Source: Candidatus Zhuqueibacterota bacterium
Lineage (GTDB): Bacteria; Zhuqueibacterota; Zhuqueibacteria; Thermofontimicrobiales; Thermofontimicrobiaceae
DNA: 42,667 nucleotides
NCBI GenBank assembly: GCA_049322915.1
Contig: JBMOPW010000041.1
Location: forward strand, 1 to 42,667
Reading direction: 5' to 3'
Positions 1 to 42,667 of this stretch are shown here, piece after piece. Positions within the stretch are counted from its first letter, which is position 1. Every line of letters starts with the position of its first letter. Under the pieces are notes generated by a model, which was given only the letters and a program-made list of their open reading frames with translations, had not been told where the DNA came from and ran no database searches. The translations under genes were made by a program, and so were the position numbers.

Positions 1-1
1 A

Positions 2-721
2 CCACGTCTCGATGGTGTAGGAACCTTCCAGCCCGGAGAACTGGTGGTTGGTGTTGATGTCGCCATCAAACCAGTACACATAGCTGTTGCCATTGAACTG
101 GGCGCAGCGGCCCAGATTCGGCGTCAGAATCACTTTGGTCTTGAACACCGGATTGCCCGACGGCGTCTCCACATGGCCGGTCACGATCCCATTGGGATTC
201 AGAAATCCAATGTCATTATCCAGATGACTTACGCCCATGTCGTTTTCAACAGCGACGCCATAGGTATACGTCATGCCGGGGAAAACATTTAAATCCTGAA
301 ATTGTGTCTGCTTTATTGGGAGCGTGGTCAGGATATAGTTGTTTCGGTACAAGGTAACTTCCTGGCTGTTCACCGGCGGCCCGGTGCGGTCGCCTTCGAT
401 ATCCCATTCGACAATGACAATATCCTGAAAGTCGCCGTCCGATGCGCGGACCAATGGAGCGGCCGGTTCTTTGAGGTAATGGCTCCAGAAACCGGTAGCG
501 ACTGAATTCACTGAATAATTGGTATTTTCCATTGTCGCAAATGGCTGACCGATCGTTGCAATCACGGAGAAGAGTTTACCTTTCATCTGCCCGGTGGATG
601 AACTGGTGAGCATTTGCTTTTCGACTTTATAGATTGGCTCGCAGAGTTGTGCATGTAGGAACGATGGTGACCACCACACAACGGACAGGATAAGCAGCCA
701 TATTCGAATTATATTTTTCAT
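2..721 (-). CDS. 5' part of a secreted protein (signal peptide, 'TIGQP..GFW' N-terminal segment, FN3-like domain, start of LamG/concanavalin-like domain); runs off the left edge
   Basis: Manual translation from ATG at 721 stays open for 240 codons to the edge: MKNIIRIWLLILSVVWWSPSFLHAQ...VIATIGQPF...VATGFWSHY...VRASDGDFQDIVIVEW...FQDLNVFPGMTYTYGVAVEN...AQFNGNSYV...SYTIETW. GAGGA RBS upstream; starts 33 nt after the preceding stop. Absent from the ORF track because no stop lies inside the window. Confidence 0.85.
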   Translation of the reverse strand, partial: MKNIIRIWLLILSVVWWSPSFLHAQLCEPIYKVEKQMLTSSSTGQMKGKLFSVIATIGQPFATMENTNYSVNSVATGFWSHYLKEPAAPLVRASDGDFQDIVIVEWDIEGDRTGPPVNSQEVTLYRNNYILTTLPIKQTQFQDLNVFPGMTYTYGVAVENDMGVSHLDNDIGFLNPNGIVTGHVETPSGNPVFKTKVILTPNLGRCAQFNGNSYVYWFDGDINTNHQFSGLEGSYTIETW

Positions 722-754
722 AGATTTTTCCTCGCGCGTGCGATTTATCCTGTT

Positions 755-2494
755 TTAATATTTAATGATATAATTGATAACAATATACGGCTGAAGGATA
801 TTGTGCGCCGTGCTGCTCCCCGTCGACGCGGAATTGAATGCCCCGATATCCAGTGTGTGTCTATGATCTCCGGTTTCTGAGGTAGTACCACCAGATGCAG
901 TCGGGTATTCGACTGCGGTGCCATTTGTATCGTGGTCCAAACCAGTATAACTACCATTCGTAGGGTCAGTATAGGAATGAGTGTGCTTACCGACGGAATC
1001 TGTCAATTTAGACGGCGGATCCACGGAATGGGTGTGCGAAGGCATTTCGTCAACAGTCAGCGTATGGGTTTTTTCACCACCTTTTTCATTCAGGGTGTCG
1101 AACGACGAATCACCTGGGTCTCTGCCAACCGGGACGCGACCTTTGAAATTTGGCAGAGCAAAGCTCGAAGCGGTTCCGCCATAGGTCGTCCCAATGACGG
1201 CATACAGATCGGCGTAGGTGGTGGAACTCACAGCGGAACCATCGCAGATGAGCCAGCCGGCCGGCGCTGTGCTTCCGGAATACATGGCGATGGTGCCCAC
1301 TGGCGCCAGGTACCCGGTTACGTCTTTTATCCTTCCCGAAGAGGTTATGTCACCAGCGGTTATGTCGGTCGCCTTGATAGTGCCAATCACTTCCAGTTTT
1401 GTCGAAGGGGTTGTTATGCCAATGCCCACTTCGCCATCCGTATCAATGGTGACCACTGCAGCATTCTCCTGTACCAACTGAACCGAATTATCCGAAACCG
1501 TTCCAAGATAAAAAGCATCCTTTCTGGAGCCAGTATAAATCTGGCCGATATCTCCAACCAGCCCAATCCGCGCATACAACGTGCCGAGGTCCTGATAGAA
1601 TCCGATGCTCGGATTATCATTTTCATTGTTATTATCCGTGTCCGCTTCGATTCGCACTTCGGCATCTGCGGTCGAGGAACTGACGTGAAGCAGCGCGTCG
1701 GTTTTGGGCCCGACGCCAACATTGCCATTATTGGCGACCGTCATGACCGTCGCAGCGCCGCTCACCACCTGCACCGAGCCTGAGCCATTATCATCGGCAT
1801 CCGTCGTGATGATCACATTGCCATTATTGGTCAACGACGACGCTGATCCGCCGAAATGAGCGCTGGAGAGCGCCGAGCCATCGCTGAACAGAATGGAGCC
1901 GTTGCGCAATTTCAGATTGCCGCTGATGTCCAGCGCCTGCTCCGGGGTGACATTCAGTCCGATTTTGCCAGTGGCGTCCACGGTCATCACACCGCCGCCG
2001 GCCGCTGAGCTCTCGATCTTCAACAGATTATCCGCGGCGTTCTGCGTCTTGATGTGCAGCCCGGCGGCAGGACTGGTGAGGCCCACGCCCACATTGCCGC
2101 TCGACGGGAATGTATTTTTTACACCGAAAACAGACATGGCTGCCGGCGCTTTCAGGAGCTTCATGCGCGGCTCCAATTCCTGATCGCCTTCGACAGAAAT
2201 ACCGAGATAATACTGGGTGCTGAATGATAAATTTGTCAACGGTACCTGGGACCCCAGTTCCACAATAAAAACGCCATGTTTGACATCGACGCTGGCCTGG
2301 GTCTCAGTCCATAAAGCAGTTCCTCCAGTGGCGGCTGTATAAATGCGAAAGGTGATGCTGTAGAAGCCATCGGTTACAGTTCTTCCTAAAGGATCCCGCA
2401 ATACTCCCTGAATGGAGAAAGTTTGCGCGAGAGCCGTCTGACTGATCATACAAACAATGATGCAGACAATGAAAGATGAGATGATTCGCTTCAT
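755..2494 (-). CDS. Secreted phage tail-fibre-like protein with C-terminal tail-collar domain and His-x-His tip
   Basis: Sec signal peptide (..TALA/Q); repeated GxVG[IV]G shaft motifs; collar signature PVGTIAMYSG..APAGWLICDG..YADLYAVIGTTYGG..FALPNFKGRVPVG; HTH/HTH/HRH motifs; ends 'HNILQPYIVINYIIKY'; AAGGAG RBS. Confidence 0.85.
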   Translation of the reverse strand: MKRIISSFIVCIIVCMISQTALAQTFSIQGVLRDPLGRTVTDGFYSITFRIYTAATGGTALWTETQASVDVKHGVFIVELGSQVPLTNLSFSTQYYLGISVEGDQELEPRMKLLKAPAAMSVFGVKNTFPSSGNVGVGLTSPAAGLHIKTQNAADNLLKIESSAAGGGVMTVDATGKIGLNVTPEQALDISGNLKLRNGSILFSDGSALSSAHFGGSASSLTNNGNVIITTDADDNGSGSVQVVSGAATVMTVANNGNVGVGPKTDALLHVSSSTADAEVRIEADTDNNNENDNPSIGFYQDLGTLYARIGLVGDIGQIYTGSRKDAFYLGTVSDNSVQLVQENAAVVTIDTDGEVGIGITTPSTKLEVIGTIKATDITAGDITSSGRIKDVTGYLAPVGTIAMYSGSTAPAGWLICDGSAVSSTTYADLYAVIGTTYGGTASSFALPNFKGRVPVGRDPGDSSFDTLNEKGGEKTHTLTVDEMPSHTHSVDPPSKLTDSVGKHTHSYTDPTNGSYTGLDHDTNGTAVEYPTASGGTTSETGDHRHTLDIGAFNSASTGSSTAHNILQPYIVINYIIKY

Positions 2495-4120
2495 GATTGA
2501 CTCCTTTAATAACTCGAGAGCAGTAAAAATTAGAATCTTTATCGACTTCTAAAGACGTTTGATTATAAGTATATCAGTTATTTAATTGAATATTCGCTTT
2601 ATTAAAAAGTAGTCCTGGCAAAGCACTCACTCTGAATAGCGCATGAACTGATGTTTTGAATTCATATCCTATACCTCGTTTTAACATGGATATTCAAAAT
2701 GATGATCTTCATTTGATTGAGTTTACAGCTAATTTTTAAAACGAATTAATTGCCAGCCAATATAATAAGGGCTACTACCAAAAGTAGAAATCGTCAAACG
2801 GTATTGCACGGGAGAATTTCGGCAAATAATTAAATAGGTAATTTGAGCCCCAATCCTAAAATAACCAGTTTTTACGGAGGAACTACTTGTTTGATGATTT
2901 TCCAAATATCGCCATTCATTTCTGGTGGGGTTGGCGATACTTAGAGATACAAAAGTATCACTTGCATATAATTCCGAACTTGAAACAAGATATTCTCCAG
3001 TCCAATTTCCTGTTTCCTTTAAATAAACCTGAACATAGCTGCCATATTTTCGGAACGCCAGATAAACATCCTCATAGAAAATCGGACTAGCATCATCATA
3101 AGGGTAAATACCCGACCTTAAAAGGCAACCAGCGATTGAGCCATTCGCGACATCCTGTAAATCTGAATCAAGCCGTTCGTTGGGTACCGTGCCGCTGGAC
3201 AAATTGGAGGCATTCAGATTGGTAACCGACGAACCGTTAATTCGCTCAGATGGGACGGAGCCGGATGCAAGATTGGAGGCATTTAGACTGGTAATCGATG
3301 CACCATTTCCGGAGAGGGTGTTAGCTGCGACGTTACCGCTTACCGACATTGCCGAAGAAGTGACCGTGCCATTTACCGTTAAGGGTTGGGTCGGATTTGT
3401 TGTTCCGATTCCAACGTAGCCATTATTCGCCACGGTCAAAACCGTTGTGGCGCCGCTCACCACCTGCACCGAGCCGGAGCCATTATCATCAGCGTCGGTC
3501 GTGATGATCACATTGCCATTATTGGTCAATGACGACGCCGAGCCGCCAAAATAGGCGCTGGAGAGCGAGGAGCCATCGTCGAATAGAATTGAGCCATTGC
3601 GCATTTTCAGATTACCGTTGATGTCCAGCGCCTGCTCCGGCGTGACATTGAGTCCAATTTTACCATTGGCGTCCACGGTCATCACGCCGCCGCCCGGCGC
3701 TGAGCTCTCGATCTTCAACAGATTATCCCCGGTATTCTGAGTTTTGATGTGCAACCCGGCAGCCGGGCTAACAATGCCCACACCCACATTTCCGATCGAT
3801 GGGAACGTATTTTTTGTGCCGAAAACAGACATGGCCGCCGGCGCTTTTTGAAGCTTCATGCGCGGTTCCAATTCCTGGTCGCCTTCAACGGAAATACCGA
3901 GAAAATACTGGGCGTTGAACGATAAATTTGTGAGCGCTACCTGGGACCCCAATTCCACAATAAAAACGCCATGTTTGACATCGACGCTGCCCTGGGTCTC
4001 GGTCCATAATGCTGTTCCGCCGATTGCGACGTCATAAATTCGAAAGGTGAGGCTATAGGCGCCATCAGCTACACTTCTTCCTAATGGATCTCTGAGTACT
4101 CCCTGAATCGAAAAAGTCTC
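1712..4120. repeat. Direct repeat of ~710 bp (approx. 1712-2425 vs 3407-4120) encoding the shared fibre N-terminus
   Basis: Constant offset of 1695 nt at the points checked (e.g. ctcaccacctgcaccgagcc at 1761 and 3456); many differences are synonymous. Confidence 0.9.
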
Positions 4121-4180
4121 AGCGAAGGCCAATTGGAATAGCCCGCATAGAATCAGAAACGATAAGAGTGTACGTTTCAT
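2729..4180 (-). CDS. Secreted tail-fibre-like paralog with unrelated C-terminal tip
   Basis: Signal peptide (..LAFA/E); first ~260 aa collinear with 755..2494; two 'LNASNLxSG[ST]VPxER' fibre-type repeats; unrecognised AT-rich C-terminal ~130 aa; AAGGAG RBS. Confidence 0.8.
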   Translation of the reverse strand: MKRTLLSFLILCGLFQLAFAETFSIQGVLRDPLGRSVADGAYSLTFRIYDVAIGGTALWTETQGSVDVKHGVFIVELGSQVALTNLSFNAQYFLGISVEGDQELEPRMKLQKAPAAMSVFGTKNTFPSIGNVGVGIVSPAAGLHIKTQNTGDNLLKIESSAPGGGVMTVDANGKIGLNVTPEQALDINGNLKMRNGSILFDDGSSLSSAYFGGSASSLTNNGNVIITTDADDNGSGSVQVVSGATTVLTVANNGYVGIGTTNPTQPLTVNGTVTSSAMSVSGNVAANTLSGNGASITSLNASNLASGSVPSERINGSSVTNLNASNLSSGTVPNERLDSDLQDVANGSIAGCLLRSGIYPYDDASPIFYEDVYLAFRKYGSYVQVYLKETGNWTGEYLVSSSELYASDTFVSLSIANPTRNEWRYLENHQTSSSSVKTGYFRIGAQITYLIICRNSPVQYRLTISTFGSSPYYIGWQLIRFKN

Positions 4181-4476
4181 GATAAACTCCTTGCTTATGA
4201 AAGATGATGCTTTGAATCGGGATTAGCAAATGACGTTTCTATTATCGTCACTTGATGACAAGTAATTAGTTTTTCATGGCTTGTTACAATTTATTAAATT
4301 TGCTTTCCGGGCGGATGGCAAATGGATTGATACTTATTATTATCAGTCAGATACTGAGAGTCGTTGGAAAAAAAGTTATTCGGTCGCACACTATTGATAC
4401 AAAAAAATAACAGCCTTTTCGGCAATAGTCTGGGTTTGCTCCGCCCTGGTATATTTCACAAAAATGCAATTTTCTA

Positions 4477-4505
4477 TTGACATCTTTCCAGAAATATCTT
4501 ACCTT
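4477..4505 (+). promoter_or_regulatory. sigma70-type promoter
   Basis: TTGACA-17 nt-TACCTT upstream of the ATG at 4649. Confidence 0.55.
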
Positions 4506-4648
4506 TAGCGTCATTCGGATTGGCCCACAACGGCCAGAGCGAATCCGCAGTACACGTTTTTTAAAAATGAAAACTGCAAATTCGTCGGGCAGGGCAGTGA
4601 GTGTTGGCGAACGTTTATCAATGACCGACGCAATCCCTGAGGTGATCG

Positions 4649-5560
4649 ATGAAAAACAAAGTGACCTGTTGCATCTGGTTCGCCCTTCTGGTATTTTCAG
4701 GATATTTTCGTGTGAATTCAAGCTTCGCGCAGGAACAGGCTGAGGCCGATATTCGGGGGATCTTCACATTGTTTCAGCAGGGGGTGGACTCCCGCGATAC
4801 GACCGTGGCCCGGCGTATCGCTTCCGGGAAATTTCTGCCGGGATTTACACCGCTGTACACGTTGCTGGTCGACGGCTACTCCCGGGCGAATATTCCGTTT
4901 CCGCTGGAAATCGGGCATGTGAAAATCCTCAGTGACGGCCGCGCCAAAGTGGAGACATATCTCAATCCGGCGCGAAATCTGATTATCTTCACGCTGTGCC
5001 GGGAGGATGGCGCCTGGAAGTTATGTCACTCCGAGGGAATATTGCTGCCGATTTTCGCTGTGCCAGAGATGCCGTACCGCGAAGTATATCGCATTCCGGA
5101 AGACCAGCGCGGTTGGATGATGGCGGAACGGGACCTGGCGTTTCAGAGTCTGGTGTTTGAAAAAATCAAAGCCATCGAGGGCGAACAGGCGGCAATGGAT
5201 TTTTTTCTCGATGGACCTGGCTACTGGACGGCAATGGATGCCTGGCTGCCATTCATTGAAGGCGCTGCTCAGTTCGCGCTGTTTTTCACCATCATCGAAA
5301 ATAATTATTATGGCGCCAATTATCTCATCACCCATGCCACATCGGACGAAGCTGAAATCCACTGCAATCCGCTGGTGGAGTTGAGCGTGCTGCAGCGCGC
5401 CCGGTTTTATCCGAAGTTCAGCTTTGACCAATTCAAGCAGCTCTTCGAATACCGGATGAGGCAGCGTGCGGAACACTGCGGATTGGAGATTACCTTTTAT
5501 TACGCCGATGCCATGTGCCGGATCAGTTTGAAAAAATACAGCGCTGCACAGAAGAAGTGA
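4649..5560 (+). CDS. Exported hypothetical protein (N-terminal NTF2/SnoaL-like domain plus unassigned C-terminal domain)
   Basis: Signal peptide (..SSFA/Q); GAGG RBS; 'EADIRGIFTLF....RAKVE....FTLCREDGAWKL' resembles an NTF2-like fold. Confidence 0.6.
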   Translation: MKNKVTCCIWFALLVFSGYFRVNSSFAQEQAEADIRGIFTLFQQGVDSRDTTVARRIASGKFLPGFTPLYTLLVDGYSRANIPFPLEIGHVKILSDGRAKVETYLNPARNLIIFTLCREDGAWKLCHSEGILLPIFAVPEMPYREVYRIPEDQRGWMMAERDLAFQSLVFEKIKAIEGEQAAMDFFLDGPGYWTAMDAWLPFIEGAAQFALFFTIIENNYYGANYLITHATSDEAEIHCNPLVELSVLQRARFYPKFSFDQFKQLFEYRMRQRAEHCGLEITFYYADAMCRISLKKYSAAQKK

Positions 5561-5708
5561 CGTCGCAGCGTTTGTCCCCGGTGACCGTTGTAGACTTCCA
5601 GCGTTCAACGACGAAAAGCCATTGTTGGATTGGTTTCACCCCGAATGACTGTTCGGTCGGATAAACGAACCGCACGCGGGATTTTGATCAGTCAATCGAT
5701 TGTCACTC

Positions 5709-5717
5709 TGATATAAT
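5709..5717 (+). promoter_or_regulatory. Extended -10 promoter element
   Basis: TG-a-TATAAT 26 nt upstream of the symporter ATG. Confidence 0.45.
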
Positions 5718-5743
5718 TTTACCAACAGAAAGGGAAACAAAGA

Positions 5744-7339
5744 ATGAATTTGACCTGGCTTGATATTGTCACTTTTCTCGCTTTTTTCGGTGTCGTTGTC
5801 GGAGTCAGCATGTATAAAAGTCGCAGGGAACAGACGGGCGAGGATTTTTTCCTGGCCAGCCGCGGCCTGCTCTGGCCTATCATCGGACTTTCGCTCATTG
5901 CCGCCAATATCTCCTCGGAGCATTTTGTCGGAATGGCTGGTCAGGGCGCTGGCGCAGCCGGTCTGGCCATCGCCAGCTATGAATGGATGGCCGCCATCGT
6001 GCTCGTGTTTGTCGCGCTTATCTTCTTGCCAAAATTTTTACGAAGCGGCATTTTCACCATTCCTGAGTATCTGGAATACCGCTACAACGTGACGGCTCGA
6101 ACGATCATGGCCGTGTACACCATGATCATTTACGTCGGCGTCACCATTGCCGCAGTGATTTACTCCGGCGGTTTGACGCTGCAAACGTTGTTCGGCGATT
6201 TGAACAATCCTGGGCACTTGAAATTGAGCATCTGGGTGATTGGATGCATTGCTGCGCTGTACACCATCTGGGGCGGACTCAAAGCAGTGGCCTGGGCCGA
6301 TCTGTTCCAGGGGTCTGCGCTCCTTTTGGGTGGGATCGTGACGACGTACCTCGGCTTCAAAGCTGTTGGCGGTCCGGCCCATTTTTTTGAAGTCAACGCC
6401 GACAAACTGCACATGATTCTTCCCAAAGATCATTCGGTCCTGCCATGGACTGCGCTGTTGTTCGGGTTATGGATCCCTAACTTTTATTACTGGGGTTTGA
6501 ATCAGTACATCACGCAGCGAACCCTGGCCGCAAAGACACTGCGCCAGGGACAGTTGGGCATCATCTTCGCGGCGTTCCTGAAACTGCTCATTCCGTTCAT
6601 TATTATTCTGCCCGGCATAATGGCGTATCAGCTTTACAGCAGCCAGATGACCGGAGAAAGCGGCACCGATGCGGCGTATCCGCTGCTCATTCGTAACCTG
6701 GTCAGCCCGGGCATACGCGCGTTCATTTTTGCCGCCATCAGCGGCGCAGTCATCAGCTCGCTGGCGTCCATGCTGAACTCGGCCTCGACCATTTTCACCA
6801 TGGATATTTACCGTCGGCTCTGGAAGAAAGATGCATCGCAAAAATCGCTCATCAATTCCGGTCGCATCACCACGGCAATCTTCGCGCTCATTGGTTGTCT
6901 CATCGCCCCGGTGCTGAGCGATCCCAGTTTAAAGGGAATTTTCACCTATATTCAGGAGTTCCAGGGCTTCATTTCGCCGGGCATCCTGTCCGCGTTCGTG
7001 TTCGGATTGATTTTCAAACGAAGTCCGGCAGCGGCGGGCGTCACGGCGTTGATTTTGAATCCCATCATTTACGGCGTTCTGCTGGTATTCTTCGGCAATC
7101 TGCCGTTCTTCGAAAACCTCGGCCTGACCATCACGAGCATCGCATTTTTGAACCGGATGGCCATCACTTTCATCATCATTTTCCTGGTGATGGGCGTGAT
7201 CACGTATTTGAAGCCGCTGCCGCAGCCGAAGAAAATGCCGGTCAGAGAGGAATTCGATATGAAAGCCACACCGGCGGTCATCTGGCTGGGCGCCTTGGTG
7301 ATTGGCATTACGCTGACATTGTACGGCATTTTCTGGTAA
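5744..7339 (+). CDS. Sodium:solute symporter (SSS family), vSGLT-like sugar (probably galactose) transporter
   Basis: 'EDFFLASRGL', 'SLIAANISSEHFVGMAG', 'AIASYEWMA', 'YYWGLNQYITQRTLAA', 'SSLASMLNSASTIFTMDIY'; many TM segments; adjacent to galactokinase. Confidence 0.92.
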   Translation: MNLTWLDIVTFLAFFGVVVGVSMYKSRREQTGEDFFLASRGLLWPIIGLSLIAANISSEHFVGMAGQGAGAAGLAIASYEWMAAIVLVFVALIFLPKFLRSGIFTIPEYLEYRYNVTARTIMAVYTMIIYVGVTIAAVIYSGGLTLQTLFGDLNNPGHLKLSIWVIGCIAALYTIWGGLKAVAWADLFQGSALLLGGIVTTYLGFKAVGGPAHFFEVNADKLHMILPKDHSVLPWTALLFGLWIPNFYYWGLNQYITQRTLAAKTLRQGQLGIIFAAFLKLLIPFIIILPGIMAYQLYSSQMTGESGTDAAYPLLIRNLVSPGIRAFIFAAISGAVISSLASMLNSASTIFTMDIYRRLWKKDASQKSLINSGRITTAIFALIGCLIAPVLSDPSLKGIFTYIQEFQGFISPGILSAFVFGLIFKRSPAAAGVTALILNPIIYGVLLVFFGNLPFFENLGLTITSIAFLNRMAITFIIIFLVMGVITYLKPLPQPKKMPVREEFDMKATPAVIWLGALVIGITLTLYGIFW

Positions 7340-7535
7340 GCACTATTTTTAATTCCGAAACGCCCCGCATCGCTCCGATGGCAACGCCCTGGCTGAATGA
7401 ATCGTCTGATATTCTTCACCAGGGCTATTAGGCTTTGCGGTGAACGCGGTCGTGCAGGCTGTCGTCCATTTTTAAAATCGTTTTCTCGACGAATCAATGG
7501 TGAGCCACGGCGCTCGTTAATTGGAGAATTCCACA

Positions 7536-8813
7536 ATGACCCACGTGAGAGGCTTTGACAAGATTTTTGAGACGATGTACGGAGATAAAAAAGAGGAATT
7601 GAACCGTCAGACCGAGCGCTACGCCCGGCTCGTTCAGAAATTCGGGACGAAATTTGGCCCGGCTGAGATTCATTTCTTCAGTACCCCGGGCCGAACGGAA
7701 ATTGGTGGGAATCACACGGATCACAATTTGGGGCGTGTCCTGGCTGGCAGCGTCAATCTCGATTCTGTTGCGGCTGCGGCAAAAACGGAGTCCGCAAAAA
7801 TTCAGCTCTATTCCGATGGATTTCCCGGCGTCTTCGAGGTTGATTTGTCCCGGCTGGAGCGCGTGGACGCGGAGCGAGGCACAACCACGGCGTTGATTCG
7901 CGGCATTGCCTCGCGTTTTCAGCAGCTTGGCCTGACTATTGGCGGCTTCAATGCCTGGGTTCATAGCGAGGTGCTGCAGGGCTCCGGACTCAGTTCGTCC
8001 GCGTCCATCGAGGTGCTCATTGGCACGATTCTCAATTACTATTATAACGATGGAGCAGTCGCCCCGGAAAAAATCGCCATGGTCGGCCAGTACGCTGAAA
8101 ACGAGTATTTCGGCAAGCCCTGCGGATTGATGGACCAAACCGCCTGCGCGGTGGGCGGAATTATCACCATCGATTTCAAAGATCCGTCCCTGCCTGTTGT
8201 GAAGAAGGTCGATTTCAATTTTGCCGCGCAACATTACAGCCTTGTGGTGGTGGATACCGGCGGCAACCATGCCGATTTAACCGATGACTATGCCGCAGTG
8301 CCCCGGGAGATGAAATCTGTGGCAGCAGCATTGGGCGGCAAGGTCTGCCGCGATCTGGATATGGCGCAACTCGTGACCACCATGCGGACATTACGGGAGA
8401 AGGTGGGCGATCGCGCCATTGTGCGGGCGATTCATTTCCTGCAGGACAATGAGCGCGTCAGCGAACAGGTGACGGCGCTGGAGCAGGGCGATTTCCATCG
8501 TTTCCTGGAATTGGTGAATGCGTCCGGGAATTCGTCGTTCAAATGGCTGCAAAATATTTACACGGTGAAAAACGTCCGCGAACAGGGCGTCACCCTGGCG
8601 CTGGCGTTGACTGAAAAGTATCTGGGCGAAATTGGGGCAGGCGCCTGCCGCGTCCACGGCGGCGGATTTGCCGGGACGATCCAGGTCTTTCTGCCCGATG
8701 AAACCGTGGCCGGTTACCAGCGGATGATGGAGCAGGTGTTCGGCGACAACAGCGTGAAGGCGCTTTCCATCCGGCCGGTCGGGACGGTGCATGTCGGCCG
8801 GCTGGATCAATGA
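7536..8813 (+). CDS. galK: Galactokinase (GHMP kinase)
   Basis: PGRTEIGGNHTDHN, GSGLSSSAS, GKPCGLMDQ, GACRVHGGGFAG motifs; ATG at 7536 chosen for its GGAG RBS (ORF track starts at TTG 7521). Confidence 0.9.
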   Translation: MTHVRGFDKIFETMYGDKKEELNRQTERYARLVQKFGTKFGPAEIHFFSTPGRTEIGGNHTDHNLGRVLAGSVNLDSVAAAAKTESAKIQLYSDGFPGVFEVDLSRLERVDAERGTTTALIRGIASRFQQLGLTIGGFNAWVHSEVLQGSGLSSSASIEVLIGTILNYYYNDGAVAPEKIAMVGQYAENEYFGKPCGLMDQTACAVGGIITIDFKDPSLPVVKKVDFNFAAQHYSLVVVDTGGNHADLTDDYAAVPREMKSVAAALGGKVCRDLDMAQLVTTMRTLREKVGDRAIVRAIHFLQDNERVSEQVTALEQGDFHRFLELVNASGNSSFKWLQNIYTVKNVREQGVTLALALTEKYLGEIGAGACRVHGGGFAGTIQVFLPDETVAGYQRMMEQVFGDNSVKALSIRPVGTVHVGRLDQ

Positions 8814-8925
8814 TCGGCCCTGTTGGTCGAGGAATTGGCCTGACGGCTGCAAATATTCCCTAACCACTGAGACAACAAACTGTAACTGCCTGGTCATGTG
8901 TCGGACACAACGACTGTCAATCGAT

Positions 8926-9010
8926 CGCTCGGGATATTTATCCCGAGCGGTTTGCTCAACTTGAACGTTTGGGATAATCTATCCGAACCGGGCTGGAAAT
9001 ATTTTCCAGC
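8926..9010. repeat. Cluster of three REP-like palindromes between convergent genes
   Basis: cgctcgggata-tt-tatcccgagcg (8926-8949, perfect); cgtttgggata-atc-tatccgaaccg (8966-8990, degenerate); gctggaaa-tat-tttccagc (8992-9010, perfect). Confidence 0.7.
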
Positions 9011-9040
9011 GCGATCAGGTAATTGACTTGAGTTGAACTG

Positions 9041-9937
9041 CTATTTCAATAGTCGTCCTTCCAGCATTTCCAGCAATTCCGTGATCGTCTCCGGGGCGCT
9101 GCCTTCGATGCGGTTGTTGATGAGCAGATAGAGCAGTTTTCGGTTGCGGACGGAAATCTCAATCAGCCTCATCAGGTCCTTGCGCATCTGCGGCTGCCGC
9201 TCGATGATCCTGTCGAAGGAGCCAAATTTCTTCTGAGTCTCCTGGTATGACATACCGATGGGCGTGAGGATTCGCGCCACGACGAAATCCGCGGTGAAGG
9301 CATCGCGTTTCATCTGTTCGGCCAACGGCGGCATGTACGACCAGTGGTTGAAGACGTGCGCCACATTGTGTTTTTTCAGAACGTTGAAGTAGGCCGGTTT
9401 CAGGAAATCCTTGTTTCGAATCTCCACTGAGTACGAAAAATCCCCGGGCAGTTCGGCAAAGAAAGCGTCCAGTTTTTCAACAAATGCATCGAAGGGCAGA
9501 TCTGATTTTTTAATGTATTGAAATTCGAAAATGAATGGACCGGTATGGTCTAGAAACGCTGTTCGGTACGGGCGCAGCACCGTTTCGGTGAACAGTTTCG
9601 GATCGAGGAATCGGTCATTGACCTGGTCTTTTCGGGCGCCAAGATTTGCCTGATGAGCGTACCTGTAAATTGTCAGCTCCTGCCATACCTTGCTGCATGT
9701 TTTAAATCCCTGCGGCAACTGGTTGGCGTAGTGCGTCAATAGGGATGCTGTCGGCGGCTGGTAAAAAAACAGGTCCATGCCCACTGTGGAAAAGCGACGG
9801 TCGGCGGCGTATTCCGTTAGACAATCCTTTTTGAAATTGGACTCGTCATAATCCTTGAAATAAACGTTCCCTTTCCATTCTTCATAGGCCCAGGATGATG
9901 TGCCGAAGCGAACATAATCGCGATATGGCGTGTCCAT
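9041..9937 (-). CDS. DUF72 (YecE-like) family protein
   Basis: 'VRFGTSSWAYEEWKG..Y', 'FSTVGMDLFFYQPP', 'YSVEIRN', 'LLINNRIEGSAP'; ATG at 9937 follows AAAGGAG (ORF track starts at 10003). Confidence 0.88.
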   Translation of the reverse strand: MDTPYRDYVRFGTSSWAYEEWKGNVYFKDYDESNFKKDCLTEYAADRRFSTVGMDLFFYQPPTASLLTHYANQLPQGFKTCSKVWQELTIYRYAHQANLGARKDQVNDRFLDPKLFTETVLRPYRTAFLDHTGPFIFEFQYIKKSDLPFDAFVEKLDAFFAELPGDFSYSVEIRNKDFLKPAYFNVLKKHNVAHVFNHWSYMPPLAEQMKRDAFTADFVVARILTPIGMSYQETQKKFGSFDRIIERQPQMRKDLMRLIEISVRNRKLLYLLINNRIEGSAPETITELLEMLEGRLLK

Positions 9938-10017
9938 GGTAAATTTCTCCTTTCTGCCTTTCACCCATCTGCGCTCTCCGCGAGAGCCAGCATCCTTTCT
10001 CACTTTTTCTTTTTGAA

Positions 10018-13000
10018 TTAAAAATCCCAGTGAACATTCAATCCACGATGCGTTTCATTTTCCCTGCAAATCACATTCACATTCCGCGGCGCTGAAATTT
10101 TCACGTGCAGTTCGTTCCCATCGAGACGCCAGGAGACGGATAAAGTTCCCCGGGGCGTGGCAATGGCGCCCTCCGCCCAGCTAAGTCCATTGAGTCGCGG
10201 ACTGACTTCAATTTCGGTCCCGCCCGGTTGCACCGGTTTGATGCCCAGGATGATCCGATTCAAAAAATAGAGCGGCGCCGATGACCAGGCATGACAGTGG
10301 CTGCGGGTCGGGAATGCGCCTGGCCGGTAATTGCTCGATGCGAAAATTTCCCACACTGTGGTGGCGCCGGCCTCCAGCATGGGCAGATAGCTTTCGTAAA
10401 TGGAGCGAATGATGGCGTCCGGCATGCCGATGGCTTCCAGCGCTTCGTAGTAATACAGCATGGCGAACGGAGAGCCGACCGGAATCATGGTTGCCGGCGG
10501 CGAGACGATGTTGTCGATGACGCTCTGCCGATGCTCCGCAGGAACGATGTTGTACAGCAGCGATAAAAAGCTGGTGTGCTGGGATGTGGACTGGCTCACC
10601 TGGCCGCTCTCGTCCAGGGCGTCGCGGTAGGCCTTTTTATCATTATCCCAGAGCGATCCGATGCCGGCGATCAGTTCTCCCCGGAACGATGTGAGCCAGC
10701 CGCGATGGGCGGAATCGTCCAAGGCATCGGTGCATTTCAGCGCTGCGTCAATGGCGCCGACGAGCAGCATGCTGTTGTGCAACACTGTCACGTGCTGGTC
10801 GTCGATGCCGGACCAGTCGAACATATTCCACAGCGGCGCGGTGAACAAGCCGCGTTCGTTTCGCATGGCTTCAGCGCCCCGTAAATTTTGGATGACCATC
10901 GGCCAGGCGCTTTTCAAAAAGTCAAGATCCGCGGAGTAGAAATAATAGTCCCAGACGGAAATGCCCCACAAGTAACTCCAGGCCGGCAGCAGCACCTCCC
11001 AACTCGATGGCACCTGGCAGCCGACGATGGGGAATCGCTCCAATGAACGACCGGCTAGGGTGATGCAGCGTTTGGCGATATCGGTCGCGCCGAAAACCGG
11101 ATAGGCGAACAACGCTTCGTTGCGGGCGTCGCCGACCCACAGCGTCTGCTCGTAGAGCGGGCAGTCGGTGAAGGTGTCCTCCATGCACAACTTGAGCGTG
11201 AGGGCGGACATCTCCCAGATGCGCTCCAACCGCGTATCGCTGCAGCGGAACCGGCCAATCTGATTCACGGGATAGGTCGATTCGATGATCTGAAAATTGT
11301 GGATGACGACAGGCGCGTGTACATTCCTGAAGGTGATGAAGATATAACGGCCGGAACGCCGTTTCAGCGACGTGAACGCGTTGCGCCCCTGTTTGGCAAT
11401 GTACCGCATGCCATTTCGGTTATGCTGCGTGTGCTGAATAGCGCCATCGGCGGTGATGTATTCGACGCCAAAGATGTCGATGATCACCCCGGCCTCGGTA
11501 GTCAGTTCGAAATCATAATACCCGATGTTCTGCTGGCCCAGGTCGTAAACCAGTTCCACATCGCCAGCCGGCGACGGATGAAGGACAGTGGATTCGGCGT
11601 TGTTGCTCATCAGCCCGGCTGGATTTTCAACGCGAGCCTGTTCCCCGGCAAGCGCCTCGCGCGAAGCGAACTGCCAGTACGAATCGACGAAAAACATGGC
11701 CTGGGACGGCATGTTCACAGAGCGCTTTCCCAGTTTTTCGACGAAGGATTTTTGATCAGCGATTTCTGAAAATAGCTGTTCCGTCTCGCTCCGGAAACGT
11801 TGCAGCATCTCCGCGTATTTCCCTTTGAAAACGGCCTGCCAGTCCAGATCGTCGTTGACAAAGGCGTAGTCCTGAAATGGAATCCATGTCCAGGGATTTT
11901 CGTAATCCGGATACAGCGGATTGATCAGAGTCAGCGATTGGGGCGGATCGACGATGCGGATGGACAGGTCTTTTCGATGGCCAACGATGGATTTGGAAAA
12001 GGCCAGCACGAGATGCTTCCCGGGGGCCAGGTCGAAACGGTCGTCAGGGCTGGCATTCCCGTCGACGCGAACGAAGAACCCTTCCTGGCACGAAAAAGTG
12101 ACGCTCCCTGGCTCGTCCAATTTCAGCACGGTGGCCACGCCGCAGGCGCTGCTGACGGAATGGTTGGCTTCGATGGCCGGTCCATTGAGCAGCCGTTGCG
12201 CCGGGATGCAAAAATCCAGATCGTGCGAGCGCTTCACCACATTGGCGGCAACGAAGGAGCGAAAGGCAAAGGGCGTTTTGGTGAGCAGAGCCACATCGCG
12301 CGGATTGAGATCTTGCCAGGGACCGGCTTCGGCCTCGTACAGCTCGGCGGCAGGGGAGAAGTCACTATTCGACTCCAATCGGGCATCGTACAATTCCTGC
12401 GGCTCCATCTGGATGCTGACTTTCGGGGTATTGGGTCGCCAGGCCGGGCATTCGGCAATGAGCCAGGACTGGTCGCTGATGATCTGCTCCGTCGCGCCGT
12501 TGCTGTGCTCCAGATCGATCTGAACAAGCAGGCCAGCCTGCCTGGGCACAGCGTGAAACGTTCCCACGCTCCAGTGCCGCGCCAGAATGCGCAACTCATT
12601 TTTGCCCGGCGTGAGAAGGGGAGCGACGTCGATCTGGTCGTATTGAAAATGCTCCGGCCAGCTTCGGCATGGCCCATCGTTCACCCAGCGGTCGTTGATG
12701 AACAGCCGGTAGCGGCCATCGCAGGCGATGCGCAGCTTCGCCCGGTTAACTTCCGGGGTGTGGAATTCTTTTTTGGCCAGTATGGTTTGCTGATAGGGAT
12801 TGTAATTTTCCTGACGGTTCCATATCCATTTTGCAGCTATCACAGGGTCAACCCTTTCTGATTCGTTTTGAGATTCACGGATCGCCGAAGCAATATTTAT
12901 GGAATTCCCGGAGGGAACCTGGCGACTGCACCAGACTCCGGCGATGACCAGCGCCAGGACCAGGCGCAGGGTGACTCGCGAAAGAGCCCCATTCAATCGG

Positions 13001-13044
13001 TGACGCACGCTGTCCCGGCTGCAATTTTTGAAAAGAGCGCACAT
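10018..13044 (-). CDS. GH78-like alpha-L-rhamnosidase family glycoside hydrolase, exported (possible lipoprotein)
   Basis: 'RIACDGRYRLFIND', 'YDLGQQNIGY', catalytic barrel motifs 'DCPLYEQTLWVGD', 'GATTVWE', 'SHCHAWS', C-terminal 'TPRGTLSVSW'; hydrophobic stretch ending AGVWC; exact start uncertain. Confidence 0.85.
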   Translation of the reverse strand: MCALFKNCSRDSVRHRLNGALSRVTLRLVLALVIAGVWCSRQVPSGNSINIASAIRESQNESERVDPVIAAKWIWNRQENYNPYQQTILAKKEFHTPEVNRAKLRIACDGRYRLFINDRWVNDGPCRSWPEHFQYDQIDVAPLLTPGKNELRILARHWSVGTFHAVPRQAGLLVQIDLEHSNGATEQIISDQSWLIAECPAWRPNTPKVSIQMEPQELYDARLESNSDFSPAAELYEAEAGPWQDLNPRDVALLTKTPFAFRSFVAANVVKRSHDLDFCIPAQRLLNGPAIEANHSVSSACGVATVLKLDEPGSVTFSCQEGFFVRVDGNASPDDRFDLAPGKHLVLAFSKSIVGHRKDLSIRIVDPPQSLTLINPLYPDYENPWTWIPFQDYAFVNDDLDWQAVFKGKYAEMLQRFRSETEQLFSEIADQKSFVEKLGKRSVNMPSQAMFFVDSYWQFASREALAGEQARVENPAGLMSNNAESTVLHPSPAGDVELVYDLGQQNIGYYDFELTTEAGVIIDIFGVEYITADGAIQHTQHNRNGMRYIAKQGRNAFTSLKRRSGRYIFITFRNVHAPVVIHNFQIIESTYPVNQIGRFRCSDTRLERIWEMSALTLKLCMEDTFTDCPLYEQTLWVGDARNEALFAYPVFGATDIAKRCITLAGRSLERFPIVGCQVPSSWEVLLPAWSYLWGISVWDYYFYSADLDFLKSAWPMVIQNLRGAEAMRNERGLFTAPLWNMFDWSGIDDQHVTVLHNSMLLVGAIDAALKCTDALDDSAHRGWLTSFRGELIAGIGSLWDNDKKAYRDALDESGQVSQSTSQHTSFLSLLYNIVPAEHRQSVIDNIVSPPATMIPVGSPFAMLYYYEALEAIGMPDAIIRSIYESYLPMLEAGATTVWEIFASSNYRPGAFPTRSHCHAWSSAPLYFLNRIILGIKPVQPGGTEIEVSPRLNGLSWAEGAIATPRGTLSVSWRLDGNELHVKISAPRNVNVICRENETHRGLNVHWDF

Positions 13045-13137
13045 TGCGGTTCCTTCGCTTTTTTTAATTCGAGGAGAAGAAGCGCGGATGAACAGCCGTT
13101 AGCCGGGAATGGTCTTGCGCCAGTGTCCGGCAATCGG

Positions 13138-15054
13138 TCAGGCCTCATCTTTATGCAATTTCTTCTCCAGCGCGATTTTGAAATTTCGTTCGCTTTTACT
13201 TCCCAGATAATACATCAAAAATCCAAAGATGAGCAGCAACAGTCCCATGCCCAGCGTGATAGGGATGTCCTGTTTCGGCATTTTGAAAAACGGCAGCATG
13301 AAAATGAAAAATCCCACGGCCATCGTGATGACGCCGACAACTGGATAGGTGGACATGGGGCGCCGTCCGCCGCCGTACACCTCGCGAACAACGTCGATGG
13401 GTATGGCCAAATTCTGAAAGAATTTTTCGACGATCATCCTGTCCTCGGCCGATTCTCTGGCGAACAGGTACGCGAACAGGTAGAGCGACGCAGCCGAAAC
13501 AAGTCCGAAAGAGACAAGGACAAGGGTATTGAACTGCGTCATGGCATTCGCACTGAATTGATGGTAGAAGCCGAATAACAGGCTGAAACCGGCCAGGATG
13601 GTCAGAGCAGTCGCCAGCCGGTTCTTTTTTAACAGCTTTCCCAGTGGTTCAGCGATGAGCAGGGCGGCGAACGTGATGAAAATGGTTGCGTACAACTGTG
13701 GCCCGATGTTCCAATGGAGAACGAAGCGGGTGAGGCTGCTCGTGAGCAAGCCCAACAGCATGGCGCTGGCGGCTGACCAGCGCGGCAGTCCCTTGAAGAC
13801 GAGGCCGAAGGCCATGGGCACCCCGACCGGCATGGCCAGCAGCGAAATAAAAATGACCATCAGATTGAAAATGCCGAGCGAACTTTTTGCGTAATATATA
13901 GCGGTGAGGATGGTGACAAGGCCCAGGACGACTGTGGCGATGCGGCCAGCGAGAAAAATCTGTTTATCCGTGGCTTTTCTGTTGATGAGCCCGCCGTATA
14001 AATCGCGCGAAATAATCGAGGAATCAACATTGAAAGAGGTATCGATGGTGCTCATTGTCGCGGCTAACATGGCTGCCATGAAGAAACCAATCAGTCCATT
14101 GGGCAAGATTTTCATGACCAGTCCGACATAGACGAGATCTTCCGGTTTAAACGTGCCTTTGAAAAAATCGACCACCGACAAATCCGGCCACAAAATATGG
14201 GCTGCCAGCGGTGGAATGCCGAACAGGATGGGGGCTGTGATGAAAAGCAGCGCGCAGGTGAGTCCCACACGTTTGGCATTTTTTTCGTCCTGCACGCTGA
14301 AATAGCGCTGGGCAGCGTTCCAGTTGGACGCGACGATATTGACCAGGGTAAAAGCGATCAGATAATGGATGTCGTACTGCATGCCATTGTAAAAATACTC
14401 CAGTTTAAGCGGCGGCAGGTTGTCGATGAACGCGGACACGCCGCCCACGGCCCGAATGCTCAGCGGCATGATGATGAGAGTGGTGACGAATAAAATGATG
14501 AACAACATCACATCGGTGATGGTGACCGCCCACAAGCCGCCTAACAGAGGGTAAAATAGAATGATAATGCCCGTCACCGTAATGACGAGGTTGAGGTCGA
14601 CATTCAGGATGGACGCGGTGACTTTGGACACGGCGGTCAGCGTAATGCCCCGCGTCAGCAGGCCGGAGAGAATCATGACGTAGCCCACCATTTGCTGCGT
14701 GGTGACATTGTAGCGCGTGGAGCTGTATTCCACCGGCGAAATGACCCGGGAGCGCCGCCATCGGGCAGCGGTGATGCGATGGCCGATGAGAAAGGACAGC
14801 GACCATGTGGCAAAATAGATGACGCCGAACAGACCGGTATAGTACACGAACCCGGACGCACCGGTGAACGTCCACGCTGAAAAGCTGCTCATGTAAAGCG
14901 AAATGCCGCCAACCCACCAGGGAATCATATTGCCGCCGGTAAAATACTCTTTGGCGCCCTTCTGAAATTTGGCGAAGTAGATGCCAATGGCGATGATCAG
15001 ACCGAAGAAGAACAAGAGGACGAAATAATCAATGGTAGTGATTTTGTTTATCAT
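13138..15054 (-). CDS. Sodium:solute symporter (SSS family) with extra C-terminal TM segments
   Basis: 'EYFTGGNMIPWW', 'SLYMSSFSAWTFTG', 'GGLWAVTITD', 'AAMLAATMSTIDTSFN'; 4-nt ATGA overlap with the upstream gene. Confidence 0.9.
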   Translation of the reverse strand: MINKITTIDYFVLLFFFGLIIAIGIYFAKFQKGAKEYFTGGNMIPWWVGGISLYMSSFSAWTFTGASGFVYYTGLFGVIYFATWSLSFLIGHRITAARWRRSRVISPVEYSSTRYNVTTQQMVGYVMILSGLLTRGITLTAVSKVTASILNVDLNLVITVTGIIILFYPLLGGLWAVTITDVMLFIILFVTTLIIMPLSIRAVGGVSAFIDNLPPLKLEYFYNGMQYDIHYLIAFTLVNIVASNWNAAQRYFSVQDEKNAKRVGLTCALLFITAPILFGIPPLAAHILWPDLSVVDFFKGTFKPEDLVYVGLVMKILPNGLIGFFMAAMLAATMSTIDTSFNVDSSIISRDLYGGLINRKATDKQIFLAGRIATVVLGLVTILTAIYYAKSSLGIFNLMVIFISLLAMPVGVPMAFGLVFKGLPRWSAASAMLLGLLTSSLTRFVLHWNIGPQLYATIFITFAALLIAEPLGKLLKKNRLATALTILAGFSLLFGFYHQFSANAMTQFNTLVLVSFGLVSAASLYLFAYLFARESAEDRMIVEKFFQNLAIPIDVVREVYGGGRRPMSTYPVVGVITMAVGFFIFMLPFFKMPKQDIPITLGMGLLLLIFGFLMYYLGSKSERNFKIALEKKLHKDEA

Positions 15055-17375
15055 CGAAGCTGCAATCTCCCATTCTGAATGTGTATGTTCGATTCGTAAT
15101 TATCCCAGGAGCGCCACTTTGCCCGGCCGGTGCGATCGGATTTTCCCCAGACCTGAAAAAACTGGCTCTCCGGCGTATCAAATAAAACAGCGGTATCATA
15201 GACGAATTTCACCAGATTGGTCGCTGAAAAATAGGTTTTGTCCTTCATTGCATTCACGAAAAACATATCGGCGTCGGTCTCGGCCTTGCCGTAGGCAATT
15301 TTCCCGGAATTGTAATGATAGCGCGGCCGGATATCCTGTTTCAGCAGGTCGCGGTCAAGGTCTAACTTCACGCCGTACAGGTTGGTCCCGAAACCAGTAC
15401 GCACCTGAACGGCGAGACCGTCTTCGTCGTCTTTGATAAGCGCGAAACGCGCGACGACTTCCCGCGGGTCACGCCCCGGTTCGAGAGGGTAGAGGATGGT
15501 GACGAATGACTCCACTGCGCCGGCGTCGTAGTATTGCGATGTCCCCTGGAACAGCGCCAGTTCATCCTGTTTATCCCGGCGCTCCGGTTCCGCGCCGGTG
15601 AATTTGTCCTGCGGGAAAATGATCAATAAATTCAAATTGCCGGGATTGGGGTATTGCCCGCTCAACTGGTCGATTCGGGTGAGGAACCAGGTGTCGCCCC
15701 TGTCGATGATTTTTCGAGTATGAAGCAGATTGCCTATGGTGAAATAATCGGATTTGAAAAATTTGAGCGCATCGACCATGACGAAATAATTCTCGGAAGA
15801 ATGCCGCGCCAGCACCCGATCCCAGCGATAACCCAGCTTCATATCTTCCAGCCGCGTGCGCGAATATTCGATCTCATTGAAAATCTGGAAATCGATTTTT
15901 GTGGTTCGGACCTGATCGTTGTAAGCGCCGGAATTCCGGAATATGTCGAAGTAGGGCTGGGTCAGATATTTTTTCACATCGCGGACGACAATGCGATTGT
16001 GAAAAATGTCAGCGCGAAAGGCGCCAAATTCACCGCTGGGCGCAACTTCCCGATAGTTCCCATCGGAGAGAAGAACGCTGCCATCCTTCATGAACAGACA
16101 AATGGCGTTTTCATCGGAATGGCCGTGGTGCATTTTTTCTTCTTCAACAGCCAGCACATGTTTCAAATAATTTTTCTGCATGACGCTGAAGTAGCCTTCG
16201 TCCTTGTAGTTCAGCAGCAGGTAACTGGCGTCCCGTGTCCAGTCGGAACGGAAGACGATTTTTTTGCCAATGATCTCCTCCAGCGCATCGCCGGATGTGT
16301 AGTGCGGCTCCACTGGCAGCACGTTCGGATCCCGATATCTCTCGCGGACAATGAGCGTGTTGGCAAATCCGACATTGGGTGTGTCGAAGGCCGTGGTCCC
16401 TGGCGGATAGAAGAGCGAGCGGCTGGTCGTCCCGCTCAGATTGCCGAACATCTCATCGGCAGCCCATTTCATTTCGCCGGATTGATATTCTTTGGCGCCG
16501 CGCTCCAGACAGAGATAATACTCATGAAGCCAATCCATGTAACGCCCATCGCCGAATTCAGGAATCGTGCGATTGGGCGCCATGAGACTGACAAAATAAT
16601 CGAAGTAAAATTTCATGACAGGGGACTGGAAGCGATCCGTCCGGCCTGAGAGGTCGAGATAGTTGATGTACGACCGAAGCCACACCGGATGATAGATTTG
16701 CGCGTCTTCGATTTCCCATTTTCCGATGCTGTCGCCGGCAAGAATCTCAGCCATTTTCAGCCACTTTTTGGCGTGGGGATGATCCGGAAATGCCACAGCC
16801 GACGCCATGAAACTTTCAGCCCGCAGCATGGCGCGGTTCATGGCGCCCCATTCCGGGAACATGAAAATAATATCCACGCTGGCAGCGACCGATTCTTTTA
16901 TTTTCTCAATATCGCCGGTGGAATACAACCCGGAATTCTTAGTCCGCTGGTAGCACTCGATGAAATTCGGCAACGTGCGGAACCAGTTCACCACCGGGAC
17001 GCCATCGCGATATTCCACACGGTCTTTGAATCGCGCCGGGAAAAAATCGCGGTATGCTTCCAACGAGACGATCACGTCGCGCGTGATACTGGCATATTTT
17101 TTTTCGCCGGTCCTCTCGTACAGATATGCGGAGATGCTGGCAATGCCCACCAGAAAATCCGGGGGCTGGTAACCCAATAACTGCATCATATTTTCCGAGT
17201 CTTTGTCCTGGGGGCTGGTGTACCGCTTCTTCCAATCATCGATTTTCGCGTCTCTGGATTTGAGCGCGTCGTCGAGAGTCAGAGTTAAATATCCGGTGAT
17301 GTCGTTGTCAACGGACTGTGAAAATAATGAGGTGTTAAAGATAAGGAGAAAGAAAAGGAATACCATTCGTTTCAT
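15051..17375 (-). CDS. Secreted heparinase II/III-like (polysaccharide lyase-type) protein
   Basis: Signal peptide; helical N-terminal half ('WGAMNRAMLRAE', 'EIEDAQIYH', 'IPEFGDG'); 'VFRSDW', 'HHGHSDEN..L', 'LLSDGNY', 'FHNRIVV' match the Hepar_II_III-type HxHxD beta-sandwich layout. Confidence 0.65.
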   Translation of the reverse strand: MKRMVFLFFLLIFNTSLFSQSVDNDITGYLTLTLDDALKSRDAKIDDWKKRYTSPQDKDSENMMQLLGYQPPDFLVGIASISAYLYERTGEKKYASITRDVIVSLEAYRDFFPARFKDRVEYRDGVPVVNWFRTLPNFIECYQRTKNSGLYSTGDIEKIKESVAASVDIIFMFPEWGAMNRAMLRAESFMASAVAFPDHPHAKKWLKMAEILAGDSIGKWEIEDAQIYHPVWLRSYINYLDLSGRTDRFQSPVMKFYFDYFVSLMAPNRTIPEFGDGRYMDWLHEYYLCLERGAKEYQSGEMKWAADEMFGNLSGTTSRSLFYPPGTTAFDTPNVGFANTLIVRERYRDPNVLPVEPHYTSGDALEEIIGKKIVFRSDWTRDASYLLLNYKDEGYFSVMQKNYLKHVLAVEEEKMHHGHSDENAICLFMKDGSVLLSDGNYREVAPSGEFGAFRADIFHNRIVVRDVKKYLTQPYFDIFRNSGAYNDQVRTTKIDFQIFNEIEYSRTRLEDMKLGYRWDRVLARHSSENYFVMVDALKFFKSDYFTIGNLLHTRKIIDRGDTWFLTRIDQLSGQYPNPGNLNLLIIFPQDKFTGAEPERRDKQDELALFQGTSQYYDAGAVESFVTILYPLEPGRDPREVVARFALIKDDEDGLAVQVRTGFGTNLYGVKLDLDRDLLKQDIRPRYHYNSGKIAYGKAETDADMFFVNAMKDKTYFSATNLVKFVYDTAVLFDTPESQFFQVWGKSDRTGRAKWRSWDNYESNIHIQNGRLQLR

Positions 17376-17658
17376 TTTTTACTCCGGGGATTCTGGTGGA
17401 AAAGATTGTTCTTTTAATAATTCGAATAAGAATTTTTCCCTCAGAACATGCGAAAAGGCACAGAAGGCCTTCGCGTGTTTCGTGGGTTAAATCGCTTTTT
17501 AAAGAATTTACTAATATTAAGAAAATGTACCATAAAATCAAGTGAAATTTCAGGCAAAGAGGATTTTTCATTTTCATCTTCAATGAAAAGTAATGCCTCG
17601 AAGGCTCGAAGTTTCAAATACTCCGAATTGTCAGATCTACAATTTTAATATTTTTGAA

Positions 17659-17687
17659 TTGACATAACTGGCTGGAACGGTTATATT
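17659..17687 (+). promoter_or_regulatory. sigma70 promoter
   Basis: TTGACA-17 nt-TATATT, 28 nt before ATG 17716. Confidence 0.7.
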
Positions 17688-17715
17688 TGATTGTGAAATA
17701 GAAAAGGAAATACCG

Positions 17716-18396
17716 ATGGGCTGTGTTCGAAGAAACGCCATAAAGCTTTTTACAGTTGTGCTTATGTTGATTTTTCATTGGCAGGAATTAACCGCAGGGG
17801 AAAGTCGAATTGGCGTTGGTATTTCGAAATCAAAAATGGAAATTTCTGGTTCCTCTTGTGTGCCGGGCGTAATGGTTGGAATGAAAAACGAATGGAAGGT
17901 AGTTGGCATTTTCTGCCTTGAGAGTGAAATAAATCTTCACTACATTCAGGAAAAATTCGAAAATACGTTCGTGTGGTCTTACCCCGGCATTTTGTCGGCT
18001 TATGATTTGTCCGTGAAAATGCTCTTTTTTGAAATGCCCTTGCTTGCGAAAATTTATATTCCCGGCAGTCATTCAAAAATTGCGCTGTATGCCGGGCCAT
18101 CGTTGCAGATTTGTTTGGTTGGTAAAGTTGGCCGCTCTATGATTCGCGTTATTGATGATTCGAACGCCTCTGGTCTTTCAAATCAAGTGCCCGATTATGA
18201 TGTTTCATTCATCGAAGATCCTGGCCCGGTTGTTCCGATGGTTGATAATTCTTCCTTTGGTTTTAGCCTGGGGGCGCAATGCCACCTGTTTGGTCTTGCG
18301 GCGGAAATCCGATACACCCTCAGCGAAATGCGCAGCCTCGACGCTGTGAGATTTGATAAAGCGCTCCACACATTTGGTTTCATCATTTCATTTTGA
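17716..18396 (+). CDS. Outer-membrane beta-barrel protein (small porin/PorT-like family)
   Basis: Signal peptide; amphipathic strands; 'FFEMPLLAKIY', 'LYAGPSL', 'FGFSLGAQ', 'EIRYT'; terminal Phe. Confidence 0.75.
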   Translation: MGCVRRNAIKLFTVVLMLIFHWQELTAGESRIGVGISKSKMEISGSSCVPGVMVGMKNEWKVVGIFCLESEINLHYIQEKFENTFVWSYPGILSAYDLSVKMLFFEMPLLAKIYIPGSHSKIALYAGPSLQICLVGKVGRSMIRVIDDSNASGLSNQVPDYDVSFIEDPGPVVPMVDNSSFGFSLGAQCHLFGLAAEIRYTLSEMRSLDAVRFDKALHTFGFIISF

Positions 18397-18510
18397 ATTG
18401 TAAATGCCACGCCTGAATAATTTTGTTTGACAGGTGTAGCAGCTCAATGCTAAACTGCTTTGTGTTTCGGAAGACCCGTAAGTTTTACGTTCTAATTTTT
18501 TAGACAGGAA

Positions 18511-19707
18511 TTAAAATAAGTCCTCGATTGACGTTTTGAGAAAATCCTGGATGTGTATGCCATCGCCGCCAACTAATAATTTTCTATTGACAGAAAATTG
18601 ATCGGAAAATTCAGCGATTCCCGGAAGGCTGGTTTTTTTCCGGGTGCTTTTTACTTCAATGGCTGTAATTTTATTCTTGTATTGAAGAATAAAGTCAACT
18701 TCCCTGTTACGACCTGACCAATAATAGATATCGATTCTTTTATTCAAACTTTCATTTAGCAAATATCCACCGATGGTTGTTTCAATCAGTCTGCCCCAAT
18801 ATTCTGTATCTTTTTGAGCTTCAGAAAATGTCAGATTTGATAATGCAGTCATCAACGCGTTGTTCATCATAATAAGTTTAGGGCTGGATGAACGCCGCCG
18901 AAATTGTTGTCCTGCATATTTCTGAAGGCCGGTTACTAATCCTGCGCCGGATAAAAGATCCAGATAGTGTGCAAGTGTCGTTGTATTTCCTGCATCCTGA
19001 AGTTGCCCGAGCATTTTTTGGTAGGCCAGAATCTGCCCTGAATAGTGACACGAAAGTTCGAACAGTCTGCGTAGCAAGGCAGGTTTATCAACTCTGTTCA
19101 CCAATAAAATATCACGGGATACGGTTGTTTCAATTAATGAATCGATGATGTACCGCGCCCATCGGTCATGATCGTTTATCAATTTGGCTGCCCCGGGGTA
19201 GCCGCCATAAAATATAAAAGTTTCAATATCCCAGCCAAACGCCTCTCGCATTTCACTAAAATTCCAGTGCGGTACAGGAATAATTTCGAATCGTCCGGCC
19301 AGACTTTCGGATAAACCATGTTTCATGAGTAATGGCGACGAACCAAGCAATATAACCTGAATATTTATTTGGTTCGCGGTATCAGCATCCCACAACCGTT
19401 TTACAGTTTCGGACCATTGGGGAATTTTTTGTATTTCATCTAAGATGAGAATCGTTTTCTTTTTTGCATTGTTATTGTATTGAAAACGGCACGTTTCCCA
19501 TTGCTGCTCAATCCAGCCGCGGTCTTTCAGGGATGGTTCGTCAGCGCTGATATAATGGATCGGGCATGGATTTGCTTCTAAAAGTTGCCTCGCGAGCGTT
19601 GTTTTACCAGTCTGCCTCGGCCCGGCTAAAACCTGGATGAACCTATGTTCATCTGAAATTCGATTGAGAAGGGTTTGAAATATTTTTCGTTTAAACATAT
19701 CAATCAT
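18511..19707 (-). CDS. AAA+ ATPase (AAA_14) with DUF4143 / PD-(D/E)XK-like C-terminal domain
   Basis: Walker A GPRQTGKTT, Walker B LILDEIQ, 'LLGSS', 'ESLAGR', 'YGGYP', C-terminal 'YYW...REVDFIL...AIEVKS'. Confidence 0.92.
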   Translation of the reverse strand: MIDMFKRKIFQTLLNRISDEHRFIQVLAGPRQTGKTTLARQLLEANPCPIHYISADEPSLKDRGWIEQQWETCRFQYNNNAKKKTILILDEIQKIPQWSETVKRLWDADTANQINIQVILLGSSPLLMKHGLSESLAGRFEIIPVPHWNFSEMREAFGWDIETFIFYGGYPGAAKLINDHDRWARYIIDSLIETTVSRDILLVNRVDKPALLRRLFELSCHYSGQILAYQKMLGQLQDAGNTTTLAHYLDLLSGAGLVTGLQKYAGQQFRRRSSSPKLIMMNNALMTALSNLTFSEAQKDTEYWGRLIETTIGGYLLNESLNKRIDIYYWSGRNREVDFILQYKNKITAIEVKSTRKKTSLPGIAEFSDQFSVNRKLLVGGDGIHIQDFLKTSIEDLF

Positions 19708-19718
19708 CCTTTTTACAA

Positions 19719-19762
19719 TTTACTCAATACACTGAGTAAATTTACTCAAGATATTGAGTAAA
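19719..19762. promoter_or_regulatory. Two abutting 22-bp palindromes (candidate operator) over the ATPase promoter
   Basis: TTTACTCA-atacac-TGAGTAAA (19719-19740) and TTTACTCA-agatat-TGAGTAAA (19741-19762); minus-strand TTGCAT-18 nt-TAAATT promoter-like element overlaps them. Confidence 0.8.
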
Positions 19763-19853
19763 ATGCAAGCACTTTTTTTTCTAAAATGGTTGTTTGTGGA
19801 TTCTGTCAATGGCTGGTTCAATAAGCAGTTTGGAAAATGTAGCAGAATTTCCT

Positions 19854-22067
19854 TCAATCCAAATCCAAACGCCCCTGAAGTCCGACCACAAAAGTCCGTT
19901 CCGGCATTAAATTACTTTCCATGGGAGCATAATTATAGTTTAACAGATTTTGCACGGCGAACTGGAAGGTGAACGCACGGAATTCCTGGGAGAGCCGCAC
20001 GTCCACAAATTTCATGGGCGCGCGGTCGTTGATGGGGTAAATTTTGACGGCGTCGATTTTGGAGGCGTAGCGGTAGTCGACCTGCAACTGCGCGCCCTTA
20101 AATTGCAGGGATGCTTTTATCGTCGCCAGCGTGTTGGGCCGATACGTGAGCGGCTCGTTCCATTTTAAGTCTTTGTGATTCATGGTCGTCAGACTGGACT
20201 GGCAACCGAACGTCAAATGTCGCAGGAGAAACGCCAGCGGAAGGGTGAGGTTGGTGGACGCTTCCATTCCCCGAATGCGGGCGCGTTCGATGTTGCGGAA
20301 TTGAATCTGGCCGCGGATCAAATCCAGATGAGCTTCGATGAGGTCGGTGTATTCGTTTTCAAAGACAGCGACGTCCAGATTCCAGTTGTCGGTGAGGTGT
20401 TGGCGCACGCCGATCTCGTACGCCCGGGCGCTCTCTGCCCGAAGTTCAGGATTGGCTTTGATGGTGAAATTCATGATGCGCAATTCCAGGAACCGCTCCA
20501 CGATGGTGGCGGCGCGGAATCCACTGCCGGCAGAGGCGCGCAGATGCGTCCCGGCCCACGGTTGCCAGTTGATTCCTGCACGCGGACTGAACAGGTCTTC
20601 CGAGACGCTGCCAAAAAGTTGGTAGCGGTCGTATCGAAAGCCAAACGTCAATCTCAGATTTTCCAGCATGATCCATTCGTCCTGAAAGTAGGGACCGAGG
20701 AAGTAGCCGCGATGGTCGCCGAAATATTTGGTGCTGCCGGCATCCTGCTGATACTGCACGCCGCAGGTGATGGTGTGATTTTTCAGGGGAATCCAGTCCG
20801 CCTGAAATTCCGCACCCTGTCCAAAGGCCGGATTGAAATCGCTGCCAGCGCCGAATTGATTGCCCATCAGCGTCCGAACCAGCGAGGCGCGAACATGCAG
20901 CACCAGCGCCGGTGACAGGGGAATCATCAGTTTTGTGTACAGATTGAGTTGATTGGTCGTCGCGTAGTTGCTCAAATTGGCTTCGTCCACCTGATAGGGA
21001 TCATTCTGACCTTTCCACTGCACGAAGAATCCGCGATGCATTCGGCTGTAGGCGGCGTAGCTCATCCACATGCCGCCGTGGCCAAAGCGGTAATTGAATT
21101 TGCCGGTGATATTGTATTTTTCAAAATCGCCCAGTTCCGTGTACCCGGTGGAGACGAAGCGCCCGGCAGAGATTCGCATTCCCAGCGACCGTATCTGCTT
21201 GCTGAAGCTCACATCGGTGCGGAGATAGAACAGCCGGTTGTGATTGGTCCAGTTCCACGCGTCGTAATGCGGCCAGTCATATTTGCCGGCATTGCAGGCG
21301 AATTGAATTTTTCCTTCCGGCCCCGGTGATTTTGTAATGACATTGATCACGCCGCCCAACGCCGAAGCGCCCCACAGCGTGGATCCGGCGCCCTTGAGAA
21401 TTTCGATCTGCTCGATGTCCATGGGCGGCAGCATGTCCCAATTGAATTCGCCGGTATCGCTGGCATACACCGGCACGCCGTCCAGCAGCAGCAAGACTTT
21501 ATTTCCGGCGCCGAAAGTGTATCCGGTCGAGCCGCGGATATTCACTTGGTTGCCGACGAAAAATACGCCAGGCGCAGTCTCCAGCGATTCGATGAGGTCG
21601 GTCGGATTCCTGTTTTCGATCTCTCTCGTCGTAATCACCGACAACGACACCGGCGATTGATCCAGCGGCAGGCTGGTTTTGCTGGCAGAAATCACAATGG
21701 GATCGAACGGAATGGGAGTTTCTTCCAGTTTCAATTCGACCCAGACAGAATCATTGTCGGAAAGGACGATGTCCGGCCGGATGATGGTGCGATAGCCCAT
21801 CATGGAGACGCGGATCGATATTCGTCCGGGTTGAATGCGGTCGATTATGAACAGGCCATTGCCGGCGGCGCTCGCTCCGTTCAGGGTCCCAAGAATTTGT
21901 ACATTGGCCCCGGGCAGCGGCTGGCCGGTCGCGACATCCGTCACGCGTCCGGCAATTTTACCCGACGCAGCGGCCATATCCGTCACCGATGACAGATGGG
22001 GCGCGCTCAGGCACAGGAGGGTAATCACAAGTCTATGGATCTGTTTCATTCGGATTATCTCAATCAA
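19854..22067 (-). CDS. TonB-dependent receptor with N-terminal carboxypeptidase-regulatory-like domain
   Basis: 'GKIAGRVTD..TGQPLPGANV'; TonB box-like 'PIVISASK'; plug 'VNIRG..VLLLLDGVP..IEQIEILKGAGSTLWGASALGGVINVITK'; C-terminal 'VQNLLNYNY...PERTFVVGL'. Start may be 22049. Confidence 0.93.
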   Translation of the reverse strand: MIEIIRMKQIHRLVITLLCLSAPHLSSVTDMAAASGKIAGRVTDVATGQPLPGANVQILGTLNGASAAGNGLFIIDRIQPGRISIRVSMMGYRTIIRPDIVLSDNDSVWVELKLEETPIPFDPIVISASKTSLPLDQSPVSLSVITTREIENRNPTDLIESLETAPGVFFVGNQVNIRGSTGYTFGAGNKVLLLLDGVPVYASDTGEFNWDMLPPMDIEQIEILKGAGSTLWGASALGGVINVITKSPGPEGKIQFACNAGKYDWPHYDAWNWTNHNRLFYLRTDVSFSKQIRSLGMRISAGRFVSTGYTELGDFEKYNITGKFNYRFGHGGMWMSYAAYSRMHRGFFVQWKGQNDPYQVDEANLSNYATTNQLNLYTKLMIPLSPALVLHVRASLVRTLMGNQFGAGSDFNPAFGQGAEFQADWIPLKNHTITCGVQYQQDAGSTKYFGDHRGYFLGPYFQDEWIMLENLRLTFGFRYDRYQLFGSVSEDLFSPRAGINWQPWAGTHLRASAGSGFRAATIVERFLELRIMNFTIKANPELRAESARAYEIGVRQHLTDNWNLDVAVFENEYTDLIEAHLDLIRGQIQFRNIERARIRGMEASTNLTLPLAFLLRHLTFGCQSSLTTMNHKDLKWNEPLTYRPNTLATIKASLQFKGAQLQVDYRYASKIDAVKIYPINDRAPMKFVDVRLSQEFRAFTFQFAVQNLLNYNYAPMESNLMPERTFVVGLQGRLDLD

Positions 22068-22071
22068 AGTA

Positions 22072-22902
22072 TCAGGGATGAATCAGCGACCAGTCAGCGT
22101 AAATATCGATATCGGAGATGACGGAGTCGGCTTTGATGCTCAATTTTCCGGGCTGCGCCGGATTGTTCGGATCGCGATACAGACCAATCGTCTGAAAGTC
22201 CGACAGCGCCGCCCGTTCCGGCAGCCAGAACACCGCCAAATAATTCACGCTGCCGTGACGAATGGGCAGCCGAAAGTGATAGGGATTGGTGTCGATGCTG
22301 AAATCCATGGACTTCAACCACAGCAAGTAATGAATATTTTCCTCGGGCATAAATTGATAGGCGGCAATGGCTGTGGCCAGCGTGTTTTCCGGAAAGGGCC
22401 CGTTGAAATAAATTGTCCCTTCGATGGCGGCGTCGCGATTCACCTTGTTCCAGTTGGCGTAAAGGTCTATTTCAAAAACCGGGTTATCCTGGGTGATGTC
22501 GAACGACATGGGCAGCAAGCTGTTATCAATGTCCAAAGGGATGGAAAGGACATCAGCGAGATTGGATTTTGTTTCTGTGCTGTACCACCAAAGGCTGATG
22601 GCCTCGTAATGTCCGTAAGGCAACTCCATTTCCGCGTGAACCGTGTCCAGGTCGATGGGCAGGCTGTTGGGACTGTGATACAATTCATTGATGGCGTGCG
22701 GCGGAAAAACCGGCGCGACCGTCAAATAAATGCCCTGCGTGTCCTCCGGCGGCGTACCGCGAAAATACACCGTTGCCTCGACTTTCCCGGGCAGCGGCGC
22801 GATGCCGTGATCCACGTTGCAGGTTGTCAGGCTGAGGGAAATAATAATCAAAATAATTATTGTGACAGCAGGAAATTTCATGGTATGGTTTTGCATCCAC
22901 AA
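22072..22902 (-). CDS. Predicted lipoprotein of unknown function with two internally homologous domains
   Basis: Hydrophobic stretch then LTTC; halves align: 'GKVEATVYFRGTPPEDT..LPYGHYEAISLWW..DLYANW' vs 'AAIEGTIYFNGPFPENT..IRHGSVNYLAVFW..DIYADW'. Confidence 0.75.
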   Translation of the reverse strand: MWMQNHTMKFPAVTIIILIIISLSLTTCNVDHGIAPLPGKVEATVYFRGTPPEDTQGIYLTVAPVFPPHAINELYHSPNSLPIDLDTVHAEMELPYGHYEAISLWWYSTETKSNLADVLSIPLDIDNSLLPMSFDITQDNPVFEIDLYANWNKVNRDAAIEGTIYFNGPFPENTLATAIAAYQFMPEENIHYLLWLKSMDFSIDTNPYHFRLPIRHGSVNYLAVFWLPERAALSDFQTIGLYRDPNNPAQPGKLSIKADSVISDIDIYADWSLIHP

Positions 22903-22908
22903 AGGTTA

Positions 22909-24681
22909 TCACTGTACGAATATCAATTTCTTGTAACTTGAAAATATACCTGAATTCAACTGGTAAAAATAAATCCCGGATGCAGCCTGTCGAAATTGGC
23001 TATCTGTTCCGTACCAGACAATTTCATGCTTTCCTGCGGAGAGAAATTCATCTGTTAAAATTTTTATAACCTTTCCGGTGATGTCGACAATCCTGAGTTT
23101 CACATGCCCGGATTCCGGCAGATGGAAAGCAATTTTTGTGGCGCTGTTGAACGGGTTGGGATAATTCTGAAACAGCTCAAAATTCTTCGGCACGGTTTCA
23201 GCATTCGGCTGCTCAACCGACGTGGAAAAAGTGGACGCACGCGAAGAGACAATCACCGGATTTTCAACGTTTTGCGCCAGTTGCTCCCCATCGGCTTTGC
23301 TTAAATTCCCCGGTAAAAAATAGGCGGTGAAACCCAGCTCCAGGCTGACGCTGTCCTGGTCCAGGTTTTTGAACAGAATCCCCTGGTCGCCAAAAGACAC
23401 ACTGTCCCCGGTATCTCCGCCCTGGACGAACGATTCGTCTCCCTGGCCACCCCCGCGGTTGTCGTAAAAATAGAGGTCCGTGCTCAGCCAGCTCTGGTCT
23501 TCAAACGTCACGTGCGCGAACATGGAGCCCTGGTTGCCGCTGGTCAGCGTCCATTCTTTGATGGGCGTGTCAATGGTTTTGACCGGCGAGTCCGGCATGC
23601 CATCGATCAGAATGCCGTCGTTGCAGGCATTGTAGAATTTCATGCCGGAAGCGGCTTCGTTGAAATCCCATGACTGCCGGAGGAGATCCAGTTCGACAAA
23701 AATATCCTCATCGGTGTGGAATTCCTTTTTCAAATCCTCGGGATTCAGTTTGGCGCCGCCAGCGATGGCGCCGCTGAATGGGTAAAATTTTGTACGCACA
23801 TAAAATGCGATTTCATCCAGCACAAACTCGCCGAAACGAATGGTCTGCCGCACTTCGCGGACGAGGCGCACCACGGGTTTGGGCGTCACCCAGAGATGGT
23901 AATTATCCGGATCGAATTCATTGTACAGATAAATATTGTCACGTTCGTTGGCTGCCGGATTGTTCCCTTTGCCGATGGGAATGGTGATATAGCCAAAATC
24001 GAGGACGCCGATGAAGCGGAGTTTCTGCGTGTCAAAAATGTCCCGGCCATTCCCCAGGGGCGGGTGAATGGCGATGTCTTCGATCAGGCCGGTGGTGTTG
24101 CTCAGGCGAACCGAGTAATTCCTGTTGCTGACGCACCCGCTTTCCGCATCAAAGGCGAATGAGTAGGGAGTGGGAATTTCCTCGCCAATGGAGGCGGAGC
24201 GATAGAGATAGCCATAGCGACAATCGCCGGGATCGCTCGGGGACATGACTTTTAACTCCAGTCTCGGGTGGGATTTGGATTCCTGGTCCGGAATCCACGC
24301 CGAGTCCGGCGCTGCATCGCCCAGATCCCGGATCAGGAACACCAGTTCATCTCTGGAATCCAACAGGCCATCATCCGGCACGGAATAAAAATCCTGCATG
24401 GCGCTCGTCACCCCGGGCTTGAAGGGGTCTTCCGCAAAAATCATCTCATCGATCTGAAACGGGATCATGGCCCAGGCATGGGAATTTTCGTTGTAAGCGT
24501 AAAGATAAAGCTGATCGATGGAGGCGTCGTAGAATGATTTCAGCGCATCGCCGCGAATGACCACGGGCTCATAGATTCGATCGCTGGCAAGATCGGCGCC
24601 GGTCAGTTTTGCGGCCAGAAAAAATGCAGTGAGGCACGCTGAAAAAAGGATGGTTCGCAGCATTGATACATCAGTTTTCAC
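22909..24681 (-). CDS. Secreted protein of unknown function with C-terminal T9SS-A/FlgD-like sorting domain
   Basis: GTG start with AAGGAG RBS; signal peptide; C-terminus 'FELFQNYPNPFN..WYGTD..SGIYFYQL..KKLIFVQ'; acidic Asp-rich body. Confidence 0.82.
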   Translation of the reverse strand: MKTDVSMLRTILFSACLTAFFLAAKLTGADLASDRIYEPVVIRGDALKSFYDASIDQLYLYAYNENSHAWAMIPFQIDEMIFAEDPFKPGVTSAMQDFYSVPDDGLLDSRDELVFLIRDLGDAAPDSAWIPDQESKSHPRLELKVMSPSDPGDCRYGYLYRSASIGEEIPTPYSFAFDAESGCVSNRNYSVRLSNTTGLIEDIAIHPPLGNGRDIFDTQKLRFIGVLDFGYITIPIGKGNNPAANERDNIYLYNEFDPDNYHLWVTPKPVVRLVREVRQTIRFGEFVLDEIAFYVRTKFYPFSGAIAGGAKLNPEDLKKEFHTDEDIFVELDLLRQSWDFNEAASGMKFYNACNDGILIDGMPDSPVKTIDTPIKEWTLTSGNQGSMFAHVTFEDQSWLSTDLYFYDNRGGGQGDESFVQGGDTGDSVSFGDQGILFKNLDQDSVSLELGFTAYFLPGNLSKADGEQLAQNVENPVIVSSRASTFSTSVEQPNAETVPKNFELFQNYPNPFNSATKIAFHLPESGHVKLRIVDITGKVIKILTDEFLSAGKHEIVWYGTDSQFRQAASGIYFYQLNSGIFSSYKKLIFVQ

Positions 24682-24814
24682 GGGTCACTCCTTAAAATTG
24701 CATGATAAAAATAGCGTTGCGGCGGGATTCAATTCGCTCTTCACTCCTCCTGAAGACTCTGAACTGAGTAGGTTATGTCGAATCCAATTATGGAGTTGAG
24801 TAACAAACAACATC

Positions 24815-24830
24815 AGCAATTACCTTGCCA
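24815..24830 (-). promoter_or_regulatory. sigma54 (-24/-12) promoter
   Basis: Minus strand TGGCAAGGTAATTGCT = exact GG-N10-GC consensus spacing, 134 nt upstream of start 24681. Confidence 0.75.
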
Positions 24831-24930
24831 AACTCTCCAGCACACATGGAAAACAGACGAATGAGTATAAATTAAAAGTTTGAATTTCGCCCCATGGGAC
24901 AAAATAAAAGAAGAATGTCCGGCAAGTTTG

Positions 24931-24948
24931 CGCGACAATGAGGTCGCG
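24931..24948. promoter_or_regulatory. Candidate upstream activator sequence for a sigma54 activator
   Basis: CGCGAC-aatgag-GTCGCG about 100 bp upstream of the -24 element; same CGAC-N6-GTCG core as 38417-38432. Confidence 0.5.
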
Positions 24949-24955
24949 TATCTGG

Positions 24956-25858
24956 CTATGAGAGCAGCGCCAGCAGCAGAGGCGTGTAGAGCAAGCCCAG
25001 GAGGATGGAGATGGAAACGAGACTGGCGGCGAATTCGGTATCCAGGTCTTCCATGGAAGCGTAGATCAGTGTATTGTAACCGACCGGAGAGGCGGCGTTG
25101 ATCAATACGACCATACGGCTCACCTGCTCCAGATGAAATATCGAAACCAGAATGAATCCAAGGAGCAGCCCGACGCCCATTCGAATGAATATCACGCTGG
25201 TCATCGCTTTGAAATTGACCACATTCCATTTGAAATAAATGCCCAGCGACAGCATGATCAACGGCGTCGTCAGGTTGCCCAATGTGCCTAATAAATTTGA
25301 AGCGATAGCCGGCAATTGCACATGCAGCACGTTCAGCAGAATGGCAATTGCCAGCGCCCAGAGCGGCGGCAGAAGGAAAAATTTATGGACTGGTATGCGT
25401 CTGCCACTGCTGCGGCTGCTGTATTTCAGGGCGAGATAATAGATGAAGGTGAACACGAGAAAGCCATTGCCCAGATCAAACATGGATGCCCGGGCCAGCC
25501 CTTCTTTCCCGTAGACTGCAATGAAAAAAGGAAGCGTGAAGCCGGTGTTGACAATGGTGGACCCAACGAGGAAAACGGCCAGGGATTTTCGTTCCAGTTG
25601 AAAATGGCGACTGACCAGCAGTGCGACAGCATAGGTTCCGAAAATGATGGCTATGGCGCAGATCGGAAGGAAGATGAATTCAAGCGAAAGCGCGATGTTC
25701 ATGACCGAAGGAAGAATCAATGCCGGCAGGGAAACATGGAACACCAATGACAGGAATCTGTCGCCGTCTTCCTTGTTGAACAGCCGAACCTGTTTGAGGA
25801 GCATTCCCAGGAAAAAAATTAAAAGAATCGGAATAATTTTTACTAACAAATCTTTCAT
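24956..25858 (-). CDS. AEC (auxin efflux carrier / malate permease) family transporter
   Basis: About 10 TM; 'VFHVSLPALI', 'NTGFTLPF...YGKEG', 'TPLIMLSLG', 'AASPVGYN', 'FAASLVSIS'. Confidence 0.88.
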   Translation of the reverse strand: MKDLLVKIIPILLIFFLGMLLKQVRLFNKEDGDRFLSLVFHVSLPALILPSVMNIALSLEFIFLPICAIAIIFGTYAVALLVSRHFQLERKSLAVFLVGSTIVNTGFTLPFFIAVYGKEGLARASMFDLGNGFLVFTFIYYLALKYSSRSSGRRIPVHKFFLLPPLWALAIAILLNVLHVQLPAIASNLLGTLGNLTTPLIMLSLGIYFKWNVVNFKAMTSVIFIRMGVGLLLGFILVSIFHLEQVSRMVVLINAASPVGYNTLIYASMEDLDTEFAASLVSISILLGLLYTPLLLALLS

Positions 25859-26020
25859 GTTAATACAATCGGATCAAGAGAGTAATATCTTCAACAGAAG
25901 AGTATGAGAAAAGCATGATTTGCCAGGCCTGGCAGGTGATCAAGTCCAATAGCAATCCCTTTTTATCTGGTGGTCGATCTCGTGTTGCTGAAAATCAGGC
26001 AAGAGATTGCTTCAAAAACT

Positions 26021-26084
26021 GACTCCATCGCTTTTTCGACCAATTTCAACAAATGAAAGTTATACTTCTGAAAGCGATGGAATC
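26021..26084. repeat. Inverted repeat (13/14 bp arms, 36-nt spacer)
   Basis: gactccatcgcttt ... aaagcgatggaatc just downstream of the 26118 stop; terminator or mini-element remnant. Confidence 0.5.
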
Positions 26085-26117
26085 GATCCCATTCGTGTTA
26101 GAATACAATCAGTGATG

Positions 26118-28490
26118 CTATCTCAGTAATGCCATCTTCTTAGAACTAACAAAATCACCGGCTTTGATCTGATATAGATAAATTCCCGAGACTACCTGAT
26201 TGCCCCCGTCATCTTTTCCATCCCAATGAATCGTGTAATAACCAGCCGGCTTTTTTTCGTTGATCAATTCCACGATCTCCTGCCCCAGTGAATTGTAGAC
26301 CTGAATCACGACCGGGCAGGTCGTGGGCAGTTGAAAATAGAACGTCGTTCCGGCATTGAATGGATTGGGAAAGTTTTGTAACAGAGCAAATCCATTGGGA
26401 ATTGAGTGTTGAAAAAGTGCAGCGACCTCAGCCACGATGGAGCCCTGTTCCGACCACAAGCTTTCATTTCCAGAAAAATCGATTGCCGACACTTGGTAAC
26501 AGTAACTATGCCCGGAATCAATACGGGCGTCAACGAAGAACGTGTCGCTAGTCGTTCCGTAGGCGATGGCCGTTGCGGGATCGAATCCACTCTCTGTCTC
26601 CCGATAGACTGCGTAGTAATCAAAATCCTCATCAATGACACCGTTCCAGCGGATGACAGCCTGCCAGTCGGTTCCCGATTTATGTTGAGAAATGGTCACT
26701 CCGGTTGGTGGCGACGGCGCGAGGTTGTCCACGGAATAGCCGCTGTCAGGGTCGCTTAGCACAAATTTCCCGGGATCAGAACAATGGGCGGAAACCATGA
26801 ACACGGACCAGGGAATGCCAGCAGCCGTGGAATCCGCCAGCGTCGTTGCGACACAAGCGTATTGGGTAAATTGACAGGCCGGGATCGAGATGACAAAATC
26901 CCAGAGTTCATTATTCGCCGTCATCAGACGACCAATTTTACACTCAGAAGAATTGGTTTGGGGAATCAGTTCGGAAATCCTATGCATCGGATACGATGGT
27001 GATCGTGACAATCCCGTCCGATCAGCGACCCGCCGCCAGATGGCGTAGTGCGTGGTTTCGTGCCGGTTGCTGCGACCGTCAAAATAATCCGGAGCCCAGA
27101 TAATGCGCACTTGTTTGCCCTGATCATTGGCAATATCGGATATCGAATGAATCTTGACAAACACCTTCGCCCCCAACGCCCCGATATTGGCGCCGCTTTC
27201 ACCGGCGCCAATGCACGGAGAATCCGGCAATAAATAATAATCATGGAGATGCGCCGCTGCGATATTGGGATAAAGGATAAATTCGTGGGAGGAAAGCGGC
27301 AGCCCTTTAATCGGACCCTGGCCGTTCTGCCAATAACAATTGTAATCGTGAATAAAATCCGTCGGCGTGCCGGACAGTTCGATCGCTTCGTCAGTGGTCA
27401 GGGTAATGATGTTGTTTTTGATCGTCATTGCCTTGGGATCAGTGCCCAGCGCAATTCCATCGTATCGGTAAACGTTGAGAATGGTATTGTTGATAATCTT
27501 GATGGATTCCGAGTTGTCGATCTGAATGCCATGGAATTCATTGCTATCGATCACACAGTAGGTGACGTCGATCAACTCGCTATTAAAAATTCCAATTCCA
27601 TTGCCATGCCAGGCTGAGAGTTCATCATTATTGTGGATGTAGTTTTTCGTGATCAGGCAGTGGCGGCAATTATCAAGGACGATCCCGGAATGGCCTTTGG
27701 TCACTTCAAAGCCAGCAATTTTACACCAGGAGACATTCTGAAAGCTGATGCAGTTGAAGATTCCCTGATTTCCGGCGGCGGTGATGACGCAGGCATTGCT
27801 GCCATCCTCGTTTCGGGAGCCCAGTAATTGCAGATGATCGATGCGCTCATTGACAATAGTGCTATTGATCTGATAAACGCCCGGCGCGACGGCCACCGTA
27901 TCCCCTTCGCTGGCTGCGTCGATCGCTGCCTGAATCGTCCCATAATCCGCCGGCACGTGAATCACATTCCCGTGCACTGGCAGATACTCTTCAATGACCG
28001 CGATCAGCTCAGCTTCATGATACGATACTTTCAAGTAACGCACGACCATTGTCGGATCGATGATCACGTAGCGCGGAACCATCCACTCCGGACCTCCGTA
28101 ATCGGCCCAGATAAAGGCATCGCGATCCAAAAGCCAGGGGTACGTGATGCTGAGTGAATCGATCCAGGCGGCGACCGTCGCCGCATTTTCACCAATGTTG
28201 ATACCGATGACCTGCAAACCCCGCATTCGATACGGCTGCCAGATGTTATTTTCGACAAGCGGTGTTTCCGAATTGCAGTCGGGGCACCATGTTGTACAAA
28301 AGTGTAGCAGAATACAAGAACCCTGATAATTGTTCAGGGAAACGTTATTCCCGTTGCAGTCCCGGAGCGTGAAATTGGCGACAGTATCCCCCACACTGTA
28401 TTGAGCCAGCGCCAAATCAACAGTGACGAGGAAAAACAGGCTGTTGATTAAAAGGCATGTGATTTTCAGTTTCGAAAAATTTGTCGTCAT
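26118..28490 (-). CDS. Secreted multidomain protein: TlpA/AhpC-TSA redoxin + right-handed beta-helix + FN3-like + T9SS-A/FlgD-like sorting domain
   Basis: Signal peptide; 'NFTLRD.NGNNVSL....G..ILLHF.TTWCPDC'; 'IHVPADYGTIQAAIDAASEGDTVAVAPGVY' plus NN ladders; 'DNLAPSPP..W..DFDYYAVYR..Y.VSAIDFSGNES'; 'LLQNFPNPFN..WDGKD..SGIYLY..KKMALLR'; AAGGAGG RBS. Confidence 0.88.
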   Translation of the reverse strand: MTTNFSKLKITCLLINSLFFLVTVDLALAQYSVGDTVANFTLRDCNGNNVSLNNYQGSCILLHFCTTWCPDCNSETPLVENNIWQPYRMRGLQVIGINIGENAATVAAWIDSLSITYPWLLDRDAFIWADYGGPEWMVPRYVIIDPTMVVRYLKVSYHEAELIAVIEEYLPVHGNVIHVPADYGTIQAAIDAASEGDTVAVAPGVYQINSTIVNERIDHLQLLGSRNEDGSNACVITAAGNQGIFNCISFQNVSWCKIAGFEVTKGHSGIVLDNCRHCLITKNYIHNNDELSAWHGNGIGIFNSELIDVTYCVIDSNEFHGIQIDNSESIKIINNTILNVYRYDGIALGTDPKAMTIKNNIITLTTDEAIELSGTPTDFIHDYNCYWQNGQGPIKGLPLSSHEFILYPNIAAAHLHDYYLLPDSPCIGAGESGANIGALGAKVFVKIHSISDIANDQGKQVRIIWAPDYFDGRSNRHETTHYAIWRRVADRTGLSRSPSYPMHRISELIPQTNSSECKIGRLMTANNELWDFVISIPACQFTQYACVATTLADSTAAGIPWSVFMVSAHCSDPGKFVLSDPDSGYSVDNLAPSPPTGVTISQHKSGTDWQAVIRWNGVIDEDFDYYAVYRETESGFDPATAIAYGTTSDTFFVDARIDSGHSYCYQVSAIDFSGNESLWSEQGSIVAEVAALFQHSIPNGFALLQNFPNPFNAGTTFYFQLPTTCPVVIQVYNSLGQEIVELINEKKPAGYYTIHWDGKDDGGNQVVSGIYLYQIKAGDFVSSKKMALLR

Positions 28491-28715
28491 TGATTGCCCT
28501 CCTTTTTCGAAAGAGTTGTTCGATACTTATTGAATTTACTATGGCAGCGGTGTTTCTAAAAATGCCATTGCGGATCTCGACATTTTGGACCTCTTGCAAA
28601 AGCAGGATGCCGTTCTTTACGAGATCATATAATCAGAAAATACATGAATTTTTTCATGATCAACTCTCTTTGGCTTTACACAAAATTAAATACAAAAAAT
28701 CAAAATGTCGAAATC

Positions 28716-28765
28716 AAAAAAAAACCTGAATCATCTAAAAAACTATTAGAGAAATGATTCAGGTT
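28716..28765 (-). terminator. Intrinsic terminator-like hairpin upstream of the redoxin fusion gene
   Basis: Minus strand AACCTGAATCAT-19 nt-ATGATTCAGGTT followed by a T-run. Confidence 0.6.
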
Positions 28766-28833
28766 CTGATTCAGGTCTGAATGTTTATTGTCTAATTCAT
28801 GTCCGTATCAATTGCGTTTGGATTCTCCTTATC

Positions 28834-28861
28834 AATGTATAAAAAAAACAATGAAAGTCAA
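28834..28861 (-). promoter_or_regulatory. sigma70-type promoter
   Basis: Minus strand TTGACT-16 nt-TACATT. Confidence 0.45.
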
Positions 28862-28947
28862 GCAGTTTTTAAAATCGGATTGCTTCGACGATTTCTTTAT
28901 TCAGTAACGGATGACTTGCCTGTTTCAGTATTTTTTATTCTTGGTCT

Positions 28948-29077
28948 CTAACCTGAATTATTCATGAACTTGCTCAGAATTTGAGTCGACATTCAGATTT
29001 TCAATTGGCTAAAAACTAAGCTATTTTGAAACTCAGTTTTTGTACGCTTATTCTAAAAAGAGCACCATTCAGGTTAG
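28948..29077. mobile_element. 130-bp MITE (copy 1), terminal IR CTAACCTGAAT/ATTCAGGTTAG; may extend to a second IR ending at 29115
   Basis: Near-identical, same-length copy at 42537-42666; perfect 11-bp terminal IR; atgaataatgcaggcta (29099-29115) is also a 15/17 inverted match to the left end. Confidence 0.85.
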
Positions 29078-29188
29078 CCAGCCTCCTTTAAAAATACTAT
29101 GAATAATGCAGGCTAATAACAATTTCATATCGTTATAACTATTATTTTTAAGGCGCCATTTTTTCATCGGGTTGTTTATAAGTTCAAA

Positions 29189-29560
29189 GTAACTATTCAG
29201 CCGCAAAGTCTCTAAGACACAAAGAATTAGTTATATCGAAAAATATTGATTCTGAAAAGCTGAATTTGGTTTTAAAAATGAAATTTAATTTCACAGTATG
29301 AGAATGAGTCGGCGCTAAAAAGGGGCTAACGCCCAAAATCAAAGGTAAAATTCTGTTCCCCGACTTACAAGTCGGGGCTATTCAAGGTATCTAACTTTTT
29401 TTTTCAATGAATTGCCACGTCATTTATGACGTGGAAAAGCTATCATAACCAACGTATCAAAGCCTTTTAAGGCTTTTCAGAGTCGACCCGGGAATGAAAA
29501 TGAAATTGGCATCTTCGTGACTTGGTAACTTTAGGCAAGAATAAATGCCTGAATAATATC
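29189..29560. mobile_element. 372-bp non-autonomous IS66-type MITE with 8-bp target-site duplication
   Basis: AGTTCAAA at 29181-29188 and 29561-29568; left end GTAACTATTCAG, decayed right end CTGAATAATATC; sub-terminal imperfect IR (gccgcaaagtctctaagacacaaag / cttcgtgacttggtaactttaggc). GTAA termini and 8-bp duplications are IS66 traits. Confidence 0.8.
29358..29476. repeat. Three perfect short palindromes (REP-like) inside the IS66-type MITE
   Basis: ccccgactt-ac-aagtcgggg (29358-29377); ccacgtcat-tt-atgacgtgg (29415-29434); aaagcctt-tt-aaggcttt (29459-29476). Confidence 0.75.
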
Positions 29561-29587
29561 AGTTCAAAATATATGCGCACATAGCTA

Positions 29588-32500
29588 TTATTTCACATGG
29601 AGCATCTTTTTTGTCTCGACAAAGGCGCCGGCCTGAATCCGATACAGATACAGCCCGGAATTGAAATGCACTGTGGACAAATGGATACGATGCGTTCCGG
29701 CGTCGAATTGATCCCGGGCCAGCGTTGCAATTTCGCGCCCCAACAGGTCGTAAATTTTGAGCGTGACGAACTCCCGATGCGGCAGCGTAAACAGGATGGT
29801 GGTCGTGGCGTTGAATGGGTTGGGATAATTCTGCGCCAGTGTGTAGCGCTCGGGTTGATGTTCGCTTTCATCTTCTATCACCGGTGTGTTCATCTGAAGT
29901 CCGGCGCCGATCATCAAATCGCGCTTATCCCAGGGATCGCCGTCGTCGATAAAATTGCTCCAGGCCGCGCCATCGAAATACCAGCTTCGGCCGGCATAGG
30001 GAAAATCCTCGTCGTAACCCAGCGACGGTTCCCCGCCGGCCAGCCATTCCATGCTGATGTAGAAATTGCCGGAGTTGATCTGAATATTTTTCGCGGATAA
30101 ATCGACTGTGTTCCAGGCATTGCCCTGCGGCGTGAACGTCACGGGACTGGCGAGCAACGCCGAACCTGGTACACCGGCGCTGCCGTTGTCGTCGATTACA
30201 TTCAGTTTCAGCGAGGCGGCATCTCCGTAAATATAAAAATTGACAAAGCTCAATTTCGCCGGATACGTCGGTGGCGTGAATTCCACGGCCAGGCGCTCGC
30301 CCGCACCTGTGACATACACGCCGCCTTCATGGGTGCCGTCGTCGTAAAATAGCTCTGTGGCGCGGTGATTGTTGATCACTGCATATTTCTCAGCAGCCCG
30401 GCTGGCGCTTTGCCGAAGATCGGAAAGATCGTATCCGGCAGCCAGGGCAATGGTGAAACGTGCGCTTTTGCCGGGCGATAAACTGATCTTCGGGGCTGTC
30501 AGCAAAATGGATAAATCGCCCTGACCGATGGAACCCATGGCCCCCGAGGCATTCATCAACTCGAACATGATTTGATCCAGCAGGTCGCTCGTCTCGTACA
30601 CTGTATTGGCATTGTTAATGATTTTGAATGAATAGGGGGTGGCATTGAGAAGCGCCACTCCAAGATAATCATTGCCTGTGGCGCCGCTGTCCCACATGTA
30701 GCCCAAACGCAGGTCCGAAGCGTATGTGGCGTCGTTGGTTTCGTAGTTCGGCTGGCAGTCCCAATCCATGAGAAATCCTAACAGGAGATTGGTGAGCGTT
30801 GCGTCGCCGTCATTCATAATTTCATAATCCAGCAGAATGAATTGGTCGTACGGCGCAGCATTCCAGGAATAGCTGTGCTGGTTGACCGTGAGATGCGCCA
30901 GACCGTTGGGTGAAGTCAGGTATTTTTCGAACTGGGCGAACGTCTCTGTATCGGCGACCATGCTGGATTCAATGACGCGGGATTTGCCGGTGGCCGTGGT
31001 GCGCCAGGTATCGTCCTCGCAGTGATTGAGATTGCCATAGCTATCGGCCATGTCCTCGCCCCAGACGCCGGCGATGAATGTGCCGCTATAACCATGGTCT
31101 GTGCCGGCGGATTTGGGAAATGTGAATCCCGGATCCCCGCCGCTGGCGTTGCCAACGCCGCCCCAGTCCGATAGCCCGCAATTCACCTTCCCGCTCTCCT
31201 GCTGAAATGCGCTGCCGGCAAGACTCCCTTCGACCAGATCCAGCGCCGCGCTGATGTCCAGCTTGCCATGCCCCCAGTATCGATTCCAGACTGCGCCGGT
31301 ATAATCGTCGATTGTCGCGCTGCTGGTGAGAATATCTTTGAGTTGATCCGGCGTCAACCGGGGATTTTTTTGGAACAGCAGGGCAATCGCGCCGGCCACA
31401 TGAGGCGACGCCATACTCGTTCCCTGCATGAGCGTGTGAACGCCGTCCTCGACAATGCGCGTTTCGCTCGGTTCGCTATCCGCGGAAAGCACCGACGTGA
31501 TGCCGTGGCCGGGAGCGGTGAGTTCCGGTTTTGCCCGGCCATCGCGGGTCGGCCCGGGACTGCTGAAGCTGGAAATGTCCCACAATGCCGGATTCGATGT
31601 GTAGAAATAATGCCCGCCGTCCGAGGCGTCCCATTCGCGCTTGGTGCAATAGGATGCGACAGTGATCGCCTCGCGCGCTGTGCCAGGCACGCTGACGAGC
31701 ATGGTCCAGTCCAGATTGGAAGTGAATTCCACATCCGAGGATGACCAGGCGTCGAAACGGCCGTCGCTGATCTGATTGCCGCGAAGCTGAAAACTCCAAT
31801 CGCCATCTGCCACAGCGGTTCCGGCGTCATCGCTCACATAAATGCAGAAGCAGAAGTCCTGATTTTCAGGAGATTTCGAAGGCGCGATAATCTCAATTTT
31901 CCCAGCATCGGTTTCGTAACTCTGCCAATCCTCGGCGCTGCCAGAAGCAAATGCCGTGGTGGTGTAGCCGTTGGGCGCAGTGACTGTCAGCGTCATTCGG
32001 TCGCTGCCTTCGTGCCAGATATTGATGAAAAAATCCTCGCTGTTCTCCGCGACCGTGAACGTGGTCGTGACCGTTTCCGAAGCGAAGACCTGACCGCTGG
32101 CATGGAGGGGCAAATCACCTTCGTTGCCGGCAGAAATGACGATGGCTTTGCCGGGTCCGACAGCTTCATCAAAAGCCAATTCGTGCAACTCGGTGCCATC
32201 GTGAGCGCCCCAGTGACCGCCAAGGCTGAAATTGATCACCACCGGCCGGCCAAGTTCATCCGCTTTTTGCCTGACATAGGCCGCGCCGTTGATCTGGTTG
32301 TAGGTCGAAAAACTGTAATCCCCGCCTTTCACGAAAATCAAATCAGCCTGAGGCGCCATGCCAATGTACCGTTTCGCCTGATAGCCATTGCCGGTCGCGG
32401 AACCATCGCCGCCGGCAATCCCGGCCACGTGGCTGCCGTGACCATTAATGTCTTTTTCGCGAACCAGCCCGGCCGGGCTGCCATCGATTTCATTATTGAT

Positions 32501-33109
32501 CTGCGCTCGCGTGTATTCTGTGCCATAATCATAGCCGGCCGGATGCGGCCCGGCGTCATCGGTTTGATCCCAGAGATAGAGGATGCGCGAATTCCCCATC
32601 GCATCGATAAAATCCTCGTGCTTCCAATCGATGCCGGAATCGAATATCGCGACCAGCACGCCGTCCCCGCGATACGAAGGATTGCCGTCATAGACTTGAT
32701 CGACTTCCGTGGAAATTCGGCTCACATCCAGGCACGGCGGGATGATTCGGGAAATGTCTATCCACTCGACTTTTGACTCATGCGTCAGATTGAATATGCC
32801 CTGCTGCGTCGCTCGCGCCGTTGCAATGGAGCCGATGGTTGCGCTGATCGAGACGCCTGGGACGTCGAGCGCAGAAGCCGAGTCGCTGAATTTAATGATC
32901 ACGTGATACACCGTTTCGCCCGACTCAGTGGACGTTTCAAATGTGTCGCGATACCGGTCGAGCGCTGCCGCCTGTTTCTTCAAAACAAATTTCAGGCCGG
33001 GTGAACATTTTTGTAATTGCCGATTGGATAACTCCGTCCCGTTACTTTGGATGAATGAAATGCTCAGGAAAATCAATGAAAACATGGAGAACCGGAATAA
33101 CCTGTACAT
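29588..33109 (-). CDS. S8 (subtilisin-like) serine peptidase with accessory domains and C-terminal sorting domain
   Basis: Catalytic triad IFDSGID / HGSHVAGIAG / GTSMASPHVAG; 'SAGNEG'; 'LAQNYPNPFN..KKMLHVK'; ATG 33109 follows GAGGAG (ORF track starts at 33145). Confidence 0.95.
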   Translation of the reverse strand: MYRLFRFSMFSLIFLSISFIQSNGTELSNRQLQKCSPGLKFVLKKQAAALDRYRDTFETSTESGETVYHVIIKFSDSASALDVPGVSISATIGSIATARATQQGIFNLTHESKVEWIDISRIIPPCLDVSRISTEVDQVYDGNPSYRGDGVLVAIFDSGIDWKHEDFIDAMGNSRILYLWDQTDDAGPHPAGYDYGTEYTRAQINNEIDGSPAGLVREKDINGHGSHVAGIAGGDGSATGNGYQAKRYIGMAPQADLIFVKGGDYSFSTYNQINGAAYVRQKADELGRPVVINFSLGGHWGAHDGTELHELAFDEAVGPGKAIVISAGNEGDLPLHASGQVFASETVTTTFTVAENSEDFFINIWHEGSDRMTLTVTAPNGYTTTAFASGSAEDWQSYETDAGKIEIIAPSKSPENQDFCFCIYVSDDAGTAVADGDWSFQLRGNQISDGRFDAWSSSDVEFTSNLDWTMLVSVPGTAREAITVASYCTKREWDASDGGHYFYTSNPALWDISSFSSPGPTRDGRAKPELTAPGHGITSVLSADSEPSETRIVEDGVHTLMQGTSMASPHVAGAIALLFQKNPRLTPDQLKDILTSSATIDDYTGAVWNRYWGHGKLDISAALDLVEGSLAGSAFQQESGKVNCGLSDWGGVGNASGGDPGFTFPKSAGTDHGYSGTFIAGVWGEDMADSYGNLNHCEDDTWRTTATGKSRVIESSMVADTETFAQFEKYLTSPNGLAHLTVNQHSYSWNAAPYDQFILLDYEIMNDGDATLTNLLLGFLMDWDCQPNYETNDATYASDLRLGYMWDSGATGNDYLGVALLNATPYSFKIINNANTVYETSDLLDQIMFELMNASGAMGSIGQGDLSILLTAPKISLSPGKSARFTIALAAGYDLSDLRQSASRAAEKYAVINNHRATELFYDDGTHEGGVYVTGAGERLAVEFTPPTYPAKLSFVNFYIYGDAASLKLNVIDDNGSAGVPGSALLASPVTFTPQGNAWNTVDLSAKNIQINSGNFYISMEWLAGGEPSLGYDEDFPYAGRSWYFDGAAWSNFIDDGDPWDKRDLMIGAGLQMNTPVIEDESEHQPERYTLAQNYPNPFNATTTILFTLPHREFVTLKIYDLLGREIATLARDQFDAGTHRIHLSTVHFNSGLYLYRIQAGAFVETKKMLHVK

Positions 33110-33350
33110 GCTGCGCTCCTCGGAAAAGAGATGAAACCGCTTCAACCATTCAGGCGCGATCTGTCAATGACTGCCTGCCAGTTGCGTGAGAGAAATCGGA
33201 GCGGCCAGCGCAATCCGGTTAAAGTGAATGGAAATCTATTCCAGCCGCTTGCTCCGGCCGGATTGCACGGAACCGCACTCCATCGGGACTATCGATGCCA
33301 GTGGGTTGATCGACGTCCAGGACGAGATTTCAAGGGAAAAAACGAAGCTT

Positions 33351-33379
33351 AGATTACAAAATAATTCCTCAAAAATCAA
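33351..33379 (-). promoter_or_regulatory. sigma70-type promoter for the S8 peptidase
   Basis: Minus strand TTGATT-17 nt-TAATCT. Confidence 0.45.
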
Positions 33380-33939
33380 GAAAAAATTGGGTCATCGAAA
33401 ATTCGCATCGACGGGTGGCGGTGACTACGGACGAGCAACAGTGGATTCAGTGTGAAAATCAATCAGTGGTTTTGAACCTGCCACCGGAAAAACTGAAGAA
33501 TAAACAGCGTAAGCTGTACAACTTTATTATTTAATTCTTGAAATTTTGTATTTCTTTTTGTATTATTATTACGTAAAAATTGAACTGAATTGCACGCAAA
33601 GAAGTCGCGATTAGCAGCATCATCGGAGGCCCGAGCCTGGTGCATTCGTCATGACGAGGCTGGCGCAACAAAGCCGGCGACCTTCCCGACCAGGCGGCGA
33701 GAGAGTCAGGCGCACTTTTTAATTTCCCCGGCATTCTACATTGATCAAACGTGTTCGCTCCATGGACGAAAAAGCGCGCGAATGATTTGCTATTATGAAA
33801 AGCCTTCCAGATGTTCATCATCCTTGAGCCACAACATCGCGCTGGCGGTGTATCCAGCAAGGGGAATGGATACTACATCGTTCGGAACAAATCTCTACAA
33901 ACCGGCACACGTATTCTGTCGACCGGATAGGAATTTCCA

Positions 33940-36558
33940 ATGAAAATTGGCCAAACAATATCGCATTATAATATAGTAAAAAAACTCGGCGAAGGCGGCA
34001 TGGGTGTGGTATACAAAGCCTTTGACACAAACCTGGAGCGGGAAGTGGCGTTGAAAGTGCTCTGTCCCGAAGCTATTGGTGACCCGGCTGCAAAGGAACG
34101 ATTCATCCGCGAAGCCAGGGCTGCCAGCGCGCTGAATCATCCGAACATAGCGACGATTTATGAGATCGATGAAAGCCATGATCAGGATTTTATCTGCATG
34201 GAATACGTTGAAGGCGAGACCATCAAAACAAAAATCCAGTCAGGTCGATTGTCAATGGATGAAGTGCTGAACATTGCAATGCAAATCGCTGAAGCTCTGC
34301 ATGAAGCTCATGAACATGAGATTATTCACAGGGACATCAAGTCAGAGAATATCATGGTCACGTCCAGGGGACAGGTGAAGGTGATGGATTTTGGCCTGGC
34401 CAAGTTCAGAGGTTCCGGAGGCGTCACAAAGATTGGCACGACAATGGGCACGGTCGCCTATATGTCGCCGGAACAGGTACGAGGCGAAGAAGTCGATTTT
34501 CAGTCGGATATATGGTCGCTGGGCGTTGTCCTTTATGAGATGATTACCGGGAAATTACCATTTGGAGGTGAGTTTGATCCGGCAGTTCTTTTTTCCATTG
34601 TTCAGGATACACCTAAACCAATGGCAGCTTTTACGGATGATGTACCTGCCTTCGTGCAATGGATTGTTGATAAAGCGCTGGAAAAAGACCGGGAGAGACG
34701 GTATCGTTCTGTCGCTGATTTTATCGATGATTTGAAAGGGAAGAAAAAAGGGAGCGCCTTCTCCAGAAAGAATTTTTCCTTCAAAAATTTTATAGTGAAA
34801 AAAATTCGTACTGCAGCATGGATCGCGATATCCATGCTGATGGTAGCGCTTTTCTATTTTATAATTATCAAACAGAATGCAGGGAAAACCGAACACTCTC
34901 AGCACACCCAGATCACCTTCTCTGGTGAAGCAAGTTACCCGGCTATTTCACCAGATGGCAATTTTATCGCGTATATCGTTGGCTCACAGGGCGACCAAAA
35001 GCTGATGGTGCAGGAATTGGCTGGCGGACGACCGCTGGAGATTTTCTCGGGACTTAACTTCTTAACCTTGAAGTGGTCGCCGAACGGCGCTGAACTGATC
35101 ACGACAGTGACGTTTAAAGACTCGAATGGTGGAACATTTTTTGTTCCTCGTCGGGGAGGTGCTTCTCGCCGCGTAAGAATCGGCGCTCTTCTATCCCCTT
35201 CGCCGGATGGCTCTCACATTGCGGCTATCTCCTTGTATGGGAAGGAAATAATGCTGTTCAATACGACCACTTCAGCTTTTGAAGAAAATACCATCCCATT
35301 GAATGGCACATACGAATGGTTGCTTGACCTGGATTGGTCGCCATCGGGGAATCGAATTCTCATTCAAATCGCGAAGAAACAGGGACAATCGAGCATCTGT
35401 ACCATCAGAACTGATGGTAGTCAACAACAGCAAGTAGTCGAAGACAGTGTTGTCCTATATTCTCCTCGCTGGTCTGGTGGCGGAGATGCTATTTATTACA
35501 TGAGGTCGAATGGACCGACCCGAGATTTTATGAAAGTGCCGATTTCGACGGCTACAGGAGAAGCAAAAGCACAGCCCAATATTCTTCAGTCTGGTTTACA
35601 AGCCGGCGATTATTTTTCATTATCAAGGAATAATAAGCGAGTACTTTATAGTCGCGAGTTGAGTTATTCAAATTTATGGCTGGTTCATCGTGACGGAACA
35701 GGCGCTGCAAAGACGAAACAACTCACGACAGGCACTTCGTGGATTCATTGGCCAGCAATTTCACCAGATGGGAAATGGCTGGCCTTTAGCATTGGCGATC
35801 ACACTCGTGCAAATATTTTTGTGATGCCAATCGAAGGCGGCTCCAGTCGACAATTAACTTTCTCTGAATACTATAACGCCAGCCCAGCATGGGATTCGAG
35901 TGGAAAGGAAATAGCGTACGGTTCGACTGAAGATGGAAAACCACGAGTATGTAAGATCAGGATTAATGGTGGAACACCACGAATTTTTGAAAAAACTGAT
36001 TTGAGTCCTGATGGATTATCAGTTACCTGGGCTAGTGACGGTCACATCCTGTACCAACTCCCGGGAAATCGGAATTTTCAGATTCTCAATCCACAAACCA
36101 CAGAGGAGCGTGCTCTGGTAGCTAATGATTCAGTTGGTTGGATGTTTAATCCGTGCTTTTCACCCGATGGCAAAAGCGTAGCTGTTATGTGGAATCGACG
36201 AGAGCCAGGCAAGCCAGCGCGGGGTCCAACGAGCGCCGGTGGCATCTGGCTGATTTCTCTCGAAGATTCTGCTCTGACTTTTTTATTAAAAGGGGACTTC
36301 TATCCCATCGGGTGGTCGCCTGATGGGAAGGGGATTTATGCCTGGAATCCCAATAAAAAGCCCATGGAAATCTTGATAGTTCCTGTCAACGGTGGTAAAC
36401 CAGAAGCGATCATCACCTTACCTTTTGAAAATTTTATTATGAATGGTATCAGCGTGACCCCTGACGGGAATAAAATTGTCTGCGCTGTGTTTGAAAAGCG
36501 GTCCGATGTCTGGCTGATGGAAAACTTTGACCCTGATGTCGGGAACGAAAGGCGGTAG
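33940..36558 (+). CDS. Hanks-type Ser/Thr protein kinase, single TM, extracytoplasmic TolB-like (PD40) beta-propeller
   Basis: LGEGGMGVVYKA, VALKV, HRDIKSEN, DFG, GTVAYMSPE; TM 'AAWIAISMLMVALFYFIII'; many 'P.[WIF]SPDG..[IL]A' repeats. Confidence 0.95.
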   Translation: MKIGQTISHYNIVKKLGEGGMGVVYKAFDTNLEREVALKVLCPEAIGDPAAKERFIREARAASALNHPNIATIYEIDESHDQDFICMEYVEGETIKTKIQSGRLSMDEVLNIAMQIAEALHEAHEHEIIHRDIKSENIMVTSRGQVKVMDFGLAKFRGSGGVTKIGTTMGTVAYMSPEQVRGEEVDFQSDIWSLGVVLYEMITGKLPFGGEFDPAVLFSIVQDTPKPMAAFTDDVPAFVQWIVDKALEKDRERRYRSVADFIDDLKGKKKGSAFSRKNFSFKNFIVKKIRTAAWIAISMLMVALFYFIIIKQNAGKTEHSQHTQITFSGEASYPAISPDGNFIAYIVGSQGDQKLMVQELAGGRPLEIFSGLNFLTLKWSPNGAELITTVTFKDSNGGTFFVPRRGGASRRVRIGALLSPSPDGSHIAAISLYGKEIMLFNTTTSAFEENTIPLNGTYEWLLDLDWSPSGNRILIQIAKKQGQSSICTIRTDGSQQQQVVEDSVVLYSPRWSGGGDAIYYMRSNGPTRDFMKVPISTATGEAKAQPNILQSGLQAGDYFSLSRNNKRVLYSRELSYSNLWLVHRDGTGAAKTKQLTTGTSWIHWPAISPDGKWLAFSIGDHTRANIFVMPIEGGSSRQLTFSEYYNASPAWDSSGKEIAYGSTEDGKPRVCKIRINGGTPRIFEKTDLSPDGLSVTWASDGHILYQLPGNRNFQILNPQTTEERALVANDSVGWMFNPCFSPDGKSVAVMWNRREPGKPARGPTSAGGIWLISLEDSALTFLLKGDFYPIGWSPDGKGIYAWNPNKKPMEILIVPVNGGKPEAIITLPFENFIMNGISVTPDGNKIVCAVFEKRSDVWLMENFDPDVGNERR

Positions 36559-36599
36559 TAACAATAACGCATATCAAAAAGGGAGCGAAGGAGGGTAAA

Positions 36600-38162
36600 T
36601 TGAAAACTCCGATTAATAAATCTGAGCCAAGTCACTCCATAAATGATATCCAAAATCAATTCGTCATCCTCAAAGCCGCGAATCGCATCGCGCATTTATT
36701 GAGCAAGACAATACCCCTTGAAAAAGCGATTGATCCGCTCATCAATGAATTCATTGAATTGACTCTGGCGGATTGTGGATCGATTCAACTATTGCGGCCG
36801 GGTTCACAGAAGACGCAACGAAATCTGATTCGAAAATGCACGCATGCTGATTGTGGCTTCGATAACCATCTGGAAAATTTAATCGCCGGTTGGATTTTGA
36901 AAAACCGTTCATCCCTCGTCACGTACGACATCACCACCCATATCAATCTCGGCGCAGTCGCGAAAAAATATTCGGACATATCGTCGTATATTGCAATACC
37001 AATTCCCTATCAGGAAAGTATCATCGGCGTGGTGACGGTGCTTCGGGTTAAACCATCAAGTCCATTTCCGGAAGAAGCTGAGTCGGTCTCGGCTTCGTTG
37101 GCGAAAGAGATCGCTGAATTCATCGAGCAGGCGAATATCCGTGAGCAATTATTCAGCGATTATCAGAAACTCCAGCAGGAGGTATCCGATCGCTATTCTG
37201 TTCACGGTATTCTGGGACGAGGCCCGGCCATGAAAGAGGTGTTCAATGTCCTGGAGCGCGTCATTCCGACAGAAGGGCGGGTACTGCTCCAGGGAGAGAG
37301 CGGCACCGGAAAAGAACGCATTGCCAAAGTTATTCATTATGAAGGTCCCAGAAAAGCCCGCCCTTTCATCGCTGTCGATTGCGGCGCGTTGCCCCCGAGC
37401 CTGCTGGAGAGCGAGCTATTTGGTCATGTGCGCGGCGCATTCACTGGCGCGGATCGGGATCGCCGCGGGCTGTTCGAGGAAGCGGATGGCGGCACTCTGT
37501 TCCTGGACGAGATCGCCAACACCACTCTGGAAACCCAGGCAAAACTGTTGCGCGTACTGCAGGAAGGAGAACTCCGCCCCATTGGCTCCAACCAGCCCCG
37601 CAAAGTGAATGTCCGGATCATCACTGCCGCGTCCATTGATCTGGATCAAAAAATCAAGAATGGTGAATTCCGCGCTGACCTATTTTACAGGCTCAATGTC
37701 GTTCCGATAAAATTACCATCGCTTCGGGAGCGGGTGGAAGATATTCCCACGCTGGCGGATCATTTCCTCATCCGTTTCGCGGAAAAGCATGGTAAGCAAT
37801 TAAAGCATATTTCGGCTGAAACGATCAAAGTAATGGAAAAGTATCCCTGGCCCGGCAATGTGCGGGAACTGGAAAATACTGTCGAGCGCGCGGTGATCCT
37901 TTCCAGGTCAACGGATACCACCATGAAACCGGAGCATTTGCCATTTGGTCTTTCATTTGGCGAATTGCAGCAACGACCCTCTGAACTCCCGCTCACCGGC
38001 AGCCTAGAAACGCTGCTTGCAAATTACGAGCGTGAGATTATTAAAAATGCGCTCGGTAAACATGGCTGGAACCAGTCTGCAGCGGCCAAGGAGTTGAATA
38101 TTTCCGAACGAACCATGCGGTATAAAATCCAGCGGCTGGCGTTGCTGTCGCCGAAAAAGTAG
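36600..38162 (+). CDS. sigma54-dependent transcriptional activator (GAF + AAA+ + Fis-type HTH)
   Basis: TTG start with AAGGAGG RBS; GAF-like N-terminus ('SYIAIPI....IIGVV'); GESGTGKE, ESELFGH, GAFTGA, LFLDEI, DLFYRL, WPGNVRELEN; HTH 'WNQSAAAKELNISERTMRYKI'. Confidence 0.95.
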   Translation: MKTPINKSEPSHSINDIQNQFVILKAANRIAHLLSKTIPLEKAIDPLINEFIELTLADCGSIQLLRPGSQKTQRNLIRKCTHADCGFDNHLENLIAGWILKNRSSLVTYDITTHINLGAVAKKYSDISSYIAIPIPYQESIIGVVTVLRVKPSSPFPEEAESVSASLAKEIAEFIEQANIREQLFSDYQKLQQEVSDRYSVHGILGRGPAMKEVFNVLERVIPTEGRVLLQGESGTGKERIAKVIHYEGPRKARPFIAVDCGALPPSLLESELFGHVRGAFTGADRDRRGLFEEADGGTLFLDEIANTTLETQAKLLRVLQEGELRPIGSNQPRKVNVRIITAASIDLDQKIKNGEFRADLFYRLNVVPIKLPSLRERVEDIPTLADHFLIRFAEKHGKQLKHISAETIKVMEKYPWPGNVRELENTVERAVILSRSTDTTMKPEHLPFGLSFGELQQRPSELPLTGSLETLLANYEREIIKNALGKHGWNQSAAAKELNISERTMRYKIQRLALLSPKK

Positions 38163-38390
38163 TCTGAAGTGATTCCGAGATAAAAGGCACCCGCAAAATC
38201 CCAAATGCCACATGACAGATGATTTTCAATAATTAAAAACGCAAATTCCAGGCACGTTACTGCTTCCTGAAAAACGCTAATTTGTTTGGGACTTGTCTGT
38301 TGTGGCTTGGAGTTCTGCTTTAGTTTCCTCCCATAATTTCTTACATTAAGCTTGTTTATCAACCTGAAGAGACCGATTGCCAAAAGTTAA

Positions 38391-38432
38391 CTCGGCAATA
38401 ATTGTCGAGTTCTTTCCCGACAAAATTGTCGG
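38391..38432. promoter_or_regulatory. Tandem palindromic upstream activator sequences
   Basis: CTCGGCAAT-a-ATTGTCGAG (38391-38409) and CCGACAA-aa-TTGTCGG (38417-38432), about 100 bp upstream of a -24/-12 element. Confidence 0.65.
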
Positions 38433-38528
38433 ATCCCAGTCTCATCAGTAGTCGTTCACAGAATTAACCTCCATTTAACTCTCATAAAACCATAGAGATA
38501 ATCCCAGGTTAAATTTTCCGATTTTTCA

Positions 38529-38544
38529 TGGCATGCGAATTGAA
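38529..38544 (+). promoter_or_regulatory. sigma54 promoter with variant -12 element
   Basis: TGGCATGCGAATTGAA: GG-N10-GA rather than GC; lies downstream of an activator gene and UAS pair. Confidence 0.55.
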
Positions 38545-38609
38545 TACTACATGCGAAAATGATAATTCAATTCACAACACAATTCATTTAAAACAAGATG
38601 GAGGTCGTT

Positions 38610-39305
38610 ATGACCAAAAAAATTATTCTTCTCAGTTTCGTCGCCTTCGCATTAATGGTAGGCGGTTGTTCTAAAGAATCTCCGGTAGCTCCGGATCAGA
38701 TGGAAACCGCTGCTGGCAACAGTCTGGCAAAGCAGACTGTCACCGCAGATCAATCCCAGTCCCGGTTATCGAGTCGGTGGGAGAATGTCTCGTTTCAAGG
38801 AACGGTTCTTCTCGGAATACATACGATCGACTTTGGAGATTTGGATGCTCTATGGAATGCCCTCGACAATGCAGATGCATTCGATGTGCCCTCCCGGTTC
38901 TCCCCAAATTATTATTTTTCTGTAGATGCTGGCGCAAAATCTATAAGTGGGTTCGGGGCCGTTCCAGGGGATGATATTGTCATTGCTGGCGTAAGTGGAA
39001 AATTGTGTTCCATATTGACTTATGAGCTGAATCCTGCTGAGGGGAAGCCTGGTCCGATGCGCGCTCGTTTAATTCATCTCTTTGAGGGAAAAGACGGTTC
39101 TTTCGTCACGATGGATCGAGCGGCTTTAGTACCCGTGGGTACTGATCCGAATGTATCCATGGTCAACGACTACCTTGAAATCATGGCCGGTACCGGCGTG
39201 TTTGAAAACGCGTCTGGAAGACTCACGAACCAAGGCATTATTGACCTTAATACTTTTACTCTTACAGTAAACCTAATCGGTCGTGTATCTGGTGATGGAA
39301 TATAG
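38610..39305 (+). CDS. Lipoprotein with dirigent/allene-oxide-cyclase-like beta-barrel C-terminus
   Basis: GGAGG RBS before ATG 38610; lipoprotein signal MTKKIILLSFVAFALMVGG/C; 'LEIMAGTGVFENASG' matches the I.GGTG.F..A.G signature. Confidence 0.7.
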   Translation: MTKKIILLSFVAFALMVGGCSKESPVAPDQMETAAGNSLAKQTVTADQSQSRLSSRWENVSFQGTVLLGIHTIDFGDLDALWNALDNADAFDVPSRFSPNYYFSVDAGAKSISGFGAVPGDDIVIAGVSGKLCSILTYELNPAEGKPGPMRARLIHLFEGKDGSFVTMDRAALVPVGTDPNVSMVNDYLEIMAGTGVFENASGRLTNQGIIDLNTFTLTVNLIGRVSGDGI

Positions 39306-39396
39306 AAAGAGAAAATTTGCAGGCCATTATTCTCATTGGGTGTATGGGCGATGGCTCAACTGTCCGTTGTATAAACTATTGAGTAAACTAGGTGAA

Positions 39397-39428
39397 TACA
39401 CTGGGGTGTGGAATCACACCCCGGTGTA
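39397..39428 (+). terminator. Strong hairpin downstream of the lipoprotein gene
   Basis: tacactggggtgtg-gaat-cacaccccggtgta: 14-bp stem with one G-U pair; weak U-tract. Confidence 0.55.
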
Positions 39429-39742
39429 GATTTAAACAGAAATAGATCTTTACTATCCCAAAATGCCTGTTAATGTTATTCCGCTCTTTAAACAACAATT
39501 GACTGAGAGGGAAAGCACCAGGCTCTTATCTCATGTAACGACTGGAACAGTGACCACCCATAATTAACTCAAAAACAGATAAGGGGACGATGTCCCCTTA
39601 GTCATTTTTTTCTTTTCAGTTGGAAAATGTAGTTTATAGAGCAAATATTTTACTTAATTAATTCAAGCAGGAGACTTGCTATCTATTTGAATTTGCTCTT
39701 TATAATTCAGGATAAATTTGTTTAGTTCAAGGAGGAAATACA

Positions 39743-41533
39743 ATGAGCAACATAGCAGTAATAAATAAGTTATTTTGGAAGACAATCTCACTTTTAATCA
39801 TCGGCGCATTATCGTTTCATAACGCTTGGGCTCAGGGATTTACAAGGCTCTCTACTTCTAGCTTGGGTCGCGATCTCGGTGGTTTTCTTGGTACAGCCTG
39901 GGGCGATTATGATAACGATGGATACGTGGACTTGTTTGTCGCCAATTGTAAAGGTCCCAACATGCTTTTCCATAATGATGGTATCAGAGGATTCACCAAA
40001 ATAACGACCGGAGAAATATCGACTGATCAGGCCAATTCATATAGTGCGAGCTGGGGTGATTTTGACAATGATGGTGACCTGGATTTATTTGTCGCCAATT
40101 TAAGTGGCACTAATTTCTTGTATCGTAATGATGAAGGTATCCTTGTGAGAATCAAAGAAGGTGTTGTTGTCACAAGCAGGGGCAATTCTACCAGCGGCAG
40201 TTGGGGTGATTACGATAATGACGGCGATCTGGATCTGTTCGTGACAAATGATACACAAAAAAATTTCCTTTATCAAAATAATGGGGACGGTACTTTTACA
40301 AAAATCACCAACAGCATCGTTGTCAACGACGTTATTGTGTCTTCGTTAGTAGGCTTATGGGCTGATTACGACAATGACGGCGATCTTGATTTATATGTAG
40401 TGAATGGATTTTTTTCCTTAAGTTCTAATTTCCTTTATCGTAATGAAGGGCTGGGAAATTTCACAAAAATTACAACAGGTAGCATTGTCACCGATGTCGA
40501 AGGATCGACTGGAGGAAGTTGGGGAGATTACAACAATGATGGTTACCTCGATCTGTATGTCTGCAATAGCGTCAATAATGCCCGGAATTCACTTTATCGT
40601 AATAATGGCAATGGCACTTTTACAAAAATATTCAACGGTAGTATTGTGACTGATACCGGTCATTCAGTTGGCAGCAGTTGGATTGACTATGACAATGATG
40701 GTGATTTAGATCTGTTTGTCGTGAATGTTTTTGCTGCAAATAATATATTATACAGGAACAATGGAAATGGAAGCTTCTCAAAAATTACATCTGGAGCAAT
40801 TGTAAATGATACCGGATACCCTTTTGGATGTAGCTGGGCTGATTTTGATAATGATGGCGATCAGGATGCAATTGTGACCAATGGTGGATTCAGTCTGACA
40901 ATGAATAACTTTTTTTATCGGAATGATCAGAGTCAACACAACTGGATTACGATTCAGCTTAAAGGAACTACGGGGAATTCTTCTGCGATTGGGGCTATGG
41001 TTCGTGTTAAAGCGACAGTCCTGGGGAAAACGATCTGGCAGGTGCAGCAGATTGCAGGACAGTCTGGTTTTTTAGGACAGAACAGTCTGGATGCTGAATT
41101 TGGTTTGGGTGATGCGACCACTATTGATTCAATAATCATTAAATGGCCGTCAGGTAATTTACAAGTGTTGACCGATGTTGAAGCAAATCAATTCCTAAAA
41201 ATAGTTGAAGAACAGACAACTGAGGTATTTCAAAAATTATCCAGTAAAGCGTCATTAGAATATAATTTAGCAGACAATTATCCCAATCCATTCAATGCCA
41301 ACACTATCATGGAATATCAAGTGACGCAAGCCGGGAATGTAAGAATCAATATTTTTAATCTGCTCGGTCAAAAAGTGATAACGCTTGTCGATGAAATGCA
41401 TCAGTCAGGACGCTATTCTATTTTATGGGATGGAATAGATGGAACAGGCAATTCTGTCCCATCCGGGATGTATTTTTATAAAATGGAAGCGGATAAATTT
41501 TCAGCGACGAAAAAAATGTTACTGCTCGAATAG
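39743..41533 (+). CDS. Secreted FG-GAP/VCBS-repeat (CRTAC1-like) protein with ASPIC/UnbV domain and T9SS-A/FlgD-like sorting domain
   Basis: Seven 'W.D[YF][DN]NDG..D...N...[LF][YF].N' repeats; 'NWITIQLKG..N.SAIGA.V..GFLGQN...EFGLG....IDSIIIKWPSG'; 'LADNYPNPFN..WDG.D..SGMYFY..KKMLLLE'; AAGGAGG RBS. Confidence 0.93.
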   Translation: MSNIAVINKLFWKTISLLIIGALSFHNAWAQGFTRLSTSSLGRDLGGFLGTAWGDYDNDGYVDLFVANCKGPNMLFHNDGIRGFTKITTGEISTDQANSYSASWGDFDNDGDLDLFVANLSGTNFLYRNDEGILVRIKEGVVVTSRGNSTSGSWGDYDNDGDLDLFVTNDTQKNFLYQNNGDGTFTKITNSIVVNDVIVSSLVGLWADYDNDGDLDLYVVNGFFSLSSNFLYRNEGLGNFTKITTGSIVTDVEGSTGGSWGDYNNDGYLDLYVCNSVNNARNSLYRNNGNGTFTKIFNGSIVTDTGHSVGSSWIDYDNDGDLDLFVVNVFAANNILYRNNGNGSFSKITSGAIVNDTGYPFGCSWADFDNDGDQDAIVTNGGFSLTMNNFFYRNDQSQHNWITIQLKGTTGNSSAIGAMVRVKATVLGKTIWQVQQIAGQSGFLGQNSLDAEFGLGDATTIDSIIIKWPSGNLQVLTDVEANQFLKIVEEQTTEVFQKLSSKASLEYNLADNYPNPFNANTIMEYQVTQAGNVRINIFNLLGQKVITLVDEMHQSGRYSILWDGIDGTGNSVPSGMYFYKMEADKFSATKKMLLLE

Positions 41534-41556
41534 ATTTCTACCTTAGGTTCTTTTAT

Positions 41557-41598
41557 GAGCAGAAGGATTTGTCAACAGCGATAAATATCCTTCTGCTC
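41557..41598. terminator. Hairpin terminator between convergent genes
   Basis: gagcagaaggat ... atccttctgctc, perfect 12-bp stem 23 nt after the stop. Confidence 0.65.
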
Positions 41599-41952
41599 GT
41601 TTCGCTTACCATGAAGACTTAACACCAATAATTCCAGCCACATTCAATAAGTGAAAATTCCCAAACCGACCGTAATCGACACTGCCAATACTCCCAGAAT
41701 ATTTGGGAGAATTATATTTTTGCACCGTGGAGCAATTCGCTTCAGTTTTCACACCGAGGAAGAAGATTGCAATCAGTGGCTGAGAATTGACGGAAGATGA
41801 TTTTTGTTCCCGCAGCGAATCAGCCGAACCAATCGGCCGATCCAAGCATTGCCGTTTAGAAGCATCCGGCAATGTCTTCAAATCGGCCATTCCCTGGATA
41901 GCCTGAAAATCGGGACTGCTAAAAAAGACACTGGCGCCGGCTATTCCATCGG

Positions 41953-42477
41953 TTAAAGTTTGATATTGCTGAAAAAATATTGAGCCAGGAGCCCGGCAAT
42001 GGGCGGGAAGAAGAACGTGCAGGCTAGGCGAATCAGGGACAATCGCCAGCCCAACATGCCGAGTTCCATCGGCAGGCGACTGATCGCCCACAATGACCAG
42101 CCCGTCAGGTAGGCGACCATGGTGCCGACGCCGGCGCCGGATTTCAACAGGCCCACGGCAATGGGCAGGCTGACATAGGGGCCGCCGGGCGAAAAGCCGC
42201 CGGCGACTGTGCCGATCAAAATGCCGCGGAAACCGGACTCGGCGCCGATCCACTTTGTGACCAACTCGCGCGGCAACAGCACCTGAATCATCCCGGCGAT
42301 GATGAAGGCGAAAATTAACATCGGAAGTATCTGGTACGTCATTGTCGCCGCGGACTTGAGACCAACCAGATGCTGGCTTTGTCCCTTTGTGTAGGCGAGG
42401 AAGGTGAGTATCAGAGCAATCGCTCCCATGATGATCGTTGGAATTAACATATCTGCTTTTCTCCCGGGTTTGGCCAT
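41953..42477 (-). CDS. Small permease (ArsP/DUF318-like, half-size)
   Basis: Hydrophobic; 'LLPRELVTKWIG..SG.RGILIG...G..SPGGPYVSLPIA..L...GA'; alternative start at 42450. Confidence 0.75.
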   Translation of the reverse strand: MAKPGRKADMLIPTIIMGAIALILTFLAYTKGQSQHLVGLKSAATMTYQILPMLIFAFIIAGMIQVLLPRELVTKWIGAESGFRGILIGTVAGGFSPGGPYVSLPIAVGLLKSGAGVGTMVAYLTGWSLWAISRLPMELGMLGWRLSLIRLACTFFFPPIAGLLAQYFFSNIKL

Positions 42478-42513
42478 AACGTGTCTCCAGTGAATAATTA
42501 AAAATTCTGAATC

Positions 42514-42536
42514 GTTACTATTCAGCCACGAGGTCT
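42514..42536 (+). mobile_element. Left end of a second IS66-type MITE, interrupted by the 130-bp MITE
   Basis: gttactattcagccacgaggtctctaa aligns without gaps to gtaactattcagccgcaaagtctctaa at 29189. Confidence 0.7.
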
Positions 42537-42666
42537 CTAACCTGAATTATTCATGAACTTGCTCAGAATTTGAGTCAACATTCAGATTTTCAATTAGCTA
42601 AAAACTAAGCTATTTTGTAACTCAGTTTTTATACGTTTATTCTAAAAAGAGCACCATTCAGGTTAG
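42537..42666. mobile_element. 130-bp MITE (copy 2)
   Basis: Same length and terminal IR as 28948-29077, with a handful of substitutions. Confidence 0.85.
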
Positions 42667-42667
42667 C

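Follow-up and report, generated by a model that had tools for sequence, protein, structure and literature searches.

The left end of contig C41 from a Candidatus Zhuqueibacterota bacterium (GCA_049322915.1, JBMOPW010000041.1; herein G000) probably encodes a chromosomal fibre-and-anchor cassette, in which two exported, phage-derived trimeric fibres, A and B, lie beside a docking anchor, gene C (Table 1). The fibres would be of the kind described by Caulton et al. (2024, PMC10769870) in Bdellovibrio bacteriovorus, the mosaic adhesive trimers (MAT). A first-pass annotation of the DNA had proposed gene C as a dock for interchangeable fibres; this docking is now supported computationally, as a prediction that draws on a module profile, on gene co-occurrence and on a modelled interface. 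The window analysed here comprises the first 42,667 bases of the contig, so that the contig start cuts gene C and its 3' part is lacking; a check found the rest of the gene to be absent from the assembly.

Table 1. Positions of the fibre and anchor features in the window
Feature	Position	Strand	Description or basis
Fibre A	2729..4180	minus	ORF, 483 aa; signal peptide, MAT-like N-domain, shaft common with B to residue ~260, rare tip
Fibre A N-domain ('socket'), residues ~21-137	3770..4120	minus	profiles A1 and A2
Fibre B	755..2494	minus	ORF, 579 aa; signal peptide, MAT-like N-domain, shaft, phage collar/gp10-like HxH tip
Fibre B N-domain ('socket'), Ig-like beta sandwich	2075..2425	minus	AF2 model
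Fibre B tip: Collar (residues 400-455), Gp10_C (451-574), HxH motifs	773..1297	minus	Pfam
Gene C, 5' part, 240 codons	2..721	minus	ORF, 3' end open
Gene C predicted Sec signal peptide	650..721	minus	read from sequence, ...FLHA/QLC
Gene C three-strand 'plug' module, residues 29-85	467..637	minus	module profile, E 3.3e-6
Gene C FN3-like beta sandwich, residues 85-168	218..469	minus	predicted fold and Foldseek

Gene content of the locus

The tandem arrangement of two fibre genes with signal peptides and a near-identical N-domain, as first annotated, is borne out by the ORFs: the N-termini of A and B are identical at 218 of 262 residues (83%), with no relation beyond residue ~260. As this identity spans ~260 residues, the shared part exceeds the N-domain originally marked and takes in the proximal shaft. 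Both proteins have signal-peptide-like starts as read from the sequence (n-region, hydrophobic stretch and AXA-type site; ...LAFA/ETF in A, ...TALA/QTF in B), which points to export via Sec, and both are presumably trimeric. Neither carries a sorting domain in Pfam or NCBIfam, in agreement with the first-pass annotation, and a regular-expression signature found a CTD-like end in 0 of 54 fibre ORFs from 47 loci. The AF2 model of the fibre B N-domain is all-beta (pLDDT 85-97 over chain residues 1-94); a structure search with it returned generic Ig/FN3-like matches only (best Z 6.8).

The tip of fibre B is assigned by Pfam to Collar (PF07484; 79.4 bits, cut-off 24, E 2e-22) and Gp10_C (PF21939; 36.9 bits, cut-off 27, E 8.3e-9) and contains three HxH motifs. 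Fibre A matches no Pfam family, including these two; its tip is rare and was met again in P0171 alone. Tail-fibre families of PHROGs match fibre B from residue ~240 onwards only (phrog_9116, E 1.2e-40), and its distal half is clearly of phage origin.

That origin would also suit a decayed prophage or a contractile-injection-system remnant in which the fibre signal peptides were mis-called, an explanation that we regard as extremely improbable. By Pfam, 19 further ORFs of the window, right of position 1, are ordinary chromosomal genes; as the first-pass annotation had noted, none is a phage structural gene, and no flanking prophage or eCIS context, which it had held would undo the docking idea, was seen among them. 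The fibre N-domain has no PHROG match, and a signal-peptide-like start followed by this domain is kept in the 54 fibres from 47 loci. Furthermore, the same cassette is present twice in G000, and two more fibre loci share its layout; the two paralogous cassettes together bear four different fibre tips.

In gene C, the 'S..TIGQP...GFW' segment pointed out in the first-pass annotation corresponds to residues 29-85, a module of ~55 residues with three similar strands (S-x-N-Y-x-hydrophobic) at the mature N-terminus. It can be aligned with 43 other modules and is divergent, scoring 27 bits against the profile of the small partner proteins described below; this match agrees with the resemblance, proposed in the first-pass annotation, of the segment to small sorting-domain proteins found beside fibres. 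When gene C was folded alone with AF2, the module had a pLDDT of ~28-31, and residues 85-168 formed a beta sandwich (pLDDT 73-92) whose top Foldseek matches in the PDB are all FN3, the best of them borderline (4o00_A, E 1.0e-3, TMt 0.56). The FN3-like half of the original description of gene C thus stands, on a borderline match, while LamG (PF13385) was found in gene C homologues only, the window copy ending at the LamG start.

Homologues of gene C range from 1582+ to 2376 aa, and by comparison with them gene C would be a giant LamG-rich surface protein. Because its own C-terminus is missing from the assembly, we infer its sorting domain from complete homologues: one of 2111 aa (L016) matches TIGR04183 (28.7 bits, cut-off 23), and one of 2376 aa (P0150) has FlgD_ig at its end (residues 2305-2355, 36.3 bits). 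The T9SS machinery is present in G000, with SprA (712.8 bits), PorU (868.7 and 818.5 bits) and PorV (258.3 bits) all above curated cut-offs.

Pairing of module and fibre genes

The fibre N-domain was detected in 107 of 167 genomes of the window's phylum, a tally in which G000 is counted, as are two unpublished genomes (G158, G162). To search for the module we used a profile seeded solely from fibre neighbours in other genomes and iterated once over pooled ORFs, including those of G000. Among 40 same-phylum loci picked by fibre score alone (without G158 and G162), 30 have a same-strand module gene beside the fibre, mostly 2-150 nt downstream. At 7 of the other 10 the contig ends within 501 nt downstream of the fibre; three loci (L057, L060 and L089) have room downstream, yet no module gene was detectable there with the profile. 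When the 15,393 ORFs in G000 are ranked by their match to the module profile, the top four (E 1.8e-19, 5.9e-10, 1.6e-6 and 0.0034) coincide with the four genes that adjoin fibre genes; the fifth has E 0.033.

The association extends to other phyla. The module occurs in 15 of 121 Chloroflexota and 15 of 151 Bacteroidota genomes sampled; in fibre searches that covered only these module-positive genomes, a fibre N-domain match was found on the same strand and no more than 4 kb away for 30 of 39 Chloroflexota module genes, and no more than 6 kb away for 22 of 25 Bacteroidota module matches, the strand being shared in 21 of these. P0013, the top-scoring module protein and picked blind, is encoded immediately behind a fibre gene, on a contig of a Chloroflexi MAG. 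Fibre and module genes are paired in three bacterial phyla or more, and the neighbourhood co-occurrence that the first-pass annotation had suggested looking for is strong. Viewed from the fibre side, 27 of the 62 fibre matches in module-positive Bacteroidota genomes have a module within 6 kb, so that many fibres would either lack a dock next to them or rely on one shared at a distance.

The usual partner consists of the module and a T9SS sorting domain. Nineteen of 31 module partners are at most 220 aa long and amount to module, linker and sorting domain; an NPFN-type sorting-domain motif is found in 29 of the 31 partners, compared with 0 of 54 fibres. All four small partners scanned score above cut-off for TIGR04183 or Por_Secre_tail and show no domain beyond the module and the sorting domain. 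Anchors of other kinds also lie behind the module: a dockerin (Pfam) in Chloroflexota, where the module itself is fused to it, a PEP-CTERM-like tail and a 'YLPLxxR' tail.

Adjacent genes often make products that do not bind one another, and the locus could be an adhesin island of co-regulated, independent surface proteins, with the module as a motif in its own right, adhesive or related to export, that makes no contact with the fibre. The four other T9SS cargo genes of the window fit such an island, as do the many Bacteroidota fibres with no module within 6 kb and the conservation of the predicted interface, which is no higher than that of the rest of the N-domain (see below). We nevertheless hold it to be unlikely, given that the pairing is kept across three phyla though the type of anchor changes, that the best module matches in the genome all adjoin fibres, that most partners contain little beyond module and sorting signal, and that the complex is predicted far above its controls.

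Predicted docking of the module on the fibre base

The complex was modelled with three copies of the fibre N-domain, a number that we supplied, and residues 24-95 of gene C, using our own alignments. The interface between fibre and scaffold, a check put forward in the first-pass annotation, was predicted with ipSAE values of 0.81, 0.86 and 0.82 (median 0.82), compared with 0.01 for the best of three controls. Of 157 solved complexes 116 reach the ipSAE mark applied, as do 2 of 215 mismatched pairs; ipSAE expresses the confidence of the model itself, and the mark was calibrated on a set-up that differs from this 3+1-chain job with its own alignments. At least 92% of contacts agree between runs, and the pLDDT of the partner is at least 69. 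As neither the N-domain profile nor the module profile has a sequence relative in the PDB at E ≤ 1, a pass from model memory is unlikely.

In the predicted complex each of the three fibre copies is touched by the module at an identical set of three patches (B residues 26-40, 70-79 and 97-118), and the pLDDT of the module rises to 69-76 with the fibre, compared with 28 when an unrelated protein takes the fibre's place. The models thus predict a 3:1 fibre-module interface, with a module that is disordered alone and folds on binding the fibre; the trimeric state of the fibres and their binding of the module are both predictions. Of 47 predicted interface residues, 45 are identical in A and B; their socket surfaces are nearly alike, so either fibre could use the same dock. 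Within the N-domain, interface positions are not significantly more conserved than the others (entropy 1.55 vs 1.69 bits, Mann-Whitney p 0.20).

A small chaperone gene follows the tail-fibre genes of phages (Tfa, T4 gp38). The position of the module gene directly downstream of the fibre gene mimics such pairs, and a module predicted to be ordered only with the fibre would suit an assembly factor, a bacterial counterpart of the phage chaperone that aids trimerisation and has no role as an anchor. This we judge quite unlikely: module proteins appear from their sequences to be exported and to bear surface-anchoring signals, none of the six tested matches a PHROG family (a test of sequence match only), the predicted contact is at the N-terminal base of the fibre and not at its tip, and the module of the window heads a protein whose homologues are very long.

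Proposed mechanism and comparison with known systems

We propose that A and B form trimeric adhesin fibres of the MAT kind seen in Bdellovibrio, derived from phage and exported via Sec, in which a bacterial Ig-like N-domain (the 'socket') would stand in place of the phage baseplate-binding end and tips would be exchanged on a common base (collar/HxH in B, a rare tip in A). At the base of the fibre trimer the gene C module would take on its fold, a single plug serving three fibre chains, with each of its strands paired to the first strand (FSIQGVL) of one fibre subunit. Gene C, as a giant LamG-rich T9SS cargo anchored through its C-terminus, would place the fibre at the distal end of a long stalk, giving the predicted display of fibres at the surface; the fibre might be carried across the outer membrane by the plug protein, or dock only after crossing. 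The cassette may reveal the way in which fibres of this type stay attached to the cell, and no description of their plug-and-socket docking was found in the literature searched.

We extend this only tentatively to the view that the ~55-residue module serves MAT-type fibres in bacteria at large as a general receptor on the cell side ('plug'), a generalisation that we hold to be less likely than not. The module would then be a choice-of-anchor adaptor that folds only on the fibre trimer base (one peptide to three chains) and is fused to whatever anchor the lineage uses: a T9SS sorting domain, PEP-CTERM, a dockerin, a 'YLPLxxR' tail, a giant stalk or the PamT pilus tip of CPR bacteria. Where there is an outer membrane, a second task of the module would be to take the folded fibre, itself devoid of a sorting domain, out through the T9SS by piggyback. 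To our knowledge, piggyback export through the T9SS is not an established mechanism, and no paper on it was found in the literature searched.

Type A cargo of the T9SS in Porphyromonas and Flavobacterium has a C-terminal sorting domain that is cleaved by PorU, whereupon the protein is attached to anionic LPS. The module partners resemble such cargo in bearing C-terminal domains of the TIGR04183, PF18962 or FlgD_ig type, with SprA, PorU and PorV present; they differ in that the cargo either comprises little more than the module or is a giant stalk, and in its proposed job of holding a second protein that lacks a sorting domain. Phage tail fibres attach to the baseplate via their N-terminal domain. 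The present fibres would share with them a trimer held by its N-terminal end, a C-terminal tip that binds the target and a small gene that follows, but the N-domain has no phage relative in PHROGs and the proposed holder is a cell-surface protein, not part of a virion. Cohesin-dockerin pairs and donor-strand complementation in chaperone-usher systems are non-covalent plug-and-socket mountings of interchangeable surface parts, with pairing of edge beta strands. The predicted docking has both features; no sequence relation to either system was found, and in the prediction made here a single pseudo-threefold peptide binds three identical chains.

PamT is the predicted tip pilin of the 'Pam' pili of CPR bacteria; the Pam preprint (PMC13278184) describes it as a truncated Ig-like donor-strand acceptor and reports a tail-fibre-like gene conserved near the pam operon, its product consistently co-localised. 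The module protein might likewise be a pilin-like subunit acting by donor-strand exchange, as proposed for PamT, with the fibre as the tip adhesin of a polymer instead of a part mounted on a monomeric anchor. Although 16 of 44 modules weakly match the N-terminal third of the PamT model (NF058579, E ≤ 0.01, best 2.6e-7) and 42 of 157 module proteins have two or three tandem modules, we find this very unlikely: all PamT matches fall far below the 240-bit family cut-off, the module of the window has none and G000 has none at E ≤ 0.01, no chaperone/usher-like genes adjoin the cassette within the window, and the small partners scanned show no domains other than the module and the sorting domain. 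The module here differs from PamT as a three-strand peptide fused to other anchors.

The closest likeness of the fibres, as opposed to the dock, is to MAT fibres. A and B begin with a signal peptide and a beta-rich N-domain of ~130 aa (from the sequence, alignments A1 and A2, and the all-beta model) and are mosaic, with swapped tips on a common base; MAT fibres, as described by Caulton et al. (2024, PMC10769870), have a signal peptide, a conserved beta-rich N-domain of ~130 aa, a shaft, swappable tips of phage and lectin folds, and several paralogues per genome. All 54 fibre N-domains match NF053851 (Bdello_MAT_N) at E ≤ 0.01 (best 1.6e-13), all below cut-off though still specific; A scores 24.4 bits, B 25.4 bits and the five matches in G000 23.5-31.5 bits. 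Scores of 22-31 bits against a cut-off of 60 suggest a distant MAT branch in non-predatory phyla. That paper leaves the cell-side partner of the Bdellovibrio fibres open, whereas a conserved adjoining gene offers a candidate here; if the wider view of the module as a general plug is true, it would be the kind of partner that the MAT work left without a name.

Fiber genes and their N-terminal domain

The assembly of the source genome (G000; 6.25 Mb, 45 contigs) carries the cassette at the start of contig C41, whose initial 42,667 bases make up the window. Each of the three gene products starts with a leader of the basic-hydrophobic-AXA type, a predicted export signal judged by reading the sequence. 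Fibers A and B are identical at 218 of 262 N-terminal residues and show no relation past residue ~260, which bears out the first-pass annotation's description of tandem fiber genes with leaders and a near-identical N-domain. Fiber B ends in the Pfam families Collar (E 2e-22) and Gp10_C (E 8.3e-9), with HxH motifs, and its phage relatives in PHROGs cover it from residue ~240 onward only. No Pfam family matched fiber A, and its tip (residues ~335 through 483; window 2729 through 3180) has a single homolog among 5.8 billion proteins in a word-index search; the protein atlas gave no match to this tip at ≥0.9, and its strongest leads, hypothetical proteins of viruses, score 0.78, too low to be useful.

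Genes of the fiber cassette at the start of contig C41
Feature	Coordinates	Strand	Length
Fiber A	2729..4180	-	483 aa
Fiber B	755..2494	-	579 aa
Gene C	2..721	-	240 codons, open at contig start

Two further claims of that annotation hold: family scans find no sorting domain in A or B, a regex signature finds none in the collected fibers (0/54), and Pfam finds no phage structural gene among the 19 other ORFs of the window. The latter encode transporters, a galactokinase, a rhamnosidase, a TonB receptor, a kinase, a sigma-54 activator, and four cargo proteins of the type IX secretion system (T9SS). SprA, two PorU, and PorV, components of the T9SS machinery, are found in the source genome, all above cut-offs. 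A promoter and terminator scan of window positions 1 through 4800 gave counts not above those of shuffles. The window region is rich in genes for secreted proteins; the cargo gene at 26118-28490 (minus strand) encodes an unusual exported peroxiredoxin fusion of 790 aa (AhpC/TSA-redoxin, a right-handed, NosD-like beta helix, and a T9SS-type C-terminal domain), and further cargo genes at 22909-24681, 29588-33145, and 39743-41533 comprise one of unknown function, an S8 protease, and an FG-GAP/ASPIC protein.

NF053851, the N-domain model of the mosaic adhesive trimer (MAT) fibers of Bdellovibrio, matches A and B directly after the leader with 24.4 and 25.4 bits, respectively; as these scores lie below the curated cut-off of 60, A and B are distant relatives of MAT fibers, not members. 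The model matches all 54 collected N-domains at E ≤0.01 (best 1.6e-13) and nothing in 14 control genomes. Its five matches in the source genome are all fiber genes found here; the fiber N-domain profile A1 gives six, including a fiber on contig C3 that NF053851 misses. The predicted structure of the N-domain is an Ig-like sandwich (pLDDT 85-97). A fold search of the PDB returned generic Ig/FN3-like sandwiches only (best Z 6.8, rmsd 2.7 Å over 82 residues), a sequence search of the PDB found no relative at E ≤1, and BFVD gave no match at E ≤0.001. Within the phylum, the fiber N-domain profile detects the domain in 107 of 167 genomes, with ≤10 matches per genome, in a tally that counts G000 plus two unpublished genomes, G158 and G162. 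The fibers form a new branch within an established kind, the MAT type.

A three-strand module encoded beside the fibers

The flanks of high-scoring fiber matches in other genomes of the phylum were fetched as 40 loci, with fiber score as the sole criterion and G158 and G162 excluded. The genes beside most fibers encode a leader followed by a ~55-residue segment of three similar strands (SSxNYxIxxSVxxxGG, SxNYxLxxxIGQP, and SxNYxxxxGFW), herein the module. A module gene lies on the fiber's strand in 30 of the 40 loci, mostly 2 to 150 nt downstream; seven of the 10 module-less loci have ≤501 nt of contig remaining downstream, and three (L057 and L060, of the same genus, and L089) have downstream room and no module match. 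The first-pass annotation had likened the TIGQP/GFW segment of gene C to small sorting-domain proteins beside fibers. A module profile seeded with 14 small partners from other genomes and iterated once over pooled ORFs agrees with this, matching gene C at E 3.3e-6. Among the 15,393 ORFs of the source genome, the best four matches are the four fiber-adjacent genes (E 1.8e-19, 5.9e-10, 1.6e-6, and 0.0034; fifth match 0.033), of which the three strongest are not fully independent of the profile because G000 was in the iteration pool. A profile built from the gene C family only found just the two gene C copies in G000 and was replaced by the small-partner profile. A loose motif regex was dropped (15 matches, mostly noise), and a word-index search with the module of a small partner returned three close relatives only, which is uninformative on range.

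Most partners are small: 19 of 31 have ≤220 aa, comprising module, linker, and sorting domain. An NPFN-type sorting motif is present in 29 of 31, the exceptions being one masked partner and one with a PEP-CTERM-like tail. The latter, at L073:2332-4077 in a genome of the window's phylum (G124), ends in PEP...hydrophobic...RRKGLKKK. Larger module proteins also occur, at L079:3496-5679, where BACON_2 and cohesin-like domains separate the module from the sorting domain, and at C3:5467-7380 of G000. One locus, L066 (G018:C23:14000-33900), is a four-fiber array interspersed with two module genes, one partly masked.

Nine longer proteins, 432 to 1489 aa and mostly partial, are related to the 240 residues of gene C and contain LamG domains. 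In genome G018, a fiber whose tip is that of fiber A is followed by a copy with 77% identity and a length of at least 1582 aa, and a copy in G020 also follows a fiber. A complete 2111-aa protein in G019, with an N terminus of the gene C kind, follows a 309-aa collar-tipped fiber and has a T9SS sorting domain at its C terminus (TIGR04183, 28.7 bits; cut-off 23); P0150, a complete 2376-aa member of the gene C family, ends in a FlgD_ig-type domain. In the source genome itself, contig C15 begins with a paralogous cassette of the same layout as C41 (C-like gene 2..721; fibers 755..2494 and 2682..4334). C41 and C15 agree in every one of their first 127 bases, both starting at the same point inside gene C; the assembly therefore breaks inside gene C where both copies converge, and tblastn of the G000 assembly gave nothing past residue 241. 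Both fiber tips of the C15 cassette (C15:1-4406; L021) are collar-type and different from the tip of fiber B. At two more fiber loci, on C36 and C3, each neighbor gene encodes a comparable N-terminal motif together with a T9SS-type domain at the C terminus.

Predicted complex and proposed display of the fibers

The first-pass annotation had proposed that the segment could dock interchangeable fibers on a scaffold. Three copies of fiber B residues 23 through 160 (54-row alignment) were folded with one copy of gene C residues 24 through 95 (44 rows). The predicted complexes scored ipSAE 0.81, 0.86, and 0.82 (median 0.82), with 0.01 for the best of three controls. Of 157 solved complexes, 116 attain the ipSAE mark, as do 2 of 215 mismatched pairs, a calibration that is only rough for a job of three plus one chains. 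The runs share at least 92% of contacts, with partner pLDDT ≥69. Module residues 6 through 41 and 43 through 62 are predicted to contact all three fiber copies, through patches that are alike on each (chain residues 4-18, 48-57, and 75-96, i.e., B residues 26-40, 70-79, and 97-118); the best-defined predicted pairs join the first strand of the fiber (IQGVLR) to the second strand of the module (FSVIAT). Of the 47 residues in the predicted interface, 45 are identical between A and B, and their conservation shows no significant excess over the rest of the N-domain (p 0.20).

When gene C is folded alone, residues 22 through 83 have very low confidence (pLDDT ~28-31) and residues 85 through 168 are modeled with confidence as a sandwich, for which the top PDB matches are without exception FN3 domains (E 1.0e-3); with an unrelated protein in place of the fiber, module pLDDT is 28. 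Together, these models suggest that the module folds upon fiber binding. The docking proposal is supported computationally, by comparative genomics and a clean predicted complex.

T9SS cargo is anchored through its C-terminal end, which would make a module at the mature N terminus the part lying farthest out. With a small partner, the fiber would stay near the membrane; gene C would carry it on the end of a ~2,000-residue stalk. Fibers A and B, with their different tips, may compete for or alternate on one dock, and a fiber could cross the outer membrane bound to the module or dock afterward.

The module in other phyla and its relation to known systems

Searched against 1.84 billion proteins, the module profile matches 8,174 cluster representatives at E ≤0.001, 404 of them at the stricter E ≤1e-10. 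No family in the Pfam copy used covers the module. Sorting the best 146 matches by regex, with relatives of gene C set aside, gave 33 T9SS-like, 33 “YLPLxxR”, and 14 dockerin-like ends, five with a membrane helix and basic tail, and 61 other or partial. Many module proteins are tiny, consisting of leader, module, and tail only. P0048, P0059, P0105, and 30 others among the top matches (81 to 114 aa) join leader and module to a “(I/V)(Y/F)LPL(I/V)xR” end, which, from its sequence, looks like an undescribed sorting tail and has no family match. In 133 of 157 representatives, the module starts no later than residue 70, and 42 have it in two or three copies; none of the 157 fuses it to a fiber N-domain.

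The best match, P0013, from a Chloroflexota MAG, has three modules and a dockerin, and its gene directly follows a 461-aa fiber gene (N-domain E 5.5e-37). Among 20 loci related to P0013, 18 were set aside as dockerin matches only. An even sample of 121 Chloroflexota genomes includes 15 with the module (E ≤1e-6); a same-strand fiber N-domain match lies ≤4 kb from 30 of 39 module genes, and at least five of the nine unpaired ones are ≤1.4 kb from a contig start. A Bacteroidota sample of 151 genomes includes 15 with the module (E ≤1e-5), with a fiber N-domain ≤6 kb from 22 of 25 module matches (21 on the same strand). The neighborhood co-occurrence that the first-pass annotation named as a check is found in these two phyla as well as in that of the window. 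Conversely, a module lies ≤6 kb from 39 of 56 fibers in Chloroflexota and 27 of 62 in Bacteroidota; as the fiber searches covered module-positive genomes only, both fractions are conditional on that choice. One Chloroflexota genome (G184, 6.9 Mb) shows an expansion to 29 fiber N-domain and 18 module matches. The anchor varies between phyla while module and fiber are retained, which argues that anchoring is the conserved role of the module, not a T9SS-specific step.

As far as we could find, neither the module nor its proposed role as a choice-of-anchor adaptor has been described: among the titles and abstract openings searched, there was no description of the module-fiber pairing or of the module as a dock, and nothing relevant on a link between T9SS and tail-fiber-like proteins. 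NF058579, the model of PamT, weakly matches 16 of 44 modules and leaves the window module unmatched. The available part of the Pam preprint gives PamT as a predicted tip pilin, with a tail-fiber-like gene conserved near the pam operon (PMC13278184); a connection between module and PamT is a lead only.

MAT-type fibers are a recently recognized bacterial means of recognizing other cells, and the founding paper, in its available portion, states that what holds the invariant N-domain on the cell is unknown (PMC10769870); the accessible text of a 2026 review adds nothing further on the anchor (PMC13689555). The cassette and its recurrence in three phyla offer a concrete, testable candidate for this holder: a short module with interchangeable anchors. 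If confirmed, it would account for the display of fibers that have no sorting domain and for one dock accepting fibers with different tips; it would possibly represent a new mode of T9SS cargo, and the module would be a small tag with which to mount trimeric proteins on bacterial surfaces.

Follow-up and report, generated by a model that had tools for sequence, protein, structure and literature searches.

A membrane Hanks-type kinase gene next to a GAF-type sigma54 activator gene in a KSB1-type bacterium, and its possible role as a regulatory input

Sigma54 activators are classically controlled by His-Asp phosphorelay, by ligand binding or by partner proteins. Input from Ser/Thr kinases into transcription factors is established as well, and FHA-bearing activators hint that the sigma54 system receives it too; in Myxococcus, Jelsbak, Givskov and Kaiser reportedly described in 2005 sigma54 activators with an FHA domain, through which signals from Ser/Thr kinases reach the sigma54 system. 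Several Hanks kinases are encoded beside the transcription factor that they phosphorylate (PknH-EmbR, PknK-VirS, AfsK-AfsR), and PknD of M. tuberculosis carries an extracellular beta-propeller. In the part of the source used here, the PpkA2-VtsR route to T6SS2 of Vibrio alginolyticus is presented as a Hanks-type kinase phosphorylating a cytoplasmic regulator and thereby changing transcription (PMC10482370). Group 3 bacterial enhancer-binding proteins (bEBPs), e.g. NorR, NifA and FhlA, are of the GAF type and are described, in the relevant section of PMC7175178, as ligand-gated. The literature searched contained no case of a GAF-type sigma54 activator directly targeted by a kinase. Here, we describe a locus of an uncultured KSB1-type (FCB-group) bacterium, contained in a 42,667-nt stretch of DNA (the window), that may constitute a three-part regulatory unit; with the kinase input included, we rate this reading at only slightly below an even chance.

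Features of the kinase-activator-lipoprotein locus, in window coordinates.
Feature	Coordinates	Strand	Basis or remark
Gene, membrane Hanks-type Ser/Thr kinase, 872 aa	33940..36558	+	ORF and Pfam domains
41-nt spacer with ribosome-binding site AAGGAGGG (36588-36595)	36559..36599	+	Sequence inspection
Gene, GAF-AAA+-HTH sigma54 activator (bEBP), 520 aa, TTG start	36600..38162	+	ORF and Pfam domains
Palindrome 1, CGGCAA-TAA-TTGTCG, candidate enhancer (UAS)	38393..38407	.	Centre about 130 nt upstream of -24 GG
Palindrome 2, CGACAA-AA-TTGTCG, candidate enhancer (UAS)	38418..38431	.	Centre about 106 nt upstream of -24 GG
Sigma54-type -24/-12-like element, TGGCATG-N4-TTGA (GG-N10-GA), sequence TGGCATGCGAATTGA	38529..38543	+	Pattern match
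Gene, small lipoprotein-like protein, 231 aa from ATG 38610	38610..39305	+	ORF, homologues
Intrinsic-terminator-like hairpin (9 pairs) and T run	39580..39610	+	Closes a one-gene transcription unit

The first gene of the locus encodes a protein whose Pkinase match (residues 10-255, nt 33967-34704) scored 190 bits against a cut-off of 31.7 and whose PD40 match scored 83.6 bits against 20.9, with a TolB propeller model matching at residues 598-748. Hydropathy analysis revealed a single strongly hydrophobic stretch (residues 292-310, nt 34813-34869) preceded by a Lys/Arg-rich segment, which places the PD40/TolB-like beta-propeller region (residues ~320-872) outside the cytoplasm. The kinase motifs are all present (GEGGMG at 17, VALK at 36-39, HRDIK at 130, DFG at 150-152, SPE at 176), and K39, E58, H130, R131, D132, N137, D150, F151, G152, P177 and E178 are invariant across 30 relatives; the catalytic machinery is thus intact and catalysis is predicted. 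The nearest solved relatives of the kinase domain are PknB-family kinase domains (E about 1e-53 to 1e-57). PD40 kinases form a very large family (3201 matches at E <= 0.001 among 8000 candidates scored), and the PD40 part has relatives that are joined instead to wHTH (P0118) or to a cyclase domain (P0090), in line with what a signalling input should show. Domains, hydropathy and coordinates thus bear out an earlier note on this DNA, which had described a membrane Hanks kinase with an external PD40 propeller 41 nt upstream of the activator gene. Its term "trans-envelope" goes too far for what is a single-pass inner-membrane sensor. Upstream of the kinase gene, no -24/-12-like match was found at up to one mismatch, and the small, Cys/Arg-rich ORFs of the 800-nt region there (33146-33939) seem non-coding.

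No terminator-like site was seen in the spacer between the kinase and activator genes, so that co-transcription of the two is likely. The strong ribosome-binding site AAGGAGGG stops 4 nt 5′ of the activator's TTG, and the activator's relatives begin at the same alignment column as this start codon. An Rfam search of the window returned no RNA families. The two products are complementary in their parts: the kinase carries a sensor and no output domain, and the activator is devoid of a membrane sensor, a receiver and an FHA domain.

In the activator, Sigma54_activat covers residues 204-371 (227.8 bits against a cut-off of 20.2) and contains Walker A (GESGTGKE, 232-239), GAFTGA (279-284) and LFLDE (at 300); the Walker A/B and GAFTGA residues are invariant in 32 aligned sequences. 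HTH_8 follows at residues 473-512 (49.6 bits). The N-terminal GAF_2 match (residues 41-176) is marginal at 29.5 bits against 28.6, and its nearest solved counterpart, the GAF domain of PtsP (3ci6), was reached at only E 3.9e-5. This Pfam scan, which gave no Response_reg match at E <= 0.01 and no FHA match, agrees with the earlier description of a GAF-AAA+-HTH activator without receiver or FHA domain; the same scan readily detected FHA in three other activators (L017, L061 and L074). The protein thereby does not classify as an NtrC-type two-component response regulator or an FHA-domain bEBP, nor is it assigned to NifA or NorR, since it falls below both NCBIfam equivalog cut-offs (TIGR01817, 397.5 vs. 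528.85; NF003451, 338.4 vs. 476). With no FHA domain there is no phosphothreonine reader, and any link to the kinase would need direct phosphorylation or contact. Ahead of the GAF domain lies an S/T-rich tail (residues 1-20). Within the GAF region, C59, C80, H82 and C85, which are carried by the 13-member clade around the window's activator, could form a sensing site of the domain's own.

Immediately downstream of the activator gene, two palindromes, a -24/-12-like element and a lipoprotein gene follow one another, all of them present where they had previously been reported. Common to both palindromes is the half-site TTGYCG/CGRCAA, which occurs four times (38393, 38402, 38418, 38426); when the window was shuffled 300 times under a first-order Markov model, no shuffle reached four half-sites within 45 nt, and the rest of the window holds no further copy of the 15-nt palindrome beyond chance. 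We take the palindromes not to be of the NorR or NifA type. The -24/-12-like element is the window's sole exact match to TGGCAY-N5-TTGM. An exact match somewhere in 42.7 kb is at chance level (0.65 expected; at least one in 48 of 100 shuffles), and what marks this one out is that it lies on the fitting strand and in a fitting position, some 105-130 nt 3′ of the palindromes and 67 nt 5′ of the lipoprotein ATG. Its -12 element reads GA where the canonical one is GC. Palindromes and promoter are listed here as candidate sites for activator binding and for use by sigma54, respectively; rpoN was not found among the scanned ORFs of the window.

The lipoprotein ORF spans 38598-39305 and offers an alternative ATG at 38598; the start at 38610 is the likelier one given a GGAGG at 38600-38604 and homologues of 231 aa. 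The N-terminus consists of KK, a hydrophobic stretch and GGC, and the signal MTKKIILLSFVAFALMVGG-C24 ends in a lipobox Cys that is invariant in six homologues, by which the product classifies as a predicted lipoprotein. Gly at lipobox position -2 is unusual. The mature part is predicted to be an all-beta domain: a model built from six sequences was poor (pLDDT 47.5), and one built from 60 sequences (pLDDT 84.7) was used for the fold search. No Pfam match was obtained, a profile search against the PDB gave a non-significant best E of 0.066, and Foldseek against the PDB returned no match at E <= 0.001, the best being the dirigent protein 6ooc (E 5e-3, TM <= 0.33). Sub-threshold Dirigent/AOC matches were seen in three of 35 remote homologues, and the Atlas gave a DUF3224 lead (12% of one cluster, score 0.86). 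A Dirigent, allene-oxide-cyclase or DUF3224 beta-barrel is, with no significant sequence or fold match, a lead only.

From the sigma54-like promoter to the terminator (hairpin at 39580-39600), the lipoprotein gene is the only one, at odds with the "cargo genes" in the plural that had been proposed; an FG-GAP/T9SS gene beyond it (39743-41533) has no -24/-12-like promoter at up to one mismatch. The anatomy is consistent with a self-contained unit of kinase, activator, enhancer, sigma54 promoter and lipoprotein. The wiring of enhancer, promoter and lipoprotein gene is its likely part: the activator would bind the palindromes via its HTH, oligomerise and open the lipoprotein's sigma54 promoter using ATP, and the GAF domain would restrain the AAA+ domain, by analogy with other GAF-type activators. 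For the kinase to modulate the activator at all is more tentative, and here we lean marginally against.

How far kinase and activator travel together was assessed among 38 activator relatives, whose placement on a shared contig with other relatives was inferred from equal contig sizes rather than from DNA seen. On this basis, the same kinase type lies on the activator's contig in two of the 38. One is a 14137-bp contig that apparently holds the full trio of kinase (P0044, the best kinase relative, 64% identity over the sensor part), activator (P0013) and lipoprotein (P0164, 84%); the other, a KSB1 contig of 4082 bp, would hold a kinase (P0045, 70%) and an activator (P0006). Thirteen relatives on contigs of at least 12.5 kb appear to have no listed kinase of this kind, and the remaining 23, on contigs of up to 10.8 kb, are undecided, the kinases listed being of 479 aa or more. 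The kinase's next relatives (52-55% identity) apparently share no contig with any listed activator relative. The synteny anticipated in the earlier note thus appears in two relatives, once with the lipoprotein, and apparently does not extend to these 13.

The 13 relatives imply that the activator family works without this kinase and that its GAF domain must suffice for gating. They support the alternative that kinase and activator are independent neighbours, i.e. that the activator is a one-component bEBP of the usual GAF type, controlled solely by GAF sensing (of a ligand, a metal or redox state), that the kinase has other substrates and that adjacency or co-transcription is lineage-specific, with no signal passing from one to the other. 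The portion of PMC7175178 concerned with GAF-type bEBPs places them in the ligand-gated class, and the Cys/His cluster of the GAF region could serve as that sensing site. The sheer size of the PD40 kinase family also favours mere proximity, as a genome rich in kinases offers an appreciable chance of such adjacency, and relatives at ~75% identity may simply have inherited a gene order that has no function. The 41-nt, operon-like spacing and the retention of what seems to be the whole trio on the 14137-bp contig argue the other way. We consider independence a serious possibility, if one that falls well short of even.

Sequence comparison of the activators also speaks against independence. In the tree, kinase pairing occurs within a single nine-member subclade and only in some of its members, and the three kinase-linked activators span its basal splits; the apparently kinase-less P0010 (77%) and P0012 (76%) are as near to the window's activator as the kinase-linked P0013 (74%). 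All three kinase-linked activators share S11, S13, Q18 and P416, none of which occurs in the remaining six members of the subclade, a signature of the N-terminal tail that tracks the kinase against the tree. Among the 84 possible triples, the kinase-linked one ranks second for such columns, and 64 have none; the signature is one of three sequences, and kinase status is known for two of the six others. Conserved Ser/Thr in paired activators, as earlier suggested, are therefore present in all three (S11 and S13), in a sample of that size.

As a background, 80 unselected activator loci from many phyla were picked by AAA+ motifs, with no KSB1 orthologue among them. A kinase ORF lay within 8 kb in only two of these, a low rate that tells against chance neighbours, and 60 of the 80 activators carried a receiver domain. 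FHA-GAF-AAA+ architecture was found at three loci (the FHA-bearing activators named above), none with a kinase within 8 kb. This counts for independence, as wiring need not show as adjacency, nor need adjacency mean wiring. On the opposite side stands a Rhodothermales MAG (L007), in which the gene of a GAF-AAA+-HTH activator and the Pkinase gene downstream of it share 22 nt. The GAF domain encoded there does not align with that of the window's activator, making this an unrelated pair; if a relay of this kind holds, it would have a repeated origin within the FCB group.

On balance, the reading we favour, as a plausible one, is that a GAF-type activator of the ordinary sort may have gained a kinase input in a restricted lineage. 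There, the kinase would supply periplasmic input, most simply by Ser/Thr phosphorylation in the activator's N-terminal tail or GAF region, with Ser11 and Ser13 as candidate phosphosites. Direct phosphorylation of the activator is, taken by itself, somewhat unlikely. The fullest version, a direct Hanks-kinase-to-sigma54-activator relay without receiver or FHA domain, in which PD40 responds to a cue from the envelope, perhaps to the lipoprotein itself after export and so in a feedback loop, and phosphorylation of Ser11/Ser13 relieves GAF repression of the AAA+ ring, is less likely still. A link without activator phosphorylation, be it kinase contact as an anti-activator (cf. NifL-NifA, PspA-PspF), a third protein or PD40 sensing of the exported lipoprotein as feedback, is improbable: operon spacing and synteny would apply to it equally, control of bEBPs by protein partners in trans is recognised as a class (group 4, as set out in the corresponding part of PMC7175178) and the lipoprotein apparently accompanies the pair on the 14137-bp contig, but the retention of all catalytic residues argues for catalysis rather than scaffolding, and lipoprotein relatives on a 106608-bp contig seem to have no listed activator relative there.

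Should the kinase input be real, the compact arrangement of sensor kinase, activator, enhancer, promoter and target would provide an easily reconstituted model of a direct kinase route, and a first handle on the cues sensed by PD40-propeller kinases, which abound in KSB1, Zixibacteria, Gemmatimonadota and Acidobacteriota. Should the two genes be independent, what remains is a GAF-type activator of the ordinary sort with a kinase next door.

Compared with described systems, the locus resembles NtrB-NtrC in that a sensor kinase gene lies beside the gene of a sigma54 activator that acts, or here would act, on a nearby enhancer and promoter, and differs in having neither a histidine kinase nor a receiver domain. 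With PknH-EmbR, PknK-VirS, AfsK-AfsR and PknD it shares a membrane kinase with an extracytoplasmic sensor beside a cytoplasmic regulator; here, however, the partner is an AAA+ sigma54 activator and the sensor a PD40/TolB-like propeller. PpkA2-VtsR operates in the context of a T6SS, and VtsR is not described as a sigma54 activator in the passages of PMC10482370 drawn on. Unlike the FHA activators of Myxococcus, the window's activator lacks FHA and is adjoined by a kinase gene. The closest likeness in build is to the group 3 bEBPs NifA, NorR and FhlA, with which it has in common an N-terminal GAF domain, a central AAA+ domain with GAFTGA, a C-terminal Fis-type HTH and palindromes placed some 100-130 nt 5′ of a -24/-12 or, here, -24/-12-like element, and from which it is set apart by the Hanks kinase gene that precedes it.

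The anatomy of the locus is real: a membrane Hanks kinase with an external PD40 propeller is encoded 41 nt upstream of a GAF-AAA+-HTH activator, and two palindromic UAS-like sites, a –24/–12 element and a lipoprotein gene (38610–39305) follow downstream. All of this had been listed in an earlier note; coordinates, Pfam and the hydrophobic kinase residues 292–310 agree with it for the kinase, Pfam does so for the activator (no match to a receiver or FHA domain), and the downstream elements are all present. Kinase input into the activator is a reasonable inference from sequence, helped by operon-like spacing, conservation in the two best kinase relatives, an independent pair elsewhere and a signature in the activator's tail, but weakened by the many activator relatives without a kinase.

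Features of the kinase–activator locus and its downstream unit
Feature	Coordinates	Strand	Basis or remark
Kinase, 872 aa	33940–36558	+	ORF; Pkinase and PD40 in Pfam
Activator, 520 aa, TTG start	36600–38162	+	ORF; Pfam domains
Sigma54-type –24/–12-like element, TGGCATGCGAATTGA	38529–38543	+	Sole exact TGGCAY-N5-TTGM match in window
Terminator-like hairpin, 9 pairs, T run	39580–39600		Downstream of lipoprotein gene

In the kinase, Pfam matched Pkinase at residues 10–255 (190 bits vs. a cut-off of 31.7) as well as PD40 (83.6 vs. 20.9 bits), and the NCBIfam TolB propeller model covers residues 598–748. Because the Lys/Arg-rich KNFSFKNFIVKKIRT comes just before residues 292–310, the sole strongly hydrophobic stretch, the kinase domain is predicted to be cytoplasmic and the PD40 part (~560 residues) to lie outside. 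The catalytic motifs are complete (G-loop 17, K39, HRD 130–132, N137, DFG 150–152, SPE 176) and invariant across 30 aligned relatives, and the closest solved structures are PknB/PknA/StkP-type kinase domains (E 1e-52 to 1e-57). In other proteins, the PD40 part has relatives joined to different domains: a winged-helix DNA-binding domain in P0118 (PF00486), an adenylate/guanylate cyclase domain in P0090 (PF00211), and a kinase with added TPR repeats in still others, which suggests that the region may be a modular, reusable periplasmic input module. The ~800-nt intergenic region (33146–33939) between the divergent S8-peptidase/T9SS gene (29588–33145, minus strand) and the kinase gene holds a sigma70-like site at 33538–33566, and no convincing ORF, Rfam match or –24/–12-like match.

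The gap between kinase and activator genes contains no terminator-like site; AAGGAGGG terminates 4 nt 5′ of the activator's TTG, and the activator relatives share the start column in the alignment. Pfam placed GAF_2 on activator residues 41–176 (29.5 bits vs. 28.6) and Sigma54_activat on residues 204–371 (227.8 bits), together with an AAA lid and HTH_8 (473–512), and both GAFTGA (279–284) and Walker A/B are intact. Within the GAF region (residues 59–85, nt 36774–36854) lie C59, C80, H82 and C85 (ADCGS ... CTHADC). C59 is conserved in the 19 closest relatives and C-x-H-x2-C in a 13-member clade around the window's activator, while distant relatives carry Glu at position 59 and lack the GAF-region Cys. 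These four residues possibly form a metal or redox site that would give the GAF domain an input of its own.

Conservation of the pair was judged from identical lengths (in bp) of the longest contig per protein cluster, rather than from observed adjacency. With activator residues 1–200 as query, 38 relatives plus the window's own copy were recovered (39 matches among 738 candidates); for kinase residues 290–872, 8000 candidates were scored and 3201 passed E ≤ 0.001, the best 120 of which were used. Among these 120, two kinases, the two best-scoring matches, pair with one of the 38 activator relatives: P0044 (64% identity) with activator P0013 on a 14137-bp contig, and P0045 (70%, partial) with activator P0006 at 4082 bp, P0045 and P0006 being NCBI KSB1 records. 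The lipoprotein search returned eight matches including the window's own, and its best relative, P0164 (84%), also falls on a contig of 14137 bp, so that kinase, activator and lipoprotein appear to have been kept together there. In the synteny check proposed in the earlier note, the pairing thus appears to be kept in the two best kinase relatives, one of them with the lipoprotein, but not in 13 activator relatives on contigs of at least 12.5 kb (P0010, P0012, P0014, P0021, P0024, P0028, P0029, P0032, P0034, P0037, P0039, P0041 and P0043), for which no matching kinase was found among the best 120 of 3201. The weakest of those 120 has 40% identity, and an orthologue beside a 76%-identical activator would be expected well above this value. 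The other 23 activator relatives are on contigs of at most 10.8 kb, where there may be no room for a kinase of at least 479 aa, the minimum length searched.

An activator tree of 32 rows comprised the window's activator (P0002) and 31 of the 38 relatives, with seven partials left out (P0014, P0018, P0026, P0027, P0031, P0033 and P0038). The three kinase-linked activators, P0002, P0006 and P0013, all fall within one nine-row subclade (support 97/98) without forming one clade: P0008 joins P0002 and P0006, and P0011 joins P0013. P0010 and P0012, both on long contigs without a listed kinase, are sisters. On the simplest reading, leaving aside the kinase status of four members, the pairing would be ancestral to the subclade and have been lost once; contig matching gave no sign of it in the relatives beyond.

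A column test in this subclade searched for residues common to the three kinase-linked activators and absent from the other six. Four columns emerged (S11, S13, Q18 and P416), three of them in the N-terminal tail ahead of the GAF domain. A column of this kind was missing from 64 of the 84 possible triples, and 17 had one; only the tree-supported triple P0002/P0006/P0008 had more than the kinase-linked one (11, at alignment columns 91–169 and 451), which argues that the activator tail holds a signal tracking the kinase in conflict with the tree. Of the conserved Ser/Thr to be looked for in paired activators according to the earlier note, S11 and S13 are candidates: as possible phospho-acceptor sites they provide a lead, not a result, from three sequences, with kinase status assessed for two of the six other rows.

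As a background, 80 unrelated sigma54-activator loci, with no KSB1 orthologue among them, were taken from a scan keyed to AAA+ motifs. By Pfam, 14 of their activators have GAF domains (three being FHA-GAF), 60 have receivers (two also PAS), two have PAS only and four lack a recognised N-terminal domain. A kinase-domain HMM built from 82 PD40-kinase matches and run on ORFs of at least 80 aa, with flanks of up to 8 kb, found a kinase in two loci, that is, beside one of 14 GAF-type vs. one of 60 receiver-type activators. In the former, L007 (a Rhodothermales MAG), a downstream Pkinase ORF (3285–3974), cut off by the contig end, shares 22 nt with the gene for a GAF-AAA+-HTH activator (1813–3306). 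The kinase domains of L007 and the window are 38% identical, and the GAF domains are not alignable (the BLASTP alignment begins at residue 127). By sequence, L007 is an independent activator/kinase pairing with reversed gene order. In L070 (a Kiritimatiellae MAG, 263–3941), a receiver-type activator, a 265-aa gene, a 300-aa soluble kinase and a sugar transferase form a tight same-strand row. The three FHA-GAF-AAA+-HTH activators (L017, L061 and L074; one Acidobacteriota and two Polyangiaceae MAGs) had no kinase ORF within 8 kb (0/3), so adjacency is not a necessary sign of kinase wiring.

Downstream of the activator gene, the half-site TTGYCG/CGRCAA recurs at 38393, 38402, 38418 and 38426, forming the palindromes CGGCAA-TAA-TTGTCG and CGACAA-AA-TTGTCG; four half-sites within 45 nt occurred in 0 of 300 first-order Markov shuffles of the window. 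The –24/–12 motif by itself is not enriched (16 matches with one mismatch vs. 14.4 expected in the window), and the –12 dinucleotide of the element reads GA where GC is canonical. The argument for a promoter rests on position: the palindrome centres lie 106–130 nt upstream of the element, and the lipoprotein ATG 67 nt downstream of it. A wiring from enhancer via promoter to lipoprotein gene is likely. Since the hairpin with its T run comes after the lipoprotein gene, the sigma54-type unit appears to contain one gene, and no –24/–12-like match was found ahead of the ensuing FG-GAP/ASPIC/T9SS gene (39743–41533). Two repeats overlap the –12 element and the lipoprotein gene's predicted 5′ leader: an inverted one, TGCGAATTGAAT / ATTCAATTCACA (38532–38576; 12 nt, 92% complementary, 19-nt separation), and a direct one, CATGCGAA at 38532 and 38550.

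The lipoprotein most likely starts at 38610, with GGAGG at 38600–38604 and homologues and the database copy being 231 aa long; its N-terminus is MTKKIILLSFVAFALMVGGC, whose Cys is invariant in six homologues. No Pfam or NCBIfam family was matched. A profile search collected 116 cluster representatives at E ≤ 0.001, mostly of 150–220 aa with the C-terminal ~110 residues in common, and 3 of 35 scanned representatives gave sub-threshold Dirigent or allene-oxide-cyclase (AOC) matches. The structure, predicted with confidence from a 60-sequence alignment (pLDDT 84.7), is all-beta from residue 61. Neither Foldseek against the PDB (E ≤ 0.001) nor a PDB profile search returned a significant match; the top-ranked Foldseek matches below significance were Dirigent proteins (E 5e-3, TM ≤ 0.33), with 2q03 at TM 0.52 on target, and entries in the ESM Atlas were hypothetical proteins of Bacteroidota, plus a weak lead to DUF3224. 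An AOC-barrel-like fold is a lead only. Cys61 and Cys231 are nearly invariant in the wider family (≥90% of 60 sequences). Trp61 and Ser231 take their place in the window's protein and in P0164, the relative closest to it, which looks like the paired loss of a probable disulfide.

Judged by sequence features, genes for secreted proteins abound around the pair: four of them encode T9SS sorting tails or FlgD-Ig-like C-termini (22909–24681, 26118–28490, 29588–33145 and 39743–41533), among them a peroxiredoxin/beta-helix fusion and a 1185-aa subtilase. G+C content across the window is 40–57%, and Rfam found no known RNA family over its whole length. Those closest relatives of kinase and activator that bear a name are labelled 'candidate division KSB1'; together with the T9SS genes, this suggests a KSB1-type bacterium of the FCB group. 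At its left end, a minus-strand gene (755–2494) for a 579-aa protein with a phage tail collar domain and a Gp10 baseplate C-terminal domain adjoins unannotated ORFs.

Architecturally, the activator belongs with the group 3 (GAF) bEBPs, which are described as ligand-gated (PMC7175178). Assignment as NifA or NorR was rejected, as scores fell below the NCBIfam cut-offs. No paper on a Hanks kinase that targets a GAF-type sigma54 activator was found in the full-text literature searched, in a coverage without most subscription journals. Ser/Thr-kinase input into sigma54 activators is reportedly known from FHA-domain activators of Myxococcus. Kinases encoded beside the transcription factor they phosphorylate include PknH-EmbR, PknK-VirS and AfsK-AfsR, and an extracellular propeller is present in PknD.
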